A DNA stretch of 64,000 nt from a virus, in the IMG/VR virus record IMGVR_UViG_3300042922_000836, positions 32,001 to 96,000 of that record; one strand, written 5' to 3'. Within the stretch, counting starts at the first letter, position 1; each line of letters starts with the position of its first letter. The notes beneath the pieces were generated by a model. It did no database searches. It saw nothing but the letters and a program-made list of their open reading frames with translations, and had not been told where the DNA came from. The position numbers were made by a program, and so were the translations under genes. This document shows, piece by piece, positions 1 through 64,000 of the stretch.

Positions 1-2523
1 TTTGTATCGTGGGGAGATTTAAGCGGTGGTTATCCTGTTCAATTAGCTGTAAATAATACTGGTATGTATTTCAGGTATGGAATTAGTAATACTACATGGG
101 GTGCATGGAATAAGATTGTTAAAACTACTGATATTCCGACTTCCCTACCCGCAAGTGGTGGCAATGCTGATACTGTAAACGGTCATTCAGTTAATATTGA
201 TATACCAGCAAATGCTGTTTTTACAGATACAATTACTACAATAAATGGTAAAACAGGTGTTATTGCCAAATCAGACATTACAGCACTTGGAATTCCAGCA
301 CAAGATACAATCTATACACATCCCGCAAATCATAGTGCCGATATCATAATAGATGGAACAACAAATAAAAATTTTACTGCGATTGAAAAAACTAAATTAG
401 CGGGAATTGCTTCAGGTGCTGAAGTAAATGTTCAATCTGATTGGAACGCAACATCAGGTGATGCTCTTATATTGAATAAGCCTACGAATGTATCTGGTTA
501 TGGAATTACAGATGTATATACGAAGAATGAAATAGATAATAAAGTATCTGCTGTTTATAAGTACAAAGGAAGTGTTTCTACTTATGCATCATTGCCAACC
601 ACAAATAGAATAATCGGTGATGTTTGGAATGTAACAGATACAGGTATTAATTATGCATGGGATGGAACAGTTTGGGATGATATTGGTGGTATAGAAGCAT
701 TAGCTACAGCAATAAATAATGGTTTAATGTCAAAAGAAGATTTTCTAAAACTTTCAAATATTGAAGCGGGTGCTAATAAATATACACATCCACTAAGTCA
801 TAATGCAACAATGATAACAGAAGATACTACTCATAAATTTGTAACCGATGCTGAAAAAATAATATGGAATGGTAAATTAGATTCTACTATTTATACAGCT
901 AATGATATTTTAGTAAAAATAAAAACAGTTGATGGAAGTGGAAGTGGAATTGATGTTGATTTATTGGATGGAAAACATGCAAGTGAATTTGCTTTAATAA
1001 ATGGTGTTTCCACTCATTGGAAAACAGGTAAAATAGTACATAATGTTATAAATTGTTTAATTAATACAACTCCCACAGAAATTTTAATAAAAACAGGAAT
1101 ACCTTTTATTTCAGCAGCTCATATGCCAGTTATTCACATACAGGGTTATGCCTATGGATTGCAAAGTCCGATTGAGTTGAAAATTGGTTATTATGTTTAT
1201 GGTGGACAACATGGTTGGTGTGGTGCTGTTTCTATGGGTGCATGGAAACCTACAATAAAGCTATTTACATATTTGGTTGGCACAGATAAATATACAGGAG
1301 TTGCGTTGTTAGGTAGTATATATTATCCTCAATTTAGTGTAAATGTTCAAACTGAAATGGGTGGTATATATGAAACAGGATGGTCTATTGAACATAATGG
1401 TGCAAATTCTTCTATTTCAATAATACCTACAACCGATGTAGTAGTTGTTCCTTATAAATCAACTTTTTCAAGTAAAATTAATAATGTAGTTTATAACGGA
1501 TTAACAGATATTTCAATAACTGCTCCCGCTAACGGTGGAAATGCAGATACAGTTGGTGGACATACTGTAGGTAAAGATGTTCCCGCTGATGCAATTTTTA
1601 CGGACACTATAACAACTGTCAATGGTAAAACTGGTGTAATTAGTAAAGCTGATATTGTAGCTTTAGGAATTCCAGCACAAGACAACGATACTATTACAAC
1701 AGTAAACGGAAAGTCAGGGATAATTAGTAAATCGGATATCGTTGCGTTAGGAATACCAGCACAAGACACAGTTTATGCTTTGCCTGTGGCGGGTATTTCA
1801 TTAGGTGGTATTAAAAATGGTACTGATATTACTGTTGATGCAAGTGGAAATGTTACTGTTAATGACGATAGTCATAATCATATTATAAGTAATATAGATG
1901 GGTTACAATCTGCATTAGATGGTAAGGTAGATGATAGTCAGGTATTAACAAATGTTCCAATTAATGCTATATTTACAGATACCATTACAACCGTTAACGG
2001 TAAAACAGGTGCGATTAGCAAATCCGATATAGTTGCATTGGGAATTCCATCACAAGATACTGTTTATAATTTACCAATTGCATCAACAATACTTGGCGGT
2101 GTAAAAAGCGGTACAGATATTACAGTTGATGTTAATGGTAATGTATCAGTTAATGATGATAGTCATAACCATACAATTGGAAATGTTGACGGTCTGCAAT
2201 CAGCTTTAGATGGCAAAGTGGATGATAGCCAAGTATTGACTAATGTTCCAATAAATGCAGTTTTTACTGATACTGTTACTACTGTTAATGGGAAGACAGG
2301 AACAATAGCTAAATCTGATATTGTTGCACTTGGTATCCCCGCCCAAGATACACTTTATACACATCCTGAATTTCACCCAGCGACTATAATAACGGAAGAT
2401 ACAACACACAAATTTACAACAGACACTGAAAAAAATACTTGGAATGGAAAACAGAGTCAAATATCAAGTGGAACAACTGTTCCAACTGGTGGTGTTGATG
2501 GTGATGTTTATTTTAAAGTTTAG
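1..2523 (+). CDS. Tail fibre protein with internal repeats (5'-truncated by window edge)
   Basis: Frame is open from base 1 (FVSWGDLSGG...) with no stop before the ATG at 64. Five 'TTxNGKxGxIxKxDIxALGIPxQD' repeats, HxH motifs, C-terminal 'PTGGVDGDVYFKV'. Confidence 0.8.
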   Translation, partial: FVSWGDLSGGYPVQLAVNNTGMYFRYGISNTTWGAWNKIVKTTDIPTSLPASGGNADTVNGHSVNIDIPANAVFTDTITTINGKTGVIAKSDITALGIPAQDTIYTHPANHSADIIIDGTTNKNFTAIEKTKLAGIASGAEVNVQSDWNATSGDALILNKPTNVSGYGITDVYTKNEIDNKVSAVYKYKGSVSTYASLPTTNRIIGDVWNVTDTGINYAWDGTVWDDIGGIEALATAINNGLMSKEDFLKLSNIEAGANKYTHPLSHNATMITEDTTHKFVTDAEKIIWNGKLDSTIYTANDILVKIKTVDGSGSGIDVDLLDGKHASEFALINGVSTHWKTGKIVHNVINCLINTTPTEILIKTGIPFISAAHMPVIHIQGYAYGLQSPIELKIGYYVYGGQHGWCGAVSMGAWKPTIKLFTYLVGTDKYTGVALLGSIYYPQFSVNVQTEMGGIYETGWSIEHNGANSSISIIPTTDVVVVPYKSTFSSKINNVVYNGLTDISITAPANGGNADTVGGHTVGKDVPADAIFTDTITTVNGKTGVISKADIVALGIPAQDNDTITTVNGKSGIISKSDIVALGIPAQDTVYALPVAGISLGGIKNGTDITVDASGNVTVNDDSHNHIISNIDGLQSALDGKVDDSQVLTNVPINAIFTDTITTVNGKTGAISKSDIVALGIPSQDTVYNLPIASTILGGVKSGTDITVDVNGNVSVNDDSHNHTIGNVDGLQSALDGKVDDSQVLTNVPINAVFTDTVTTVNGKTGTIAKSDIVALGIPAQDTLYTHPEFHPATIITEDTTHKFTTDTEKNTWNGKQSQISSGTTVPTGGVDGDVYFKV
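1771..2352 (+). repeat. Intragenic tandem duplication, 2 x 291 nt (97 aa), in the tail fibre
   Basis: Unit VYxLPxA...DDSHNHxIxNxDGLQSALDGKVDDSQVLTNVPINAxFTDT...QDT starts at 1771 and again at 2062. Confidence 0.9.
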
Positions 2524-2534
2524 GATGGTGCATA

Positions 2535-3305
2535 ATGGCTAATTTTATTCAATGGCAAAATTCAAGCGGTATATATGTAGGAGATCCACCTACAGCAAGG
2601 ATATCACCTCAAAGTACATACCGCTTTTATATGACATCCAATTATACAGGTAATCATAGATTTGATATTCAGTTAATAAATCAATATGGAACACCGATAA
2701 AAGCTTATACTGTAATAAGTTCACAATATCTTAGTTCATCTGGTGGCTATTCAACATATTTTGTATTACAAACATACCCTGAAATGGGATGGACAAGCGG
2801 TGGCACTAAAATTAGAGGTCAATTGTATTATGGTACTACTTTATTAGCAAATACAAGTAACTATGACTTATTATTTCCTACTGCTACTGCTCCGTCTTTT
2901 AATACTTATCAAACAACATATGCCGACACATTAGATATAACTATGTCATGGACAGCATCAACTATTTCTACAGGATCAATAATTGGATATATATTGGAAA
3001 GAAAAATAAACAGTGGCTCATGGACACAGATATATAATGGCACAAATAGAACATTCATAGATACAGAAGTGAAAACAACATGGAATACTGTAGCTTATAG
3101 AGTTTTAGCAAAAAGCAGTTTCGGTTTAAATAGTAGTTATACAACTTCATCAGCTATAACTATAGCACATTCCACAAATAGTATTTATATAAAAAAAAGT
3201 GGTATATGGACTAATGGAATACCTTATGTAAAAAAAAGTGGTGTATGGACTGAGGTAGCTGGTGCTTATAAAAAGATAAATGGTGTCTGGACAATAAATT
3301 CATAA
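2535..3305 (+). CDS. Fibre-associated protein, FN3-like domain plus C-terminal KxxGVW repeats
   Basis: SWTAS...GYILERKINSGSWTQIY...YRVLA resembles FN3. Paralogue of 3330..4082. Confidence 0.65.
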   Translation: MANFIQWQNSSGIYVGDPPTARISPQSTYRFYMTSNYTGNHRFDIQLINQYGTPIKAYTVISSQYLSSSGGYSTYFVLQTYPEMGWTSGGTKIRGQLYYGTTLLANTSNYDLLFPTATAPSFNTYQTTYADTLDITMSWTASTISTGSIIGYILERKINSGSWTQIYNGTNRTFIDTEVKTTWNTVAYRVLAKSSFGLNSSYTTSSAITIAHSTNSIYIKKSGIWTNGIPYVKKSGVWTEVAGAYKKINGVWTINS

Positions 3306-3329
3306 TATAAAATTTAGGTAGGTGAAAAA

Positions 3330-4082
3330 ATGGCAACAGCTATACAATGGCAAAATTCAAGCGGTGTATATTTTACTAATGCTACTCCAATTGTTGCGGG
3401 AACTAATTATAAATTATATTCCTATGTAGACTTGGCTGGATATTACACTATATCTATAAGAGTTAAAGATTCAAATGGAATTGTATTAGGAACTCATTTA
3501 GTACAAAGCGAAGTAAACAAAGGTGCGAATTCTTATTGGACAATAGATGTCACACCATTATTGCAATATGCCGAATTTGTTGCGGGTGGAAAAATAGATG
3601 CTATATTAATTAAAACAAGCGGTTCGTCTGTCACAACAGGAGATTATTTATATACTGTTCCAATACCATCTACACCAAGTTTTACAACATATCCAAGTGT
3701 AAATATTACTGATACAACAGGGATTACGTTATCATGGAGTGCATCTACTGTTTCATATGGTATTATCTCAGGTTACATATTAGAGAGAAAAATAAATAAT
3801 GGCTCTTGGACACAAATATATATCGGAACATCAAGAATATTTAATGATACTGCTGATAAAGTTGTATGGGATACTGTTGTATATAGAATAAAATCATATA
3901 CTTCAGGTATTTCAAGTGTTTATGCAACTGGCTCAACAATTACAATTACTCATGCCTCAATGATTGTAAAAAACAATGGAGTATGGGCAAAAGGTATTCC
4001 GTTTGTGAGGAACAATGGTGTTTGGACAAAAGGTATTGGTGTCTTTGTTAAAATAAACGGTGTTTGGACAAGAAATAAATAA
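3330..4082 (+). CDS. Fibre-associated protein, FN3-like domain plus C-terminal NGVW repeats
   Basis: Shares IQWQNSSG and GYILERKINxGSWTQIY with 2535..3305. Confidence 0.65.
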   Translation: MATAIQWQNSSGVYFTNATPIVAGTNYKLYSYVDLAGYYTISIRVKDSNGIVLGTHLVQSEVNKGANSYWTIDVTPLLQYAEFVAGGKIDAILIKTSGSSVTTGDYLYTVPIPSTPSFTTYPSVNITDTTGITLSWSASTVSYGIISGYILERKINNGSWTQIYIGTSRIFNDTADKVVWDTVVYRIKSYTSGISSVYATGSTITITHASMIVKNNGVWAKGIPFVRNNGVWTKGIGVFVKINGVWTRNK

Positions 4083-4105
4083 AAATATTAGGAGGAAAAA
4101 TATAT

Positions 4106-4480
4106 ATGCAAAATATAATATTAAATAATGGAACACAATTAAATGTTAAAACTGTAGTTGCTGGTGAGGCAACTATTCAAAATACAATAAGAAAAGTATT
4201 GATGTTTAATTTTAGAAAAGCTGATTATACTTTTGACATGCTTGAGGGTTTGTTTAATGTTAAAACAAATACAGATAAAATTAAAATATATGAAGGTGAG
4301 AGCATGTTTCTACACGAAGGTTATAATATTCGTGCATCTATGCTTTTACAACCTGAACTTATAAGCGGTGGAGATGCAACAACTCCCCCAACCTATGAAG
4401 ATATTATCATAATTACCATGGCACAAGAAAGTTATCTTGAAAGACAAATGAGATTATTGTTAGAAGCTCAAGGTGTTTAA
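4106..4480 (+). CDS. Hypothetical tail-module protein
   Basis: AGGAGG RBS, ATG start, followed by a terminator. Confidence 0.55.
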   Translation: MQNIILNNGTQLNVKTVVAGEATIQNTIRKVLMFNFRKADYTFDMLEGLFNVKTNTDKIKIYEGESMFLHEGYNIRASMLLQPELISGGDATTPPTYEDIIIITMAQESYLERQMRLLLEAQGV

Positions 4481-4490
4481 TAATTTAAAT

Positions 4491-4520
4491 AAAGAGGTAG
4501 GATAATTTCTACCTCTTTTT
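4491..4520 (+). terminator. Rho-independent terminator
   Basis: Hairpin AAAGAGGTAG...CTACCTCTTT followed by a T run. Confidence 0.75.
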
Positions 4521-4536
4521 ATATGGGGGTGAATAA

Positions 4537-5598
4537 ATGGCACAACCGATTTTATATAGTATTTCTGCATTTGATAAAATAAAAGAACAGACTTTTAAAT
4601 TTAGTTATTCAGGCAATCAGGCTTATAAAAATAGACTTGTTATACGTAACAATGTAACAAATGCAGTAGTGTATGATAATGTACAAACAACATTTAAATT
4701 GCAACATGATTTACCCGCCAATACTTTAACAAATGGCATTATTTATAATGCTTGTCTTTCTGTTATAGATGGTAATAATGTCGAAACAACATTAAGTGAT
4801 GCAATTTTATTTTATTGTTTTACAACTCCTACATTTGCTTTTACAAATGTTATATTAAACCAAGTGATTGAAAATTCAACATATACAGTAATTTTAAAAT
4901 ATTCACAGGTTGAAAATGAACTTTTAAATGAATACCAAATTATTTTATATGACCAAACCATGTCGCAAGTTTTTACTTCTGGTGTTAAATATGAAACTAT
5001 AAATTTACAAGCAGTTTTAATTAATTTAGAAGATAACCATCAATATTTTATTCAAGCTACAGGAAAAACATTAAACGGTATGTTTGTTAATACAGGTGTA
5101 ATTCCTATTTCTGTTGATTACTTATCTCCTATTACTTTTTCTACAATTTCACTTGAAAATCAATCATCAGAGGGAAATATTAAAATTAGTGCCAATATGT
5201 ATTCAATTTTAGGTAAATCAAATCCAGATCCCGCTACTTTTATAAATAATGAATCTGTTGATTTAAAAGCAAATGGGAGCTGGGTAAAATTTGATGATAA
5301 TTTTCTTATTAATAAGAACTTCACATTACAATGTATTGGTAGAAATTTTTCTGATTTTAGTGAAATTTTAACTTTAAGTAATGGAAATTTAAAACTTGAA
5401 ATTAAATATATGAAAGGTAAATTTGATGGCAGTACAGTAGATAAAGTCTTTCTTATTTTACGAGCATACAACAGCTTAACAAATTACGAATTAATAAGCA
5501 ATTACATTAATGTACCAAATCTTGATACATGGTTAAGTATTTGGGTTAGACATATTGATAATGTATATGAATTAAAGATAGGAGAATATGTAGTATGA
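4537..5598 (+). CDS. Tail/baseplate structural protein (Ig/FN3-like)
   Basis: Beta-rich 353-aa ORF in the structural module, coupled to the next gene. Confidence 0.55.
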   Translation: MAQPILYSISAFDKIKEQTFKFSYSGNQAYKNRLVIRNNVTNAVVYDNVQTTFKLQHDLPANTLTNGIIYNACLSVIDGNNVETTLSDAILFYCFTTPTFAFTNVILNQVIENSTYTVILKYSQVENELLNEYQIILYDQTMSQVFTSGVKYETINLQAVLINLEDNHQYFIQATGKTLNGMFVNTGVIPISVDYLSPITFSTISLENQSSEGNIKISANMYSILGKSNPDPATFINNESVDLKANGSWVKFDDNFLINKNFTLQCIGRNFSDFSEILTLSNGNLKLEIKYMKGKFDGSTVDKVFLILRAYNSLTNYELISNYINVPNLDTWLSIWVRHIDNVYELKIGEYVV

Positions 5599-6497
5599 TA
5601 TTTTTAGGACAAGGATTTTGTTCTGGTAAACATTCGTTAGATTATACAGTAACAAATGTATCAGAAATTAACAATGTTTTAATTCAGAACGGTATTTTTA
5701 CTGATTTGTTTATGACAAAAAATACTACATATACATATTCGTTAAGTATTGATGGTACATGGGATTTTGATACAGTTATGTATGCAAAATTTGACGGAAA
5801 TTTACATGCTGGTAACATTGAATTCGTTGCAAATCAAGTTTCAATGTTAAGAATTAAACGCAGAAAACAAGGAACTTATGATTGGACAACTCTTTATGAA
5901 GTTCCGATATTAACAACTGACGATTTTAACTTTGAACGTTTTGATAACTTCGCAAGAAGTGGTACAAAGTATGAATATGCAGTTATTCCTATAATTGGTG
6001 GAATTGAAAGCGGTCTTATCATCAATTCTGTTGAAAGCAATTTCGAAGGTTTATTCATAATAGAAAAAGATAGAGCCTTCGGTACAGAACTTGAAGTTGA
6101 TGTATCGGCAGATAAAAATGCACCTTATTCCATTGTAAATACGATAAACAGAAAATATCCTTATTATGTTAAAAACGGAAATAACAATTATTATAGTGGT
6201 ACTGCCACAGGATTATTTATTGAAAAAGTAAATGGCGATTATGAAGTTAATCCCCAATACGATTGGGAAAGAAGTCATTCTATTATGGAATTTTTATCAG
6301 ACGGTCAAGCAAAAATTTTAAAGAATGATGATGGTCGCATGTGGATGGTCGGCATTATTGGTAATCCGTCTGAAAGATCTGAAGAAATCCAAAACAAAAA
6401 AATTATTTCCTTTGATTGGGTTGAAATTGGTGACTGTGAATCAGGACATGAATTATATAATAATGGATTTATTGATGTTGATTATGAGGGGGTGTAA
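5595..6497 (+). CDS. Tail/baseplate structural protein
   Basis: ATGA overlap with the upstream gene; position in the tail module. Confidence 0.55.
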   Translation: MIFLGQGFCSGKHSLDYTVTNVSEINNVLIQNGIFTDLFMTKNTTYTYSLSIDGTWDFDTVMYAKFDGNLHAGNIEFVANQVSMLRIKRRKQGTYDWTTLYEVPILTTDDFNFERFDNFARSGTKYEYAVIPIIGGIESGLIINSVESNFEGLFIIEKDRAFGTELEVDVSADKNAPYSIVNTINRKYPYYVKNGNNNYYSGTATGLFIEKVNGDYEVNPQYDWERSHSIMEFLSDGQAKILKNDDGRMWMVGIIGNPSERSEEIQNKKIISFDWVEIGDCESGHELYNNGFIDVDYEGV

Positions 6498-6502
6498 TAC
6501 TT

Positions 6503-7636
6503 TTGTATAATATTGAACAAGCTGATATTGATATAACAAAACAGTCTATTCAAGAGTATTACTGCAAAATAGAATTACTCAACAGAGATATGAAAACCAT
6601 TGATGAAATGTCAGGTGATCTAATATCTGGTAGTTTGACAATTGATGCAGATTCCGATATAAGACGGACATGTGATGTAACATTTCATGTAAAAGATAAA
6701 AGCTATTTAATTGGTTCAGATTCAAAAATCTGGATAGATAAATTTATGAGAATTTACATTGGAATTGTACATCAACGTTCTAAAACAATAAGATGGTATT
6801 CATTGGGTATTTTCATTTTTAATGATAATTCATATAGTTATGACAATCAATCTAAATCTTTAAGTATAAATTGTGCTGATATGATGTGTAAGCTCACAGG
6901 AACAAGAAACGGTCAATTACCGAGTTTAACTACAGAAATTCCTGTGGATAGTAATATAAGAAATGCTATGATTTCAACAATAACACAATTAGGATGGGTA
7001 AAAAAATACATTATAAATGATATTAATAAGCTTGTTCCTTATGATTTAAAATTTAGTACAGGTCAATCTGTATACGATGTTATAGCTAAATTACGTGATT
7101 TATACCCAGCTTGGGAAACATATTTTGATGTTGATGGCACTTTTATTTGCAAACAAATACCGACAGGAACTAATGAAGCTGTTATTATTGATGATAGTGT
7201 TTTATCGGATTTATTAATCAGTGAACCTTTGAGTAACAGCTTTAACGGTATAAAAAATGTAACTCGTATATATGGCAAGGATACTGTTTTTGCAGAATAT
7301 AAAGAAACTTCTGTTGATAATCCATTCTCAACTGTAAATATCGGTGAAGAAATTGTTCAAGTATTTGCAGATGGAGATTATGCTAAAATTACAACAAATG
7401 AATTAGCAATGGAAAGAGCAAAATATGAAACTTGGAAATCTACATATTTAAAAGATCAAAGGTCTTTTAATATGCTGTATATTCCCTTTCTTGATGTAAA
7501 TCAGAAAATTTCATATAGGTCAACAATAACTAACAATATCGAAACTGATATTACAAAAAGAATATCGGTTTCTTTTTTAACTGGAACAATGACAGTAGAT
7601 ACTGTAAAATTTTATCCACTTTATGAGTGGTTATAA
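6503..7636 (+). CDS. Baseplate hub-like tail protein
   Basis: TTG start. Motifs 'IDADSDIRRTC' and 'WETYFDVDGTF' resemble siphophage hub proteins. Confidence 0.55.
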   Translation: MYNIEQADIDITKQSIQEYYCKIELLNRDMKTIDEMSGDLISGSLTIDADSDIRRTCDVTFHVKDKSYLIGSDSKIWIDKFMRIYIGIVHQRSKTIRWYSLGIFIFNDNSYSYDNQSKSLSINCADMMCKLTGTRNGQLPSLTTEIPVDSNIRNAMISTITQLGWVKKYIINDINKLVPYDLKFSTGQSVYDVIAKLRDLYPAWETYFDVDGTFICKQIPTGTNEAVIIDDSVLSDLLISEPLSNSFNGIKNVTRIYGKDTVFAEYKETSVDNPFSTVNIGEEIVQVFADGDYAKITTNELAMERAKYETWKSTYLKDQRSFNMLYIPFLDVNQKISYRSTITNNIETDITKRISVSFLTGTMTVDTVKFYPLYEWL

Positions 7637-7649
7637 AGGATGTGAATAA

Positions 7650-8621
7650 ATGAATCAAATATATAATGATTTAGAAAATAAATTCCCTGTAGAGGTTGAT
7701 GATTTTCCCCGCTTTTCCGATCCTGATTTAACAGCTATAGGATATATTAATCAGTATTATACTTTATATAATGCTGGTGATGTGGCGGGTGCAACAGCAA
7801 TATTAGATAGTTATCCTCAACTAAAGACAATGATATTTAATGCCTCAAATATGAATAAAGAAAGAGATGCAATTATATCTGTTCAAAGATTTTTCTTTGA
7901 TGAAGTGCAAACATATTTAGTTGAAATAATTAAAAACAAAGGTGTTTATAATGCCTCTGCTACATATACCAAATATGATGTTGTTAGTTATGTAAATAAT
8001 GGTGCAACTGAATACTATATGGGTATTGTTAAAGTTATTCCTGTTGGTACACTTCCCATTGATACCAATTATTTTATAGCTTTAGTATTAAGAGGTGAAC
8101 AAGGTGCAAGTGGTATAGGTCTTGCTCCGAGAGGTGCATGGAACTCAGCAACCGCTTATTTAAAAGATGACTGTGTATCTTATAATAATATTTTGTGGCA
8201 ATGTTTAAGTAATAATACTAACACAATACCTGTAGATGGTAGCGGTGTTTGGGTAGCAATTATGCATAGTGCTTCGCAAATTTTATTTGGAACTTCAGCA
8301 CCTACATCACAAGCAAATGATGGAATTTGGTATCAAGTTGATGCTAATGGAAAGAAGAGAGAATTTAGAAAAACCAATGAGGGTTATGTTGAATTATTTG
8401 CAACAACAAAATCAAATAATGTTTCTATGGTTGATGGTTCTTCTTTAGAAGATAAAATGAATTCTCATACTCATTCACCAATATCTATCATACAAGATAC
8501 AAATAATAAATTTGTTTCCGATGTTGAAAAAGAAAAATGGAACACAAAACAAACTGCGATTACATATGGTACAATCGATCCGACAGGTGGTAATAACGGT
8601 GATGTTTATATCAAAATATAG
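7650..8621 (+). CDS. Tail fibre/baseplate protein with carbohydrate-binding-like (ChiC-BD-like) repeats
   Basis: 'GAWNSATAYLKDDCVSYNNILWQC' and 'YNASATYTKYDVVSY' repeats; C-terminal 'PTGGNNGDVYIKI'. Confidence 0.6.
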   Translation: MNQIYNDLENKFPVEVDDFPRFSDPDLTAIGYINQYYTLYNAGDVAGATAILDSYPQLKTMIFNASNMNKERDAIISVQRFFFDEVQTYLVEIIKNKGVYNASATYTKYDVVSYVNNGATEYYMGIVKVIPVGTLPIDTNYFIALVLRGEQGASGIGLAPRGAWNSATAYLKDDCVSYNNILWQCLSNNTNTIPVDGSGVWVAIMHSASQILFGTSAPTSQANDGIWYQVDANGKKREFRKTNEGYVELFATTKSNNVSMVDGSSLEDKMNSHTHSPISIIQDTNNKFVSDVEKEKWNTKQTAITYGTIDPTGGNNGDVYIKI

Positions 8622-8649
8622 AGTGGGTTCTTTTGAACTCACTCTTTTT
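8620..8649 (+). terminator. Hairpin/terminator
   Basis: AGAGTGGGTTC-TTTT-GAACTCACTCT followed by TTTT. Confidence 0.6.
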
Positions 8650-8663
8650 AAGGAGGAATATTT

Positions 8664-10022
8664 GTGTTTATTATAAAAATGAATTCTGATAAAAGTTTAT
8701 CTGTAGTTAAATCAAGTATTGTTTATGTCGGAGAAAATGGTGCAGAACAAGTTATGATTTTGTTACCGAATATGTATGACAATCATGATTTAAGTACATT
8801 TTCTGTTAGAGTTGATTTGATTACCCAAGGTCAAACTGGTAATGCACATACATTAACATTTGTTGCAAGTGAATATCAAGGATATTTAAAAGCCTATTTT
8901 GATATAGATTATATATTAACTTTTAATTCAGGTCGAATAGAACTTTGGTTAACAATGGAAAAAGTTCCTTTAATTGTTTTAAAGACAAGTTCAACTTTTA
9001 TTCCTGTCAATGACCATGAAATTATTAGTGATTTTATTCCCACATCACAATTGGATTTACTTGATGGTTGGCAAAATAAGATGGATGAAACATATACTAA
9101 TGCTCAAAAAGCAGTAACTGATGCTACAGCACAAGCTAATATTTCAACAGAACAAGCAACAATTTCTTTAAATTCTGCAAATACTGCGGTTCAAAAAGTA
9201 ACAGAGGCTAATACAAGTGCTGGTAATGCTTTATTGAGTGAACAAAATGCAAAAGCAAGTGAAACTATAATTTTAAATAAAGTTACAGAGGCAGAACAAC
9301 ATGCTTTAAATAGTTCAAATTCTGCAATTTCAGCAGAGCAACAGGCTATTCTTGCTTATCAATATGCCCAACAAGCACAGGATGTTGTAACAGGTGAAAT
9401 AATAATAACCGACTTTGCTATTCAAAACAGTAAACCTATGTTTTCTCAGTCAATGTTCAGGGAAAATATTGTAAGTGGTACAGATACTTTATCTATAATA
9501 CTTGGTAAACTTATGAAATTGTATTATGATTTACAACCGATAGCATATAAATCTCAAATATCAAAAACTGATATTGATACAGCATTTGCATTTGAATTAG
9601 ATGGAAAATTAAATTCATCCGTATATACAGCACAAGATATATTAGCTAAATTACAAACAGTTGATGGATTAGGTAGTGGTATAGACAGTGAAACATTAAA
9701 TGGTTTATTTGCAAATGATTTTAAAGCTTATACAAATACAGCTATTGCAGAACTTATCGACCAATCACCTGATACACTTGATACATTATACGAATTGTCA
9801 ACTGCTTTAGGAAATGATCCTAATTTCGCTACAACCATAACAAATTTAATTGCAACTAAAGCCGATGGTAATCATACTCATACAGATTTACATACTCACA
9901 GCAATAAAACTTTATTAGATAGTATTACAACAGATAAGATTAGAAAAACTACCATATCTAATCTTGATCCAATAGATGGTGAAGGTATTGATGGCGATAT
10001 TTGGATTAAATATACACCATGA
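8664..10022 (+). CDS. Baseplate upper (BppU-like)/tail fibre protein
   Basis: Ala/Ser/Gln coiled segment, 'PDTLDTLYELSTALGNDPNFATTI' fibre motif, C-terminal 'GIDGDIWIKY'. Confidence 0.7.
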   Translation: MFIIKMNSDKSLSVVKSSIVYVGENGAEQVMILLPNMYDNHDLSTFSVRVDLITQGQTGNAHTLTFVASEYQGYLKAYFDIDYILTFNSGRIELWLTMEKVPLIVLKTSSTFIPVNDHEIISDFIPTSQLDLLDGWQNKMDETYTNAQKAVTDATAQANISTEQATISLNSANTAVQKVTEANTSAGNALLSEQNAKASETIILNKVTEAEQHALNSSNSAISAEQQAILAYQYAQQAQDVVTGEIIITDFAIQNSKPMFSQSMFRENIVSGTDTLSIILGKLMKLYYDLQPIAYKSQISKTDIDTAFAFELDGKLNSSVYTAQDILAKLQTVDGLGSGIDSETLNGLFANDFKAYTNTAIAELIDQSPDTLDTLYELSTALGNDPNFATTITNLIATKADGNHTHTDLHTHSNKTLLDSITTDKIRKTTISNLDPIDGEGIDGDIWIKYTP

Positions 10023-10038
10023 TAGGAGATGATAATAT

Positions 10039-11001
10039 ATGGCTTTAATAAAAAATTTACCTATTGGTACAATCGTTAAGGATGTCAATACAAAATATTA
10101 TGGAGTGCCTATAAATTTCATAGTTTTAGACCACAATCATTCAGGATATCCAGATAATTCAACCACTTTATTTGCAGAAAAATCATTCAGATTTATATTT
10201 GTTGATGGAACTGAGTTAGGTGGTGGATCAAGAGGTAGTAACGGTAGTAACCGATGGAAATTTTCAAATTTAAGACAATGGTTAAATAAAGATTGTCTTC
10301 CTTGGTGGGTAGCAACACATCCTGATGATAGACCACCCGCTATAGCATATTCAGTTCCTACTTATCGAAATGTTTATGATACTGAGATAGGATTTCTTTC
10401 CAACTTATCACAAGAAATGAGAGATGCAATGTTCTCAACATCATATACTGTAGCAAAAGCTACATTTGATGGTGGTGGAGTGGAAGTCTTACAAGATTTA
10501 ATTTTTTTATTATCAAGAACTGAATTGGGTTTAGGTAATGAAATAACAAATTCTCCAGAGGGTGTTGCCTTTTCATATTTTAATTCAAATATAAAAAGAA
10601 TTGGTTATTATACTCCAGAGGCGGGTATTAATTCTTATAAAACACCAAACACATCATCTAATAATAGCTATTGGATTAGAACACCCGCATTAGGTTATGA
10701 ATATCAAACTCGTGTTATAAATTCTGGTGGTCTTACACCAACATATGGTGAAGCTTGTTTTAGTGGTTTAACAGGGTTAAGACCAGCATTAAATATTTCT
10801 TCAGATACTTTAGTTTCAGATGTCGTAAATGAAGATGGTTCATATACACTTTTTAGTGGTGGTGTAACTACTCCTACATCAAACATTCAAGTAAAAATGA
10901 ATGGAATTATATATACCAATACACAAGCATTTGTTAATGTAAATGGTGTGTGGAAACAAGGAGAAGTCTTTGCTAATGTAAACGGTTTATGGAAGAAATA
11001 G
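10039..11001 (+). CDS. DUF6273-like putative receptor-binding/tip protein
   Basis: 'SNLRQWLN', 'IFLLSRTE', 'YWIRTP', 'GLRPALN' motifs; C-terminal VNGVWK repeats. Confidence 0.7.
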   Translation: MALIKNLPIGTIVKDVNTKYYGVPINFIVLDHNHSGYPDNSTTLFAEKSFRFIFVDGTELGGGSRGSNGSNRWKFSNLRQWLNKDCLPWWVATHPDDRPPAIAYSVPTYRNVYDTEIGFLSNLSQEMRDAMFSTSYTVAKATFDGGGVEVLQDLIFLLSRTELGLGNEITNSPEGVAFSYFNSNIKRIGYYTPEAGINSYKTPNTSSNNSYWIRTPALGYEYQTRVINSGGLTPTYGEACFSGLTGLRPALNISSDTLVSDVVNEDGSYTLFSGGVTTPTSNIQVKMNGIIYTNTQAFVNVNGVWKQGEVFANVNGLWKK

Positions 11002-11008
11002 AAAGGAA

Positions 11009-11389
11009 TTGCACATGGACAAGCCTGAAATAAAGAAAAGGAAAAGAAAAAAGAAGAACAAAAAACCTAAAATAGAATTTACAAAATTGCTTGTTGCTAT
11101 CGTAAACATATTCGGAATTTTATGGGTAGAACAATCATACATACTTGCCTTTATGGGATATGACAGTAACTCCGAAGTTACTGTCACAATTGTTTCTGCC
11201 CTACTTGGAGTTGTTAATTCAGGCTATTTCCTAAAAAGTTTTGGCGAAAAAAATAGCATGAATAAATTTAATTATCATGAAGATTTTGATTATGACGATG
11301 TTGAAATTGTTAATGAAGATGCAGATATTCCTTTAGAATCATTTAATGAAATACCTGAATCTGCGATAACACAGAAAGGAGAAATGTAA
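11009..11389 (+). CDS. Membrane protein, putative holin/antiholin
   Basis: Basic N-terminus, two hydrophobic segments, directly upstream of the endolysin. Confidence 0.5.
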   Translation: MHMDKPEIKKRKRKKKNKKPKIEFTKLLVAIVNIFGILWVEQSYILAFMGYDSNSEVTVTIVSALLGVVNSGYFLKSFGEKNSMNKFNYHEDFDYDDVEIVNEDADIPLESFNEIPESAITQKGEM

Positions 11390-12168
11390 TGGTAATAATC
11401 AATAAACCTACTACAAATAAATATTCAAGAGATGGTAATATACCTGACATGATATGTTGTCATCAGACTTCTGGAACTAAAGCAAGTTCTGCCTTAAACT
11501 GGTTTTTAGATAAATTAAGTTTTACTTCTGCAAACTTTTTGGTAGACCAAGATGGTACGATTTATCAATGTGTTCCGATAAATTATGGTGCTTGGTGTAA
11601 TGGAAATAAAATAAAATTGTCTGAAATAAATGAATCCAATCACTATACAAAATCGTTAAATCCGATTATACGCAGTAGAAAAATTAATGCAAATAAATAT
11701 ACTGTTTCCATTGAGTTTGTACATAAAGGATTAGGAGATATAACAGACAAACAGAAAGAATCTGGTCTGTGGTTGATGAAATACATAATAGCTGAGATCA
11801 AAAGAATTTATAATTATGACTTCATCATAGATAGACAACACATCATAGGTCACTATGAAATTAGTCCTGTTAAAAAGGCGGGATGTGCTGGGAAATTGTT
11901 TCCCTACGATTATTTTATTAACGGTTTAAAAGGTAATGAACCTGTAAAAATACCTGTAAAAGTTAATAATATTATTGAAATTGGAGATAAAGTTGAATAT
12001 GCTGGAGCAATTTTTACAAATAGTTTAGGCGAATGTAAATCATGTAAAGGTTATAGAACAGGCACAGGAATTGTTAATGATATTAATGACAATAAAGCTG
12101 GTTATCTTATTGATGGTCAAGATAAAGGCTGGTTTAAAAAAGAAAGTTTAAAGGAGATACAAAAATGA
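11389..12168 (+). CDS. Endolysin, N-acetylmuramoyl-L-alanine amidase (Amidase_2)
   Basis: CHQT...SANFLVDQDGTIYQCV...AW...SIEF...IIGHYE...C amidase_2 motifs. Confidence 0.85.
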   Translation: MVIINKPTTNKYSRDGNIPDMICCHQTSGTKASSALNWFLDKLSFTSANFLVDQDGTIYQCVPINYGAWCNGNKIKLSEINESNHYTKSLNPIIRSRKINANKYTVSIEFVHKGLGDITDKQKESGLWLMKYIIAEIKRIYNYDFIIDRQHIIGHYEISPVKKAGCAGKLFPYDYFINGLKGNEPVKIPVKVNNIIEIGDKVEYAGAIFTNSLGECKSCKGYRTGTGIVNDINDNKAGYLIDGQDKGWFKKESLKEIQK

Positions 12169-12533
12169 ATATTGGAATAATTATAGAAAACTGGTGGATA
12201 TTTGCTTTAATTGCGGGTGCGTGTTTTGGTGCGGGTATGTGGGTACATAATTTTATGTTATTGCCTATAGAGGAAAAGAAAAAAAGAATTGGTGCATTTT
12301 TACTTGGCTTAATGATACAGGCAGAAGATAAATTTAAATCTGCTGAAGGACAAGCACGTTTTGAAATTGTTCTACAGTGGTTTTACGCACAATGTCCAAA
12401 ATGGCTACAAGGAGTTTTTACATACGATGATTTAAGAAAATTTGCACAAGAAATTTTTGATAATAAAAAAGTTGTTATAGAATCGGCAGTAAAAAAGACT
12501 GAGGAAGCTAAGACAGAAGTAGCAGAAAAATAA
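12165..12533 (+). CDS. Putative holin
   Basis: N-terminal TM helix, 'IQAEDKF...GQARFEIV' holin-like tail, ATGA overlap with the lysin. Confidence 0.6.
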   Translation: MNIGIIIENWWIFALIAGACFGAGMWVHNFMLLPIEEKKKRIGAFLLGLMIQAEDKFKSAEGQARFEIVLQWFYAQCPKWLQGVFTYDDLRKFAQEIFDNKKVVIESAVKKTEEAKTEVAEK

Positions 12534-12539
12534 TTCTTT

Positions 12540-12571
12540 AGGGATATACAGAAATGTATATCCTTTTTTTT
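12540..12571 (+). terminator. Terminator of the late/lysis operon
   Basis: GGATATACA-GAAA-TGTATATCC followed by a T run. Confidence 0.85.
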
Positions 12572-12581
12572 ACAAAATCTA

Positions 12582-12610
12582 TTGACAAATGGTAATATAT
12601 AAATTATAAT
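12582..12610 (+). promoter_or_regulatory. Consensus sigma-A promoter
   Basis: TTGACA(12582)-17 bp-TATAAT(12605). Confidence 0.85.
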
Positions 12611-12616
12611 ATTGAT

Positions 12617-12683
12617 ACAATTTGTTAAGTGGAATCCCAACTCCCTTTTTATGAGCATACAGAAAATGTATGCTCTTTTTTTT
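12617..12683 (+). ncRNA. Candidate ~65-nt small RNA
   Basis: Lies between a perfect promoter and an intrinsic terminator, has no ORF, and contains the anti-SD-like tract CCCAACTCCCTTTTT. Confidence 0.6.
12653..12683 (+). terminator. Terminator of the candidate sRNA
   Basis: GAGCATACA-GAAAA-TGTATGCTC followed by a T run. Confidence 0.85.
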
Positions 12684-12685
12684 AC

Positions 12686-12714
12686 TTGATTTCTTATGTA
12701 AAATATGTTATAAT
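12686..12714 (+). promoter_or_regulatory. Sigma-A promoter for the moron
   Basis: TTGATT-17 bp-TATAAT with an extended TG. Confidence 0.75.
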
Positions 12715-12737
12715 GTTTCCATTATTTTATGTAAAGG

Positions 12738-14162
12738 ATGATAAAGATAAAAAAAGAAGTTGATTTTGAAACTATACCTTTTATTTGTGAATCACTTGCG
12801 ATTATAGATAAAATTCGCATTGACATCGACAGATTTTATGAAACAAATAAAATTGTATTTTATAATTATGCGAAAAACAGTAAATGGTATAATTGCTCTT
12901 TATTTTCTGAGGGTTCTATTTTACACGAAGAAACTTGTAGGAAGGTATTGGGCATAATGGAAAGCGAAGATGAAACACATCCTACAATGCAAATGGTATT
13001 ATATTTTTGTGATAAAGGTTATCATGATGTTTTTAATTATGTACAAACACATAATGAAATTTACGTAAATGAATATACAAAGCATTTATCCAAAAAGAAA
13101 AATGTTGAAAATATAAATGATGATTATATCAATGGAAGTATTACCATTCTTATATTTCTCGCAAATAGTTTTGAAAAGCCAATTAAAAATGATAATATGC
13201 TTAAAGTTTATGTGGATGCAATGTTAAGAAGGCTTAATAGATTTGCTGAATCACCTATAACATCAAAAATTATAAAGGAAGAAAGTAAAGCAAAAATACA
13301 ACAGTATAAAGATATTCTCTTTGAAAAGTACGGTAACTTTCGCAATTATAATAAAAGTGTTTTAAACGAAAGAAGTTATTATGAAAATATCATATTTGAT
13401 ATGGAGAGGATTTCTTATGTCACTTTATTAAATGATGGGTTGGAAATAACATCGGAAGAATTTAATATTTTATTGTTTTTTGCATGGGAGAATTTTAACG
13501 GTGTTGATTTAACTGCTGACCAATTATTCGATTTCCTTGTTCCTAAAATGGATATTTTGTTTTTATTAAAAGCTTATAGAGATGGTAAAAAGCTTTACTT
13601 TAAAAACAATAAAGAAACAATGTTTGTTGATCTTCAAATGATTAATTTACAGCTTACAACTTTAATTGATGATTATGAAAAAAAGAAAAAAGAAATTGAT
13701 AATTTAAATGATATAGTTTCCAAAAAGGATAAAGAAATTGAAAAGCTAAGAGCCGAATTAGAGGAATCAAAAGCAAATGACAATGAATTAATTGCCTTGC
13801 GAAACTTAATGTTTACACAGGAACATAAAGAAAATAATGAGGTTTCAGATGTTGTAAATGATGTCGCTAAAGTTCAGTTAGAGAGCATTAAAGGGTGCTT
13901 TATTGGGGGTAATGAAAGTTTACAGACAAAGCTTAAACCTATCTTAAAAAGCACTGTATTCCTTAATATGAACAACCTTAATTTCGATGTAAATGTATTG
14001 AATGTTGATTATATTTTTATCTACACAGATTGTCTTAATCATGCTATGTATTATAAAGTTATTGATTATATTCGGAGTAAAAACATTAAACTTTTATATA
14101 TAAACAACCGAAATATAGATATAATCAAAAACGAAATAAATAAATTTATTATGAAAATATGA
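12738..14162 (+). CDS. Moron protein: coiled coil plus C-terminal DUF2325-like domain
   Basis: Coiled coil near aa 300-355, then 'CFIGG...IFIYTDCLNHAMYYKV', characteristic of DUF2325. Confidence 0.6.
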   Translation: MIKIKKEVDFETIPFICESLAIIDKIRIDIDRFYETNKIVFYNYAKNSKWYNCSLFSEGSILHEETCRKVLGIMESEDETHPTMQMVLYFCDKGYHDVFNYVQTHNEIYVNEYTKHLSKKKNVENINDDYINGSITILIFLANSFEKPIKNDNMLKVYVDAMLRRLNRFAESPITSKIIKEESKAKIQQYKDILFEKYGNFRNYNKSVLNERSYYENIIFDMERISYVTLLNDGLEITSEEFNILLFFAWENFNGVDLTADQLFDFLVPKMDILFLLKAYRDGKKLYFKNNKETMFVDLQMINLQLTTLIDDYEKKKKEIDNLNDIVSKKDKEIEKLRAELEESKANDNELIALRNLMFTQEHKENNEVSDVVNDVAKVQLESIKGCFIGGNESLQTKLKPILKSTVFLNMNNLNFDVNVLNVDYIFIYTDCLNHAMYYKVIDYIRSKNIKLLYINNRNIDIIKNEINKFIMKI

Positions 14163-14175
14163 AAGAGGTTTAATT

Positions 14176-14499
14176 ATGAAAAAATATAAAGATTTAGATA
14201 TTGATGAAAAAGAAGAAATAAGAAAGAATGGTCAAAGACCAGTTTCATGTGATAAGTGTGGTTATGAATGGATAATGGACAGTAGAGAATTATTAAAAAT
14301 ATTAAGTGAAAAAAAAGATCCTTGTCCTTGGTGTTCAAGAGAGGCAGAAAAATATATACCTAAATGTCCGACTTGCCAATCCCCTGATGTTAAAAAATTA
14401 ACCAACACACAAAAGGCAGTTTCGGCTGGAATGTTTGGATTATTTAGTGGTAGAGTAAAGAAAACGTTCCATTGTAACGGTTGCGGGTATGAATGGTAA
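14176..14499 (+). CDS. Zinc-ribbon protein
   Basis: Four CxxC pairs; 'PKCPTCQS...GLFSG...FHCNGCGYEW'. Confidence 0.7.
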   Translation: MKKYKDLDIDEKEEIRKNGQRPVSCDKCGYEWIMDSRELLKILSEKKDPCPWCSREAEKYIPKCPTCQSPDVKKLTNTQKAVSAGMFGLFSGRVKKTFHCNGCGYEW

Positions 14500-14532
14500 T
14501 ATTGCACAAAGTCTAAAAAACATAGTAAAAAT

Positions 14533-14568
14533 GAGGGTTTGGACAATTTTCCAAATCCTCTTTTTTTT
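14533..14568 (+). terminator. Terminator of the moron operon
   Basis: GAGGGTTTGGA...TCCAAATCCTC followed by T8. Confidence 0.8.
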
Positions 14569-14616
14569 CATCCTATTAATATTTTGCCACCAGTGACAGG
14601 AAATATATAGGATGAA
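14567..14616. other. Predicted attP of the serine integrase
   Basis: 50-bp site bounded by the perfect inverted repeat TTCATCCTAT/ATAGGATGAA, centred on 14591-14592. The minus-strand core CCTGTCACTGGTG encodes the CHW of the yyaL TCHWC motif. It lies about 360 bp from the integrase stop. Confidence 0.75.
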
Positions 14617-14619
14617 CTT

Positions 14620-14781
14620 TTAGCTATACCCAATAGATAAGAAAACAGGCTTGTTTTCCAGTTTAGCTTTATTAAAAGCTTCAACTCCCCAAGGAAACCA
14701 ATCAACTGGATTATTTGCATGTTGTAATAGATAAGGTGACTTCTCCTTGGCTAATCTATTGGGTATATTAAATTCAATCAC
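14620..14781 (-). CDS. yyaL: 5' fragment (53 aa) of yyaL/SSP411-family thioredoxin-domain (DUF255) protein; missing from the ORF track
   Basis: Manual translation: [56 protein letters not shown] start with RBS AAAGGTGGTG. Confidence 0.9.
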
Positions 14782-14868
14782 ATTAATCACCACCTTTAAT
14801 TTTAGAATAATTTTAATATATCCGTATTAATAAAAATTAAACTAAAATACAATGGAAACAATAAAATT

Positions 14869-14897
14869 ATAATATCATATAATATTATTTCTGTCAA
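14869..14897 (-). promoter_or_regulatory. Promoter driving the yyaL 5' fragment toward attP
   Basis: TTGACA-17 bp-TATTAT with an extended TG. Confidence 0.65.
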
Positions 14898-14919
14898 TAA
14901 AAATACTTTTTTATACAAC

Positions 14920-14950
14920 AAAAAACCATCTTATTACATTAAGATGGTTT
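14920..14950 (-). terminator. Integrase terminator
   Basis: AAACCATCTTA...TAAGATGGTTT hairpin with a T run on the minus strand. Confidence 0.75.
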
Positions 14951-14980
14951 AATTTAAATTTTAAATTTGTGTTATTAATA

Positions 14981-16501
14981 TTATTTAAATTTTACTTCAA
15001 CTGAAACATTATCACCTATTCTTGTATAAATAATTTTTTCAATAATTGATTTATAACATTTGTTTTTTTCTTCACCTGATAGACTATCATCATTTAATTT
15101 ATTCAAGGTATTAATTAAATTTTCATATTTTAATTCTAATGATTTTATATCTATTTTTTGTTTTTCGATTTGCAAACCTTTTAATTTAATGGTTAATTCT
15201 TCTGATTCATTTTCGTAGTTTTTTTTCTTTCCCATATATTGGTCAAAAGTATAACCACCATTATCATAAGCATATGATACTCTTTCTAATGTTTTTTTAA
15301 TTTGTTGTAAATTTTGATTTATATCAATAATTTGTTTATCGATATTTTTATTTAATGAATCAGTATTTCTATTTTTAAGTTTTTCTTGTATTTCTTCTTT
15401 ATAATTTAAAATGTTTTGATTTAAAATAGGATATATTTCTTTTGTTGCTAAACCACTGTTTGTACATTTTTCTCCCATATGACTTTTATGTTGACAAGTT
15501 TCTATATACTCAGAACCACCTCTAACTCCAATTGACATACCATAACCACATAATCCGCATTTTAATAATTTACTTAAAGGTTTTATGATAATGTATTCTC
15601 TTCTTGGAATACATTTCAATCTTTGTTTATGAAGCATAATTAAATCATGTTCCTCTTGTGTTTTTACTGCCTCATGACAATTTTCAATTACTAACCATTC
15701 ACTTTTAGGTAACTGTTTTACCCCAATTGAATCAGGTTTTCTTTTATGGTAATCTCCTTTTGTTTTATTGGATATGATTTTACCTAAATGAGTTTCATTA
15801 AATAATAATCTTCTAACAACTGTATTAGTCCAAAATTTCCCTTTAGGTGAGAGAATATGATTTTTATTTAATTCAATAGAAATTGTTTCTGGAGATTTAT
15901 TTTCCTTAATAAAAGAATCAATAATAAATCTATACACTTTTAATTTATCATCATTTATAACTAAACCTTTATGTTTATATCTATTTCCCCATTTTTCATA
16001 TTCATATGGATATGGTGGTGTACCATTAGTCCACATTCCTAATTTTGCACCTATTTTCTTTCCTTGAGATAATCTTTTTACTATTTGTTTATATTCTGAA
16101 CGTGCCATAAAACTTCTAAAATCAACTTGAAATTCATCATTATCAATGCTTAAATTATAAATTTGTTGTGGTGTTATAATAACAGTATCAGATTTAATAA
16201 AAGCTTTTTTAATTCTATCTTGATCGCCCATATCACCTCTACCTAAACGGTCAATATCAACTACTGCAACTGCATCAAAATCTTCTTCTTCAATATCTTT
16301 TAAAAGTCTTTGAAATACAGGTCGAGCATAAATACTATCACCTGAACCGATTTCAATGTATTCAACTGTTACATAACCTCTACCATCACATAGACTTTTT
16401 AATATAGTTCTGTGTTTTTCCAAATCTGTATCGATATCACCACGAGATTTTCTTAAATACATTGCTACATACTTAATAATTTTGTCTTCTTTTTTTTCCA
16501 T
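14981..16501 (-). CDS. Large serine recombinase (phage integrase)
   Basis: YLRKS catalytic motif, DRLGR, recombinase domain, CGLCG zinc ribbon, coiled coil. Confidence 0.95.
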   Translation of the reverse strand: MEKKEDKIIKYVAMYLRKSRGDIDTDLEKHRTILKSLCDGRGYVTVEYIEIGSGDSIYARPVFQRLLKDIEEEDFDAVAVVDIDRLGRGDMGDQDRIKKAFIKSDTVIITPQQIYNLSIDNDEFQVDFRSFMARSEYKQIVKRLSQGKKIGAKLGMWTNGTPPYPYEYEKWGNRYKHKGLVINDDKLKVYRFIIDSFIKENKSPETISIELNKNHILSPKGKFWTNTVVRRLLFNETHLGKIISNKTKGDYHKRKPDSIGVKQLPKSEWLVIENCHEAVKTQEEHDLIMLHKQRLKCIPRREYIIIKPLSKLLKCGLCGYGMSIGVRGGSEYIETCQHKSHMGEKCTNSGLATKEIYPILNQNILNYKEEIQEKLKNRNTDSLNKNIDKQIIDINQNLQQIKKTLERVSYAYDNGGYTFDQYMGKKKNYENESEELTIKLKGLQIEKQKIDIKSLELKYENLINTLNKLNDDSLSGEEKNKCYKSIIEKIIYTRIGDNVSVEVKFK

Positions 16502-16539
16502 AACTATTCACTCCATCCTCACATGTATATTGTATAATT

Positions 16540-16568
16540 ATTATATAACATTTATTGTCATGTGTCAA
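16540..16568 (-). promoter_or_regulatory. Integrase promoter
   Basis: TTGACA-17 bp-TATAAT, overlapping the end of the upstream small ORF. Confidence 0.75.
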
Positions 16569-16740
16569 GTAGTTTAGTTGATGTTTTTATTGTTATTTGA
16601 TATAAACAATCAGCAAGAGCCTCTAAACCCTTATCAGATGGGTGATTACTTTTATATGTAAAATTTAAAGATTTTCCTTTTGTGTAAATTACTTTCTGAA
16701 TAAACATTCCATTATTATCATTTTTCTCTATATTATCCAT
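16558..16740 (-). CDS. Small protein, candidate recombination directionality factor
   Basis: 60 aa with a good RBS, immediately upstream of the integrase. Function inferred from position only. Confidence 0.35.
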   Translation of the reverse strand: MDNIEKNDNNGMFIQKVIYTKGKSLNFTYKSNHPSDKGLEALADCLYQITIKTSTKLLDT

Positions 16741-16801
16741 TAATATTTCCTTTCAATAATCGAGGATGGACATTAAATCCACCCTCAATATGTATTCCTT
16801 T

Positions 16802-17302
16802 CTATTTACCGCTTGATCCTAACATTCCTGAACCACGTTTTGATTCGATTTTTAAAAGTTCCTCATAAGGTACTACATTAACTTTTACTTTAAATACAGG
16901 TAAAAATAAAGCCTGTGCTATTGCTTTTTCATATGGATAAATGATTCCACTTTCGGTAGGTATGTTACCCTTTTTATTAATTATTATAGGCATACTGTTA
17001 CCATTATATATAAGTACAAACCATTCACCTCTAAAACCACTATCAATTACACCAGCATTAACTTTCATATTCTTAATTCCTGTGCTACCTCTTTCTCTAA
17101 AAACAGCACAATAATCTTCTGTAAAAGCTGATGCTAAACCTGTGGGGATAAGCATTGAAGTGAGAGGATTAATTATCATACACCCCTCCTCAAAGCAAGG
17201 ATATATATCCCATCCGCCATTTTCATCCTCTTTAGATGGTACAATTGCATTTGGTTTTACTTGTGAAAAAGTTACATTTACTTCTATATTATTAATTAAC
17301 AT
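16802..17302 (-). CDS. dut: Trimeric dUTPase
   Basis: GWDIY, RGSTG, AGVIDSGFRGE, IAQ and RGSGMLGSSG motifs. Confidence 0.93.
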   Translation of the reverse strand: MLINNIEVNVTFSQVKPNAIVPSKEDENGGWDIYPCFEEGCMIINPLTSMLIPTGLASAFTEDYCAVFRERGSTGIKNMKVNAGVIDSGFRGEWFVLIYNGNSMPIIINKKGNIPTESGIIYPYEKAIAQALFLPVFKVKVNVVPYEELLKIESKRGSGMLGSSGK

Positions 17303-17303
17303 A

Positions 17304-17591
17304 TTATTTTACTTCCTTTCTATTATCTATACCACGTATAGCTTGTGGAACACCATCATTTAAATTACAAGTTATTTTCACATCATTAGAAGTGTTAGAA
17401 TCTAATTTATTTATTGATGCTTTTGTATAAGTAACACCTGTTTCAATTGGATTTATATAGGGTAACGGAGTTGACCAAGGAAATATATTTGGCTTATCTT
17501 CTGTTTCCTCTATCCATTCTGTGGTAGTTTTTTTTATTAATTTTCCATCATTATTAAATTCTTCTATTGTTTCTTTAGTTATGTTTTTCAT
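17304..17591 (-). CDS. Hypothetical protein
   Basis: Likely start MKNITKE at 17591. Confidence 0.5.
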   Translation of the reverse strand: MKNITKETIEEFNNDGKLIKKTTTEWIEETEDKPNIFPWSTPLPYINPIETGVTYTKASINKLDSNTSNDVKITCNLNDGVPQAIRGIDNRKEVK

Positions 17592-18525
17592 TATTTGTTT
17601 CCTTTTCTTTTTTATTTTTATCGTGAAGTTCACGTAATTTTTTTATTATATAATCATAATCATAATGAGGTATTACACAGTCAGTACAGTCTTTCCATCC
17701 GTTGGAGAGAACTTTATAGTTCCCTCCACAGTCATCGTAACAGGATAAAGGACAAAAACAAAACAAGCATGAAAAAGTAGATTCTTGATTCTTTGATATT
17801 TTATGACATGGATATGCTTCACACCAAATATTCTGGAAAAACCTATAAGATCCTTCGTTTATTTTATAATATGTATAAAATTTAACCTTTTTTCTTAACA
17901 TACAAAAGGGTTCATTGTTATATAAATACTTGAATATTTTAAATGCTTGTGCATTTCCATGTATATCTAAAGTAAATATTTTATTAATTTGTCTTACATT
18001 TCCTTGATTACATTTACATTCATTTGTAAAAATAAAATTGATTTTTTCTAAAATGTCTTTTGTACCTAAAATATTTATTTGTAGTTGTTTGTTTTCGTCT
18101 ACATAAATACATCCGTCACCATCAATATAACCTCGTATAAAATCAGATTGATATTGTTTTGGCAGAACAGATTCATTTGGAAATATAAGAGAAAACGTTT
18201 TTTTAGGAATACAACCCAAATCAATTAAATTTTTAGCAAACTCTGTATTATTAATTACAAGTCTATAATTTAAGTATTTATTTTTAATATATTTTGGAAC
18301 TAATGGAGCATTAGAATTTATATCTAATTTAAATTGTTCTAAAATATATTTGTCTTTCCCTTGTAAACAAAACTCTAATTTTATCGCACGAACATTTCCG
18401 TTATGGTAACGAACTGAAACGTTACCATCAGCACATAAAAAACCTAACCAATATGCTTTTTGTCTATTATCTATTGTTTTAAAATAATCGACATTTACAT
18501 TATATTTTTTATATTTTTCTTTCAT
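17575..18525 (-). CDS. LAGLIDADG homing endonuclease fused to a cysteine-rich small (zf-like) domain
   Basis: AYWLGFLCADG and FIRGYIDGDG motifs; C-terminal 'CEAYPCH...CLFCFCPL...CGGNY...DCTDCVIPH'. ATG overlaps the nrdJ stop (TAATG). Confidence 0.85.
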   Translation of the reverse strand: MKEKYKKYNVNVDYFKTIDNRQKAYWLGFLCADGNVSVRYHNGNVRAIKLEFCLQGKDKYILEQFKLDINSNAPLVPKYIKNKYLNYRLVINNTEFAKNLIDLGCIPKKTFSLIFPNESVLPKQYQSDFIRGYIDGDGCIYVDENKQLQINILGTKDILEKINFIFTNECKCNQGNVRQINKIFTLDIHGNAQAFKIFKYLYNNEPFCMLRKKVKFYTYYKINEGSYRFFQNIWCEAYPCHKISKNQESTFSCLFCFCPLSCYDDCGGNYKVLSNGWKDCTDCVIPHYDYDYIIKKLRELHDKNKKEKETNNEKHN

Positions 18526-20774
18526 TAATTGCATCGACTCCAGCCACAGTCTAAACAAGCAATACATCCGTTTTCATGTTTTATTTTACTTCCACATTCA
18601 GGACATTTGTTATCGTCTGATGCTACTTTTTTGATTACGGTTTGTTCTGTTTCAACTGACTTGACTTCAGTAACTTCAAGATTATCATTCACAAATTCTT
18701 TGATTGTTCTTGAGATTATATCTGCACATGATAACCCATCTATCTGATCTCCTTTTGTCTTTGCCTTGCCACAAGCTGGACAGTTTATACCACGCAACTG
18801 GTCTGCAATTTCATCAATTACAACACCTGACCGTAATGCCAATGAAATCATTCTGTTAACCGCACCAATATTGGCTTGACAAATTCCACCCTTGGATGTA
18901 TTTACAAAACTTTCTACTATATTACCTTTATCATCTTTATTTATTGTCAAATATAGAGTACCACAAGCACACTTTTTACAATATGTATTTCCATGTGTTG
19001 TACCAATTTCCTTGCGTGAAACAGGTGTGATTGAGTTATATTTTATACCTTTATCTTCTACCTTTTCTTCGGCTTTAGGTGTTGTAGATGTTGTTAAAAT
19101 ACCTAACCGTTTGCAACCATCTCTGAAAATTGTAATACCTTTTAAACCTTTTTCCCAAGCATAAAGATATAATTGTTCAACATCTTCTATGGGAGTTGCC
19201 ATAGGTAAATTTACTGTAGAGCTGATTGCTGTATCGACATGATTTTGCATAACAGCTTGTACATCAACTCTGTCTTTCCAATTAATATCTGCCGATGAAA
19301 TGAAATAATCAGGACAATCTTTATTACCTGTTACAGCTTGATATTCATTTACAGCTTTGCAATATACATCATAAAATTTTACTTCACCACCGTTTAAACT
19401 TTCGGTTTTACGAGTATATTTAATTGCATATTCAGGTTCGCATCCACCTGTAACACCGAGCATTGTACCAATTGAACCTGTAGGTGCAATTGAAATTAAA
19501 GAACAATTTCTTAAACCATTTTCTCTTAATTTATCAATTTCATCTTCTGTAAAATGTACTTTTATAATTGTACTATTAAATAAAACATCTTTGTATTTAG
19601 GGAAAGAACCCTTTTCTTTTGCTAATTTATTACTTGCAAGAATAGCAGTTACAAATAATGTATTGAATATTTCATCAGCGAATATCTTTGACTTGTCAGA
19701 ACCGTATTTAATACCAAGTTTCATAAGTGCTGTACCAAATCCCATTGTACCAAGTCCAATATTTCTATATTTAATTGAATTCTCACTCTGCTCTTTTAAT
19801 GCATGATTATTTTTATTTTCGTCTATGATTGTATCTAATGCTCTAACAGCAGTTGCGATTGCTTTCATAAACTCATAATTATCAAAGGAAGAATTTTGTG
19901 TATAAGGATCAATAATAAACTCTGCCAAATTCAATGAACCTAAATTACAACAGAAATCTTTCGGCAACGGTTGTTCCCCGCAAGGATTACTTGTAGCTAT
20001 TTCATATTCATTATCAAATTCCATCAGGTTATAATTTCTAAATCTGTTAGTAAACAAACAAGCGGGATCTCCCCAATCATAACAATTTTCTACTAACAAT
20101 TTATATAACTTAATCGGAATAATATCATATTCAACATCATGACCATTGTAATTTTTTACTTCATGTAAAACAACTTGTTCACCTGTTAAATAAAATTGTT
20201 GAACTGCTTTCATGAATTCATCATCAATTTCAAGAGAAAGATTTGCCTTACTTATCTTGCTATCTCCCGCCTTAATTTTGATAAATTCTTCTGCCTCTTT
20301 ATGTCTTATATCAAGTGAAACCATCAAAGCACCTTTGCGTGAACCACCCTGAGATATTACAGAAGTTGTCTGATTAAATAATTCAAGAAAAGGAATTATA
20401 CCATCACTTGAATACCTGTTACCTATCGGAGTTCCCTTTGGTCTTACCTTTGTTAATGATAAACCTTGTCCACCCTGTGACTTATATGTAAGAGCAAGAT
20501 TTGTGTTTAATTCCATTATTCCTGTAAGTTCATCAGGACAATAACCTGAACTATAGCAGTTAAACATACTACCTTTTGAATTTGTATTTCTATTCGATAA
20601 GGCTCTGCCACCAAAGAGAAATTTTCTATTTTTTATTAAGTTTTTTAAATCATTATCTCTCCCTGATACTCTATCGAGCCATTCATCGAAACTCTCATTA
20701 TTGTATCGATATTTCTTCTCCCAAATATCAATTCCTAAAAAATTATCTTTTCCTAACCATTCTTGTACTGTCAT
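18525..20774 (-). CDS. nrdJ: Class II (B12-dependent) ribonucleotide reductase with C-terminal TSCPD/Zn-ribbon domain
   Basis: FNCY, SNPCGEQPL, CNLGSLNL, IAPTG and KGITIFRDG motifs; no beta subunit nearby. Confidence 0.9.
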   Translation of the reverse strand: MTVQEWLGKDNFLGIDIWEKKYRYNNESFDEWLDRVSGRDNDLKNLIKNRKFLFGGRALSNRNTNSKGSMFNCYSSGYCPDELTGIMELNTNLALTYKSQGGQGLSLTKVRPKGTPIGNRYSSDGIIPFLELFNQTTSVISQGGSRKGALMVSLDIRHKEAEEFIKIKAGDSKISKANLSLEIDDEFMKAVQQFYLTGEQVVLHEVKNYNGHDVEYDIIPIKLYKLLVENCYDWGDPACLFTNRFRNYNLMEFDNEYEIATSNPCGEQPLPKDFCCNLGSLNLAEFIIDPYTQNSSFDNYEFMKAIATAVRALDTIIDENKNNHALKEQSENSIKYRNIGLGTMGFGTALMKLGIKYGSDKSKIFADEIFNTLFVTAILASNKLAKEKGSFPKYKDVLFNSTIIKVHFTEDEIDKLRENGLRNCSLISIAPTGSIGTMLGVTGGCEPEYAIKYTRKTESLNGGEVKFYDVYCKAVNEYQAVTGNKDCPDYFISSADINWKDRVDVQAVMQNHVDTAISSTVNLPMATPIEDVEQLYLYAWEKGLKGITIFRDGCKRLGILTTSTTPKAEEKVEDKGIKYNSITPVSRKEIGTTHGNTYCKKCACGTLYLTINKDDKGNIVESFVNTSKGGICQANIGAVNRMISLALRSGVVIDEIADQLRGINCPACGKAKTKGDQIDGLSCADIISRTIKEFVNDNLEVTEVKSVETEQTVIKKVASDDNKCPECGSKIKHENGCIACLDCGWSRCN

Positions 20775-20821
20775 TGTTTTCTCCTTTGTTTTGTTAATTT
20801 TTATTTTTTATGTCAACAATG

Positions 20822-21403
20822 CTACATTACTTTCAGCATTGTAAACTTGCAATTAAGACCTTTTTGCCATACCATGTGACAATATTCTATCGAGTCTGTG
20901 CTACCGTCTTCAGTAAAACTTATCCTTTTGTGATGAACATATATATACTTAGGTAAACATTCATTGAAGAAAGGAAACCTATCTTTACTGCCAAGAAAAT
21001 TTAAACGCAATAACATTATTACGAAACCATTGTCGGCTACATCATCCAAAGCTTTTTTAATAATTGGAAGTGCCAAATTAAAAGGCGGGTTTGTAATTAT
21101 GATATTAGGTTTTTCTTTTATCTCATATGTAAGGTAATCGGCTTTTGTTTCTGCTAAACTATCCTGTCTTATATCCAATGTTTTCATTGAAACATCATCA
21201 TATATTTTTTTAATAGCTGTTGGATAAGACATAGGATGTTTTGTATCACCACCCGCACAAGGATCTAAAATAAGTGGTTGATGTTTAAAAATAGATTCTG
21301 ATTTTTCAAACTCATTTAAAAAATTTTCTATTATATTCATCGGAGTTATATAATAATCAGCTATATGCTGATTTCTTGCGTTTGACCTATTTGTTGATGA
21401 TAT
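20822..21403 (-). CDS. DNA amino-methyltransferase (probable ATA start)
   Basis: LDPCAG and TNPPF motifs. The frame extends upstream to ATA-TCA-TCA-ACA (SSTNR...DYYITP) behind RBS GAAAGGAAG. Confidence 0.8.
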   Translation of the reverse strand: MSSTNRSNARNQHIADYYITPMNIIENFLNEFEKSESIFKHQPLILDPCAGGDTKHPMSYPTAIKKIYDDVSMKTLDIRQDSLAETKADYLTYEIKEKPNIIITNPPFNLALPIIKKALDDVADNGFVIMLLRLNFLGSKDRFPFFNECLPKYIYVHHKRISFTEDGSTDSIEYCHMVWQKGLNCKFTMLKVM

Positions 21404-21404
21404 A

Positions 21405-21773
21405 TTATTTACTTCCTTTCATTGACCAAAATGTAATCATATTTGCAAATGATTTAGTTGGTGTTTCTTCTACTTCATTAAAATTTATAATATACAAAGG
21501 TTTCTTATAAGCAAATGCCATACCTAAATCAAATAAAGAACCTTGGCTATTTTTATCCCAAAAGATATAAACTTCATCTGCGTTTTCAATAGCTTTTCTA
21601 TTATCTTCACAAATTCTGTAACCGATTAGATCAGTTTGATTTGTATCTTTATCAGGATAATAAACTTTATTTCCATGTTCTTCTAATAAAGATATGAAAG
21701 ATTTTATTGCATTTTTTTGTTCTTCCGTTGCGTTTCTAACAGGACAAATTATAAAGATATTTATTTTATTCAC
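21405..21773 (-). CDS. Nucleoside 2-deoxyribosyltransferase-like protein
   Basis: 'IFIICPV...YYP...AIENADEV...SQGSLFDLGMAFAYKKP'. Confidence 0.75.
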   Translation of the reverse strand: MNKINIFIICPVRNATEEQKNAIKSFISLLEEHGNKVYYPDKDTNQTDLIGYRICEDNRKAIENADEVYIFWDKNSQGSLFDLGMAFAYKKPLYIINFNEVEETPTKSFANMITFWSMKGSK

Positions 21774-21778
21774 CTCTT

Positions 21779-22006
21779 TTAATCATATGTTTTGTATGGT
21801 TCACTTTCCCACTCACACTTGCATTTTTCACACTTATAACAGTCAATCTGCATAAATCCTTTAATTAAATCAACCCATTGTTTACAGAACAGTGTAGGAT
21901 GTTTTAATGGTGTTCCACAATTAGGGCATTTATTACATCCTATATTTGCTATTTCTTTAACAATTTTAGCTTTATTTACTTGTTTTATCGATTTTGTTAT
22001 TTTCAA
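21779..22006 (-). CDS. Small zinc-ribbon protein (paralogue 1)
   Basis: CPNC...CEKCKCEWESEPY. Confidence 0.65.
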   Translation of the reverse strand: MKITKSIKQVNKAKIVKEIANIGCNKCPNCGTPLKHPTLFCKQWVDLIKGFMQIDCYKCEKCKCEWESEPYKTYD

Positions 22007-22020
22007 TTATTGCACCTCTT

Positions 22021-22254
22021 TCAATAATACGATTTATACGGTTTACTTTGCCATTCAGTATCACAATTTCTACAACTATAACAATCGATTTCCAAAAAAC
22101 CTCTAATAAATGAAAATACCGTTTTAGTATGCATGGGATATAAATAATTTTCATTTTTTGTATTACACTCAGGGCATTTATCACAGTATTCATTTGCTGT
22201 TTTTCTTTTTATTTTTAATAAAGTAATTTTTCTACCGCTTTTTGTTATTTTCAA
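22021..22254 (-). CDS. Small zinc-ribbon protein (paralogue 2)
   Basis: Same MKITKS start; CPEC...CRNCDTEWQSKPY. Confidence 0.65.
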   Translation of the reverse strand: MKITKSGRKITLLKIKRKTANEYCDKCPECNTKNENYLYPMHTKTVFSFIRGFLEIDCYSCRNCDTEWQSKPYKSYY

Positions 22255-22269
22255 ATATAATTTTCCTTT

Positions 22270-22824
22270 CTAATTGTAAGCTACTGTATATTTTTTCATT
22301 GACCAAATACAAGACTTATATTCAAATTGTTGCAACATTTGTACTCCATTTGAAGTAAAATAAAGTCTTATGAATTCACAAGATGGATCTAATAAGCTTT
22401 CAGCAATGATTATTTCTATCTCTTTATAATTAATTTTATAATCAATATCAGTCATATGGTGATAATTAAAACCATTACATCCATTAAAATATAATGCATT
22501 AAATTCATCAATAGCAACATCACACGTAAGAGTTATCTCACACATTGTTTTATAACTTATTAAATTCGGATTATGAGATTTATTTTCGTTATTATCATCA
22601 AATGCTTTAAAAATTTCAATATATTTATTTTCTATTTCAGCTTCATGTTTTTGGATATATTCATGAATTGGATCGTATGGAAAAGCTAACTTGTAAAGAT
22701 TTTCTTTGATTTCTTTATTTTTTTGTTTCCAGAACTTGTATAGCCTTTCACATTCATTCTTTATATCTGCAACTAAAGCACTCCTATTTATATCACTCAT
22801 ATTCTTGCACTCATCCATCCGCAT
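22270..22824 (-). CDS. Hypothetical protein
   Basis: ORF in a contiguous minus-strand operon. Confidence 0.5.
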   Translation of the reverse strand: MRMDECKNMSDINRSALVADIKNECERLYKFWKQKNKEIKENLYKLAFPYDPIHEYIQKHEAEIENKYIEIFKAFDDNNENKSHNPNLISYKTMCEITLTCDVAIDEFNALYFNGCNGFNYHHMTDIDYKINYKEIEIIIAESLLDPSCEFIRLYFTSNGVQMLQQFEYKSCIWSMKKYTVAYN

Positions 22825-23135
22825 TGTCTACAAACATAAGCACTAAAATATAGATCAAATTCAGCAATTCTTTCACACTCTGGACATGATATTAAATTTT
22901 CTCTTATTTTTTTAGTAGTTTGAAATCCGATTGTAGTTATTATTTTATTATCCCTATTGTTTGTCATTTTTTCTAAACGCAGAAAATTTTCAAATATAAA
23001 AACAGTTACATCATCAGGAGTTACATTAGTTACAACACCGACAACATTATCATTTAACATAAAAGGTTGATTTATATCATCGTTTGTCATTGCATATTCA
23101 TTTTTAATTTTGATAGTCATGATATATCCTTTCAA
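22797..23135 (-). CDS. Hypothetical protein with C-terminal zinc ribbon
   Basis: CPEC...CRQCGW. Confidence 0.5.
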   Translation of the reverse strand: MKGYIMTIKIKNEYAMTNDDINQPFMLNDNVVGVVTNVTPDDVTVFIFENFLRLEKMTNNRDNKIITTIGFQTTKKIRENLISCPECERIAEFDLYFSAYVCRQCGWMSARI

Positions 23136-23507
23136 TTATCTTCGTTGATTATTCCATTCTTCAACTTTATCAAATACACTAAGCCAATCAGCAACCAAAT
23201 GCCTGTGGCAAAAATCAGATGGTTTTTCATAACATAAAAGAACCACATCAAAACCACCAGACATTATCTTTAATTCTTTTAATACCGATTGTCTATCAAG
23301 AACATCCAATACTTCTTTATTAAAATGCTCTATGTAAAAATTGTTATCGTGATTTTTCTTCCATTCCATAAAGAAATCATATTTGGGAGCAAGTTTTTTA
23401 TATTGTAAACCTTTATAATTATCAGGTGTTTTACCACAGATGGAGATAGGCACAATATCAGATGGAATTGATTTAAGCTTTGCAAAGTAACTTGTATATA
23501 TTCTCAT
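23136..23507 (-). CDS. DUF488-family protein
   Basis: IYTSYF, LAP and 'LLCYEKPSDFCHRHLVA' motifs. Confidence 0.8.
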   Translation of the reverse strand: MRIYTSYFAKLKSIPSDIVPISICGKTPDNYKGLQYKKLAPKYDFFMEWKKNHDNNFYIEHFNKEVLDVLDRQSVLKELKIMSGGFDVVLLCYEKPSDFCHRHLVADWLSVFDKVEEWNNQRR

Positions 23508-23521
23508 AAATATTATTTAAC

Positions 23522-23749
23522 TCAATCAAAATGATTTTCGATTTTTAAAAATCGCAAACATTTAATATCAAGAGATATAAAGTTTATATTTGTGAATTTT
23601 GCTAAAGCATCACTTTTTATTGTTAAATCATATAATGTTTCAGAATATTTACATACATCTTTTTTAGCACAATTATCACATAATGTTGATCTCTTTGGTA
23701 ATTCAACTCCAGCTATTAGAGTTCCCCATGATTTAGTATCATTGTTCAT
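23522..23749 (-). CDS. Hypothetical Cys-containing protein
   Basis: RBS plus ATG; CDNC...C motif. Confidence 0.5.
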   Translation of the reverse strand: MNNDTKSWGTLIAGVELPKRSTLCDNCAKKDVCKYSETLYDLTIKSDALAKFTNINFISLDIKCLRFLKIENHFD

Positions 23750-23770
23750 TTATTCAACCTCTTTCTTCTA

Positions 23771-23977
23771 TTAATTTTTTTCATAAGCATGATAACCATT
23801 ACCCATATTCATGATTGATATTGGTATAGATGATTGTCCGTCTATTTTAATTCTGCAATAACTGAAATCAACTACACCATTCGTAGCTGATGCTGTTATT
23901 TCATTGCCAGTTTCATCGAGAAGTATTATGTTAATTTCCTGACCGTCTTGTAAATCGGTTATTTTAAGTTGTTTCAT
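23771..23977 (-). CDS. Hypothetical protein
   Basis: Coupled (ATGA) to the upstream small ORF. Confidence 0.5.
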   Translation of the reverse strand: MKQLKITDLQDGQEINIILLDETGNEITASATNGVVDFSYCRIKIDGQSSIPISIMNMGNGYHAYEKN

Positions 23978-24147
23978 AAACTAAATAAACGAAATAAATT
24001 AAAATTTAATAAAACAAAATTTAATAAAGCTAATAAAATCATAATTATAAAAAAATATTTTTTTTGTTTTATAAAACTTATTGCTCCTGAAATACTAAAA
24101 TATAAGCCTAATATATTACACCCTATTAAAATAATAATTAATATCAT
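23974..24147 (-). CDS. Small membrane protein (57 aa; not in the ORF track)
   Basis: AGGAGAG RBS; MILIIILIGCNILGLYFSISG...; two hydrophobic stretches. Confidence 0.5.
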   Translation of the reverse strand: MILIIILIGCNILGLYFSISGAISFIKQKKYFFIIMILLALLNFVLLNFNLFRLFSL

Positions 24148-24168
24148 TTTCTACTCTCCTTATCTTAA

Positions 24169-24236
24169 TTACATATAAAATCTTTATGATATTTTAATTC
24201 TGCTTGTTCTCTTACTTTAACAGCTTGTTCAATGTT
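24169..24236 (-). pseudogene. Remnant of an HNH-AP2 endonuclease C-terminus
   Basis: Reads NIEQAVKVREQAELKYHKDFYM*, resembling NIQDAIDVRKEAEIKYFGKY (26197 ORF) and DIQDAIEVRHNAEINLHKNF (31266 ORF). No start. Confidence 0.6.
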
Positions 24237-24294
24237 TTACCGACAATATTGAGTAGTTAAATATCCATAATTTTCATTTACAATTACAGCCATT

Positions 24295-25512
24295 TTATTC
24301 TTTTATCTCCACTAAATAGCTAATAGTCATTTGATTTTCCTTATAAACAACAATTTCATCATTTTTTAACATTGAACCAGCATGTGCATGTAGACAATTA
24401 GCACCTTGACAAGCTTTTTGTAATTGGTCATAGTCAAAATCATAGAATTTACTATCAAACGAATATACATCATATGGTTTTCCATAAGCTACATTCATTA
24501 AAGCCATAAAACCTATATTAGAATTACCGTTTACCCAATATGAACCTTTTAAAGATGTATAACCCATTGATTTTCTTGCTGTAGGACTGTAATAACAACC
24601 ATTCCCAAACATTTTTCCTGTAATTATTGCATTTGTTGGTCTGAGTACTAAGCCACTGTTAATGATACTCCACCAATTTTCATTCCTACTTCCATGCCAT
24701 AAAAGTTTCGTTTCAGGATTTCCAGCAGACTGAACATATTTATCAAATCTCATCTGAGTTTTATTATTTTCGACTCTCCATGCTTGAAAAAATTTATTTG
24801 AACAAGAACCTAACGCACTATTAATTTTCATTTTATCCAAGTCTGTTATGTCAGCAAATTTCAATCCCAAAGCATCCAAAATAGTTAATTGTTTTACTTC
24901 ATTATTATCTTCAGGTTCATTACTTTCAACTTGTTGCTGTACTACTTGCCCTTTCATTATATCAAGTAAATCCTGTTCTCTTTGGACTATATTAGAGAAA
25001 TTATCTCGATTATTTGCAAGGTAATCTGAAACTTTGCTCATTTTCCTTGGAATAATTTTAAACAAATCAATAAGAATTTTATTAAAAGATTCAGTAGTAT
25101 CAGTACTTATAAGATTGGTTAAAGTAATCTGAGCTTCATCAACCATTGCTTTTGTAACTTTCGCAGAAGAAATTGTATAATTTTCACTGATTGCTTGTTT
25201 TGCCATTGTTTGTAACCGTTCAACTATTTTTGCTATTGATGGATTTTCAATATCTATGTATTCTTTCTTTTTCTCTTTAACAATTAAATCTGCAACTAAA
25301 TGACTCTGGTCAACATATCCTTTTTTTATTTTTTCATTATACTTCAAATAAAATTGGCTTATCGGATAGGAAGAAGTTTGAAACCCTCCAACTCCAATTC
25401 TGCCATATTCAACAGTAAACGTATTACCATTGGGTATCATACGATAAAATTTATTATGATTATCATCACCTGTTACCATGACAAGGTAGACAGGATTTTT
25501 TACTTCTTCCAT
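24295..25512 (-). CDS. PARP-family ADP-ribosyltransferase (WGR + helical + catalytic domains)
   Basis: WGR: NKFY...YGRIG...KKGY. Catalytic: LWHGS, GKMFGNGCYY, KSMGY, NDEIVVY (H-Y-E triad). Confidence 0.9.
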   Translation of the reverse strand: MEEVKNPVYLVMVTGDDNHNKFYRMIPNGNTFTVEYGRIGVGGFQTSSYPISQFYLKYNEKIKKGYVDQSHLVADLIVKEKKKEYIDIENPSIAKIVERLQTMAKQAISENYTISSAKVTKAMVDEAQITLTNLISTDTTESFNKILIDLFKIIPRKMSKVSDYLANNRDNFSNIVQREQDLLDIMKGQVVQQQVESNEPEDNNEVKQLTILDALGLKFADITDLDKMKINSALGSCSNKFFQAWRVENNKTQMRFDKYVQSAGNPETKLLWHGSRNENWWSIINSGLVLRPTNAIITGKMFGNGCYYSPTARKSMGYTSLKGSYWVNGNSNIGFMALMNVAYGKPYDVYSFDSKFYDFDYDQLQKACQGANCLHAHAGSMLKNDEIVVYKENQMTISYLVEIKE

Positions 25513-25523
25513 TTATTTACCTC

Positions 25524-25943
25524 TTACATATAACAAACAAGAATTTCTATATTTGTATCTGCAAACATTTCTTGAATTATATCTTTAACCTTATCCCAAT
25601 CAAGTCCATCAAGACCACAACCAATCCTTGGCATTGCAAGTTTTTCTATTTCAAGTCCGATTACAGCATCATGCAATTCAGATAAAGCCTCAATCAAACT
25701 ATCGTATGTAGGTTTCTGAAAATATTTATCTTTTGTAACAAGGTTAAATACATTATCAACAAGGATTACGCAATTATAATTTATACTGCCATACTTCTTA
25801 ACTAATTTTTCTCTCATGTTGTAAAGGAGATCAAACTGCTTTGCAACTCCAGCTCCTAACGCAAAATCTCCTGATATACAATGAGCAAAATAATATCCAT
25901 GCTCAACTCCAAATAAATTTCTATTTTCTTCTCTAAATGTCAT
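25524..25943 (-). CDS. Macrodomain protein (Poa1p/TARG1/DarG-like)
   Basis: AHCIS.D..LGAGVA, NLVTK and MPRIGCGLDGLDW motifs. Confidence 0.9.
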   Translation of the reverse strand: MTFREENRNLFGVEHGYYFAHCISGDFALGAGVAKQFDLLYNMREKLVKKYGSINYNCVILVDNVFNLVTKDKYFQKPTYDSLIEALSELHDAVIGLEIEKLAMPRIGCGLDGLDWDKVKDIIQEMFADTNIEILVCYM

Positions 25944-25983
25944 TTTTTAATTTCCTTTCTTTTCTTGTTTTATAATTTTATAC

Positions 25984-26181
25984 TTATTTTTGTTTGTCAC
26001 TTCTACTTGCCAATATGTGATATTTAATTTTTACACAATTGTGAGGATTACCTTTACAAATTTTTGCATCTTCACCTTGTTCACAAAGTAAATGTCCATT
26101 ATAATCATCACAATAATTACACCATGAACCATATTTGTTTTGTTTTTTATCTGGATTATGCCTTGGTTTACCTTTACCCAT
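25984..26181 (-). CDS. Small Cys-rich hypothetical protein
   Basis: RBS plus ATG; 65 aa. Confidence 0.5.
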   Translation of the reverse strand: MGKGKPRHNPDKKQNKYGSWCNYCDDYNGHLLCEQGEDAKICKGNPHNCVKIKYHILASRSDKQK

Positions 26182-26196
26182 ATTTATTAATCCTTA

Positions 26197-26913
26197 TTAA
26201 TTCATGCTTATTTCTGTTTTATCTATTCGTCTGTATTTGCCAAAATATTTTATTTCTGCCTCTTTCCTAACATCTATAGCATCTTGTATATTTTCAAAAA
26301 TACCTAAATATATTTTTTGCTTATTATAATTAATTTCTACTTGCCATTTATTAAGTTTTTTACAATAAGATACACCTGTACAACCGCTTGAGTTATTTTT
26401 ATATTTATTATGATTATAATTATTTTGTTGAATCTCAACAATTCTTAATTCACTTTTCCTATTATCATAATTAATTCCGAAAATATGGTCTACTATAAAT
26501 TTTGGTTTATTTATTATATCCATTAATAAACGATGCATTTTTATTATTTTATGTGATTTAATATCTTTTGAATTAAGATATTTATTTTTATCATATGACC
26601 AACAATAATTTTTAATTTTATCATAATCATTTAAGTCAAAATAAAATGGTTCTCCTTTTGATGTATATCCTATTCCGTATTCACCAGATAAATCATATGT
26701 ATTGTACTTTTTCATAACTTCTTTATGGTAACACCCACATGATTGAACATTTCCACTGATTAAAACACTTGAACTAACTGTAATTATATTTCCACAATTA
26801 CATTTACATTTCCATAAAACATAACCATATTTATTTCTTCCAAATTCTTCAAACACTTTTAATCTACCATATTGTTTTCCTAATAAATTTTTATATTTTG
26901 GTATAATCAACAC
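26197..26913 (-). CDS. HNH-AP2 homing endonuclease
   Basis: WKCKCNCG...SCGC, MHRLLM...DHI...DNRKSELR, AP2 'GCTGVSY...WQVEI...YLG.F'. Confidence 0.85.
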   Translation of the reverse strand: MLIIPKYKNLLGKQYGRLKVFEEFGRNKYGYVLWKCKCNCGNIITVSSSVLISGNVQSCGCYHKEVMKKYNTYDLSGEYGIGYTSKGEPFYFDLNDYDKIKNYCWSYDKNKYLNSKDIKSHKIIKMHRLLMDIINKPKFIVDHIFGINYDNRKSELRIVEIQQNNYNHNKYKNNSSGCTGVSYCKKLNKWQVEINYNKQKIYLGIFENIQDAIDVRKEAEIKYFGKYRRIDKTEISMN

Positions 26914-26916
26914 CCC

Positions 26917-28230
26917 TTAATAGTAACTAACTTCTTTATCAATATCTCTTAATTCTTCAAATACAGGAAATCTTAATGATTTAATACCATTTTTATCTTC
27001 TGTTTCTTCAAAATATTGAACCGTTATTACTCTATCAAGTAATTCACTTTGATGTTCCCAAAAATATTTTCTATCATTATCACTAAAACCACTTCCAACA
27101 CCTACAATAGAATTTTTATATTCAACATTTATTCTACCAAGTGTTCCAGATAATCTTCCTGAACCCTCTTCAAACCCAACAATTTTTAAATCACACGTTT
27201 GCATTACTTTGCATTTTAATAGCTTGTCCGTTCTCTTGAATTGATAGGTTGCATCATTGATATTAATCATAATTCCCTCTTGATTATCAGCTTTGGCTAA
27301 ATCATGCAGTTCTTTTATTTTCGATGTATCATAGCCACAATAAAGTACAGGCAATATTTCAACATATTTCATGATTATATCATTGCTCAATCTTTCCAAC
27401 CATCGTCTGCGTTGCGAATAAGTATTGAAACCTCTTCGGCTTGTAAATTCAGCCAAATCCAAAATATCAAAGGTTAATAATTTAATACCATGTTTTTCTC
27501 CGTCTTTACGTGTAATTTTTTCTGTTTGTTTATATTGCTCTTTGGATGGAATTCCTTTACCATCAAGAAGTGTTAATTCACCGTCAAGAACAAAATTATC
27601 TGCTGGAATATTCAATATTTCATTTTCAATGTCAATTAATCCCTCAATCAATTGTCCTTCTCGACTATAAAATAAAACTTCATCATTCTTTTTTACAGCA
27701 AGGCAACGTTGACCGTCAATTTTAAGTGTTATCGAAAATGCTTTCCCCTCAACCTTTTCAGGTTTTTCAAAATATTTATCTGCCAGCATACATTCAAAAG
27801 ACGGAATAAAATCTTTACTCCATACCTTATTTGCTGTTTTATCGGAAATACCAAGTTTCAATGATTTAGTCAAAATACTTTTTATAAATTTTTGCATTTC
27901 ATTGTCGAAATTGGTGAAATACATTTCACAAACCGATATATCAATATCTCTACCTGTATTATTTTTCTTGATGTAATTAAGCAAATTAATCAATCCTTTT
28001 ACTGGATCATCTCCAAGGCTTATTAATTCCTTATAATTGACATTCGGAATGATACCGACATTCTTATTGATTTTCTTTTTTGATAAGCCAGAAACTATGT
28101 AAGGATTAAGCAGAAAGTATATTATTTCTATAAGAGAAAGATTTTCCTGTTCTCTTCTTAAAATTGTTTCTTTTTCTTTTACACTATTTGTTGCCTGTAA
28201 TTCATCACAGATTGCTTTTATTTTATTCAT
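26917..28230 (-). CDS. ATP-dependent DNA ligase
   Basis: KIDGQR, LDGEL, FDIL, EGIM, LLKCK, VGSGF and SLRFPVF motifs. Confidence 0.93.
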   Translation of the reverse strand: MNKIKAICDELQATNSVKEKETILRREQENLSLIEIIYFLLNPYIVSGLSKKKINKNVGIIPNVNYKELISLGDDPVKGLINLLNYIKKNNTGRDIDISVCEMYFTNFDNEMQKFIKSILTKSLKLGISDKTANKVWSKDFIPSFECMLADKYFEKPEKVEGKAFSITLKIDGQRCLAVKKNDEVLFYSREGQLIEGLIDIENEILNIPADNFVLDGELTLLDGKGIPSKEQYKQTEKITRKDGEKHGIKLLTFDILDLAEFTSRRGFNTYSQRRRWLERLSNDIIMKYVEILPVLYCGYDTSKIKELHDLAKADNQEGIMININDATYQFKRTDKLLKCKVMQTCDLKIVGFEEGSGRLSGTLGRINVEYKNSIVGVGSGFSDNDRKYFWEHQSELLDRVITVQYFEETEDKNGIKSLRFPVFEELRDIDKEVSYY

Positions 28231-28700
28231 ATTACTTCTCCATTAAATGCAACTCCTAAGAATTCAACTAAATCATCTCTAAATTCATTACCAGAATAAT
28301 CATTTTTACCAAAAGTACCTTTTATTAACCTATTTTCTAACTCTGGTAAAAGCACTTCTTCAGGACACCATTGATCTTCAAGTCCGTAACATGAACAATG
28401 AGAACCGTTTACTTCATACAATTTACCATTCTGTTCAAACAAAACGAAAGCATCTCCTGACCAATTATCAGTTCCATATGTTGCAAATAAAATATTAACA
28501 TCCTTATATTTTTCAAGAGCCTTTGTCATTTCATTCTTTTTTGCTTGAAAATATTCTTCATTATGATATGGTGATTTTTCCATTTTATATTCTTCGCTTG
28601 TTATATAAATGTTTTCAAAATTAGCGATAACATCCATTTTTTCAGTCCAATTATGTAAATAAACAGGGGTTTGACTCAATAAATCTTTTATATCTTTCAC
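28227..28700 (-). CDS. Conserved phage hypothetical protein
   Basis: 'WSGDAFVLF...LYEVNGSHCSCYGLEDQW'; coupled to the ligase. Confidence 0.6.
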   Translation of the reverse strand: MKDIKDLLSQTPVYLHNWTEKMDVIANFENIYITSEEYKMEKSPYHNEEYFQAKKNEMTKALEKYKDVNILFATYGTDNWSGDAFVLFEQNGKLYEVNGSHCSCYGLEDQWCPEEVLLPELENRLIKGTFGKNDYSGNEFRDDLVEFLGVAFNGEVI

Positions 28701-28742
28701 TTTCTATGTCCTTTCAGTTTATTTATATTAGTTTCCAATACT

Positions 28743-29243
28743 TTACCTGTCAAAGATGCCCTCATTAAAATTTAAATACCCCTCATTTCTTAACTTTTTT
28801 CTGATGTTCATCAAACATTTACCTAAGTTATTTTCACCAACACCGTCACAAACACCCCAAAATGTATCATTCCAATCATTGGTTTCTTCCAAATATTTAT
28901 CACCAGTCGAAAGCAATAATTCTTTTAAGTGCTGATTTTGTGAAAATTTAGAATATAGAATTTTTTCTATTGTCGCAACTTTTATTTTATCCCAATCTTC
29001 TCTTAAAGGGCATAATCTGCCAAGTCTTTTTGACTCTGCGGGAGTTTCTGCATTTAATATTTTCTCTTGCCAACCTTTATCAAGTGTTTTATGATAATGA
29101 AAAGCATGTTCACTCGATTTAAACACTATTGCATTTTCATCATGACTTAATGTAAAAGGTGTTGTATCAAAATTACTCAATGGTCTATATTTGCCGAAGA
29201 ATCCATAAATTGCTTTATCTGTTTCTTTTGATTGTATTAACAT
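28743..29243 (-). CDS. NADAR-family hydrolase
   Basis: LSNF, SSEHAF, KFSQN, LLSTG, 'EETN...DTFWG...GENNLGKCLM' motifs. Confidence 0.9.
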   Translation of the reverse strand: MLIQSKETDKAIYGFFGKYRPLSNFDTTPFTLSHDENAIVFKSSEHAFHYHKTLDKGWQEKILNAETPAESKRLGRLCPLREDWDKIKVATIEKILYSKFSQNQHLKELLLSTGDKYLEETNDWNDTFWGVCDGVGENNLGKCLMNIRKKLRNEGYLNFNEGIFDR

Positions 29244-29244
29244 T

Positions 29245-29565
29245 TTATTTTCCTTTCTTATTTCCAAATTTAAAATCTACTATGAGAACAGCTTTTGAAA
29301 TAGCTTCAGGTTTAAATACATCATCTGCTTCTTTTGTTTCTGTCCAATCTGATAACATAACTGCATCCCTATATCTTAATGCTCTTCCGTCAATCAGTTT
29401 ATAACCAAAGAAAAAATGAGGATCATATTCTGTTATTTGAAAATTTCTTATATATTTTTTGTCACCTGATTTAAAAACTTTTAAATACCAATTGCCATCT
29501 TCATTTGCTTTTAAAATCAAATTTTCATTTTCGGTTAATACTTTGATAGCCTCCCAAGTATTCAT
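29245..29565 (-). CDS. Hypothetical protein
   Basis: RBS plus ATG within the operon. Confidence 0.5.
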   Translation of the reverse strand: MNTWEAIKVLTENENLILKANEDGNWYLKVFKSGDKKYIRNFQITEYDPHFFFGYKLIDGRALRYRDAVMLSDWTETKEADDVFKPEAISKAVLIVDFKFGNKKGK

Positions 29566-29582
29566 TTCATTAATTTCCTTTC

Positions 29583-30500
29583 TTATCTTGCCATTTCATC
29601 TGCTTTATGTAATAACATGAGGTTATTATAAAATCCTTCACCCCAAAGTTTTTTATACATTTCGGACTGACTTTTCTTTTCCCAAAAATGAGGTTGCATG
29701 TGCCATTGTATATAATTAGATCGTTTCAATTCATTACCTAAACCTTGACTGTAAAATAGACTATCATAAGCAGAAACCAAATGATGTTGATAATAATGTG
29801 CTACATCTGTTATTTCATCTTTACTATTTTTGAAACTCTTTGTAAAAGGTTTACCAATATCATGCATAAGTGCTGACTCAAACAATTCTATTGGTGCATC
29901 ACCTTTATACATTTCCTCTAAATGTATACTACATTGATAACAATGTTGACCGATTGTTAATGTATGATGGGGATTATCATGACTTATTTTATTCAAACCA
30001 TTTTTTCCGTTGAATAAATCTCCTAAATTATATTCATTCTCTTTAAAATTCCAACAGATTTCGATTTTATCCCAACCCTCATAATATTGAGGAACGAAAA
30101 AATTTAAATACATTTTTTTAATTACATATTCAGGAATGTTCCGTTCTCTATTTGCATTTTGATATAAGCAATCTTTATAAGGTGTTGCCATAAACAGACA
30201 TATCTTTTTACAATCAATATCTTTAATTTCATCTAAGAAAGCCATTCGCTTTTTATAATCAATATTGGTTGCATCATAGATTGTATTTTTACCCGCATAC
30301 AAATCAGCTTTAATTCTCTTATGTAATAACTCAAATACTTCCTTGTTTACATCCTGACAATTAATATCCGAGGTTAATTCTTCTCTGATTTTATCGGAAG
30401 AATGAATATTCGCATTATTTGCTTTACTTATAATATCTGCCTGATATGATTTACCACTTGCGGGTAAACCGACCATCATATAAAAATTTGTCATAACCAC
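29583..30500 (-). CDS. Polynucleotide kinase-like (AAA_33) plus HD-domain protein
   Basis: GLPASGKS, SSDKIR, DATN; 'NPHH...H...HDIGK...HH...H...D'. Confidence 0.85.
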   Translation of the reverse strand: MVMTNFYMMVGLPASGKSYQADIISKANNANIHSSDKIREELTSDINCQDVNKEVFELLHKRIKADLYAGKNTIYDATNIDYKKRMAFLDEIKDIDCKKICLFMATPYKDCLYQNANRERNIPEYVIKKMYLNFFVPQYYEGWDKIEICWNFKENEYNLGDLFNGKNGLNKISHDNPHHTLTIGQHCYQCSIHLEEMYKGDAPIELFESALMHDIGKPFTKSFKNSKDEITDVAHYYQHHLVSAYDSLFYSQGLGNELKRSNYIQWHMQPHFWEKKSQSEMYKKLWGEGFYNNLMLLHKADEMAR

Positions 30501-31285
30501 ACATCCATTTCTGTTTGAAAATTATACTTCATAACATTTAAAAGAACATTATCCATAATTTCTTCGCACTTCGTATTGATTAAAGGCTTATTGTTATGTA
30601 TATAATCATTTTTTATATCAAGAGTTTCATTTGTTAATTTATTTGCTAATTCTCTTGCTTTTTCTAAGTCTAAACAACCTTTCTTTACATCAATTATAAA
30701 ATCTCGTTGATTAGAGATTAAACAACTATGATATGGTTCTCCACTCAAATATCGTTTTATGAATTCATTGAGCCTTATAATTGTGGATAATTGTTTTGGA
30801 TCATATCCGTATTTTTCGATTTTACTAATAATGCTTGGATACGGATGTTCAAGAGCCTTACGTTTTTCCATACATGCACCGCTTATACAATTAACAGATG
30901 CATAATTGTTATATCTTCCAATTAATTCATTGTTGTCAAGCATTGGTTTAAACAACGATTCATATTTTGGATTAAGGATTTTGTATTTAGTAAATAGGAT
31001 TTCAACAAAATTAATGTTTTGTTTTCTAAAACATTCAAACATAAGTCGTATATCCTTAATGTCAACATGTTCTTCGTTTTCCATTATGTGTGTATAACTA
31101 ACCATTTTATTGCCGAGAACAAAATCTTCAAACTTTGGAAGGACAATTACTTTAGTGTCAATATCACTTCCCTCATATTCCAAATTGTAATTTTGACTCC
31201 CCTGAAGGAAGATACCAATAGTTTCATATCCCATATCGAGAACCGCTTGATAATGCTCTTTTAATCTATTTATTACATTGTCCAT
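30491..31285 (-). CDS. Pol-beta-superfamily nucleotidyltransferase
   Basis: GSQNYNL...SDIDT motif. Confidence 0.8.
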   Translation of the reverse strand: MDNVINRLKEHYQAVLDMGYETIGIFLQGSQNYNLEYEGSDIDTKVIVLPKFEDFVLGNKMVSYTHIMENEEHVDIKDIRLMFECFRKQNINFVEILFTKYKILNPKYESLFKPMLDNNELIGRYNNYASVNCISGACMEKRKALEHPYPSIISKIEKYGYDPKQLSTIIRLNEFIKRYLSGEPYHSCLISNQRDFIIDVKKGCLDLEKARELANKLTNETLDIKNDYIHNNKPLINTKCEEIMDNVLLNVMKYNFQTEMDVWL

Positions 31286-32030
31286 TATTATTGCCCCCTT
31301 TTATTAACCATTTAATATAATCTTGCCTATTTATTTCACCAGAAAAATTTTTATGTAAATTTATTTCTGCATTGTGCCTTACCTCAATAGCATCCTGTAT
31401 ATCATCGAATGTTCCTAAATAATATCTTATATTATTAAAAGATATTTGAGATTGCCATTTACCATTTTTAGTAGGCTTTATTCCTGTATACCCGCTTGAA
31501 TTATTGGATTTGCGTTTTATATTAACATTATTTTCACTTAGTGTTGCAATTCTAAGATTAGATTTAATATTTAAAGTTCTATCCCAATTTATATGGTCTA
31601 TTAATTCATCTTCTTTTGCATCCATAATTAATCTGTGTATTCTAATTGTTTTATTTTTACCCTGTCTTTTATTTGAAACTACATAACCTTCTCTATCTAA
31701 TCTCCAACAATAATTTTTGACTTTTTCATAATCATTAATGTCAATATAAAATTTTTGATTTTTGGTTGTAAACCCTACAGCTATATCATTTTCAAAATAC
31801 CATTTATTTGTTTTGAAATTTTTAGTTTGTTTTTGTTTTTCTTTTGCATAACAACCGCAAGAAGATGTATTTCCATTTTTTAAATTGTTCCCAGTAACCG
31901 ATATAATTTTCGGATTACCACAATCACAAATACAAAACCAATGAATGTTTTTACATGTTTTATCAAAATCTCTACCTAAGACTGCTAATTTTCCATATTT
32001 ATTGCCTGTTAAATCTATTACTTTTTTCAT
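31266..32030 (-). CDS. HNH-AP2 homing endonuclease
   Basis: WFCICDCG...SCGC, IHRLIM...DHIN...NLR, AP2 domain. Confidence 0.85.
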   Translation of the reverse strand: MKKVIDLTGNKYGKLAVLGRDFDKTCKNIHWFCICDCGNPKIISVTGNNLKNGNTSSCGCYAKEKQKQTKNFKTNKWYFENDIAVGFTTKNQKFYIDINDYEKVKNYCWRLDREGYVVSNKRQGKNKTIRIHRLIMDAKEDELIDHINWDRTLNIKSNLRIATLSENNVNIKRKSNNSSGYTGIKPTKNGKWQSQISFNNIRYYLGTFDDIQDAIEVRHNAEINLHKNFSGEINRQDYIKWLIKGGNNNGQCNK

Positions 32031-33328
32031 TATTTTTCTTCAACTTCTATTACTTCCTGTGCCTCTTCCATGTCAGGTTCTATGGCATCAACCTTTATAA
32101 TAGATTCAAGTACCTTGAAATTAAAATTCTTATGTTTAAAAGCAGAGAATTTAGCTTTATTATCAATTCTGACAACAATACCTTCACGAATATGAGTTTT
32201 ACCGACAGAATCAGCACCGTCATAATATGTATGTACTCTTTGCATTAAATCTTCATTTGTAGTATAAATAAACTTGTCTAATTGAGGTACATGATTTATA
32301 CACATCTGTTCACATCTCAGCTTAACTAATTCCCAAGGATACTCAACTACATAACCGTCTTCATTGGTCATTGTCATGCGATATACATAAACATTGTTTT
32401 CACCCTCTTGGCAACCATATGTAAACTTTGTTATATCACCATATTGTTTTATGAATTCTTTATCACAGGTTTTTTTATTACTGCACTCAGGCATTATAAA
32501 TCGACTACCCTCTGTATAACCGACAATTTCATAGTAAACTGTTTCACCTTTTTGCAACTTGTCCACAAAGAAGTCATGCCATTTTCTTCTGAAATTGTTA
32601 TCACCATAATAACCGTTAGCATAACTTTGAAGTACCATTTTTCTTGTGCCACTTATGTATTTCCAAGACTTTACAAGCTTATTTTTTATTTTTAAAAGTT
32701 TTTGAATGAGATTTTGCTTTTTCTGAAATTCTTCCAGACTATATGAGGTTCTACCGCTTGTACCATGCATTTTTAAAGTTATGTAACATGTATCACCAGT
32801 TTTGAATTGATGTAAATTATATGCTAACTGTGATGTGTCAACATGTTCTTCAAAAAGAGGAAAAGAAATTCTATCTACATTTTTAGGCTTAACTTTATTA
32901 CTTGTGACTTTGTTGGCTGTTTTTTTAACAGGAATATATTTTTCACAAATAACTATGCCATTAAGAACGGTAATTTTATCTCCCTCTTTAAGAGCTTCAA
33001 TATCACAAAATTTATCTAAGCTTGTCAGTGGCATAAATAAACCATCAGATTTTTCACCACGAAGTTTTAGGCTTGTTATATTTCTTCTTTCAGGATCAAG
33101 ATATCCACCACAACTGTTGCCATTTTCATCTTTTTTTCTTAACAGATTATTTTGTGTTGCATATTCTATACCGATTTTACCGTCTGTCGGAAAATAAACA
33201 CCTAATTCATTTTCAAATGTTCTCAAATCGACTATAACGAAGTTACCGAAACATTCACCTACTTGAAGTCTGTCTGCATTTGAGTGTTTTCTAAGATTTT
33301 TTATTCTTGTTATATAAGCCTCATACAT
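32030..33328 (-). CDS. RNA ligase (Rnl2-like, N-terminal OB-like domain)
   Basis: HSNADRL, LRGEKSDG, KMHGTS, YEIVG, REGIVVR and FKHKN motifs. Confidence 0.8.
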   Translation of the reverse strand: MYEAYITRIKNLRKHSNADRLQVGECFGNFVIVDLRTFENELGVYFPTDGKIGIEYATQNNLLRKKDENGNSCGGYLDPERRNITSLKLRGEKSDGLFMPLTSLDKFCDIEALKEGDKITVLNGIVICEKYIPVKKTANKVTSNKVKPKNVDRISFPLFEEHVDTSQLAYNLHQFKTGDTCYITLKMHGTSGRTSYSLEEFQKKQNLIQKLLKIKNKLVKSWKYISGTRKMVLQSYANGYYGDNNFRRKWHDFFVDKLQKGETVYYEIVGYTEGSRFIMPECSNKKTCDKEFIKQYGDITKFTYGCQEGENNVYVYRMTMTNEDGYVVEYPWELVKLRCEQMCINHVPQLDKFIYTTNEDLMQRVHTYYDGADSVGKTHIREGIVVRIDNKAKFSAFKHKNFNFKVLESIIKVDAIEPDMEEAQEVIEVEEK

Positions 33329-33346
33329 TTAATCATCTCCCCTTTA

Positions 33347-33877
33347 TTAATTTTTTGATAACCAATCAATAAATATATTTACTTTCTGATTAAGAGAGTT
33401 GTAATCTCCATTATTACTTATAACGTAGTTAAACTCAAAATTATCAAGTGCGGTTTCCGATGGATGGTTCTTCTGTTCAGTTGTTAAATTGTTTTCAACA
33501 TTTCGATTAACTCTTAGAGAGATACATTCCCAACCATTTTCTTTAAGCCGATTGATTTCATTTGGGAATCTTGCATCAGGTATTAATACATAATCCCACT
33601 CATTTGGGAAAAACGTTAAAATATCTTCAATGAAATCAACCCAAAATTCAGGATATGCACTTCTTACTCTATCTGTACCAACGAACTGAAGAAGTGTCCT
33701 TCCCTTTTCATCTTTATTTCCATCCCAACCAAAAAACATTTTACATATGTATTTAACCAAATCACCGTAATGTGCTATCAATACTTTATAACCCTTTGCT
33801 GTTAATTGTTTGCTAATTATCTGTGCTGTACAATCCTTTCCTGACCTTGCCTTACCACTTATTGGTATTATCTTCAT
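33347..33877 (-). CDS. dNMP kinase
   Basis: ISGKARSGKD, RTLLQFVGT, DARFPNE and HPSE motifs. Confidence 0.8.
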   Translation of the reverse strand: MKIIPISGKARSGKDCTAQIISKQLTAKGYKVLIAHYGDLVKYICKMFFGWDGNKDEKGRTLLQFVGTDRVRSAYPEFWVDFIEDILTFFPNEWDYVLIPDARFPNEINRLKENGWECISLRVNRNVENNLTTEQKNHPSETALDNFEFNYVISNNGDYNSLNQKVNIFIDWLSKN

Positions 33878-34406
33878 AGACACCTCTTGCAATTATGTCA
33901 TTTACTATTTTATCGTAACCAGCTTCATTTCCATCAACTGTATAATAAGGAACTTGATAGTCATAAAGCAGTTTTAAAAGCGGTTCAACTAAAGCATCAG
34001 ATTCTTCTTCATTTTGAAGTCTACCATCTGCCTCATATGGTTCAACCCTTCTGATTAAATAGTTAATATTATTAAACGAATTAAATACATCAAAGACAGT
34101 CTTATTAAAATTTCCTTCCAAAGCTTTATTACCATTGTTATACAATATTGATAATATCAACGGACTGTCAGTAATAATGTAATTAACTTTACCATTTAAT
34201 CTACTTTGTCTATAATATTGATTTCCAAATATATATGCCTGATTTTTAAAAGCTTCTTTATTTCCGTCATAAACCATGTCTTTTGCAAATTCTTGGACAT
34301 ATTCTGCTTTATAACCTTTCATTTTTAACTGAGAAAAAACATGTCCTGAACCTTTACTTTTTCCCGCAGAGGGAACACCTATCATATTTATTACTATAGT
34401 TTCCAA
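33852..34406 (-). CDS. AAA_28/NadR-kinase-like P-loop protein
   Basis: GVPSAGKS, EFAK, ITDSPL and GRLQ motifs. Confidence 0.75.
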   Translation of the reverse strand: METIVINMIGVPSAGKSKGSGHVFSQLKMKGYKAEYVQEFAKDMVYDGNKEAFKNQAYIFGNQYYRQSRLNGKVNYIITDSPLILSILYNNGNKALEGNFNKTVFDVFNSFNNINYLIRRVEPYEADGRLQNEEESDALVEPLLKLLYDYQVPYYTVDGNEAGYDKIVNDIIARGVYEDNTNKW

Positions 34407-34407
34407 A

Positions 34408-34938
34408 TTAAACCCTCCTATATATATTTGCTATATCCAACCAGTTATTTACTCTAAACATACCGAAATAATTATTTACATTTAAACTTTTATTCCATGG
34501 TTGAGTAAATACTATTGCTCTATAATGTTTGTCTATTACATTATCAATGCAATCATCTATTAAAGTATCGATCCTTAACAAATGTTTATCAGGACACATA
34601 TAAAGTTGTTCTGACTTATACCAAGAAAATGTTCGTTTTAATAACAAATCTCTTGCATTTCTTGTACATGGATGACCAGCAGTTGGAAATATAACATCAT
34701 CTTTTTTATTCAACCAAGTTATAACCTCTACCGCATCATCTTTTGGTGTAGCATTTAAAAATAAATCATCATCCCTAAATTCTTCAAATAAATTTTCACA
34801 TTCTTTTTTGATAAATAATCTTACATTATAATTTGTAAAAGTATCTATGGTTAAATTATCGTTATATTTTTTATTATATCTTTCGATTATGTAGGGCATA
34901 AAGTTAAATGTGGTATCATCTAAGTCAATTCCAATCAT
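34408..34938 (-). CDS. 5'(3')-deoxyribonucleotidase (HAD)
   Basis: IGIDLDDT, LIDD, PWN and RVNNW motifs. Confidence 0.85.
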   Translation of the reverse strand: MIGIDLDDTTFNFMPYIIERYNKKYNDNLTIDTFTNYNVRLFIKKECENLFEEFRDDDLFLNATPKDDAVEVITWLNKKDDVIFPTAGHPCTRNARDLLLKRTFSWYKSEQLYMCPDKHLLRIDTLIDDCIDNVIDKHYRAIVFTQPWNKSLNVNNYFGMFRVNNWLDIANIYRRV

Positions 34939-34942
34939 TAAT

Positions 34943-35809
34943 TCACCCCTCTATATTTTTAATCGGACATGGATTAAATACTGTATTATGTAAAATTGTG
35001 CAATCTTCAATAATTTTTCCAGATAATAAGCATTTGCCTTTTTTGGGATTATAAAGAAATGCTTCTGCATTACGCATAAGAAACGGACATTTATCACACT
35101 TACCTATTTCCATATCTTTAATGTCAAGTTCAAAAGTGATTTGTTTTTTATCAAGCTTTCTCTTAAAGAATAACAATTCATCTGCATGAGGTAAATCTTT
35201 TGCCCAATCAATAAAAATCCCAAACCATTCTTTCAATCTATGATTTTTTCGCTGATGTATCATAGAAAAAACATTTTCATAATTTAAAAGCACTGTTCTT
35301 TTTTGGAGAAAACCTTCAGGAAGAGATTCTTTAAGTAATCTGAACCATTTATAATCTTTTGTTTCTATGTATTTTTGTCTTAAACCCTCTAAATGATTTA
35401 TTACTAAATTCCAATATGTATCTTCCGTTTGATTTTCATCAATCTCAAACATTTCCTTTGTTATTGGATAACTTTTAAGCTTATGCATTGTACTACAACT
35501 GTTTGTGACCACCCCGATATGATATGTATCAAATTCTGACCACCAAAAACGTGGTGCTAAAATATCTACTGATACTGCGATCTGCCTTAGAAACTTTCGA
35601 TGTTCACTTCCACCCATGATAAGAGATTGTGCCAATTGTAAATCAACTTGTCCAATTTCTAAATCAATCGGTATTGCTTCAATAAATTGACCTTTCTTTA
35701 TTTCAGCATATTTTACTATACTATCAGATTTTGCCCAGCTATCCATCGGATTTCTCATTCCTCTGAAAGCATTATGTACATTGAAAACCTGTGTTTTTTC
35801 AAATCTCAA
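34943..35809 (-). CDS. ThyX-related phage protein
   Basis: GMRNP..SW.KSDS, EHRKFLRQI, W.EFDTY, NSCSTMH and QRKNHRL.EW motifs. Confidence 0.55.
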   Translation of the reverse strand: MRFEKTQVFNVHNAFRGMRNPMDSWAKSDSIVKYAEIKKGQFIEAIPIDLEIGQVDLQLAQSLIMGGSEHRKFLRQIAVSVDILAPRFWWSEFDTYHIGVVTNSCSTMHKLKSYPITKEMFEIDENQTEDTYWNLVINHLEGLRQKYIETKDYKWFRLLKESLPEGFLQKRTVLLNYENVFSMIHQRKNHRLKEWFGIFIDWAKDLPHADELLFFKRKLDKKQITFELDIKDMEIGKCDKCPFLMRNAEAFLYNPKKGKCLLSGKIIEDCTILHNTVFNPCPIKNIEG

Positions 35810-35996
35810 TTATTTTTTCCTTTCATATTTTAATTTTTTTACTGCCATATTAAAAGACATATAACTTTTCCTATTATAGAACCTATTATTGCATAACAAA
35901 ATCTTTCTTCAAGAGATATATCTTTTAACCAAAGTTTTGATAAATGATAAATAATAAAAGTATTTATTAATAAATTAATAATAATTTCCATTTAAT

Positions 35997-36485
35997 CTAT
36001 TTCTCCATATTTTTAAAAAATCTATGCACTTCAAATTCAAACATAAATTCTCGTGTGTCCTCAAACCAATTTGAGGCTTTTTGGCTCGATATTGCTGGGG
36101 AATAAAAGTATACTGCCCCTTGTGAAGTATCTTCTACATCCCCACACAACACCTCATAGACTGCTGTTATTGTATCCACAGTCGGATAGAATTTTGGATT
36201 GTAATAGTTATTAATTGAATTGAATTGATTTTTCTGTATTAAAACATCATAAATCGTGTCAGGGAAATCCTTATTTTTAACTCTATTGATAACAACTTGA
36301 GCAATTAATCTTTTATGTTCTATCGTTGAATCTCTGACTTCTCTTTCAACTACATAACATAGCATGTCGAATTCCTCAATAGTAAAATCAACTATGTAAT
36401 CATTAATTGCAAATATCTTGAATGAATTTAAAGTATTAATCATAATGATTATTACTATTAACGTTATAAATGTTTTAAACTTCAT
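35997..36485 (-). CDS. SleB-like cell wall hydrolase (Hydrolase_2)
   Basis: Signal peptide; VEREV, VVINRV...FPDTI..V..QKNQF, GAVYFY and HRFF motifs. Confidence 0.8.
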   Translation of the reverse strand: MKFKTFITLIVIIIMINTLNSFKIFAINDYIVDFTIEEFDMLCYVVEREVRDSTIEHKRLIAQVVINRVKNKDFPDTIYDVLIQKNQFNSINNYYNPKFYPTVDTITAVYEVLCGDVEDTSQGAVYFYSPAISSQKASNWFEDTREFMFEFEVHRFFKNMEK

Positions 36486-36508
36486 ATTATCTCCTTGTTA
36501 TAAGTATC

Positions 36509-36781
36509 TTATTTCTCAATGACTTCTACAACTGAATTGTAATAAATATATCTTTTACCATTTAAATCGAAAAGAACTTTATTTTCAGCTATTTGAATAT
36601 CAATTTTACCCTCTACTGTATTTAATAACTTTCCGTCATAACTGTAGATATTAACAATTCTGTCAAGACCGCCACTTAAATTACTGCCTAAAGATTTAAA
36701 CTCTCGTTCACATGATGCGGTACATGATGTTAATACGATTATTACTATCGACACTAAAAGAATGATTTTAAATATTTTCAT
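36509..36781 (-). CDS. Lipoprotein (DUF5052-like)
   Basis: LTSC lipobox; 'GGLDR.V..YSYDG...EGKIDI'. Confidence 0.6.
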   Translation of the reverse strand: MKIFKIILLVSIVIIVLTSCTASCEREFKSLGSNLSGGLDRIVNIYSYDGKLLNTVEGKIDIQIAENKVLFDLNGKRYIYYNSVVEVIEK

Positions 36782-37973
36782 CTATCTTCACACACTTCAA
36801 ATTACCGACAACTGTACCGTTTTTAACATCTTCATAAGAGCATGACTTAATTAATTTAACATCAGGAGAAGGTGTTTTAAAATTGTTGGTTACGAAAGTT
36901 TTTGTAAAACATTTTCCGTTACAATAAAGATCAACGATATCACCAATATGTAATTCTTGACCTACAGAATCTGTTCTCGATATTAATACACCAATATTAC
37001 CATAAGTGTTATTTGTATAAGTACCTTTGATATAAGGTGTAAATTTAGGAGGATCATAATTATCCAAAATCTTATAATCTTCTGTATTGATATAGCCACA
37101 AGGCTGAGATATTATACGATCTGCAAAGATACATGAACAACTTGTTGCAGTTTTTGTTCTTACATAAACACCACCTGTGGATAGTTTAGACAAAGCAATG
37201 ACTTGTAATATATCGCCTACTTTAAATGCATCTTTATAAATTTTAATGTTTTTAACTTCAATCCAATCACCGACCTGAACTTTACGTTCAGCTTTTTCAA
37301 CAATTACTACTTTAACAATATCATTTTTACATAACCACCAGCAGTGTCCTTGTTTACCTTTACCCTCACCATTATGACCATATGTTATTTTTTCAAAGAA
37401 CTCGACACAAACAGATTTATTTTCAACTGCTATAATTTTTCCCTGTTTCATATAACAATTTTTATTTGAATTTTCATTGTTTATACTTTTTACAAAATCA
37501 TTTACTTTAAAATCTGAACTTAAATCTTCTGATACCTTTTCTGCTGATACCTTATCTTTAAGACCTAATCTTTCAAAAGCTAATGTAGCACCGATTTTAA
37601 AATCAAATGTATCAACAGGATTGCATTTTGCACATACCTCTTTAACCAAAAGACCGCTATCAAATAATTTTGCTGTGGTTACTTTACCGTCTGTTTCGAT
37701 ATTGATAGAATATTGTTTTTTATATGTAACAACTTCAACACCCATTAAGCTATTAATTAATGTATCAGAGCCAAAAGTGATATATCTTTCTTGAAAACCA
37801 GCATAAAAGGTATTTTTCTTATATTTATCCCATTTTGTAACTTTTTCTGTTTCATTCAACCAAATGAAACCACGATTATAACATTCATTTATAAAATCCT
37901 GTGCATCTTCTTCAGAATCACATTTGACTGCTAAATCTGTCCTTTTAAATTTCTCCCATTCGATATTATTCAT
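36768..37973 (-). CDS. Multi-module hypothetical protein
   Basis: Likely start MNNIEW behind GAAAGGA; repeated 'FKVGD/VQVGD/HIGD' SH3-like units. Confidence 0.55.
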   Translation of the reverse strand: MNNIEWEKFKRTDLAVKCDSEEDAQDFINECYNRGFIWLNETEKVTKWDKYKKNTFYAGFQERYITFGSDTLINSLMGVEVVTYKKQYSINIETDGKVTTAKLFDSGLLVKEVCAKCNPVDTFDFKIGATLAFERLGLKDKVSAEKVSEDLSSDFKVNDFVKSINNENSNKNCYMKQGKIIAVENKSVCVEFFEKITYGHNGEGKGKQGHCWWLCKNDIVKVVIVEKAERKVQVGDWIEVKNIKIYKDAFKVGDILQVIALSKLSTGGVYVRTKTATSCSCIFADRIISQPCGYINTEDYKILDNYDPPKFTPYIKGTYTNNTYGNIGVLISRTDSVGQELHIGDIVDLYCNGKCFTKTFVTNNFKTPSPDVKLIKSCSYEDVKNGTVVGNLKCVKIDENI

Positions 37974-38008
37974 TTTAAATTTTCCTTTCAAAATATGTAT
38001 TGTTTTTA

Positions 38009-38302
38009 TTATTTTATTTTTATTACTTTGTTTTTTTCCCAACAACAAGTTATGTTTTTGCTGAAATCTGGCATGATTACTAAAACTTCATTTTTAATAC
38101 CGCTAACTGTTCCCTCTAAGCTACTGTCTAAATTCCTGACATGATCACCTATGTAAATTTCATCAGGATTTACTGTTTTGCCTAATGCTACAACTCTTTG
38201 CATTGAATTAAGTGTTTTCCCTTTAGAATTTGATGTATTTAATTCTTCAAGAATAAAATTTAAAGCATCTAAAATTTCCTGTGCATTTTCCTGTGCAGAC
38301 AA
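38009..38302 (-). CDS. Hypothetical protein
   Basis: First gene after the promoter at 38374-38402. Confidence 0.5.
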   Translation of the reverse strand: MSAQENAQEILDALNFILEELNTSNSKGKTLNSMQRVVALGKTVNPDEIYIGDHVRNLDSSLEGTVSGIKNEVLVIMPDFSKNITCCWEKNKVIKIK

Positions 38303-38373
38303 TATATCACCTTCTTTCTTTAATGTATTATTTCTTTCTACGTTGTTATGTCATTATTACTTTCGACTTTAAT

Positions 38374-38402
38374 ATTATACTACCTTTTTTAAATAAAGTC
38401 AA
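38374..38402 (-). promoter_or_regulatory. Sigma-A promoter flanked by repeat-motif copies
   Basis: TTGACT-17 bp-TATAAT. Shares 'CCTATTGAC...AAAGGTAGTATAATATTA' with the promoter at 59454-59482. Confidence 0.75.
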
Positions 38403-38472
38403 TAGGTATTTTCACATTTCTGAAGAGTTTGCTTTTATGACGCAAAATTACTTTCGTCTTTAAAGACAACCC

Positions 38473-38991
38473 TTATTTCAATATTTTTAAATCCAAAACA
38501 GACCTACATATATTATATATCATTTCAGCACTATCCTTTGTAAATATGATATGTATATTGTATTTCGTCTGCAATTTTATAAGTGTCCTGTAAAAAGCCA
38601 ACTCATTATACTGGCTTTCATATCTGTGTGCCAAAATATCTTCCCAACTGCCATTTTCAATTATCAAAAATTTGTGTTCAATATTTTTGGTGCGTTTAAT
38701 TTCATTGCTAAACGCATCACTTTTAAAATTGTTTGCCAGCTCATCCAAGTTTTTCTTTCTTTCGATAAACAATTCATCGACAAAGTGAGTATCTTTCAAA
38801 AATCCCAGATCTGGATTAGCTTTAATTATAAAACCATAGTCACCACTTTCAAAGCTTTTATCCATATAAGAGATTTTATTTTGGTCAAACCACTTCTTAA
38901 TATGTTCATTTTTCTGTTCCCTTTTATCTATTTGAATAACCATATTAGACAGCAATTCCTTATATTGTTTTTCAGTATAGAAAATTCTCAT
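38473..38991 (-). CDS. ERCC4-domain nuclease (resolvase-like)
   Basis: IDKREQK, GDY, IERKK and LIIE motifs. ATGA overlap with the dnaE stop. Confidence 0.85.
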   Translation of the reverse strand: MRIFYTEKQYKELLSNMVIQIDKREQKNEHIKKWFDQNKISYMDKSFESGDYGFIIKANPDLGFLKDTHFVDELFIERKKNLDELANNFKSDAFSNEIKRTKNIEHKFLIIENGSWEDILAHRYESQYNELAFYRTLIKLQTKYNIHIIFTKDSAEMIYNICRSVLDLKILK

Positions 38992-41900
38992 CGTACCATC
39001 ACCCACTTTTTTAATATCTTTTCTGTTTCATCTTTTTGAACCCATTCATTGTTGGAATCCTTAAACCATTTCTTTTCTTCGGAACATTCAAGTGTCTTTA
39101 TAATATCGCCTTTTTCAAAAGCATTATCTTCAAATTGTTTTATCTTTGCTTTAACAATTTCCACTTCACCATTACAAAGTCTATATAATGTAATCTTAGG
39201 ATTCGTAAATTTAATTTCTATTTCAGTTACAAAAGCATATTCAGGTGAAAGATTTGGAATGATTGTCTGTATATAGCCTAAATGATCTAATTCATATTTA
39301 ATTCTTTCATTCATAGGAATATCTTTATTATCGAGAGTATCCCAAATTTCCCTTAAACTTCTGTCATAATCAAAATTCCGATATAATTTGTCAGTTTGCT
39401 CAGAATATTCAGTTATGTATTTTTTATAGTTTTCATTTAAATTTTCTTTATTAAACTGCGTTCTTTCATATAAATCATCTACACATTTTATAAAGTTTTT
39501 TATCTTTGTAATTGAACCAAACTCATCAAAATAACCGATTTCAACTAAAGTATTTATTTTAGAACTATCAAGGCTCTTTATTTTTTTCAGTGCTTTCAAT
39601 AAATCATAGAAATTATCGAATTTTTGTTTTTGTGATAAAGAATATAGGTCATCAGCACACTTTTGACTCAATCCTTTAATAGAAAGCAAAGATGAATATA
39701 TAACCATGTTTTTCTTATCAGCAACAAACTTACGGTTATCTGCACCCCATTCAAATTTACCCTCTTTAATATTAAATGCTTTTGTCATTTCTTGCTTTAA
39801 TTCTGCAACCTTATCTTTTTTGCCTTTATCCGAATAGACTTGCAATAAAACCTCATAGAATTCATAAGGGTAATAAGCTTTGAGATATGCACAATACAGA
39901 GAATCAAGTGCCATACAGAAAGCATGAGCCGAATTAAATCCATAACCGCAACTATCACTTATGATTTGCCATACTTTTTCTGACATTTCTGTTGCCTCTA
40001 TGTCTGTTACATTCACACCTTCTTTAATTTTCTCTTTAAATCCCTCTATGAATTTTGATTTCAATGGTCTTACCTTTTCAGGATGTTTTTTAGCAATAGC
40101 TTTAATAATACCATAACATTGATCAATAGGAAATCCCGCATAGTTTAAAGTATTCATAGTTTGCTCTTGGTACAAAATGAATGATTGTGGAAATTCTTTT
40201 GTCTGTATGAGGTTATCAAAAGCTTTAATACCATAACTAAATGGCTCTCTTGATTTAAATTTTGAATACATTGACTTAAATGCAGGTCGGATACCCGCTA
40301 TAAAAGCTGAAAGTTCTGAAATATTTTTCGGTTGATATTCCATGGCTTTTTTCTTTGTGGAATCTTTTTCAACCTGATTGACACCAATCGTATAACCATA
40401 TTTATAAATATCCCAGATCTTTTCATTGTCTTTTACTATTTCCATCAATTGATTGACAGTATGCGGTTTCATTTTTATCCGTTTATAAATCAAATCAATT
40501 AACAGAACAACATCGACTTTAAGAAGGTCATTTTTTAAGAACTTGTAATTTTCAGCAATAGCACCATCAATGACTGTTGTTATATATTCTTTTTTTGTAC
40601 TTTCACTTTTACATTTAATTAAGCCAATTTCTTCTCTGATATTTCCTTGATATAGCAAATAACCGCAAGGTGCTTTTTTCTTATCTGAAATAACACCCCA
40701 ATATGGTTTACTTTGAGTTATGTAATCATGATATTTTTCATCTACAAAATCATAAATGCTTAAATCTTCTTTTTCATCATCATCCGCATATTTTTCAGCT
40801 TCATCATACTGCTCTATTTGTTTGGAAATTTCATTAGCTATTTCAAAGTCCAAATTTTTTGCCCTTGCAAACAATTTAAATGCTGATTTCTTTTTAAATG
40901 TTCCGAAAGCAATCATTGGATATGCATGTCCTTTTCCTAAAATCTGTTCTTGAGCTTCTGCAAAAACCTCTGGATTACCACAGTTCATATCAAGGTCAGG
41001 TAAACTTCGTGTTTCCAAAATACGGCTTTCGGAAATAAAACGTTCAGGATAAAGCTTTATGGGAGAAGTAAATCTGTCAACTTTACTAAAACCTAAAAGA
41101 GTATTTGTAAAATATCCGACACCAGAACCTCTTCCGCTATTTGTTATAATTCCACCCAGTTCTTCGGCTTTTTTTACAATTGCATAGTCAAATAAGAAAT
41201 AATCTGCCATACCTGTTTTTTTAATTACATCAACTTCATTTTTAACACCCTCATAATATCTGTCATATTCAGATTCAGGTATATTCTTCATATACTCTTT
41301 AAATTTTGCAGTAATCAATCTACTGTAAATTTTATTTTTTTCTTCTTGCGTATTATTTGGGTACACAGTTGGAAGTTTAATATCATTATTTAATACAATA
41401 TCTTCAAAACTTAAAACAATATCGGTATTATCCATGGCTCTTTTAATTTGCTCACTGTTTAAAATACCCTGTTTAATAAATCTATTTTTTGTTGTTTCAT
41501 CATCAGGATAATCCATAAACCAGCCATCTTCTTCATCATAATGAATACCTTTTGCCTCTAATACATAAGTCCTTTCTTTTTCCTGTTCAGGATAAATATA
41601 GTGACTATCCATTCCGACAATAATATCAATTCCGTATTTTTCTGATAAATTAAGAATATATTTATTAATTATTCTCTGCTTATCCGTTAAATGATATTGC
41701 ACTTCAAGCATTAAATTATCTTTAAAATGATTATGTAATTGCATGATAATTTCATCAATTTCAGCATACTGCCAGAAAGCAATACAGGCAGTAGTTACAA
41801 ACACATCATCAGGTGGAAGAGAAAGTAATAACTCAATATCAACTCTTGGTTTATAATAATAACCACTTTCGTTTGCATCGGAAAGAATACGATTTATTGC

Positions 41901-42185
41901 TCTTCTTCCTGTTTCATTTTTAGCAAGAATAACAATATGTCCGTTTGTTCTATCTTTCTCAGAACGATCTTTAACCCAATATGCCTCAGTTCCAAAAATA
42001 AATTTAAGGTTATATTTTTTTGCCATTTCATAGGTTTCATAGTAATAAGACTGCCATCCATGGTCTACACTTGATAATACTTTATGTCCTAATTCGATAC
42101 ATCTTTTTGCATAATCCTCATATGATGCGGCAGAATCAGGTGTAAATATATTTGAGTAATATGTATGTTTATGATAATTCTGCAT
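38988..42185 (-). CDS. dnaE: DNA polymerase III alpha subunit (DnaE-type)
   Basis: PHP domain HKHT.YS, GRGSG, PDLDMN, FLKNDLL, YQEQ and YGFNSAHA motifs. Confidence 0.95.
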   Translation of the reverse strand: MQNYHKHTYYSNIFTPDSAASYEDYAKRCIELGHKVLSSVDHGWQSYYYETYEMAKKYNLKFIFGTEAYWVKDRSEKDRTNGHIVILAKNETGRRAINRILSDANESGYYYKPRVDIELLLSLPPDDVFVTTACIAFWQYAEIDEIIMQLHNHFKDNLMLEVQYHLTDKQRIINKYILNLSEKYGIDIIVGMDSHYIYPEQEKERTYVLEAKGIHYDEEDGWFMDYPDDETTKNRFIKQGILNSEQIKRAMDNTDIVLSFEDIVLNNDIKLPTVYPNNTQEEKNKIYSRLITAKFKEYMKNIPESEYDRYYEGVKNEVDVIKKTGMADYFLFDYAIVKKAEELGGIITNSGRGSGVGYFTNTLLGFSKVDRFTSPIKLYPERFISESRILETRSLPDLDMNCGNPEVFAEAQEQILGKGHAYPMIAFGTFKKKSAFKLFARAKNLDFEIANEISKQIEQYDEAEKYADDDEKEDLSIYDFVDEKYHDYITQSKPYWGVISDKKKAPCGYLLYQGNIREEIGLIKCKSESTKKEYITTVIDGAIAENYKFLKNDLLKVDVVLLIDLIYKRIKMKPHTVNQLMEIVKDNEKIWDIYKYGYTIGVNQVEKDSTKKKAMEYQPKNISELSAFIAGIRPAFKSMYSKFKSREPFSYGIKAFDNLIQTKEFPQSFILYQEQTMNTLNYAGFPIDQCYGIIKAIAKKHPEKVRPLKSKFIEGFKEKIKEGVNVTDIEATEMSEKVWQIISDSCGYGFNSAHAFCMALDSLYCAYLKAYYPYEFYEVLLQVYSDKGKKDKVAELKQEMTKAFNIKEGKFEWGADNRKFVADKKNMVIYSSLLSIKGLSQKCADDLYSLSQKQKFDNFYDLLKALKKIKSLDSSKINTLVEIGYFDEFGSITKIKNFIKCVDDLYERTQFNKENLNENYKKYITEYSEQTDKLYRNFDYDRSLREIWDTLDNKDIPMNERIKYELDHLGYIQTIIPNLSPEYAFVTEIEIKFTNPKITLYRLCNGEVEIVKAKIKQFEDNAFEKGDIIKTLECSEEKKWFKDSNNEWVQKDETEKILKKWVMVR

Positions 42186-42197
42186 TATATTACTCCT

Positions 42198-43295
42198 TTA
42201 AAATAAATCTTCATCGTTATTATTAAATTGTGAATCCTTTGTATCTAAAAACTTTTTAATATGAGGACATGATTTTCTATGATTGCACAAAACTGTACAA
42301 AAGAAAGTATCTTCGACAGCTTTACCGCTTTTATTGTATTTGGTGAAATTTTTTACTTTCCATTCACTCTCTTTGTCAGATTTATTTTCAAATCTTTTAA
42401 TCATTTCCGTAATATATTCAATGGTTTCTCTTCTGACTTCATCTGTCAATTCGTATTTTCTCACATATGGTTTTATTGTATATTTGTCTATAACACTTGA
42501 TGGTAAATTACTAAGTGAGTTATTTTTTAATGATTCTGTCAGCATATTTTCTACATCGAATTCATCATACCCTAAGTCATATAAGTTTTTTTCAAGATAC
42601 GGTTTTAATTCTGATACAAGCTTACCACGATTAATTACTTTCGACTGCGTTGTTTCAGATTTAGAGGTTTTTTTGGTTTTTCCCATAAAAGTAACTTCAC
42701 AATATTTAACCATTATCCAAGCAACAAGCTTTACTTTGTTTCCCTCTTGCTCTTTAGCCATTGCATATAAACAAAGCTGTCTTCCCGCCTTAATTAAGCT
42801 TTCATTGTCGAAATCAGTTGATGTTTTATAATCAAAGATTGAAATTGTATCATCATTATTATGCCTGATTAAATCAGTGTAACCTTGTAGATATACATCC
42901 TCATTCAGTTTATAAAGTATCAATTCCTCAGTAGTAAAGTATCCATATGGTCTTCTGTAATTTTCGCAGAAGTGGTTCATATCCTTTAACCAATTTTCTC
43001 TTATTTTTTCATTGGGGAAATCTACTCCGACAAGGTCAAGTTCCTCCAGCTCTTTATGTAATGCAATTTTCAAATCTTCTTCAGTTGCCTCATCATTCAT
43101 AAGCAATTCCAAAGTATCATGAATAATTGAGCCGAGAATAGAATAAACACCGTCAATACCTTTATCATGTTTTATGTAAGTTCGCCATGCACTGTATTCA
43201 CATTCATGAATTGTGTTTAGTTTGCTGATAGAGTAAATTCGTTTTTTTAATTCATATAACTTTTCAAGTCTTTCATCTTTTTCACGTATGCCTAT
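42198..43295 (-). CDS. PD-(D/E)XK (RecB/Cas4-like) nuclease (probable ATA start)
   Basis: GYTDL...DYKTS...QLCLY and C-terminal Cys cluster. The N-terminal 'YSISKL...C...LGSIIHD.LE' lies upstream of the track start, back to an ATA at 43295. Confidence 0.8.
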   Translation of the reverse strand: MGIREKDERLEKLYELKKRIYSISKLNTIHECEYSAWRTYIKHDKGIDGVYSILGSIIHDTLELLMNDEATEEDLKIALHKELEELDLVGVDFPNEKIRENWLKDMNHFCENYRRPYGYFTTEELILYKLNEDVYLQGYTDLIRHNNDDTISIFDYKTSTDFDNESLIKAGRQLCLYAMAKEQEGNKVKLVAWIMVKYCEVTFMGKTKKTSKSETTQSKVINRGKLVSELKPYLEKNLYDLGYDEFDVENMLTESLKNNSLSNLPSSVIDKYTIKPYVRKYELTDEVRRETIEYITEMIKRFENKSDKESEWKVKNFTKYNKSGKAVEDTFFCTVLCNHRKSCPHIKKFLDTKDSQFNNNDEDLF

Positions 43296-43310
43296 AATTA
43301 TCTTCCTTTC

Positions 43311-44333
43311 TTATAACCATATTGTACATTCCTGAATGATTTTCTTAAAAATATCTTTTGGCATGTCACAAGGAGATAATTTACTGTCCTTTGGCAAATA
43401 TTTATTTTCCAAATCATAAATAAAGCCAATTTGATTTTGAAACATCAAATTATCAACCTGTAATTTTTTACATTCCTCAATGATATCTTCGATTTTTAAA
43501 CCTTCATCATAACATACAATGTATCTTTTAATTAATAAAGCTTTTAAATATTTTGCTTGTATGTCGGATATATGACAACCGCAACTTGCGACTGCATTGT
43601 TACAACCCATACTGAATAATTTCATTATTGATTTTTCACTTTCTACAATTAAACATAAATCTTTTTCTTGAATTGCCGAATAATTTTTAGCATAACCATA
43701 GAGTGTTAAACTCCGACTACAAGGAATAATGGGTAAATATCTTTCCTCTTTTGCACAATGCTTATCATTTAATCTTCCCATTATTCCGATTAATTTATTA
43801 TCTAATGAATATTCAGGAATGGTAATCCTATTTGTTGTAAAATCATAACCAATACCGAATTCTTCTTGTGCTTGAAAGTCTATTCCGTCTTTAAAAAACA
43901 GCATATTATATTTGTTTTTATATGGCTCTAAAATGCTTTCAGGATATGTTTTCATAGATAGTTCAGGCTCTACAATATCTTTAAGAAGATCCTTATAAAA
44001 CCCGCCAAATGGAAATTTTACATCAGTTTGGAATTGAGATTTTTCCAACCCAGCTTTTTCTGTTATATAATCTAATGCTTGTAAAAAGCTTATTTCTTTC
44101 TTTTTCATGCATAAGGTATATAAATTTCCTTTATCATTATTGCTGAAACAATGGTATGACAAAGTATTTAAATTGAAAACAGTTGATGTAGGATTTCTGC
44201 CTGATTCTCTTGCAAACCGTAATATTTCCTTTGTTTTATCATGAGAAATATTATCAAATCCCAAATCTTCCAATATTGAAATAACAGTTTCGGTGTTATT
44301 GCTTAAATAATCTGTTAATGCAATTAAATTGAT
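43311..44333 (-). CDS. dnaG: DNA primase (probable ATC start)
   Basis: RITIP, GIMGR, LYGY, IVESEKS and YDEG TOPRIM motifs. The frame extends to ATC at 44333 behind GGAGGTG. Confidence 0.8.
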   Translation of the reverse strand: MNLIALTDYLSNNTETVISILEDLGFDNISHDKTKEILRFARESGRNPTSTVFNLNTLSYHCFSNNDKGNLYTLCMKKKEISFLQALDYITEKAGLEKSQFQTDVKFPFGGFYKDLLKDIVEPELSMKTYPESILEPYKNKYNMLFFKDGIDFQAQEEFGIGYDFTTNRITIPEYSLDNKLIGIMGRLNDKHCAKEERYLPIIPCSRSLTLYGYAKNYSAIQEKDLCLIVESEKSIMKLFSMGCNNAVASCGCHISDIQAKYLKALLIKRYIVCYDEGLKIEDIIEECKKLQVDNLMFQNQIGFIYDLENKYLPKDSKLSPCDMPKDIFKKIIQECTIWL

Positions 44334-44365
44334 GTAGCATCACCTCCCCTATCTTGCTTTATATT

Positions 44366-45835
44366 TTATTGGTGTGTATTGACTACTGTACAATATCCTA
44401 CTTCAGTCCATTTATTATATCTGCCATTAAATTCATAGACCAACTGTACATTAGTTTCATCATTTCTACTTTTGTCTAAAAAGAATATTTTATATGTTTT
44501 ATTTTTATCAAGAGTTATCATTTTCCTGATTTTTGAATATTTACCGTTTTCATCTCTTTCAAGCTGATACGGTTTTACATCATATCTTTCGTTTTCAAAT
44601 TCATCTGCCCATATATCACGAAAGTAAACCATTTCAGAAAATACTTCTTTTATTTGTTTAGCATTACTTAGACAACTTGCGTTTAAATACCTTTGATTTA
44701 AAGTGTGTAATGCCAACTGATATGTAGTGACAATTGCAATATTTTCTTTACTTGCAAGTTGCAATAATTTTCTTGACTGCATTAAAAGTTGTTGCCACAT
44801 TGAATTATCATCAATTTCATCTTCACTTTTAAATGTGTCATACATAACCAAGTTATAACCAAGTTTGCTGTACTTTCGGATATATTTTGTAATCTTATTC
44901 ATATCATTATCAAACATCTTATAAAACTTGATTGTCTTATATTTTTCATTGGCTATATCCTTTGCTTTATTTAACATATCAAGTTGTTCTTGTGTAAAAT
45001 TGCCCATTTTAATTTTTTTACGAGTAAGATCCCAATAATTTAATTCTTGCGTTAAAATATGAATCAATAATAAAATTTTGAAAGCCTCTGATTTTTGTTC
45101 GTTACTTATGACAATACATTTGATACCACTTTCACAAGCTGGTATTATCATATTTTCAAAAACGAAAGATGATTTTCCACCACCTGAATAAGAACTTAAC
45201 ATAAACAATTCAGATAAGGGAATTCCTAAAGTTAAATAATTTAATATTTTGCATATCTTTCCATAAGCAATTCCCATAGTTGAACCTTTATTACATTCGG
45301 CAATGAAATCATCATCTATTTCAAGAGTTTCAATATTCATATCATGACTTACATTTATCGCAACACTATTTAACTGATAATCAAAAAAATCATAAACATC
45401 TTGGCTTGTCATATTTTTGAATTTGTTTAAATTCTGCAAAATATTAAAACCTTTATCGTAATACTGTAACATTATATTTGCTTTAACAATTTTATCGTGA
45501 TAAGCATCAATATTATCTGTATTTATCAAATTTTTCAAATCTTCAACTGTCCTGCATCCACCCATTTCATCAAATTTTGATTTTACATTTGGCTTGTCCT
45601 GTAAAAACGTAAATATTGATACAGAATCAAAAGATTTAAATCCTTGATTATACATTTGTTTTCCGAGAGAAAAGTAAAATATGCCATCATCCGTTAATAT
45701 TGTTTCGTCACCATTTTCATTTATCTTGCCATAATCATCATATAAATCAGGCTCTTTCCACAAACAAAAAATAAAGGAAGCCTCAATACTTTCTCTGCCA
45801 TTAGTTAACTCTGCTGGATACTTTTTTAAATCTAT
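44366..45835 (-). CDS. dnaB: DnaB-like replicative helicase (probable ATA start)
   Basis: SGGGKSS, SNEQ, YDTFK, YQL and DKSR motifs. ATA overlaps the upstream TAG. Confidence 0.85.
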   Translation of the reverse strand: MDLKKYPAELTNGRESIEASFIFCLWKEPDLYDDYGKINENGDETILTDDGIFYFSLGKQMYNQGFKSFDSVSIFTFLQDKPNVKSKFDEMGGCRTVEDLKNLINTDNIDAYHDKIVKANIMLQYYDKGFNILQNLNKFKNMTSQDVYDFFDYQLNSVAINVSHDMNIETLEIDDDFIAECNKGSTMGIAYGKICKILNYLTLGIPLSELFMLSSYSGGGKSSFVFENMIIPACESGIKCIVISNEQKSEAFKILLLIHILTQELNYWDLTRKKIKMGNFTQEQLDMLNKAKDIANEKYKTIKFYKMFDNDMNKITKYIRKYSKLGYNLVMYDTFKSEDEIDDNSMWQQLLMQSRKLLQLASKENIAIVTTYQLALHTLNQRYLNASCLSNAKQIKEVFSEMVYFRDIWADEFENERYDVKPYQLERDENGKYSKIRKMITLDKNKTYKIFFLDKSRNDETNVQLVYEFNGRYNKWTEVGYCTVVNTHQ

Positions 45836-46353
45836 ACTTCGTCATCTCCTAAAAATTTACTTATATCTTTTCTATCTTTTTGATTATTGTTATTATTAAT
45901 ATCTGCCATATCTCTTGCAGTGTCTATACATATAATTTTCATTTCACTGTTTTGCCTTGATTTTACACGTTTTTTATCTTCATATACTTGATTGATATTG
46001 TTATTTATAATTCCAAAAATATAGGCTATTTTAAGACTTTCATTTTCAAAATCCTTTTGCCTTAATGCCTTTTTAATTTTTTCATCTTGCTGTTCGATTG
46101 TTTCTAAAATAACTTCATTACTATAAAAGTTAAGTTCATTTAATTTACGAGTTAATATTGTATTAAACTTTTGACCTTTTTCATAGTTCAAAAATTCATA
46201 ACAGATATGATCAACTATTTTTCTATATAAAGTTTTAGGTTTCTGAAATTCATCATAGACTTCTTGTGATTTATAATATTTATTCTTAATTTTAATGAAT
46301 TCATCAGTATAACCTATTTCGCCTGTTATTGTACATTTACATTTTCTTCTCAT
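45832..46353 (-). CDS. Putative helicase loader/replication accessory protein
   Basis: Lies between the AAA protein and the helicase, as in SPbeta-like replication modules. Start MRRKCKC. Confidence 0.5.
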   Translation of the reverse strand: MRRKCKCTITGEIGYTDEFIKIKNKYYKSQEVYDEFQKPKTLYRKIVDHICYEFLNYEKGQKFNTILTRKLNELNFYSNEVILETIEQQDEKIKKALRQKDFENESLKIAYIFGIINNNINQVYEDKKRVKSRQNSEMKIICIDTARDMADINNNNNQKDRKDISKFLGDDEV

Positions 46354-46397
46354 ATTAACACCCCCAAGGAAAGGTGGGTAATACCCACCTATTTTAA

Positions 46398-47498
46398 TTA
46401 CTGTTCTAAAAGTGCAACGATTTCGCAAAGAACATCAACAGGTAATTTTTCATCAGTAAATTTCTTACAATTGCTTTCGGCTAATTTTGCTTTTGCACTT
46501 GCTTTTACAGAATCTGATGCTTTAATGAATTTATCAGAAATAATGGCAAGATAATTTTGTCTTAAATCAATATTTGCGGTTTCATCATCGACTTCATGCT
46601 CTTTTTTTATTGCTATTTCTGCCTGTTTTTCATGCTGTTTTTCTTCTGCTTTTTTCATATTATTTAATTCACTTTCAGAAACAGGTTCTGTAATTGAGTT
46701 TTTAACACCATATTCAAAAGCTTCAAGAAATGCCTCTGGTGATAAATCAATCTTTTCAGGTAATACAGTAAATCTGCTACCCGCATCGATAAATGAATTA
46801 CCTCTTAAATAAATAATTCTATGTTCACCGAGAATTTTACCGTCTACAATTTCTCTATCTATACCACCGACCATAACCATCTGTGCTGTATCGGCAATAG
46901 CAGAGTAAATATTGTCCTGAAGGTTATTTGTGATTTGTTCATACTTTTCACCACTGAATAAATCGGTTTTTTCCTTCAACTTTGTATGACACAGAATAAA
47001 TACTGCTATACCAGCATTTCTTAAACGAGCCATTTGGTCATTTATAAGAAGTATTAATCTATCTTTGCCACGATTATAACCACCAAATGCATCATTCAAT
47101 GATTTACAAGGAGTACCTTTTTCTTTCTTATGTAATCTGAAAACTTCTTTTGTAGCCACATCAACCATTGTGTCGAAAGTATCAAAGCAAATTCCCTTTA
47201 TACCATAAGTTTTATTATTTTCGACTATATCATCAACAATCTGTTCAAAACCTCTGGTTTCTGTTTCCTCATCATAATCCTGTGACCAATCTGTTGCAAC
47301 TTCAACTTGTAAATTATCGAGTGAATGATAACCTTCCTCATTTCCAAAGGATACAAGCAATCCCTTTGTTTCATCACCCCATGCCTTTTTAACAAGCTTT
47401 GACCACCATGTAGTTTTACCAAATTTTCTTGGTGCAAGAAACATATAATGCGGATAACTACATAAATCCACTTTAACCTTATTCAATTTAAATCCCAT
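46398..47498 (-). CDS. AAA_24 (Sak4-like) ATPase
   Basis: APRKFGKTT, FDTFD, ILCH and AGSRF motifs. Confidence 0.8.
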   Translation of the reverse strand: MGFKLNKVKVDLCSYPHYMFLAPRKFGKTTWWSKLVKKAWGDETKGLLVSFGNEEGYHSLDNLQVEVATDWSQDYDEETETRGFEQIVDDIVENNKTYGIKGICFDTFDTMVDVATKEVFRLHKKEKGTPCKSLNDAFGGYNRGKDRLILLINDQMARLRNAGIAVFILCHTKLKEKTDLFSGEKYEQITNNLQDNIYSAIADTAQMVMVGGIDREIVDGKILGEHRIIYLRGNSFIDAGSRFTVLPEKIDLSPEAFLEAFEYGVKNSITEPVSESELNNMKKAEEKQHEKQAEIAIKKEHEVDDETANIDLRQNYLAIISDKFIKASDSVKASAKAKLAESNCKKFTDEKLPVDVLCEIVALLEQ

Positions 47499-47561
47499 AA
47501 TAAAATCCTTCTTTCTTTTTATAAGGTGGCAGATTGACTGCCACCATAATTTAATTTAATT

Positions 47562-48662
47562 TTAGAATAAATCAGAATCATCAACATCAGGCTTTTCTAC
47601 TACTGTTTTTGTTTCAGGCTTGTCCTCTGCTTTTTTCATTACTTCCTCAAGATTTTCATCTTTGGTAGGAACAAAAATACTTTCTTCAAATTCTGACATT
47701 TTCATTTCTGAATCAATAATACCGTTTGCGAAATCACCTAAGAGTTTAGGATCGGCAAGTCTATATTCATTAATCTTTTCACCGACTATACTTCCTCTTG
47801 GCTTAAAATATTCAAGAGGATGAATATCAAGCTCAACCTGTTGTTTCTGTGCGGGAGTTAACATCGATTCATTAAATTCAACTTCTTCTGCACCACGAAT
47901 TAAGCGAACATCCCATAACATATGAGCCATTGTTTTGTTTTTTATATCGATATAATTCATTTTATAGTCGAATAATTTTTTATGGCTTTCGTTATTTTCA
48001 AAGTCAAACTTAGAATAATTAAAAATAAGCTGTTGCGGAACGAATTTATTCTTTTCATCTTTATTTATGTACTGCTCGATAAAACCGTTTAAATAAATCT
48101 TTTTATTTTCTTTCTGCTCAGATTTATCAATGCTATCCTTGTTGTAATAGAAATCAAAAGTGAGCAACAATTTATTTTTCTGTTCTTTATCAACCGCATA
48201 AATATTCTGAAACTTGAATTTATCGTAATACTGATCCTTATACCATTCTTTGGCGAACTGTCCTATAACACAAACTTTGCCCTCATATTTCGGCAACCAA
48301 TCTTTCAAAAAGACAAGAGCATCATACTGTGTAAGAAACTCTTTCCGACCACCAAAGTCTTCTCCAAGGTCTACTGTAAACTTTTTAAAACTTGCAATCT
48401 TTTTAAGCACATCTTCATCGAGCCTGTTTGCCCATTTTATTTCGATTTTTTCATTTTCAGTGTTCATAGATTGAATAACATCCTGAATACTATCAAATCC
48501 CTCAACAAAAGCCATATTGTTATCGCTTTCCTTGATACCGAAGTTTACACTTACCATTGCTTTTTTATTTTTGCCTGTCATTTCTTTAAAAAAAGGTCTT
48601 TTTGCATCCGTTTTCGGAATTAATATTGTTCCTGTAAAATTAAATCTTGCTGGTATACCCAT
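47562..48662 (-). CDS. Putative ssDNA-binding protein
   Basis: Acidic C-terminal 'DVDDSDLF' tail; first gene of the replication module. Confidence 0.55.
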   Translation of the reverse strand: MGIPARFNFTGTILIPKTDAKRPFFKEMTGKNKKAMVSVNFGIKESDNNMAFVEGFDSIQDVIQSMNTENEKIEIKWANRLDEDVLKKIASFKKFTVDLGEDFGGRKEFLTQYDALVFLKDWLPKYEGKVCVIGQFAKEWYKDQYYDKFKFQNIYAVDKEQKNKLLLTFDFYYNKDSIDKSEQKENKKIYLNGFIEQYINKDEKNKFVPQQLIFNYSKFDFENNESHKKLFDYKMNYIDIKNKTMAHMLWDVRLIRGAEEVEFNESMLTPAQKQQVELDIHPLEYFKPRGSIVGEKINEYRLADPKLLGDFANGIIDSEMKMSEFEESIFVPTKDENLEEVMKKAEDKPETKTVVEKPDVDDSDLF

Positions 48663-48767
48663 TTGTTTTTCTCCTTTAAATTTTTAATATTTTTTAATTA
48701 ATGTAATTATTGATAACATATTAAATCAGTAGTTGGTTTTAACCACCCCCTTTATGTAAATATTTAT

Positions 48768-49037
48768 TTAATCCCAACCACAGCAACCGCAACAGTAATT
48801 ATCATATTCTTCATTAGGACTATATTCAAAAAAAGGCAAATCCCATTTACTATCTACGGTTTTGCTACAGAAAGAACACTTTGCTTTTCTTCCCTCTAAT
48901 CCCTCATTTCCTATACATAATTTTTCAATTTCTTCATGCTCTTTTTTCATTCCGATGCAAATACCACATACTGGTTTATTGTTGCTATCTATTGCATTTG
49001 AAACATGTCCACATTTCATAAGATAAGCCATTTTCAA
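48768..49037 (-). CDS. Cys-rich hypothetical protein
   Basis: Several CxxC motifs; C-terminal CGCCGWD. Confidence 0.6.
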   Translation of the reverse strand: MKMAYLMKCGHVSNAIDSNNKPVCGICIGMKKEHEEIEKLCIGNEGLEGRKAKCSFCSKTVDSKWDLPFFEYSPNEEYDNYCCGCCGWD

Positions 49038-49252
49038 CTTCCTTTACTATTTGAGCCAAAAAATGTATTAAACAATATTAAAAGTCCAATAGATTGCCAG
49101 TATGTAATTGTGCCGAAATCGGTAATTTCAGGTATTATTCCATTCCATAACCAATATACAATCAATCCATTTATAAAAAATGCAAGAATAGTTCCAATAA
49201 AAGTAACAACACTGTCTGTAAGTTTATCATCTTTGTTTTCGTTATTTTTCAT
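49034..49252 (-). CDS. Small membrane protein
   Basis: Start MKNNENK; 'WLWN...ITYWQSIGL'. Confidence 0.55.
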   Translation of the reverse strand: MKNNENKDDKLTDSVVTFIGTILAFFINGLIVYWLWNGIIPEITDFGTITYWQSIGLLILFNTFFGSNSKGS

Positions 49253-49265
49253 ACGTTTTCCTTTC

Positions 49266-49532
49266 TTAATCGCCTTTATCTGATATATCATTATTAAATT
49301 GTCTATCATTTTCAAGAACACATTCATGACAGGGATGAGTTTCATCATTTCTAACAGCATCTGTACATTCCATACAGAAAATATTATTTGTATTGCAGTC
49401 ACTGATAAAACCGATACAATAAGGACAAAGTAACTTACCACAGATTGAACATCTATAATCATTTAAATCTTCTTCAGCAATTTCTTCATCACTAATATCA
49501 CAACCGCATACTTCACATTTTAAATTATCCAT
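49266..49532 (-). CDS. Cys-rich zinc-finger protein
   Basis: Five CxxC pairs. Confidence 0.55.
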   Translation of the reverse strand: MDNLKCEVCGCDISDEEIAEEDLNDYRCSICGKLLCPYCIGFISDCNTNNIFCMECTDAVRNDETHPCHECVLENDRQFNNDISDKGD

Positions 49533-49599
49533 TGAATTACTCCTTCATCGTTATTTTTGCCATTATTACTTTGAACGTTTCAAGGTCAAAAAATATATG

Positions 49600-49833
49600 C
49601 TACATCCATTTACCAATAATCTTAGATACCATTGCAGTATATATTGAAATAATTATAATTACTATTACAAATATAATTATTGATAATCCTAATGATATCC
49701 ATAACGGTGAAAGCACCCATAACCAAGACCAATTAATTACTCCAAAACATTTCAATGCAACAAAGATTATTTCTAATAACCACACAGCACCTGAACTAAA
49801 ACCAAAAGTAACTTGGGCAGTATTTTTTTCCAT
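49600..49833 (-). CDS. Small membrane protein
   Basis: 'LK..GVINWSW.WVLSPLW' motif common in phages. Confidence 0.65.
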   Translation of the reverse strand: MEKNTAQVTFGFSSGAVWLLEIIFVALKCFGVINWSWLWVLSPLWISLGLSIIIFVIVIIIISIYTAMVSKIIGKWM

Positions 49834-49843
49834 TTTCTCACCT

Positions 49844-50245
49844 CTATTCTATAATTTCAAGTTCCATATAAATATCGCTTGGTACATCATCTTCCCAAAT
49901 AATACTATTTTTTAAAATATAATTATTGTATGTACTTGCTGTTTTATTTGCTCTCATTTTAGCCTGTTCTGCCCAGCCCTGTTTTTCTTCCTTATCACTG
50001 TCTTTATACTGTTCGTATGTAAGTTTATCAGTTTCATATGATGAAATCATTGCTCTGCATGTATCTTCAACCTTTTTTAAAGTCTTATAATTTGTGGCAT
50101 CATCGGCTTTCTGAATGTCATATGCTCTTTTATTCCAAACTGCTCTGCCTTGCGGAGTTGCAACATAAAATATTGTTGCTCCGATTACGATAACTAAGAC
50201 TACAATTCCGATTATTTTATATGCTGTTTCACTCATTTTATTCAC
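49844..50245 (-). CDS. Membrane-anchored hypothetical protein
   Basis: N-terminal TM helix; paired with the lipoprotein gene. Confidence 0.6.
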   Translation of the reverse strand: MNKMSETAYKIIGIVVLVIVIGATIFYVATPQGRAVWNKRAYDIQKADDATNYKTLKKVEDTCRAMISSYETDKLTYEQYKDSDKEEKQGWAEQAKMRANKTASTYNNYILKNSIIWEDDVPSDIYMELEIIE

Positions 50246-50798
50246 CTGTTCCTACTTCATATTTAATAACAGGATCGTCAATTTCAAAAGGAATATCAGA
50301 ATATAAATATGTACCTGTCCACTCTATGTATCTTCCATCTGGTGTAAAGAAGAATATTCCGTCTTGCTGATCACCGTAACAACCGTCTATATCTGCCAAC
50401 CATTCTGTATATGAACCATTATACTCTTCACTGATAGGTGTTAAATAATTCGTTAAGCTTGTAACTTTACCCTCAACAATAAATCTGCCTATAACCGCAC
50501 CGTTGTCAGAAAACAATAATACATATCCTAAAGGCATATCTGCAATCGGACAAGGTAATGTTCTTGCCTTTTCTCTCTGTCCATTAACCCAATATGTTTT
50601 TCTGATTATATTATATCGTTCCAATGAATAATCAATATCGGTTGGTGTCGGTTGATTTGCTTGAAGGATATCTGCCATATTTTTAGTGTTTAATGTATCT
50701 TGATATGAGCCATCATCTAATAAGTCACACCCCATAAATGTTACCATTAATATGCCTACAATTAATACGCAAATGATTTTTTTAATAAGTTTCTTCAT
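50238..50798 (-). CDS. Lipoprotein
   Basis: FMGC lipobox; 'GKVTSL...DGCYG...GIFFFT'. Confidence 0.65.
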   Translation of the reverse strand: MKKLIKKIICVLIVGILMVTFMGCDLLDDGSYQDTLNTKNMADILQANQPTPTDIDYSLERYNIIRKTYWVNGQREKARTLPCPIADMPLGYVLLFSDNGAVIGRFIVEGKVTSLTNYLTPISEEYNGSYTEWLADIDGCYGDQQDGIFFFTPDGRYIEWTGTYLYSDIPFEIDDPVIKYEVGTGE

Positions 50799-50829
50799 AA
50801 TTTTTTTAATCTCCTTTAATTTATATGTT

Positions 50830-51042
50830 TTATTTTAATTTATTTATTAAGCCATCAAGAATAAGGTTTACTTGGTCAACATCATAAGGATCATAATCCA
50901 AAAGACCACAAGGACATTTACAATGATACAAATAGTCCTCTTTATTTCCTGTTAATATATTTTCTACTTTAATACTGATTTCACTTCCGTTAGGTTCAAT
51001 AACATATCTAACATTTCCAAATAAAATTTCTAATCTTTTCAT
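50830..51042 (-). CDS. Hypothetical protein
   Basis: RBS plus ATG. Confidence 0.45.
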   Translation of the reverse strand: MKRLEILFGNVRYVIEPNGSEISIKVENILTGNKEDYLYHCKCPCGLLDYDPYDVDQVNLILDGLINKLK

Positions 51043-51093
51043 TTAAATATCCTCTTTCTTCTTATAACGTTTAATTACTTTAATCGTTGTGAC

Positions 51094-52818
51094 TTAAAAA
51101 TTTTTATGCAATAATGCTCTTATCTCTGCCAAAGACTGTTCCCTCAATAATTTACCATCTTCAAATATCGGTTCAAGTAAATTATCCGTTGCTTTATCAT
51201 ATTCTTCCTGTGACAAGCCATCCCTATAAAGAATATCATCACCGTTACGGTATACACAAACTTTTCCTGTTGCAGATTTCTTAAAACCTGAATCGGTAAT
51301 CGGATCTTTGTAAAGATTCTTTTCTTCACTACCGAATATTCCGTATGTTGATTTTAAAGCAAAGCCAAAAGTATCCCTTGTATTATACTGATATGTATAA
51401 GAACCGATACCATATACCATATTGGTAGATGCAAAACCTTTTGCTTTTAATCTATCACAAATTTCTTTACATCTGTCTAATGTAATTGCATCACCGTAGA
51501 TACAGCCGATATGTGTATCAAGCTGTTTATATCCCTGTGCAGTAATTGTTCCACCGAAAATTTCCCAAAGGATTTCAATAACACCTTTTTGTTCAGATTT
51601 CAATTTAATTTCATTACATCTTGCAAGATTATATGTATAAATATAATAATACTGTTTATCATATCTGTTCCAATCAACATCAAATACAATTTCATAATTA
51701 ATATTATTGAATTTAAATACCCCGCTAACTTCACTTTTACCACATTCACCATGTGGAGTATTGGTTCTTAATTCATCAATTAGAGTTTCTTCCATCCATT
51801 TTTTACAATCATCAAGAGTTTTTATGTAATTCTCTTTGTCTAAATCATATATCTGGACAGTACCGCAAACAATATCCACAGGATTACCTGAGTCTGGTCT
51901 TATAACTATTCTACCGTCACGATTTATAATTTCAGGCTTTAATTTACCTATAACATCATACAATACACTCCATAAATCCCAAGTATCTGAAACTATAGAG
52001 GCAAAACCTTTCGGATATACTTCCGTAATTATATGGCGATAAGATTCCAATTCATTTCTGCCATATGCACACATAACCGAATGTTCTGTTGCGGGAATTG
52101 AACAGCCTACAAGTTCTTTTTCAATGTTTGCATTGTAATAATTCTCATGATATAAAATAGCGGGAATTGTATCTGTACCAACAAATGATGTTAAGTGACC
52201 AGCACCACTTGATACTGCACTTTCTACTCCACCCATGCCTCTAAAAGAAAAATCATGTCCTTGGAATTTAACACCGCTTAAATCACCATTGGTTTCATTT
52301 GCATAATCATTAAGCATTTTCCGATACTTATATGCAATAGTAGCAGAAGTAGTTGGTTGCCATAAACAACTCGACATTAAAGTTTCCAGATAATTTGTCA
52401 GCCAGAAGAATTCAGGTTTCGTGTTTTCAATCGTTAACATGGGAGTTCTTATGTTTACTCTCGTACCTTCCTTAACAGCACTTATTTTAATAGGAAGATA
52501 ACCTAACTTATGTAATGCCTCAAGGTGACTTGCATCAGGATCAGGATCGTTTAAGGTATATTTAATTGCTCTTTTGTATTCATTGATTACATCTTCCAAA
52601 GGTCTTTTGAAGAAATTTTCATCAAAATAGTTAATTAAATAGTTTTTAATAAATCCCTGAAATCCAAAAGCTACTATCTTGTCCACACCTTTTATTCTGG
52701 TCATTCTTGGTGTCCATGTGCTATAAATTTTCTCCGTATTTGCTGGATACTGCTTTCTATGTGATATCTTATAAAAATCACACAGCAAAGTTGCGGGTAA
52801 TTTCAAATTTTCTTTCAT
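51094..52818 (-). CDS. Nicotinamide phosphoribosyltransferase-like protein (Namat-like)
   Basis: DFYK.SH..QYP, HDFSFRG, PATEHSVMC, VSDTWD, IRPDSG, YGDAI and RDTFGFA.K motifs. Confidence 0.92.
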   Translation of the reverse strand: MKENLKLPATLLCDFYKISHRKQYPANTEKIYSTWTPRMTRIKGVDKIVAFGFQGFIKNYLINYFDENFFKRPLEDVINEYKRAIKYTLNDPDPDASHLEALHKLGYLPIKISAVKEGTRVNIRTPMLTIENTKPEFFWLTNYLETLMSSCLWQPTTSATIAYKYRKMLNDYANETNGDLSGVKFQGHDFSFRGMGGVESAVSSGAGHLTSFVGTDTIPAILYHENYYNANIEKELVGCSIPATEHSVMCAYGRNELESYRHIITEVYPKGFASIVSDTWDLWSVLYDVIGKLKPEIINRDGRIVIRPDSGNPVDIVCGTVQIYDLDKENYIKTLDDCKKWMEETLIDELRTNTPHGECGKSEVSGVFKFNNINYEIVFDVDWNRYDKQYYYIYTYNLARCNEIKLKSEQKGVIEILWEIFGGTITAQGYKQLDTHIGCIYGDAITLDRCKEICDRLKAKGFASTNMVYGIGSYTYQYNTRDTFGFALKSTYGIFGSEEKNLYKDPITDSGFKKSATGKVCVYRNGDDILYRDGLSQEEYDKATDNLLEPIFEDGKLLREQSLAEIRALLHKNF

Positions 52819-53420
52819 TATTTTTGCTCTCCTTTTAAGTTTTTTATTAAATTTAATGTATACGATAAACAGTCATAAGCCGACTGCAAACCAGCTCTGT
52901 CATCCAAAAAAATGTTATAATATATTTTTCTGCCTCCATACGATATGTAATCCATATTTTCGTTTATCTTATCGTAAGGCAAACCAATTTCATTAAGATA
53001 ATTTATAATAAAAGGTTCATCTATTTTTTCACGACAAGTAAATACAATAAAATTTGCTCCATATTTTTTACATTCTTTTAAAAGATTTATTACTTCATCA
53101 AATTTATGCCCTTTTCCATGAAAATCATAAATCGTTTCATCGAAGTCATATGCAATTATAATTCTACCGTATTTTGCCCATTCTTGATAAAGTCGATTTA
53201 TAACATTTCTATTTTTTAAGTAAAAGTCCAAATGAGAATCTTTTTCAATATATTTAATAATTTTGTCTGCCATAGAACTCATTCCGACCATTCTACCTTC
53301 TAAATATCCATCTTTCCAATTTTCACCATCTACAAGTTTTAACATCTCTTTTTTATGATCTTCATAAGCTGTTTCTTCTAATTCTCTAATATAATATTTA
53401 AGGTTCTCTGTTTCAATCAT
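52818..53420 (-). CDS. HAD-superfamily hydrolase-like protein
   Basis: AYDFDET, FTCR and FLDDRAG motifs. Confidence 0.7.
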   Translation of the reverse strand: MIETENLKYYIRELEETAYEDHKKEMLKLVDGENWKDGYLEGRMVGMSSMADKIIKYIEKDSHLDFYLKNRNVINRLYQEWAKYGRIIIAYDFDETIYDFHGKGHKFDEVINLLKECKKYGANFIVFTCREKIDEPFIINYLNEIGLPYDKINENMDYISYGGRKIYYNIFLDDRAGLQSAYDCLSYTLNLIKNLKGEQK

Positions 53421-53427
53421 TTTATTA

Positions 53428-53724
53428 TTACCTTCCTCTAAAAGAGTGCATCATATTCATTGTACTTATAGCACCAGCGGTACTAATATTATTTAATGTA
53501 TTAATTGTATGAAGTGTATGCAAATGATTCGTTCTGTTGTTACAATTTGAAATATATTCATTTCGTATTTGTTGTCTTTGACACCTTTTATATTTTTTAA
53601 AATTCTTCTTTTTACAATTTCCGCATTTTATACTTTCATATATTAATTCATATATTAATAAGAAAACAAAGAAGATAAAAAGTATAACCAAAAAAACAAG
53701 TAAACCTGTCAAGAAAATATCCAT
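53428..53724 (-). CDS. Membrane-anchored hypothetical protein
   Basis: N-terminal TM helix. Confidence 0.45.
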   Translation of the reverse strand: MDIFLTGLLVFLVILFIFFVFLLIYELIYESIKCGNCKKKNFKKYKRCQRQQIRNEYISNCNNRTNHLHTLHTINTLNNISTAGAISTMNMMHSFRGR

Positions 53725-53729
53725 TTAAT

Positions 53730-54521
53730 TTAATCTCCAATTATTATTATTTTTTCATGTGAATCATTAAACATGTTGTTTGCTGTATAAACTTTTTTTA
53801 TCAAATTGCTTTTTAATATTTCGCCATTAAATATTGTATTTTCACAATGAGATACATAAAGAAAAATATCTTTTGCTCCTTGGTCTTTAAGTAATTGGGC
53901 AGATGCCATAAATGTACCACCTTTTGCACAAAGGTCATCAATTATCAATATATTTTTATCCTTTATGTCAGGACAATTTTCAAGTTCAAAACCGATTATT
54001 TTACCTGTATTTAAATCTCTCTTTTTGTTTGCATTAAAATAAGGTACAGAAAGTTGAAACATTTCCGAATATCTTGACATTGCACCCTTATCAGGATAAA
54101 GAACATAATCAATTTTTTCAGCTTTAAAAACATTACTAACGTAATATATAGGAGTTAATTCATATACATTATTAATTAATTCTTTAGTAACTTTTGAATG
54201 AACATCAAAAACTAATACTGAATCAAAATCCATTGAATTTATAATATTTGCAAAATATTTTAAGCTGAACATATAACCGTCTATCTTTCGATCCATACGT
54301 GAATACGGAACATACTTCATCATTAAATATTTAAATTTATTTGGATATACATCATCAAGATATTGCTTGACCATCTGTAACACCATTAAATCGATATCGG
54401 TTTCATACTTTAATTCAACCATTATTTCTGAAAATGATTCAGGTATAATCTCTTTATATATCCTTTCATTATTCGGGTAGCACTCATTTCCTATTATTTT
54501 ACCATTTATGTATACTGCCAT
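53730..54521 (-). CDS. Ribose-phosphate pyrophosphokinase-like protein (Adps-like)
   Basis: YVPYSRMDR, DVHS, PDKGA, KKR, IIDDLCAKGGTF and YVSH motifs. Confidence 0.9.
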   Translation of the reverse strand: MAVYINGKIIGNECYPNNERIYKEIIPESFSEIMVELKYETDIDLMVLQMVKQYLDDVYPNKFKYLMMKYVPYSRMDRKIDGYMFSLKYFANIINSMDFDSVLVFDVHSKVTKELINNVYELTPIYYVSNVFKAEKIDYVLYPDKGAMSRYSEMFQLSVPYFNANKKRDLNTGKIIGFELENCPDIKDKNILIIDDLCAKGGTFMASAQLLKDQGAKDIFLYVSHCENTIFNGEILKSNLIKKVYTANNMFNDSHEKIIIIGD

Positions 54522-54554
54522 TCTTTTAACTTCCCTCTTTCTTTTTAATTATCT

Positions 54555-54896
54555 TTAATTTTGGTATTTTTCTAATGCTTTATATTTTTCTTTTATTTTA
54601 ATAACATCGATTATATTTAAAAGATTACATCTTTCATCAATTGTAAATTCTAAAGCTAAAAATCCATTAGACAAACCTATCATCCAAGTTTCTACCTTTT
54701 CAAATTCCGCATTTAAATATTCTGTGGGCATTGAATTTTTATCTTCATAACTACAACTATAAAATATATCTGGATTGTTTTTATTCCTAAGTCTAATCCA
54801 ATCATCTGAAAGCATTTTAGTTCCTTCAGGGAAAAGAGGATGAGAAACTAAATCTTTGTTATCTTCAATCTCTTTTAATTTTTCTGTTATTGTCAA
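54555..54896 (-). CDS. Hypothetical protein
   Basis: RBS plus TTG. Confidence 0.5.
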   Translation of the reverse strand: MTITEKLKEIEDNKDLVSHPLFPEGTKMLSDDWIRLRNKNNPDIFYSCSYEDKNSMPTEYLNAEFEKVETWMIGLSNGFLALEFTIDERCNLLNIIDVIKIKEKYKALEKYQN

Positions 54897-54981
54897 TATA
54901 ACTCACTCCTTATTAATGTAATGTCGAAACCATATAGTTTCAAAATATTTATTAATTACAGTTTTTATCATAAACTATTCC

Positions 54982-55479
54982 TTACCTTGATGTATTATTA
55001 TTTTCGGCATTGTTTGAGGAATAATAAGAAATCAAATCCATTGCCATATTAGCTAACGTATCGGCTTGAACATTTCCCTCACAGTCAGCATGTCCAATAC
55101 ATTTTACAAATTCAATATTTTTAAATTGATCTTTTAAATCGATAAGTTCTTGCCAAAGTTCTTTGTTTAATACAGGTTCTTTATTACTGGTTTTCCACCC
55201 ATTTTTAATCCAACCCAATGTCCATTTGTTCATACCATTAATAACATACTGACTATCCATAACAACTTTTACTGGTATATCTTTTCTCTTGATACTTTCT
55301 AAACCTTTGATACAAGCAGTGAGTTCCATTACATTATTTGTGGTATTTAAAGCATTTCCGTTTATCTCTTTTGTTAAATTATTATATTTGAGAAGAACAC
55401 CCCAGCCACCGATATTTGTTTTACTCTGATTTCCTCTGCATCCGCCATCAGCATATATGTAAATTGGTTCTACATTCAT
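54982..55479 (-). CDS. rnhA: Ribonuclease HI
   Basis: YADGGCRGN, TTNNVMEL, DSQY, WIKNGWK, N.ELW, GHA and ADTLA motifs. Confidence 0.93.
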   Translation of the reverse strand: MNVEPIYIYADGGCRGNQSKTNIGGWGVLLKYNNLTKEINGNALNTTNNVMELTACIKGLESIKRKDIPVKVVMDSQYVINGMNKWTLGWIKNGWKTSNKEPVLNKELWQELIDLKDQFKNIEFVKCIGHADCEGNVQADTLANMAMDLISYYSSNNAENNNTSR

Positions 55480-55483
55480 AATT

Positions 55484-55891
55484 TCACCCCTGACTAATTG
55501 AATATATTAAGTCTTGAACATATTCAAAAATTATTATTTCAGGTAAAGTATAACATGTCACAATAGTATATACTTGTATTCCTATTAAAACAAAGCTAAA
55601 GATAGAAAACGCACTTGATATAATAACAAACAATATATCACTCTCACTAAAATCATTATATTTTTTGCTAAAAAGTCTTTTTATGCTAATAAATAAAAAC
55701 ACAAGACTTAATAAAAGTAAGAGAATACTGATTATAATCCAAACCCAGCTTGTAGCAATTTTAAAGTTTATTATTTTAGTTCCAAGTTCTTCTATGTAGG
55801 GCATTACGTTTTGAGAAGACCAATCAAATGCTATACCGAATTTTTCCGATAACTTATCTATGACCTGAATGATACCATTAGTTATTTCCAC
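55484..55891 (-). CDS. Membrane protein
   Basis: Two TM helices. Confidence 0.55.
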   Translation of the reverse strand: MEITNGIIQVIDKLSEKFGIAFDWSSQNVMPYIEELGTKIINFKIATSWVWIIISILLLLLSLVFLFISIKRLFSKKYNDFSESDILFVIISSAFSIFSFVLIGIQVYTIVTCYTLPEIIIFEYVQDLIYSISQG

Positions 55892-55893
55892 TT

Positions 55894-56184
55894 TTATTCC
55901 TCTCTTTCATTATCTTTTATTATTTTAAAAGAACCTTGCATTAATTTAAGAAGTTCTTTATCTATATAATTTACACTATCACTATTAATTTTGGCATTAA
56001 TACTTTTTGTTATTGCTTCAATCGATTTATCTATCTTTTCTTTTACTTCAGGAAGATTAGCAACTTCTTTAATTTCAGAAACAGCTTTATTAATAATTTC
56101 ACCCCTGATTGAATCTTTTAAAATTTCTTTAGCGATAAGCTTATAAAAGACTTCATCATCTTCAACATCAATTATTATTTTCAT
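55894..56184 (-). CDS. Hypothetical protein
   Basis: AGGAG RBS plus ATG. Confidence 0.5.
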   Translation of the reverse strand: MKIIIDVEDDEVFYKLIAKEILKDSIRGEIINKAVSEIKEVANLPEVKEKIDKSIEAITKSINAKINSDSVNYIDKELLKLMQGSFKIIKDNEREE

Positions 56185-56198
56185 TCAAACATCTCCTT

Positions 56199-56534
56199 TT
56201 ACTTTTCAATAATAGTATATATTTTGCCATCTTGATTAATAATTTCATATTTTCTGTTAAATTCATTAAAATTAATATTATCATCGATAGTTACTTTATA
56301 TATGAATTTATCTGTCTTTATATTTTGTTTTTGAGAACCGATTGCTATTAACATAACAAAAATTAATGATATAGTAAAAATGATAATTGAACAAAGTTCT
56401 TCATCATGAAATAAACAAATTCCTATAATAAATGTAATTATACATAACATAACTAATAAAAAAATTTCTAATTCAGGGAAAAGTGTACTATTTATTATCT
56501 GAACTTGCTGACTTAAAATTTCAATACCTTCCAA
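56199..56534 (-). CDS. Membrane protein
   Basis: Two TM helices plus 'YKVTIDD...F..KYEII..DGKIY'. Confidence 0.55.
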   Translation of the reverse strand: MEGIEILSQQVQIINSTLFPELEIFLLVMLCIITFIIGICLFHDEELCSIIIFTISLIFVMLIAIGSQKQNIKTDKFIYKVTIDDNINFNEFNRKYEIINQDGKIYTIIEK

Positions 56535-56544
56535 AATATAAAAC

Positions 56545-56841
56545 CTACCTTTCTAATAAATAAATACTTGTTGCAACAAGAAGACAATCACCTGTATATG
56601 TTGCATATTGTGAATCTACTTTATAGCATTGTGGTTTATATTCATAACCACCACTCATATTAGAGCCTTCTTCATCATAAACAGGCAGACATACCCATTT
56701 TTCATCTTTTGAAAAAGTTAATCCATCAATTGAAACCCCATTAAGTGACCAGCCATTTCTACCTATTAAAATATCTTTATTTTTATGATCAATTTTTTGT
56801 TCATCTAATCTATGTAGAACATCTTTATAAATCCATTCCAT
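56545..56841 (-). CDS. Hypothetical protein
   Basis: ORF within the operon. Confidence 0.5.
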   Translation of the reverse strand: MEWIYKDVLHRLDEQKIDHKNKDILIGRNGWSLNGVSIDGLTFSKDEKWVCLPVYDEEGSNMSGGYEYKPQCYKVDSQYATYTGDCLLVATSIYLLER

Positions 56842-57205
56842 TTGATTTACTTCCCTCTTTTGGATTAACTACGATTAAATCTCCTGTAAAGAACAGCCAT
56901 TTAGGATCGGTGGTATCTTCTTTTAGACAGACAATACTTGGTTTTTCCCTATGTTTTTCATCATATACAAGAGTAAATATTTCATCTTTATGAGCTTCAG
57001 TCCAAGCTTTATATTTCTCCGATAATTTATCATAGTCAGGATGATTTCTAATTACATCTAAATTCAACTTGACTTTAGAAAACTCATCTAAATAAGGTGA
57101 TATTTGTAAAAGTTCCTTATAAGCTATCATTTTTCTAATTTCTTCATTAGATAAACCTTTCTTCTTTAATTGAGTTGTATAATTTCTTTTTTGTTCTCTG
57201 TTCAT
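56825..57205 (-). CDS. Hypothetical protein
   Basis: First gene of the leftward operon after the AT-rich control region. Confidence 0.55.
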   Translation of the reverse strand: MNREQKRNYTTQLKKKGLSNEEIRKMIAYKELLQISPYLDEFSKVKLNLDVIRNHPDYDKLSEKYKAWTEAHKDEIFTLVYDEKHREKPSIVCLKEDTTDPKWLFFTGDLIVVNPKEGSKSNGMDL

Positions 57206-57374
57206 ATTTTATCAACCTTTCTTTACACATTGTTTTATTACTTATGACCTCATAAACTCTTTAATAATAATAAATAATCATAAAATTACTTATTATATAT
57301 TGGTTATACATTATAATTACTTGTTACGTTTATAATCTAAAAATAAAGGGGAAATCCCCAATATTTTTAATGTA

Positions 57375-58274
57375 TTATAATTTAAATGTTTTCTTCCACT
57401 GTTGATAATCGTTCATAAAAGCTTTAACTTGACTTGCATTTGGTTCACTATCATGGAAACCTTCTTCGATTAGAATGTCTTTATATTCAATACGATCTGC
57501 CCTACGTTCTTTTTCGTAAATTCGATAATACATACCTGAACGATATACACTCGTAATTGTTAGTTCTTTTGCCCAATCCGTTAGATATATCATTCTACTT
57601 ACTTTACGGAAATTAGTTGATACAGTCATACGAATTAGATAAGGTGTATTCTCTAAGTCTTTTGTATAACTACTACGAATATCACTTTCAATTTCAATAG
57701 TTTTCATTTGAAGTGCTTTTTTAAATGTATGAACTGATTGTGGATAAATTTTATATGTTTTAAAATCAAAATTAACAACACCATGTATTAAATCAATATC
57801 ATCTTTTTTAACATTTACCACATCTTGTATTCCACTAAATGCTAACCACAAAGCTGTACATGCCATTATATCAATTGTATCTACATTGGGATTATAACCA
57901 TACTTATCGAGATGCTCTTGAAAATGTTCTGGTGAACTAATGAGTTCATTCTTATGAGTTTCCATAAATTTAATTTTTGTGCTATCAACATCTTCAAGAA
58001 AGTTAGAGATATTACGGTCAACAAGTTGATTTAAAATACACCAATCAAGATATTTCCGAAGTAGGATAATCATTGAATTTACAGAGTTGGTTGTTTTCCC
58101 ACCACATTGTGCAATAACTGAAACAGCTTTTTCTCTGGTAAATTGTGAAAAATCTTTACCACTGTTTTTCTCAAACATTTCGATTGAGTTGAAAATTCTT
58201 ATGAGTCTGTCTTTTGTCATTTGTACTTCGGTGAAATCTTCAAGAAATTTTTCTTTTTGTTTTGAGTTATACAT
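57375..58274 (-). CDS. MrpR/YopR-like repressor (degenerate tyrosine-recombinase fold)
   Basis: 'MYNSKQKEKFL...KDFSQFT...LRKYLDW...LAFSG...LTITSVYRSGMYY' resembles SPbeta YopR as recalled. The canonical HxxR/Y catalytic set is not evident. Confidence 0.7.
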   Translation of the reverse strand: MYNSKQKEKFLEDFTEVQMTKDRLIRIFNSIEMFEKNSGKDFSQFTREKAVSVIAQCGGKTTNSVNSMIILLRKYLDWCILNQLVDRNISNFLEDVDSTKIKFMETHKNELISSPEHFQEHLDKYGYNPNVDTIDIMACTALWLAFSGIQDVVNVKKDDIDLIHGVVNFDFKTYKIYPQSVHTFKKALQMKTIEIESDIRSSYTKDLENTPYLIRMTVSTNFRKVSRMIYLTDWAKELTITSVYRSGMYYRIYEKERRADRIEYKDILIEEGFHDSEPNASQVKAFMNDYQQWKKTFKL

Positions 58275-58314
58275 TTAATCCCCTCCGTCTATTAATATTA
58301 TTTTCAACATTGAT

Positions 58315-58343
58315 ATTATAGCATGTACGAAACATTTTGTCAA
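58315..58343 (-). promoter_or_regulatory. Promoter of the MrpR-like gene
   Basis: TTGACA-17 bp-TATAAT with an extended TG. Confidence 0.8.
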
Positions 58344-58382
58344 CTGTTTACAATATTGATTAACAAATAATTTACATATCTG

Positions 58383-58886
58383 CTATATATGTATTTTTTG
58401 TTCATAGAGATGTGTGAATTTTTTCAATTCGCTTTGTGTTGGTAAAATTTTATAACATTTACTTTCATAATCATTTTCATGCGGAGAATTATAGAATTCA
58501 TCAGATTTTTCAAATATTTCTAAATAAAATGTTTTATCATATTCACTGATTTCATTGCATGTTGCTTTTATAATACTTTCCCTTTCTGATTGCATCCAAA
58601 TAGCTGGTTTTATTTGAACTTCAATAAATATGATTAAATTTTCATTTACTCTACGAATTAGAAATGATAATTTAACATCATCTTTATTATAAAACACCCA
58701 CTCTTTTTCTTCAGCAATATCAATACATAAAGATTCAAGTAAAACAGTTGTTTCATAGCAATTATTATTAATAATTAAAAGTCCGTTTTCACCTAATATT
58801 ATGTCTGTTTCCTTAATCATATCCCAATCGACAGGTATACTCATTAATATATTATCGTGTCTAATTTTCATTCTTAGATACCTCAT
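58383..58886 (-). CDS. Hypothetical protein
   Basis: 167-aa ORF between the PemK-like and MrpR-like genes; weak RBS. Confidence 0.45.
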   Translation of the reverse strand: MRYLRMKIRHDNILMSIPVDWDMIKETDIILGENGLLIINNNCYETTVLLESLCIDIAEEKEWVFYNKDDVKLSFLIRRVNENLIIFIEVQIKPAIWMQSERESIIKATCNEISEYDKTFYLEIFEKSDEFYNSPHENDYESKCYKILPTQSELKKFTHLYEQKIHI

Positions 58887-58964
58887 TTATAAATTATGTA
58901 GTAAACTATGCTTGAATTTAAATATTACTTTAATCGTATTTTCCAAGCATAATTTGTGGATTCG

Positions 58965-59408
58965 CTAACAAAATGCTACAATGTCTTTAAATTGTGATGT
59001 ATTCTGAACACCTTTGTTATAAGCCATTATTGTTATAGGATTCTGAAATGCCATTGCATATGCTATTTTCAATAACTGGTCTTCTGTTAAATGCCCTACA
59101 CATTCTTCAATTTCATTCTGAGTTAAAGTATCTCTGTTTTCTATCATAACTGTTGAGTCTGCTGTAGTACCAGCAATTTCACCCGCTATGTAGTTTACAT
59201 GTGATGGAGAAGGTTTGCCCCATCTTTTTGAGGTTATCGGGAAAGCTTCAACTACATCAGAAAAATAATTAAACTTGTTGTTAGAAATTATAACGTACAA
59301 ATGTCTTCCCACATATTTTCTGTTTCCGTTAGAACCTTCTCTCTCTACCGTTGCCCAAACTACATCACCAATTTTGTATGATGTTTTTTTTCTTATGTTG
59401 TTATTCAA
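58965..59408 (-). CDS. MazF/PemK-family endoribonuclease-like protein
   Basis: GDVVWA, GRHLYVIISN, PITS, 'STVMIE...TL' and 'VGHL' motifs. TTG start behind GAAAGGAGG. Confidence 0.8.
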   Translation of the reverse strand: MNNNIRKKTSYKIGDVVWATVEREGSNGNRKYVGRHLYVIISNNKFNYFSDVVEAFPITSKRWGKPSPSHVNYIAGEIAGTTADSTVMIENRDTLTQNEIEECVGHLTEDQLLKIAYAMAFQNPITIMAYNKGVQNTSQFKDIVAFC

Positions 59409-59453
59409 GGGGTATACCCCTCCTTTCAATTATCTAACGTTTAAAGTAATAAT

Positions 59454-59482
59454 ATTATACTACCTTTATCTCTTTTTGTCAA
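59454..59482 (-). promoter_or_regulatory. Promoter of the PemK-like gene with adjacent repeat motif
   Basis: TTGACA-17 bp-TATAAT, followed by ATTACTTTAAACGTT (59436-59450). Confidence 0.8.
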
Positions 59483-59933
59483 TAGGTTTTTTTACTTTAT
59501 TTTGTGAATTTTCTGTTACAGAAAACCAATTCAATCGAATTTCTTTATTATATTCCAACAAATTTATTATTTCAATAGGTGACATTTGTGCTTTAATCGG
59601 CATAATATCATTGTTTCTACGTTTATAATAATAATTGTTTTCATTTCTTTTATTATTAAAAGCATTACATTCTATGGAAAATGAAAGATCACAATTATAA
59701 TTATTGCTCCTTTCTATTTTAATATCAACTACATTATCACTGTCTGTGTCAGAAACATTCATACCATTTTTCTTTGCCAATTCAAGAACAGTATGTAAAT
59801 CATTCTTATCTATTTTACTTGTAATGATAGGAATGAGCCATGAGTTTTTATAATTAAATTTATCGGTTAATTTTAATAAATCCATTGTAATAGGAAATTG
59901 AGTTAAAATTTTATCGTTTTCATATATGTTCAT
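59466..59933 (-). CDS. Hypothetical protein
   Basis: Own promoter; RBS GAAGGA. Confidence 0.5.
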   Translation of the reverse strand: MNIYENDKILTQFPITMDLLKLTDKFNYKNSWLIPIITSKIDKNDLHTVLELAKKNGMNVSDTDSDNVVDIKIERSNNYNCDLSFSIECNAFNNKRNENNYYYKRRNNDIMPIKAQMSPIEIINLLEYNKEIRLNWFSVTENSQNKVKKPIDKKR

Positions 59934-60003
59934 ATCTTATATAAGCAGATGTTCTGCTTTTCCTTCTTTCTCTCTCTATAATTTAATAATCAGTAACACA
60001 TTT

Positions 60004-60041
60004 TGTGATATTATTATAAGACAAATATCACAGTTTGTCAA
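60004..60041 (-). promoter_or_regulatory. Promoter with an inverted-repeat operator
   Basis: TTGACA-17 bp-TATAAT; the -10 is bracketed by TGTGATATT/AATATCACA. Confidence 0.75.
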
Positions 60042-60128
60042 GTGTCAAATTTTGATTGTCGATTTTATTTAACCATAAATATTTTAATGCTTTATTATAC
60101 TAAAATATTTTGATGTTTTAGTGATGAA

Positions 60129-60479
60129 TTAATTAATTAAATCCCAATATTTCTCTACAATCGGTTTTGCATCAGTATACTGAGGATATCCATATAAATC
60201 TTCACTTATTGCTGAGTTTAAACAATTTTGAATAATAGCTGTTACATATTTTTTTGTATATTTTATTCTTTTAAACTGCACAATAAAAGCTTTTATATTT
60301 TCTTCTCCGACAGTTGTATTATGCTCTTTTAAATACATATCGCTTTTAATAGGATTTTTTGGGTTCTCATCCAATTCTCTTACTTTTTGTATTAATTTCT
60401 TTTTTTTATATTTGTTATGAAAGAAACAACCAATAGCTACAAAGATCCAAAAATAAGCGATAAATATTGTTAATGCCAT
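60129..60479 (-). CDS. Membrane-anchored hypothetical protein
   Basis: N-terminal TM helix. Confidence 0.5.
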   Translation of the reverse strand: MALTIFIAYFWIFVAIGCFFHNKYKKKKLIQKVRELDENPKNPIKSDMYLKEHNTTVGEENIKAFIVQFKRIKYTKKYVTAIIQNCLNSAISEDLYGYPQYTDAKPIVEKYWDLIN

Positions 60480-60574
60480 AAACTTTCCCCCTTATTATTG
60501 AATTTTAATTATCAGAAGATATGTTTCAAATCATGTGGTATCATTTTTAAATATTAAACATTCAATTCTCATCT

Positions 60575-60790
60575 TTATTTCCTCTCTTTAAGTTTCTTTA
60601 ATTCTTTATTATAAGAAGCTTGTAAATTATTCATAAATTTTACATCTATTTCATTGTAGTTTCCAGTATCACCCTCTATTTCATCTGCAAAGGATACATC
60701 ACTTGCAATAAAACTATCCAAACATTTGTCTTCAATAACATCTTTATTAAAAATATCTTTCGCTGTTTTGTTTTTTTCAGTGTTATTCAT
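60575..60790 (-). CDS. Hypothetical protein
   Basis: RBS plus ATG. Confidence 0.45.
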   Translation of the reverse strand: MNNTEKNKTAKDIFNKDVIEDKCLDSFIASDVSFADEIEGDTGNYNEIDVKFMNNLQASYNKELKKLKERK

Positions 60791-60826
60791 AATGCTAATT
60801 CCTTTTCAAGAAGAATTTATTTTATA

Positions 60827-61348
60827 TTATCTTTCTTGTTCTAATAACCGTCTAACTTTATTAATTTCTTCGTCTGAATGGACTGTACCACCCGCATTGA
60901 ATTCGATATACCATTGAAGAACTTCTTTCCTTGTTTGAAGATCATTTATATTAATTTTCATAACATTCAAAAAATCAGGCTTGTCTTCATATTCATTGAA
61001 ATAATAACCAAGCACTTTAATTTCATTATTAATAAATCTTTTCATAGCAGTAATTCTTTGAAGTCCATCAACACAGACAAATTCTTTATATGGATTATTT
61101 TTATGCCTATATGTCCAATTGGGATGATTTAAATAAACTATTCTTGATGTATTACCACCTTTCAAAATGAATTCAACAAATTTTATTTGTTGATTTTCAA
61201 TCCAAATATTACCTCTTTGAAAATCTGGATTTAAAATTAATCCATCATCTTTTTCCATCCTTTCTATCGATTTTACAAAATCAACTATATCATAATCACC
61301 TTGCCATGATCCATATTTCGTAAACTGTGGAATATCAAAAAATTTCAT
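60827..61348 (-). CDS. DUF262 (ParB/Srx-like) domain protein
   Basis: LNPDFQRGNIW, VDGLQR and FNAGG motifs. Confidence 0.8.
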   Translation of the reverse strand: MKFFDIPQFTKYGSWQGDYDIVDFVKSIERMEKDDGLILNPDFQRGNIWIENQQIKFVEFILKGGNTSRIVYLNHPNWTYRHKNNPYKEFVCVDGLQRITAMKRFINNEIKVLGYYFNEYEDKPDFLNVMKININDLQTRKEVLQWYIEFNAGGTVHSDEEINKVRRLLEQER

Positions 61349-61363
61349 ATGTATTTCCTTTCT

Positions 61364-61729
61364 TTAATCTTCATATGCATTTTTATCTTTCCAAACCCAA
61401 AAACAAGTATCAATATCATTTTGTTCATTGAATTTTGTAAAAGGTATAGTTAGAAAGAAAAACTTATTGTAACCATCTATTGTTTTATCTGAATTTTCCC
61501 AAGTACCACTGATAAAACTATTAATTTTATTTTCTTTCAGATATTCTTTAAAACTTTCAATATTTTCAAGATGTTCTTCTTTTGATTTTGCATTAATTAT
61601 AATAAATTCAAAGCTAAGACCACTAACTGTAGTCCTTTTAAGTAAATGGTTTGTCATGTCCTGTTCTTCTTTTTGAGTTATTACCTGTATTAATTTTGCA
61701 TCCATAATGTGTTTATTCTCCTTTTTCAA
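61364..61729 (-). CDS. Hypothetical protein
   Basis: ORF within the operon. Confidence 0.45.
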   Translation of the reverse strand: MKKENKHIMDAKLIQVITQKEEQDMTNHLLKRTTVSGLSFEFIIINAKSKEEHLENIESFKEYLKENKINSFISGTWENSDKTIDGYNKFFFLTIPFTKFNEQNDIDTCFWVWKDKNAYED

Positions 61730-62099
61730 TTATATTTTTAATCTGCCTGAGCTGATTTAATGATAATTGAGAATCACTACCATATTCAGAGAAATGTTTC
61801 TTAATGAAATCTATAAGATTATGAGATTCAATTTCTATATTGAGAGCTTCTTTGTTTAAATATAATTTCCATTCAGGAGAAAACTGACCACTTCTTTCAC
61901 GAAAATTATCTTCAATATTAAATTGTATTGAACAATGAGGCTCTCCAAAAGTTGTCGTAATGTATTTTCTACCAATATCTACTACAGTTACCTCTTTCAA
62001 AAGGTCATCAAATCGGCTTTTTTGATATCCAATATATTTTATATATACAACTTGTCCTTTTTTGAAATCACTTTTAACCATTGCATTACCAACTTTCAT
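61713..62099 (-). CDS. Hypothetical protein (paralogue of 62096..62539)
   Basis: KSDFKKGQVVYI...EVTV..IG..Y...QF.I...EWKLYL...LS.NQL..I..II. Confidence 0.6.
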   Translation of the reverse strand: MKVGNAMVKSDFKKGQVVYIKYIGYQKSRFDDLLKEVTVVDIGRKYITTTFGEPHCSIQFNIEDNFRERSGQFSPEWKLYLNKEALNIEIESHNLIDFIKKHFSEYGSDSQLSLNQLRQIKNIIEKGE

Positions 62100-62539
62100 T
62101 CATCATTATCATATAATTTACTTATCGTATCGTTCCATTGAAAAAGATTGGTATCTTTTTGCTGTATTGAAATATCTATATTTTCGTATATAATCTCTCT
62201 GATTCTTATAAGCTGATTATATGATAAATTAGCGGAATTTTCATTAAAATTAAAAAATGGCTTAATATCATTTATAATTTTTTCATTTTCAGTTACATAA
62301 TTAGATTCGATATCTTCCTTATGTAAATATAATTTCCATTCGTATGCATATTTGCAAACCTGATGGAATTCATTTTTAATATCAAATTGAATATTATTTA
62401 AATATTCTCTATAATCTACAGTTAAATAATTAACTCCAATACTTTTGACTGTAACTTCTATTACCATATTTGGATTTACGGAAGCTATATAAACCGTTTG
62501 ACTTTTCTTAAAATCACTTTTTTCTATTTTAGACACCAA
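62096..62539 (-). CDS. Hypothetical protein (paralogue of 61713..62099)
   Basis: Same motif series as 61713..62099. Confidence 0.6.
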   Translation of the reverse strand: MVSKIEKSDFKKSQTVYIASVNPNMVIEVTVKSIGVNYLTVDYREYLNNIQFDIKNEFHQVCKYAYEWKLYLHKEDIESNYVTENEKIINDIKPFFNFNENSANLSYNQLIRIREIIYENIDISIQQKDTNLFQWNDTISKLYDNDE

Positions 62540-62570
62540 CTTTCTAAATTCATCTTACATCTATATTTTT

Positions 62571-63164
62571 TTATATTAACCTCATATTATGTTTAGCCTG
62601 ATATTCTGCCCAACAATCCATGAAAGCATTTGAATTATCTTTCAATAACCGTTTGTATTTTCTATATTTCTTTTTCAATTCTTTCATTTCTTCGTATACA
62701 TCTTCATTGACATAACTCCAAATATCAAAATAAATTGTATCGAATTTAGTTCCCTTTGGAAATTCATGCGTAAAACAATCACTTTCTATTATTTTAACTT
62801 TTTCATTTAAAGGGAGTTGGTTTCCGACCAATTCAATTACTTCTTTATATTTTTCCAATATTGTTATTGATTTTACATCAAATTTATCTTGAATTGCTAA
62901 TACAATTAAGCCTAACCCTAACCCAGCGATCAGCACATCACCGTTGGCATTGTATACAAAATTGCTATTTGTTCTTGTTTCCATAGGTGTATTTGACATT
63001 ACACATTCATCATTATATGTAAGCCTAATATAATTTCCATAAGGAATTGTATCCATAATAAATCGGTTTTCTTTTGTTACGGTGAATTTTTCTAATTTAA
63101 ATTTGCCTACTTGCCCTTCTTTTAGAATTTCATGCATTTCTTTATATAAACCTATATGAATCAC
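62571..63164 (-). CDS. Class I SAM-dependent methyltransferase-like protein (spermidine-synthase-like fold)
   Basis: VLIAGLGLG, ITILE, IIESD and FDTIYFDIW motifs. Confidence 0.75.
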   Translation of the reverse strand: MIHIGLYKEMHEILKEGQVGKFKLEKFTVTKENRFIMDTIPYGNYIRLTYNDECVMSNTPMETRTNSNFVYNANGDVLIAGLGLGLIVLAIQDKFDVKSITILEKYKEVIELVGNQLPLNEKVKIIESDCFTHEFPKGTKFDTIYFDIWSYVNEDVYEEMKELKKKYRKYKRLLKDNSNAFMDCWAEYQAKHNMRLI

Positions 63165-63166
63165 TC

Positions 63167-63517
63167 CTATTCATTTTTTAAAATATTTTCTCGGTTTTCA
63201 ATATTCTCTTTGAGTTCACCTTTTAAATATAATTCCTGTTTATATTGTCTTAATTTTCTAACAGATTCCGTTAATTTTTTTCTGTCAGAATATTCTTGCC
63301 AGTGTTCCTTTTGCCTTATTCTTCTTTTTTCGGCTATTTCAGGATTGACTATTATTTGAATTAATGTTCTGCTAACACCAAATTGTTTTGCTAAAATTCT
63401 TGTTCCGACTTTTTGCGTTTTATATATTTCTCTGATTTCATGTTTTTGTTCATCTGTTAGTTTTTTTCGTCTATCTTGTAGACCTGTTAATTTAATTTTC
63501 TCACTTTTATATGGCAC
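63167..63517 (-). CDS. Helix-turn-helix DNA-binding protein
   Basis: KLT...EIR...RILAKQFGVSRTLIQII. Confidence 0.7.
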   Translation of the reverse strand: MPYKSEKIKLTGLQDRRKKLTDEQKHEIREIYKTQKVGTRILAKQFGVSRTLIQIIVNPEIAEKRRIRQKEHWQEYSDRKKLTESVRKLRQYKQELYLKGELKENIENRENILKNE

Positions 63518-63540
63518 TAATTCCTCTCCTATTATAATTA

Positions 63541-63729
63541 TTAATATTTTATATTCAAATTATCATATTGCTCATCGGTTATAGAAATTACATCAAGAAT
63601 TTTAACTTCTGTTGTAGTTCCTGATATAAATCTTTTTTGTCCTTTTTTCCAAGAATAATTATCACTTGATAACCACCATAAATTTTTCTTTGATTTTGTA
63701 TATTGAGCCAATATTAGATAATGTTCCAT
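63541..63729 (-). CDS. Hypothetical protein
   Basis: GAGG RBS plus ATG. Confidence 0.45.
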   Translation of the reverse strand: MEHYLILAQYTKSKKNLWWLSSDNYSWKKGQKRFISGTTTEVKILDVISITDEQYDNLNIKY

Positions 63730-63747
63730 TTCTTTTTCCTCTCAATC

Positions 63748-63975
63748 TTAAAATACCCATTGTTCTCTGTCAATCATTAAATGAAATTCATTTCTACTGA
63801 TATGTGCATTTTTAATTGCAAGTTCCTGATATTCTTTTGGTATATCTTTTAATTTATATCCTTTTTGAACTTTGCCTGTATTATCTTCAAAAATAATAAT
63901 CATATTTTGATTTAAAAACGGTAATATTTCATTTACTTTCATTTTATCATTCATATCATTTTTAATTTCTAACAT
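63748..63975 (-). CDS. Hypothetical protein
   Basis: RBS plus ATG. Confidence 0.45.
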   Translation of the reverse strand: MLEIKNDMNDKMKVNEILPFLNQNMIIIFEDNTGKVQKGYKLKDIPKEYQELAIKNAHISRNEFHLMIDREQWVF

Positions 63976-64000
63976 ATATAGCCTTTCTGTGGGATTTAAC

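Follow-up and report, generated by a model that had tools for sequence, protein, structure and literature searches.

A phage genome of 137 kb carries, beside a large serine integrase gene, a promoter-driven copy of the 5' end of yyaL that is closed by a stop codon shortly before the attP crossover, and dozens of diverged mobile elements show the same layout, in which a stop is followed by an untranslated gap and then by native sequence again. The site, its target and the existence of a selected mini-ORF with an obligatory stop are solid. The mechanism that we predict for the family, a bypass-like re-pairing of the ribosome beyond the gap, is put at a probability of roughly 40%. We extend this picture only tentatively to hundreds of serine-integrase elements of Bacillota, which would hide an arm of their attP in the yyaL frame, with take-off at the stop after Ser56 and landing before Thr57.

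Organization of the phage site

The window, that is the whole stretch of DNA that was analysed, is 64,000 nucleotides long and corresponds to bases 32001-96000 of a 137,094-bp virus record. This contig has a 127-bp terminal repeat that sits inside an open reading frame, which indicates a circular assembly of a 137-kb phage, and the site is therefore read as an attP rather than as a prophage junction. Phage genes flank it on both sides, the plus strand encoding tail-fibre-like proteins and an amidase as far as 12.5 kb, and the minus strand encoding the integrase, a dUTPase and a ribonucleotide reductase from 15 kb onward. The phage is large and temperate. The features of the region are the following (positions in the window):

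14533-14560, plus strand: terminator of the plus-strand gene pair, an 11-bp stem followed by a T run, abutting the P' arm
14567-14616, no strand: attP, an imperfect palindrome of 50 bp in which TG at 14591-14592 is the crossover dinucleotide; it is homologous to the attP that was reconstructed from attL and attR of locus L002
14599-14622, minus strand: untranslated spacer of 24 nt, made of the stop and the outer P arm; the native gene has one Thr codon there, hence 21 extra nucleotides
14620-14622, minus strand: TAA stop right after the Ser56-equivalent codon, with a stop at the same place in 39/39 element-type junctions
14623-14781, minus strand: 53-codon phage copy of the YyaL N-terminus, ending in FLSIGYS, with a GTG start at 14781 and a match to PF03190
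14787-14797, minus strand: Shine-Dalgarno (SD) sequence AAAGGTGGTGA, read from the sequence, 5 nt upstream of the GTG start
14869-14897, minus strand: promoter that drives the yyaL mini-ORF (TTGACA-17-TATTAT, TG-extended), 11/12 matches
14923-14950, minus strand: terminator-like hairpin 3' of the integrase gene, an 11-bp stem followed by a T run
14981-16501, minus strand: large serine integrase of 506 aa (Pfam Resolvase, E 1.1e-17; Recombinase, 9e-12; Zn_ribbon_recom, 2.2e-07)

The promoter, the ribosome-binding site, the 53 codons, the TAA, the in-frame spacer, the palindrome and the adjacent serine integrase all lie on the minus strand where an earlier note on this DNA had put them, and its arithmetic of 21 extra bases relative to native yyaL was borne out. 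The mini-ORF matches positions 1-47 of the 163 of Pfam PF03190 (Thioredox_DsbH/DUF255) with an E value of 5.3e-20 and 72.5 bits, for a cut-off of 27, and its identity to the corresponding fragments in 27 other elements is 70-83%. Promoter-like sites are not enriched in the region (7 seen versus 7.9 in shuffles), and it is therefore the position and quality of the promoter that carry weight, not the number of such sites. After the TAA, the same frame reads AAG TTC ATC CTA TAT ATT TCC TGT CAC TGG TG, where the native yyaL of an uninterrupted relative (L018) reads FLSIGYSTCHWCHVM.

The two outer repeats of the attP, in the arrangement TTCATCCTAT-30 nt-ATAGGATGAA, occur once in the window (14567-14616) and in 0/100 shuffles. 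Each arm measures 24 nt, and the arms are 75% complementary to each other, perfectly so over the outer 10 nt, with 2 nt between them. The centre of the site is the non-palindromic TG of the TGG codon. The integrase stop lies at 365 bp from the palindrome.

yyaL as integration target and selection on the module

An alignment of 32 integrase homologs led to 80 loci in one-genome-per-species contigs and 80 loci in viral contigs. When the viral contigs were scanned with the integrase as a single protein no relative was found, whereas the alignment-based scans did retrieve relatives; among the phage records listed, no integrase relative exceeded 41% identity. In a tree of the 70 rows with an integrase identity of at least 31%, more distant loci being left out, the window integrase groups with the yyaL-targeting integrases of two loci, L002 and L003 (FastTree clade support of 99), whose att arms the arms of the window also resemble. 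The YyaL N-terminal piece was detected by tblastn with the 57-aa ORF in about 50 integrase-homolog loci, and a tblastn search of 50,697 phage records with the fragment gave 1 match, an unannotated metagenomic record of 4.5 kb.

The pieces found by tblastn comprise 39 junctions with extra bases before the TGY CAY TGG codons and 13 without. From fragment, stop and spacer, 24 of the 39 continue into the 3' half of yyaL as far as the contigs reach, up to about residue 690, and are by their sequence attR sites. The other 15 continue into non-yyaL sequence that mirrors the spacer and are P-O-P' sites like that of the window. As for the 13 gap-free pieces, two (L018 and L020) are seamless element-to-host joins and most others consist of a host 5' piece followed by a P' arm (attL). 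One locus, L002, has both an attL and an attR, separated by 6.9 kb. When their halves are exchanged, the result is an intact IGYSTCHWCHVMERE attB (...SIGYSTCHWCHVMERE) together with an attP that is palindromic at 17 of 23 positions; attL and attR have CATTGGTG in common, and the crossover falls inside CATTGGTG. The target motif in yyaL is itself palindromic (ACA TGY CAY TGG TGY CAY GT).

According to the earlier note, the phage integrates into the CHWC codons of yyaL and supplies a promoter-driven replacement for the 5' end, with the att junctions of lysogens expected to fall in these codons. This stands by homology, through the junctions of relatives (24/39) and the attB and attP of L002, and such lysogens exist among the integrase relatives, but we found none of this phage: the pattern made of P arm and core had 0 matches in metagenome contigs, that of core and P' arm had 0 matches in metagenome and viral contigs, and the one public run containing the stretch, which may be the source sample, holds the phage contig only, with no junction at the core. 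No RNA data set was listed as containing it. For this phage, yyaL as the target and the role of the fragment as a replacement 5' end are well supported by its relatives. In the literature, supplementary files not being covered, we found neither a report of integrases that target yyaL nor one of an att arm that forms a gap in a coding sequence.

The fragment evolves as a protein-coding sequence. It is intact over 46 codons in 38 of 39 cases, and the median pN among 35 unique fragments is 0.173 against a pS of 0.894. The dN/dS, expected by the earlier note to fall below 1, has a median of 0.09 and a maximum of 0.23 in the 120 pairs with a finite value, as under purifying selection, and host copies give the same picture. 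In one pair of loci from a single element lineage (L175 and L182), the fragment proteins are identical at 83% nucleotide identity. The stop is kept as well. It follows the Ser codon in 39/39 junctions, where all three stop codons are used and TGG never is. In a set of 48 distinct junctions the stops are TAG (34), TGA (9) and TAA (5); since the search pattern behind this set demanded a stop, the unbiased stop count is that of the 39.

The codons on the far side of the gap show the same constraint. The inner P arm reads ACN TGY CAY in 47 of the 48 junctions, with variation at third codon positions only, the sole exception being the TCC of the window, a Ser codon; in the P' arm, by comparison, 7 of 25 retain the corresponding motif. 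In the tblastn-based set, the T-C-H codons are present in every fragment with downstream sequence inside the contig (L034 is cut by a contig end), and the pattern is therefore not an artefact of how the junctions were collected. We read this as a sign that the T-C-H codons of the P arm are under coding constraint, and would thus be translated in lysogens.

It is very improbable, given this conservation, that the fragment is a decayed remnant, now without function, of a seamless replacement made earlier or of host DNA that had been captured, the earlier note having allowed for a relic. Decayed fragment arrays do adjoin some loci (L004 and L190), but purifying selection at a dN/dS of about 0.09, the integrity of 38/39 fragments and the stop kept in 39/39 junctions lead us to reject the idea for the family, and the copy in the window retains its promoter, ribosome-binding site and start. 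Nor is the fragment kept intact by being refreshed from the host: element and host copies of the same locus are 60-74% identical in nucleotides, on which ground gene conversion was rejected in 4 loci. Vertical descent of the hairpin-type gapped allele was likewise rejected, fragment and spacer being 85% and 92% identical across species versus 69% for the C-halves, without correlation. One module swap between elements was seen, in the comparison of L005 with L007.

Possible routes across the gap

The gap exists because the place where the gene requires codons must also provide the P-type arm of a serine integrase. As its relatives suggest, the integrase would recombine with host yyaL within its CHWC motif, at the TG that belongs to the Trp codon, and the lysogen would then carry, in this order, the phage promoter, phage codons 1-56, the stop, the P-arm spacer, the (T/S)-C-H-W codons of the inner P arm and the host half. 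Since the mini-ORF and the T-C-H codons are both kept as coding sequence, the module would serve to keep YyaL working with an attP arm inside its gene. In the mechanism that we favor, the ribosome would halt at the stop with tRNA-Ser in the P site, and this tRNA would re-pair at the codon just before Thr57, where decoding would resume in a bypassing event like that of T4 gene 60 to give the fused peptide ...FLSIGYSTCHWCHVMER. If the peptide were released first, a two-chain protein would be made instead.

The length of the gap bears directly on another route, which is that the TAA is read through to give a full-length YyaL with a 7-residue insert, as the 21 in-frame nucleotides suggest. The window spacer is indeed in frame and has a single stop, and the earlier note attached meaning to a gap of exactly 7 codons that would stay a multiple of 3. 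Across the family, however, spacers add 14-54 nt and the 39 junctions fall into all three frame classes (18, 10 and 11 in classes 0, 1 and 2, respectively). More than one class occurs in 6 of 14 spacer clusters, frame differs between sister elements, and the sister clade of the window, L002/L003, adds 20 nt, so that the exact figure of 21 nt has lost its significance and in-frame readthrough is refuted as the logic of the family. In-frame relatives also frequently have a second stop in the spacer, the phage encodes four tRNAs (Met, Gln, Pro and Lys) among which no suppressor was found, and a 7-residue insert would fall between strand beta-1 and the CxxC motif. We consider readthrough scarcely credible even for the window. 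Bypassing does not depend on frame.

Four signs in the family fit the re-pairing of a P-site tRNA-Ser. The first concerns the landing codon. Among the 22 lineage pairs that have no start codon, the codon preceding Thr57 agrees with the Ser codon at the second base in 18/22 (permutation P 0.0002) and at the second and wobble third bases in 14/22 (P below 0.0001), while the first base matches in 9/22, which is not significant; these P values overstate independence because the lineages are related, and the likeness could in part reflect shared descent. Landing codons that fully match the take-off tRNA are a minority in the family. Many are mismatched at the first base (CCG, GCG, TGC), and some junctions match at one base only, for instance AGC to TGA. 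The spacers are also depleted of triplets readable by the lineage's own class of Ser tRNA (3 seen versus 17.4 expected), which is not the case for the triplets of other Ser classes (52 versus 47.7), and the contrast persists without the largest cluster, that of the hairpin type (3 versus 10.8 for own triplets, 33 versus 33.2 for the others). An SD-like 4-mer ends 3-13 nt, mostly 7-8 nt, before the landing codon in 17 of 34 representatives versus 7.1 in shuffles. Finally, an RNA hairpin of 14 bp, with the stop inside it, stands at the start of long spacers (fold z of -4.98 and -3.62). Among its 15 sequences we count one compensatory pair (UA in 10, CG in 5), no mismatched pair and one alignment-gap cell, and its G-U pairs fit the sense RNA only.

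The window shares little of this. Its stop directly follows the take-off codon (AGC TAA), but its spacer folds no better than shuffles (z +0.89, with 167/200 shuffles folding as well), has no SD-like motif and holds one AGT, a premature landing site that would put the ribosome out of frame. The codon before the (Ser) TCC-TGT is ATT, which does not match the AGC of take-off. The earlier note had also offered a hop from TAT to TAT. Such a hop would keep the native length, but the pair exists only one codon before the take-off position, where the A site holds an ordinary AGC, neither a stop nor a slow codon. Judged by these features, the window spacer is the least bypass-like of the family, and given that the supporting signals are missing from its own spacer, a bypass-like re-pairing in this phage is doubtful.

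Two further readings are each unlikely, the second a little more so, and the evidence divides differently for them. One is a split gene with an ordinary restart: the 53-aa peptide would be released, the CHWC-bearing host half would start in or next to the spacer, and the two chains would assemble into a thioredoxin-like domain. A canonical start in the yyaL frame with no later stop is present in 9/48 junctions and 5/14 spacer clusters, for which no hop would be needed, and several of these show the hallmarks of coupling or initiation, with an ATGA overlap in L046, TAGTG in L017 and L186, TAG-TTG in L078, and an SD with ATG or GTG in L015, L093 and L187. In cluster 3 the start shifts with spacer length, from TAGTG at 17 nt to TAG TTG at 18 nt. 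A stop right after the last native residue would suit a separate chain, and reassembling thioredoxin fragments are known. In a predicted complex, the window peptide docks as the central beta strand on the host half of a relative with a score of 0.91, versus 0.00 for the best of 3 controls, though the docked pieces are halves of one known fold, so that passing this mark shows likeness and not binding. The mark is reached by 58/80 solved complexes and 2/110 mismatched pairs; the runs agree on at least 99% of contacts, with a partner pLDDT of at least 87. Start codons are, however, not enriched in the spacers (9 of 34 representatives versus 12.5 in shuffles), and stops close the yyaL frame there more often than expected (27 versus 21.3, P 0.007), some of them 1-2 codons before Thr57. 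The window has no in-frame ATG, GTG or TTG, only the near-cognates ATC and ATT without an SD, and a restart leaves the avoidance of the lineage's own Ser triplets unexplained.

The last reading is that nothing is restored, the phage giving only a promoter and a small YyaL-like peptide with a role of its own, for example as decoy, as interference factor or in covering downstream transcription, while the host half would be untranslated or made from Met63 without CHWC. This would suit the window, which has no rejoining signal of any kind, and the host gene is dispensable, being absent from 4/15 and 4/19 related genomes; many genomes also keep a gapped allele with no return route by excision. Against it, the peptide and the N-terminus of the host protein have the same rate of conservation, the T-C-H codons are coding-like in the P arm (47/48) and not in the P' arm (7/25), and the seamless relatives L018 and L020 show that the family does restore the gene. 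Constraint on the C-halves of 5 gapped alleles is not relaxed either, with terminal-branch ratios of 0.07-0.12 versus 0.06-0.39 in 6 intact ones, although the gaps may be young.

Significance and relation to known systems

To our knowledge, efficient bypassing is limited to a few systems, namely T4 gene 60 with its homologs, one yeast mitochondrion and, as a candidate, a Streptomyces phage. If ribosomes do hop in the elements described here, these would provide a large natural series of bypass sites that vary in length, hairpin and landing codon, in culturable Bacillota, where the rules of bypassing could be tested directly. Isolates with a gapped allele include Anaerocolumna aminovalerica DSM 1283 (L006), Paenibacillus alginolyticus DSM 5050 (L015), Sulfoacidibacillus thermotolerans Y002 (L065) and Alicyclobacillus sp. 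ALC3. If two chains are made, they would represent a natural split-thioredoxin-fold design. Either way, the case illustrates how a highly conserved coding motif can serve an element for docking at little cost to the host, which is of relevance to the choice and engineering of serine-integrase sites.

Replacement ends are familiar from phages with tyrosine integrases, in which the 3' end of a tRNA gene is present as a duplicate, and from elements that insert in icd, such as e14 and phage 21. As in those cases, the element brings along its own version of the gene portion that its insertion severs, and the lysogen keeps the function. Theirs is a seamless join through a long identical core, whereas here it is a 5' end with its own promoter that is supplied, by an element with a serine integrase, and the copy is set off by a stop and a spacer.

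Genes are also interrupted by elements that use large serine recombinases, among them SPbeta in spsM, skin in sigK and gin in gerE (PMC4191935, PMC5499854, PMC5595907). The likeness to the present phage extends to the large serine recombinase, to insertion within a protein-coding gene of Bacillota and to an SPbeta-like phage size. In the available portions of these sources, the elements differ in having no replacement fragment, the gene being rebuilt by excision of the element only.

A candidate 10-nt bypass has been described in the terminase gene of Streptomyces phage Hau3 (PMC10732093). That gap too is short, phage-encoded and within a coding sequence, with a proposed hop and with a stem-loop and an SD as candidate signals. 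From what the available part of that report describes, the trigger is a rare UUA codon and not a stop, the gap is not an att site, and the gene belongs to the phage and not to the host.

The closest comparison is with T4 gene 60. [quoted passage not shown] Our system departs from this in several respects. The gap is the P arm of a serine-integrase attP and measures 14-54 nt, the landing codon often matches at only two of its three bases, a nascent-peptide signal is not known, the product is predicted from sequence, and the window itself has neither the hairpin nor the SD-like motif. It shares with gene 60 a stop right after the last decoded codon and a non-coding gap of tens of nucleotides that lies inside an open reading frame and is delivered by a mobile element. 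Relatives of the phage share still more, with an SD-like motif before the landing codon, a spacer depleted of premature landing triplets, and a stop-containing hairpin that reads UAG CCC UUCG GGG CUA, compared with UAG CC UUCG GG CUA in T4.

Gapped yyaL alleles and apparent turnover of the 5' side

When an element integrates by simple attP x attB recombination, a host-type 5' copy of yyaL necessarily stays behind, joined to the P' arm of the element at attL. No such copy was found anywhere in G002, G024, G025, G033 and G035, nor in G005, G019, G020 and G023; these genomes carry only gapped yyaL, in which the element's fragment, stop and spacer are joined to the host 3' half. For G033 the whole chromosome is complete. 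In one genus, 5 of the 11 genomes that have yyaL carry a gapped allele, and in one family about 10 of 15 do.

Two gapped alleles and an intact allele of the same genus were compared (L186 in G024, L189 in G035 and L190 in G026). The fragment protein of both gapped alleles is nearly identical to the N-terminus of the intact allele, but their spacers are unrelated. The two gapped alleles may be scars of recombination between a host copy and an element copy.

The close relatives G033 (locus L188) and G027 (L196/L197) have yyaL C-terminal halves that are 99% identical. All sequence 5' of the crossover is unrelated between them, and the 8 kb upstream of the intact allele are missing from the other genome. 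The region 5' of the crossover in yyaL thus resembles a hot spot of replacement.

Exchange and multiplication of element modules

The elements at L005 and L007 share 93% identity in the integrase and 91% in the spacer, but only 73% in the yyaL fragment. In L005 this fragment is similar to the one in the L002/L003 elements, so a module has been swapped between elements.

Serial arrays of three to four yyaL 5' fragments, partly decayed, were observed in L004 (7610-12710) and L190 (8715-13243), either beside the integrase or on the 5' side of yyaL, and resemble remnants of successive elements.

The hairpin-type lineage, whose long spacer opens with a stop-containing RNA hairpin, is multi-copy. 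Its fragment and stop module is present in six to eight copies per genome in G006, G007 and one Ferroacidibacillus genome (L024, L028, L032, L034 and L040), the majority away from yyaL, and these genomes carry several integrase copies on separate contigs.

The host 5' half as predicted after integration, a neighbouring locus and the target

After integration of the phage studied here, the host's own yyaL 5' half would read CHWW in place of CHWC and would be extended by some 50 codons of phage DNA, an extension that spans a terminator hairpin:

14440-14598, minus strand: predicted CHWW reading of the host 5' half and its phage extension
14533-14560: terminator hairpin

A further locus may represent an intein or homing endonuclease arrangement:

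17575-20774, minus strand: ribonucleotide reductase gene, then an overlapping ORF that encodes LAGLIDADG and Cys-rich domains

The host target, codons T57-V63 of yyaL (ACA TGY CAY TGG TGY CAY GT, encoding T-C-H-W-C-H-V), is in itself an imperfect palindrome, which may be the reason why this serine integrase family settled there.

Follow-up and report, generated by a model that had tools for sequence, protein, structure and literature searches.

A conserved gene pair of a WGR-type PARP and a TARG1-type macrodomain in a large soil phage, a candidate ADP-ribosylation writer and eraser

Introduction

PARPs encoded by phages have been catalogued before (Perina 2014; Iyer/Aravind 2021, 2022) and as such are already known, and two bacterial homologues are biochemically active. 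HaPARP of Herpetosiphon aurantiacus is reported to synthesise PAR in vitro in a DNA-dependent manner, and CdPARP of Clostridioides difficile CD160 to synthesise PAR in vitro (PMC8120803, PMC5966428). Both are compact WGR-(helical)-catalytic proteins, as is the phage PARP described here. The eraser considered for both is PARG, whereas the present phage lacks PARG and its PARP has a TARG1-type macrodomain as fixed partner. For the human enzymes, PARP3 is reported to mono-ADP-ribosylate 5'-phosphates at DNA breaks, a modification that TARG1 reverses (PMC8385414).

The PARPs of Cellulophaga phage phi4:1, Aeromonas phage Aeh1, Xanthomonas phage XacN1 and Klebsiella phage FBKp34, which carry a PARP annotation in their records, are full-length homologues of the one studied here at 23-29% identity. 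In the three of these phages that were inspected the PARP has no adjoining macrodomain: phi4:1 and XacN1 have none near it, and in FBKp34 a macrodomain relative lies 2.4 kb upstream. The PARP of this study belongs to a separate and much larger clade, found in uncultured phages of Gram-positive bacteria.

The phage and its locus

The window, the whole 64,000-nucleotide stretch analysed here, comes from an IMG/VR virus record of 137,094 bp. The record has direct terminal repeats and carries tail, DNA polymerase III alpha, helicase and serine integrase genes, and the element is therefore a phage. It is a large soil siphovirus-type phage, with low-G+C Gram-positive bacteria as hosts. An earlier note had placed four genes here, and each is present as an open frame on the minus strand at the position given:

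24295..25512, minus strand, PARP of 405 aa with WGR, helical and catalytic domains
25524..25943, minus strand, TARG1/OARD1-type macrodomain of 139 aa with catalytic-type Lys71 (VTK) and Asp112 (GLD)
26917..28230, minus strand, ATP-dependent DNA ligase of 437 aa, present near the pair in part of the clade
28743..29267, minus strand, YbiA-type NADAR of 174 aa from a TTG, or 166 aa when started at the ATG at 29243

The PARP protein

The PARP consists of a WGR domain (residues ~8-70), a helical regulatory domain (~91-197) and an ART catalytic domain (~215-404). Pfam scores the catalytic domain at 83.3 bits (cut-off 26.7) and the WGR domain at 31.3 bits (cut-off 22), while the PARP_reg model gives no score on this protein. 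In a phmmer search of the PDB, residues 72-349 align with the helical and catalytic domains of PARP1 (8.4e-12), the phage motif 'fkiipr' lying opposite 'ytliph' of PARP1. The catalytic His (WHGS), Tyr (GCYY) and Glu (NDEIVVY) are all found, and H273, Y307 and E386 are invariant across 59 aligned homologues, in which the helical-domain leucines L147, L150 and L183 are at least 90% conserved. Each of the residues R38, H273, G274, Y307, K314, S315, Y318 and E386 is retained by 101 of the clade's 102 PARPs. An AlphaFold2 model (pLDDT 92.1, pTM 0.88) has as its closest PDB structures the WGR-CAT fragment of PARP1 on a DNA double-strand break and PARP2/HPF1, on both of which it superposes. The WGR-helical-catalytic layout with an H-Y-E set, as first described from the letters of the window, is thus borne out by Pfam, phmmer, alignment and model taken together.

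With human PARP2, PARP3 and the WGR-HD-ART core of PARP1 the phage protein shares the domain order, the H-Y-E set, the Gly, Ser and Tyr of the nicotinamide pocket and the WGR arginine, at ~16-20% identity in structural alignments. In contrast to the human PARPs it lacks an N-terminal tail, zinc fingers and a BRCT domain, and YGR replaces WGR. An HPF1-like partner is not known. The description 'eukaryote-like' is fair for the fold, but phages and bacteria have a very large number of family members, 3986 proteins at E <= 1e-10.

[quoted passage not shown] Iyer and Aravind suggest that phage PARPs might do what the T4 ARTs do, but with chains added (PMC7824862), and a survey of viral ARTs that modify macromolecules places PART/PARP among the commonest families (PMC9503650). 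Activation by DNA breaks, rather than constitutive targeting, is however what the WGR domain and the autoinhibitory helical domain point to, and the gene lies among replication genes, whereas many injected ARTs are reported to lie by head or packaging genes (PMC9503650). We consider a take-over function unlikely.

The adjoining macrodomain

The macrodomain matches human TARG1/OARD1 over its full length (1.1e-18) and DarG macrodomains more weakly (1.2e-4 and 3.9e-3), which upholds its initial assignment to the TARG1/DarG class. The match to ADP-ribose 1''-phosphate phosphatase (0.01-0.05) is weaker than that to TARG1, and the Pfam Macro score, 19.7 bits, falls under the cut-off of 22. Both the 'TK' Lys and the 'GLD' Asp align with those of TARG1, which we take to be K84 and D125. 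Among 60 distinct PARP-linked macrodomains Lys71 is kept in 56, while Asp112 is kept in 33 and not in the other 27; 25 of the 60 have Asn or Gly where TARG1 has this Asp. Besides this variable Asp, the phage protein differs from TARG1 in being phage-encoded and in sharing an operon with its presumed writer. It is the one macrodomain of this phage, in which a search for PARG, ARH and Nudix genes found none.

Conservation of the gene pair

25513..25523, minus strand, junction of 11 bp that separates the macrodomain stop (TAA) from the PARP ATG and contains GAGGT

Reading the junction directly shows a GAGGT ribosome-binding site inside it, a layout that allows translational coupling of the two genes, which are probably coupled. 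A promoter and terminator scan gave 106 against 95.5 +/- 9.2 in shuffles, nothing above the shuffled level, so the case for co-transcription is drawn from the spacing. The sequence turned up in none of the RNA runs.

Linkage was followed in 81 sources, the window and 80 related viral loci. The macrodomain lies directly upstream of PARP in 69, at a gap of -16 to +13 bp, and in 6 more a 0.8-kb GIY-YIG/homing-endonuclease insert is all that separates the two. Of the others, one has the macrodomain downstream, four lack it and one is without a complete PARP frame. Adjacency persists across three subclades while the flanking genes vary. The earlier note had named PARP-macrodomain linkage in related phages among the points on which its idea of a writer/eraser module would turn, and this strong conservation supports that idea. 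The pair also occurs in Clostridia-labelled genomes and MAGs (Ruminococcus, Lacrimispora, Lachnospiraceae and others; the MAGs include other labels). Among 23 loci with PARPs of 45-66% identity (L086-L108) the two genes adjoin in 12 and have an insert between them in one, and none of 57 PARP loci at greater distance (37-46% identity), mostly of Bacteroidota, has an adjacent TARG1-type macrodomain. Of 102 tree rows, 15 have a PARP with an intact active site and no adjacent macrodomain, although some of these lie at contig edges; such PARPs occur in cultured phages too, so an eraser is not strictly required beside the writer.

The pair recalls DarTG, in which an ART and a TARG1-like macrodomain also lie side by side and DNA-connected ADP-ribosylation is reversible. 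It differs in that the writer is a WGR-PARP rather than DarT, the eraser gene precedes that of the writer, and replication genes surround the pair. As a toxin-antitoxin-like or abortive-infection system, PARP would be a break-triggered toxin acting by NAD+ drain or mass ADP-ribosylation, the macrodomain its antitoxin, and a prophage would exclude superinfecting phages or stabilise itself. Consistent with this are the eraser-first two-gene operon with its tightly spaced or overlapping frames, a match of the macrodomain to the PADLOC DarG model (5.1e-14), the serine integrase of this phage and the presence of relatives in isolate genomes. A predicted complex of PARP and macrodomain, scoring 0.45 against 0.00 for the best of 3 controls, lends weak support to binding, both for this reading and for the writer/eraser pair proposed below; the runs shared at least 86% of contacts, and partner pLDDT was at least 90. 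Among 80 solved complexes 58 reach the mark used for such predictions, as do 2 of 110 mismatched pairs; scores of 0.60 or below account for just 7 of those 80 complexes together with both passing mismatches. The prediction was run on our own alignments, so these counts apply approximately. Against a toxin, no PADLOC defence model matches PARP, and the macrodomain, at 139 aa compared with a DarG profile length of 329-338, is without DarG's toxin-binding C-terminal half. The position inside a same-strand replication and nucleotide block is not moron-like, intact PARPs without an adjacent macrodomain exist, and a search for this type of integrase matched only 8 of 40 large PARP-bearing relatives, one of them strongly. 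A toxin-antitoxin function is, in our judgement, unlikely.

Ligase and other neighbours

The predominant gene order, on one strand, is PolIII-alpha, ERCC4 nuclease, NAD-ligase, macrodomain, PARP and then ThyX/Gmk/NrdD, and the macrodomain-PARP pair is part of a phage block of replication, repair and nucleotide-metabolism genes. The surroundings of the pair in the window also include:

24148..24294, minus strand, non-coding stretch 3' of PARP, read by eye
25984..26181, minus strand, Cys-rich ORF of 65 aa between the HNH gene and the macrodomain
26197..26913, minus strand, HNH homing endonuclease (phrog_374), an insertion that separates ligase from macrodomain

The ligase (Pfam DNA_ligase_A_M 60.1 bits, OB_2 44.7 bits) abuts the macrodomain in relatives L007, L018, L032, L033, L055 and L056. 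The Cys-rich ORF has no family match and a relative in one other locus (2 of 81 sources with the window). An HNH gene occupies the post-PARP position in relatives; by eye, 24148..24294 looks like the leftover C-terminal end of an HNH/AP2-type homing endonuclease, interrupted by an in-frame stop, a resemblance that was not significant by BLAST.

That a ligase clusters with PARP holds in part. In 31 of 79 loci a ligase, NAD-dependent in 23 and ATP-dependent in 8, lies at most four genes upstream, and in phi4:1 PARP is followed by one gene and then a DNA ligase. These neighbours, however, are mostly there by descent, in two subclades; on the PARP tree those with an NAD-ligase form one clade, so independent linkage events are few, and 47 rows have no ligase nearby. 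The linkage could merely mirror a shared replication gene block.

Polynucleotide kinase-HD, nucleotidyltransferase and RNA ligase genes lie 4-8 kb upstream in the window, and a CCA-adding enzyme adjoins PARP in phi4:1 and in 5 Bacteroidota loci. This would suit a PARP that caps or marks RNA or DNA ends alongside neighbouring repair genes, with the macrodomain clearing ADP-ribose by-products; TARG1 is reported to take ADP-ribose off RNA ends in vitro (PMC8385414). Such a role is very unlikely: counting the window, the kinase occurs near PARP in 5 of 81 sources, the RNA ligase in 2 and the nucleotidyltransferase in 1, and WGR-PARPs are known as DNA-break sensors.

NADAR and NAMPT

51094..52818, minus strand, NAMPT (nicotinamide phosphoribosyltransferase), distant from the macrodomain-PARP pair

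The NADAR scores 107.8 bits in Pfam and matches E. coli YbiA at 2.5e-18; the end at 29243 given for it previously is the first ATG of its frame, with a TTG start also available at 29267. The window is the only one of 81 sources to have a NADAR within 8 kb of PARP. Just 5 of 40 large PARP-bearing records have one, in 4 of those 5 directly behind NAMPT. These counts do not support the NADAR as a member of the module, and the clustering of two erasers with PARP is a peculiarity of this genome. NAMPT itself, a NAD-salvage gene found in 15 of 40 large PARP-bearing relatives, could recycle nicotinamide freed by a PARP.

The macrodomain, here with the NADAR, could instead serve counter-defence, stripping ADP-ribose that a host ART such as DarT has placed on phage DNA or destroying ADP-ribose-derived immune signals; the place of the macrodomain beside PARP would then be historical. 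A TARG1-type macrodomain was found in 201 phage records and a PARP in 16, so the macrodomain has PARP-free uses, and all tested NADAR subtypes are reported to remove guanine-linked ADP-ribose in vitro, phage NADARs being proposed as protectors of phage DNA (PMC11125620). YbiA and the T4 NADAR, however, are reported to give cells no protection against DarT1 (PMC11125620), and the present NADAR also passes the model of a riboflavin-intermediate N-glycosidase (87 bits, cut-off 73.7). Counter-defence also leaves unexplained why the macrodomain adheres so closely to PARP over three subclades with changing flanks, and we regard it as unlikely.

Proposed function

The linkage is conserved and the PARP active site intact. 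We give about an even chance to the reading that macrodomain and PARP are a co-transcribed, DNA-break-responsive writer/eraser pair for ADP-ribosylation within the replication and repair block; the activity of the PARP, its targets and its mono- or poly-mode we infer from sequence. The fold and the invariant Arg38 suggest that the WGR domain would bind nicks or ends, whether in phage DNA during replication or recombination or at its packaged ends, or in host DNA that has been damaged. Binding would unfold the autoinhibitory helical domain, as its conserved core leucines and the human and bacterial homologues lead one to expect. The H-Y-E domain would then move ADP-ribose from NAD+ to PARP itself and to nearby proteins at acidic residues, and possibly also to the 5'-phosphates of the break, as one unit or a chain. 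The macrodomain, translated first from the shared message and predicted to be an eraser from its TARG1-type Lys and Asp, would strip whole chains off Glu/Asp or remove phosphate-linked mono-ADP-ribose. This removal would release and reset the break sensor and keep the modification transient, and the phage ligase, often encoded just upstream, would seal the break.

Genomic setting of the pair

The virus record is 137,094 bp long with direct terminal repeats, and the window spans its positions 32001-96000. A soil metagenome is the sole sequencing run found to hold the DNA and is probably the source of the record; no RNA runs were listed among the sequencing runs holding the DNA. Tail genes were identified by PHROG matches on the plus strand at 1-14.5 kb, and an unbroken minus-strand gene array extends from ~14.9 kb to the end of the window, with a G+C content of ~28%. 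PHROG matches also revealed a PolIII-alpha-type DNA polymerase, a DnaB-like helicase and NAMPT. The polymerase shares ~40% identity with its counterparts in Geobacillus virus E3 and in large Tsamsa-group siphoviruses of Bacillus, and megablast of 22000-32000 found no DNA-level relatives in cultured phages. A promoter and terminator scan of 20500-34500 gave nothing above shuffled sequences, and operon boundaries were not obtained.

Genes around the PARP gene (window coordinates)
14981-16501, large serine integrase (PHROG match)
18525-20774, minus, 749-aa protein that reads like ribonucleotide reductase
20822-21340, minus, methyltransferase-like protein (weak Dam match, below cut-off)
21405-21773, minus, nucleoside 2-deoxyribosyltransferase-like protein
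23136-23507, minus, DUF488 protein (DUF488-N3a)
24295-25512, minus, PARP, followed by small ORFs
25524-25943, minus, macrodomain
25984-26181, minus, 65-aa Cys-rich ORF
26197-26913, minus, HNH endonuclease
26917-28230, minus, ATP-dependent DNA ligase
28227-28700, minus, 157-aa protein (phrog_21421, 1.1e-54)
28743-29267, minus, NADAR
29245-29565, minus, 106-aa ORF
29583-30500, minus, polynucleotide kinase with HD domain (AAA_33 kinase plus HD, Pnkp-like)
30491-31285, minus, nucleotidyltransferase (phrog_388)
31266-32030, minus, HNH endonuclease inserted within the RNA-repair-like set
32030-33328, minus, RNA ligase (phrog_968)

Several features of this stretch were recorded in their own right. 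An RNA-repair-like gene set occupies 29583-33328 (minus strand), immediately upstream of the pair's neighbourhood. The 157-aa protein has no Pfam, NCBIfam or PADLOC match, its gene runs 4 bases into the ligase start, and the label 'integrase' of phrog_21421 looks doubtful given its size. Two adjacent paralogous ORFs of 75-77 aa at 21779-22254 (minus strand) both begin MKITKS and hold zinc-ribbon-like CxxC...CxxC pairs. In the spacer after the PARP gene (24148-24294, minus strand), one frame with a stop resembles, by eye only, the C-terminus of both HNH/AP2 endonucleases encoded in the window; a tblastn search of 24141-24300 with these two proteins gave nothing significant.

Architecture and active site of the PARP

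The PARP is a newly seen member of an already catalogued family, and PHROGs assigns it to phrog_23333 (2.7e-58). Its catalytic domain scores 83.3 bits in Pfam (cut-off 26.7), and a WGR domain at the N-terminus scores 31.3 bits (cut-off 22). A phmmer search of the PDB placed residues 72-349, and with them the 'LFKIIPR' stretch that had been read as a helical segment, on the helical plus catalytic part of human PARP1; as a second short stretch, 'NDEIVVY' aligned with PARP1 'NEYIVY'. A helical regulatory domain is present between the WGR and ART domains, with residues 117-250 aligning to the PARP1 helical domain (phmmer); Pfam PARP_reg gave no match in the protein.

An alignment of 59 PARP homologues (37-68% identity) was used to assess conservation. 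H273, G274, Y307, K314, Y318 and E386 are invariant, and conservation reaches 90% or more at G37, R38, L147, L150 and L183; in human PARP1 the catalytic triad is H862, Y896 and E988. Among the 102 PARPs of the tree described below, eight active-site and WGR residues were tallied and each is kept in 101, including H273, Y307, E386 and R38, the last lying in a WGR motif that reads YGR in the window's protein. We know of no reliable sequence rule that separates mono- from poly-ADP-ribosylation.

The AlphaFold2 model (pLDDT 92.1, pTM 0.88) contains the WGR sheet and helix at residues 8-63 with pLDDT above 90, then a helical bundle at 91-197 and the ART fold. The top Foldseek matches were PARP1 WGR-CAT chains on a double-strand break (8g0h_D, 1.9e-21; 4dqy_C, TM 0.69), with PARP2/HPF1 bridging a break also top-ranked (6x0l_P, 1.0e-20), and the alignments cover WGR-HD-ART chains. 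The earlier note had described a WGR-helical-catalytic layout with an intact H-Y-E set and had proposed an AlphaFold comparison; Pfam, phmmer, the 59-sequence alignment and the model all agree with that description, and the model lies closest to break-bound PARP1 and to PARP2/HPF1.

A putative TARG1-type eraser

The macrodomain matches human TARG1/OARD1 over its full length (PDB phmmer, 1.1e-18, residues 10-136 against 15-143 of 146), and its matches to DarG macrodomains and ADP-ribose-1''-phosphate phosphatase are far weaker. With Pfam Macro it scores 19.7 bits, under the cut-off of 22. Its K71 and D112 fall opposite the Lys of 'TK' and the Asp of 'GLD' in TARG1, where the catalytic residues are K84 and D125. 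Among PARP-linked macrodomains of the clade, the Lys is kept in 56 of 60 and the Asp in 33 of 60.

The protein does not qualify as a DarG antitoxin: only its residues 64-136 match, at positions 70-145 of profiles 329-338 long, and with the DarG model of NCBIfam it reaches 46.4 bits where 250 are required. It matches the macro part alone of the DarG models and is too short for DarG's second, DarT-binding C-terminal domain. In DarTG the partner is DarT, whereas here the neighbour is a PARP. Searches for PARG, ARH, Nudix genes or a second macrodomain found none in the phage record.

Linkage of the macrodomain and PARP genes in related phages

Related loci were collected by a pattern scan of IMG/VR, which gave 80 loci with a PARP 53-64% identical to the window's. 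Every ORF in this set, the window included, was translated and searched with iterated HMMs seeded with the window's proteins. A macrodomain ORF was present in 77 of the 81 sources.

Position of the macrodomain gene relative to the PARP gene (81 sources)
Directly upstream, gaps of -16 to +13 bp: 69, window included
Upstream, with a 792-873 bp insert: 6
Downstream of PARP: 1 (viral locus L005)
Macrodomain absent: 4
Complete PARP frame absent: 1 (viral locus L082)

Linkage of the two genes across phages, on which the earlier note had staked its reading, is thus the rule in this clade. The order is eraser, then writer, and in the window the 11-bp gap holds a ribosome-binding site. Of the loci where no macrodomain was found, L057 begins 85 bases before PARP and L048 has just 746 bases upstream; L083 has an NAD-ligase fragment upstream of PARP, and L068 carries PARP paralogues in tandem. 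These paralogues (L068:6071-9209, on a 290-kb viral contig) are 33% and 58% identical to the window's PARP and flank a 185-aa gene without a Pfam match, with no macrodomain found nearby. In L007 and L081 the adjacent macrodomains are of a divergent, more canonical type.

An ORF of 122-297 aa lies exactly between the two genes in L046, L047 (two ORFs), L049, L059, L066, L078 and L082, and HNH endonucleases directly follow PARP in several other loci. The one insert checked, that of L059, is a GIY-YIG/NUMOD homing endonuclease. The pair persists while flanking genes and inserted homing endonucleases come and go.

A quick maximum-likelihood tree was built from 102 PARPs, comprising the window, the viral loci other than L076 and L082 (78 of 80) and the 23 closest loci from genomes and metagenome-assembled genomes (MAGs). 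A macrodomain accompanies 87 of the 102 rows and occurs in all three subclades, with at least 7 changes. The invariant PARP active site, the conserved macrodomain Lys, the fixed order with its ribosome-binding site and the outlasting of the flanks are evidence that the two genes work together.

Ligase and replication genes around the pair

Five genes on each side of the pair were clustered. The common order runs from a PD-(D/E)XK nuclease through PolIII-alpha, ERCC4 nuclease and NAD-dependent ligase to macrodomain and PARP; behind PARP come ThyX, guanylate kinase, NrdD or a PAPS-reductase-like gene, with all genes on one strand. RNA-repair genes are found within 8 kb of PARP in few of the 81 sources (polynucleotide kinase-HD in 5, RNA ligase in 2, nucleotidyltransferase in 1).

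The window's ligase is, by its profile matches, a standard phage ATP-dependent enzyme (Pfam adenylation domain 60.1 bits and OB domain 44.7 bits, both above cut-offs; phrog_114, 4.9e-83). Of 79 indexed loci, 31 have a ligase no more than four genes upstream (23 NAD-dependent, 8 ATP-dependent) and 48 have none. On the PARP tree, the NAD-ligase neighbour belongs to a single clade of 22 rows (SH-aLRT 95), an ATP-ligase is the usual neighbour in the subclade holding the window, and in the third subclade of 44 rows no ligase is nearby in 43, with an ATP-ligase in L087, a genome locus. The ligase link is therefore real but reflects few events, and the clustering with a ligase proposed earlier is borne out in part. 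In Cellulophaga phage phi4:1, whose PARP is 29% identical, the order is CCA-adding enzyme, PARP, one unknown gene and ATP-ligase, which hints at the ligase link independently.

NADAR and NAD+ supply

The NADAR is a clear family member (Pfam 107.8 bits, cut-off 35.1) of the YbiA type, with a match to the YbiA structure at 2.5e-18, and it passes the NCBI model TIGR02464 for riboflavin-intermediate N-glycosidase (87 bits, cut-off 73.7). Four tested NADAR subtypes are described as all removing guanine-linked ADP-ribose in vitro, and YbiA and T4 gp30.3 as giving cells no protection from DarT1 (PMC11125620).

The NADAR had been counted as a member of the PARP cluster, an assignment that did not hold in the relatives. 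A NADAR within 8 kb of PARP was found only in the window (1 of 81 sources). Among 40 large PARP-bearing records, NADAR occurs in 5 and NAMPT in 15; 16 of the records have a completeness of at least 90%, and 7 of these carry NAMPT. In four of the five records with NADAR (G011, G013, G015 and G016), it begins 32-35 bases after NAMPT, and therefore the NADAR of the relatives goes with NAD+ salvage and not with PARP. In three of these four records NADAR sits in an open frame of ~400 aa. The window has its own NAD+ salvage block at 51094-54521 (minus strand), in which NAMPT (574 aa) is joined by a HAD-like protein of 200 aa and by a protein resembling PRPP synthetase. This NAMPT seems to carry an extra segment of ~94 residues, because in relatives the matches to its residues 6-322 and 414-572 are two pieces that abut.

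PARPs beyond the clade

A wider survey with one genome per species found close relatives (45-66% identity) in genomes and MAGs of Clostridia, Tissierellia and Paenibacillus, isolates included. In the 23 close genome loci the macrodomain is adjacent in 12 and separated by an insert in 1. The 57 distant loci (37-46% identity), mostly from Cytophagales and Saprospiraceae, have an adjacent TARG1-type macrodomain in none. They carry other genes, so that PARP lineages keep different companions, which fits a writer that needs a partner of no fixed identity. At E <= 1e-10 the family holds 3986 proteins, and at E <= 1e-30 it forms 648 clusters; many of these PARPs lie on contigs of 100-200 kb.

Other neighbours were recorded in these loci. 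A 99-aa gene without a Pfam match lies near PARP in 30 distant loci (e.g. L134:9291-9590), directly behind it in 24. An ADP-ribosylglycohydrolase adjoins PARP in 4 distant loci, and a CCA-adding enzyme in 5, as in phi4:1. Some loci of the window's subclade, mostly ones that lack the upstream macrodomain, have a small gene immediately behind PARP that encodes a conserved ~95-residue C-terminal domain. The gene is absent from the window, and the domain has no convincing Pfam match (L086 borderline Aegerolysin, 22.2 bits; L005 and L083 none).

Genes with the ~95-residue domain (viral loci, then genome loci from L086)
L005:9223-9696
L007:9252-9554
L018:5759-6061
L048:1989-2297
L083:2498-3079
L086:9219-9689
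L100:9209-9517
L102:9242-9910
L104:9211-9516

In cultured phages, PARP was found in 16 of 50,697 records and a TARG1-type macrodomain in 201. An adjacent macrodomain is missing from all three PARP phages inspected; in Klebsiella FBKp34 a macrodomain relative lies 2.4 kb upstream of PARP (hhalign 96%). The ~155-aa gene after PARP in phi4:1 (gp030) and FBKp34 (gp112) was considered as a hidden macrodomain and as a relative of the window's 157-aa gene, and BLASTP and hhalign found no similarity in either case. Macrodomains in phages that lack PARP would be accounted for if the macrodomain served counter-defence by stripping host-made ADP-ribose, but this leaves the fixed adjacency of macrodomain and PARP unexplained, and we regard it as unlikely.

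Possible functions of the pair

The operon layout of the two genes would also suit a toxin-antitoxin pair, with PARP as toxin and macrodomain as antitoxin. Binding between the two proteins was weakly predicted, with a score of 0.45, whereas the highest of 3 controls scored 0.00; at least 86% of contacts are shared between runs, and partner pLDDT is at least 90. Of 80 solved complexes 58 passed the mark for binding, as did 2 of 110 mismatches; scores of at most 0.60 account for just 7 of those 80 and for both mismatches that passed. These counts hold only roughly here, as the prediction used its own alignments. Against a toxin, the pair is placed in a replication context, PARP has no PADLOC match, intact PARPs occur without an adjacent macrodomain, and only 8 of 40 relatives match the window's integrase (that integrase type only). 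Such a pair is judged rather improbable.

The WGR and helical domains, together with the polymerase, nuclease and ligase context, favour a function at DNA breaks as part of phage replication or repair. PARP3 is described as modifying 5'-phosphates at breaks, with TARG1 reversing the modification, and ADP-ribosylated ends have been proposed as ligase substrates, in the available text of a review (PMC8385414). This chemistry makes the ligase-macrodomain-PARP trio chemically plausible, and no more. In a specific form of the break role, to which we give a small chance, PARP would put ADP-ribose on 5'-phosphates of the phage's own DNA nicks or ends and the macrodomain would act as a decapping enzyme. 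The ends could be replication intermediates or the genome ends, at which the record shows terminal repeats, and the removable cap would shield them from host nucleases or hand them to the adjacent ligase. Overall, what the earlier note observed, a phage PARP beside a macrodomain, was borne out, and its interpretation in part.

Relation to known PARPs and significance

Non-eukaryotic PARPs have, to our knowledge, been known for more than 10 years with no biological role assigned to them. An earlier survey lists PARPs in four dsDNA viruses, two of them phages, and remarks that many viruses have TARG1-like proteins (Perina et al. 2014, PMC4245714). PARPs of a few jumbo phages were proposed to modify host proteins (Iyer et al. 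2021, PMC7824862), and a later survey counts PART/PARP with the commonest ART families of viruses (Iyer et al. 2022, PMC9503650). It also states that direct evidence for phage Macro domains acting on macromolecular adducts is lacking outside toxin-antitoxin systems. In vitro activity is reported for HaPARP and CdPARP (PMC5966428, PMC8120803). Among the papers listed, no text was found that describes the macrodomain and PARP genes as a conserved phage operon, and the figures or supplements of PMC9503650, PMC7824862 and PMC4245714 may show it.

The fixed pairing of a PARP with a TARG1-type eraser in a very large clade of phages of Gram-positive bacteria is a variant of the known PARP/eraser theme. 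It presents a minimal, self-contained system with one predicted break sensor and writer, one predicted eraser and often one ligase, and relatives of these phage genomes are integrated in cultivable Clostridia and Paenibacillus. The pair, whose activity is predicted, is well suited to experiment. It allows one to ask what task a PARP has where chromatin, HPF1 and PARG are absent, whether ADP-ribosylation of DNA ends is physiological, and why a TARG1-type enzyme and not PARG partners the PARP. The size of the PARP family bears on the origin of eukaryotic PARPs. According to the available text of a review, PARP-type ADP-ribosylation of DNA ends has so far been reported only in vitro (PMC8385414). 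If true, capping of 5'-phosphates by this pair would be the first natural system to give such end modification a physiological job, and would provide a bacterial and phage setting for its genetics.
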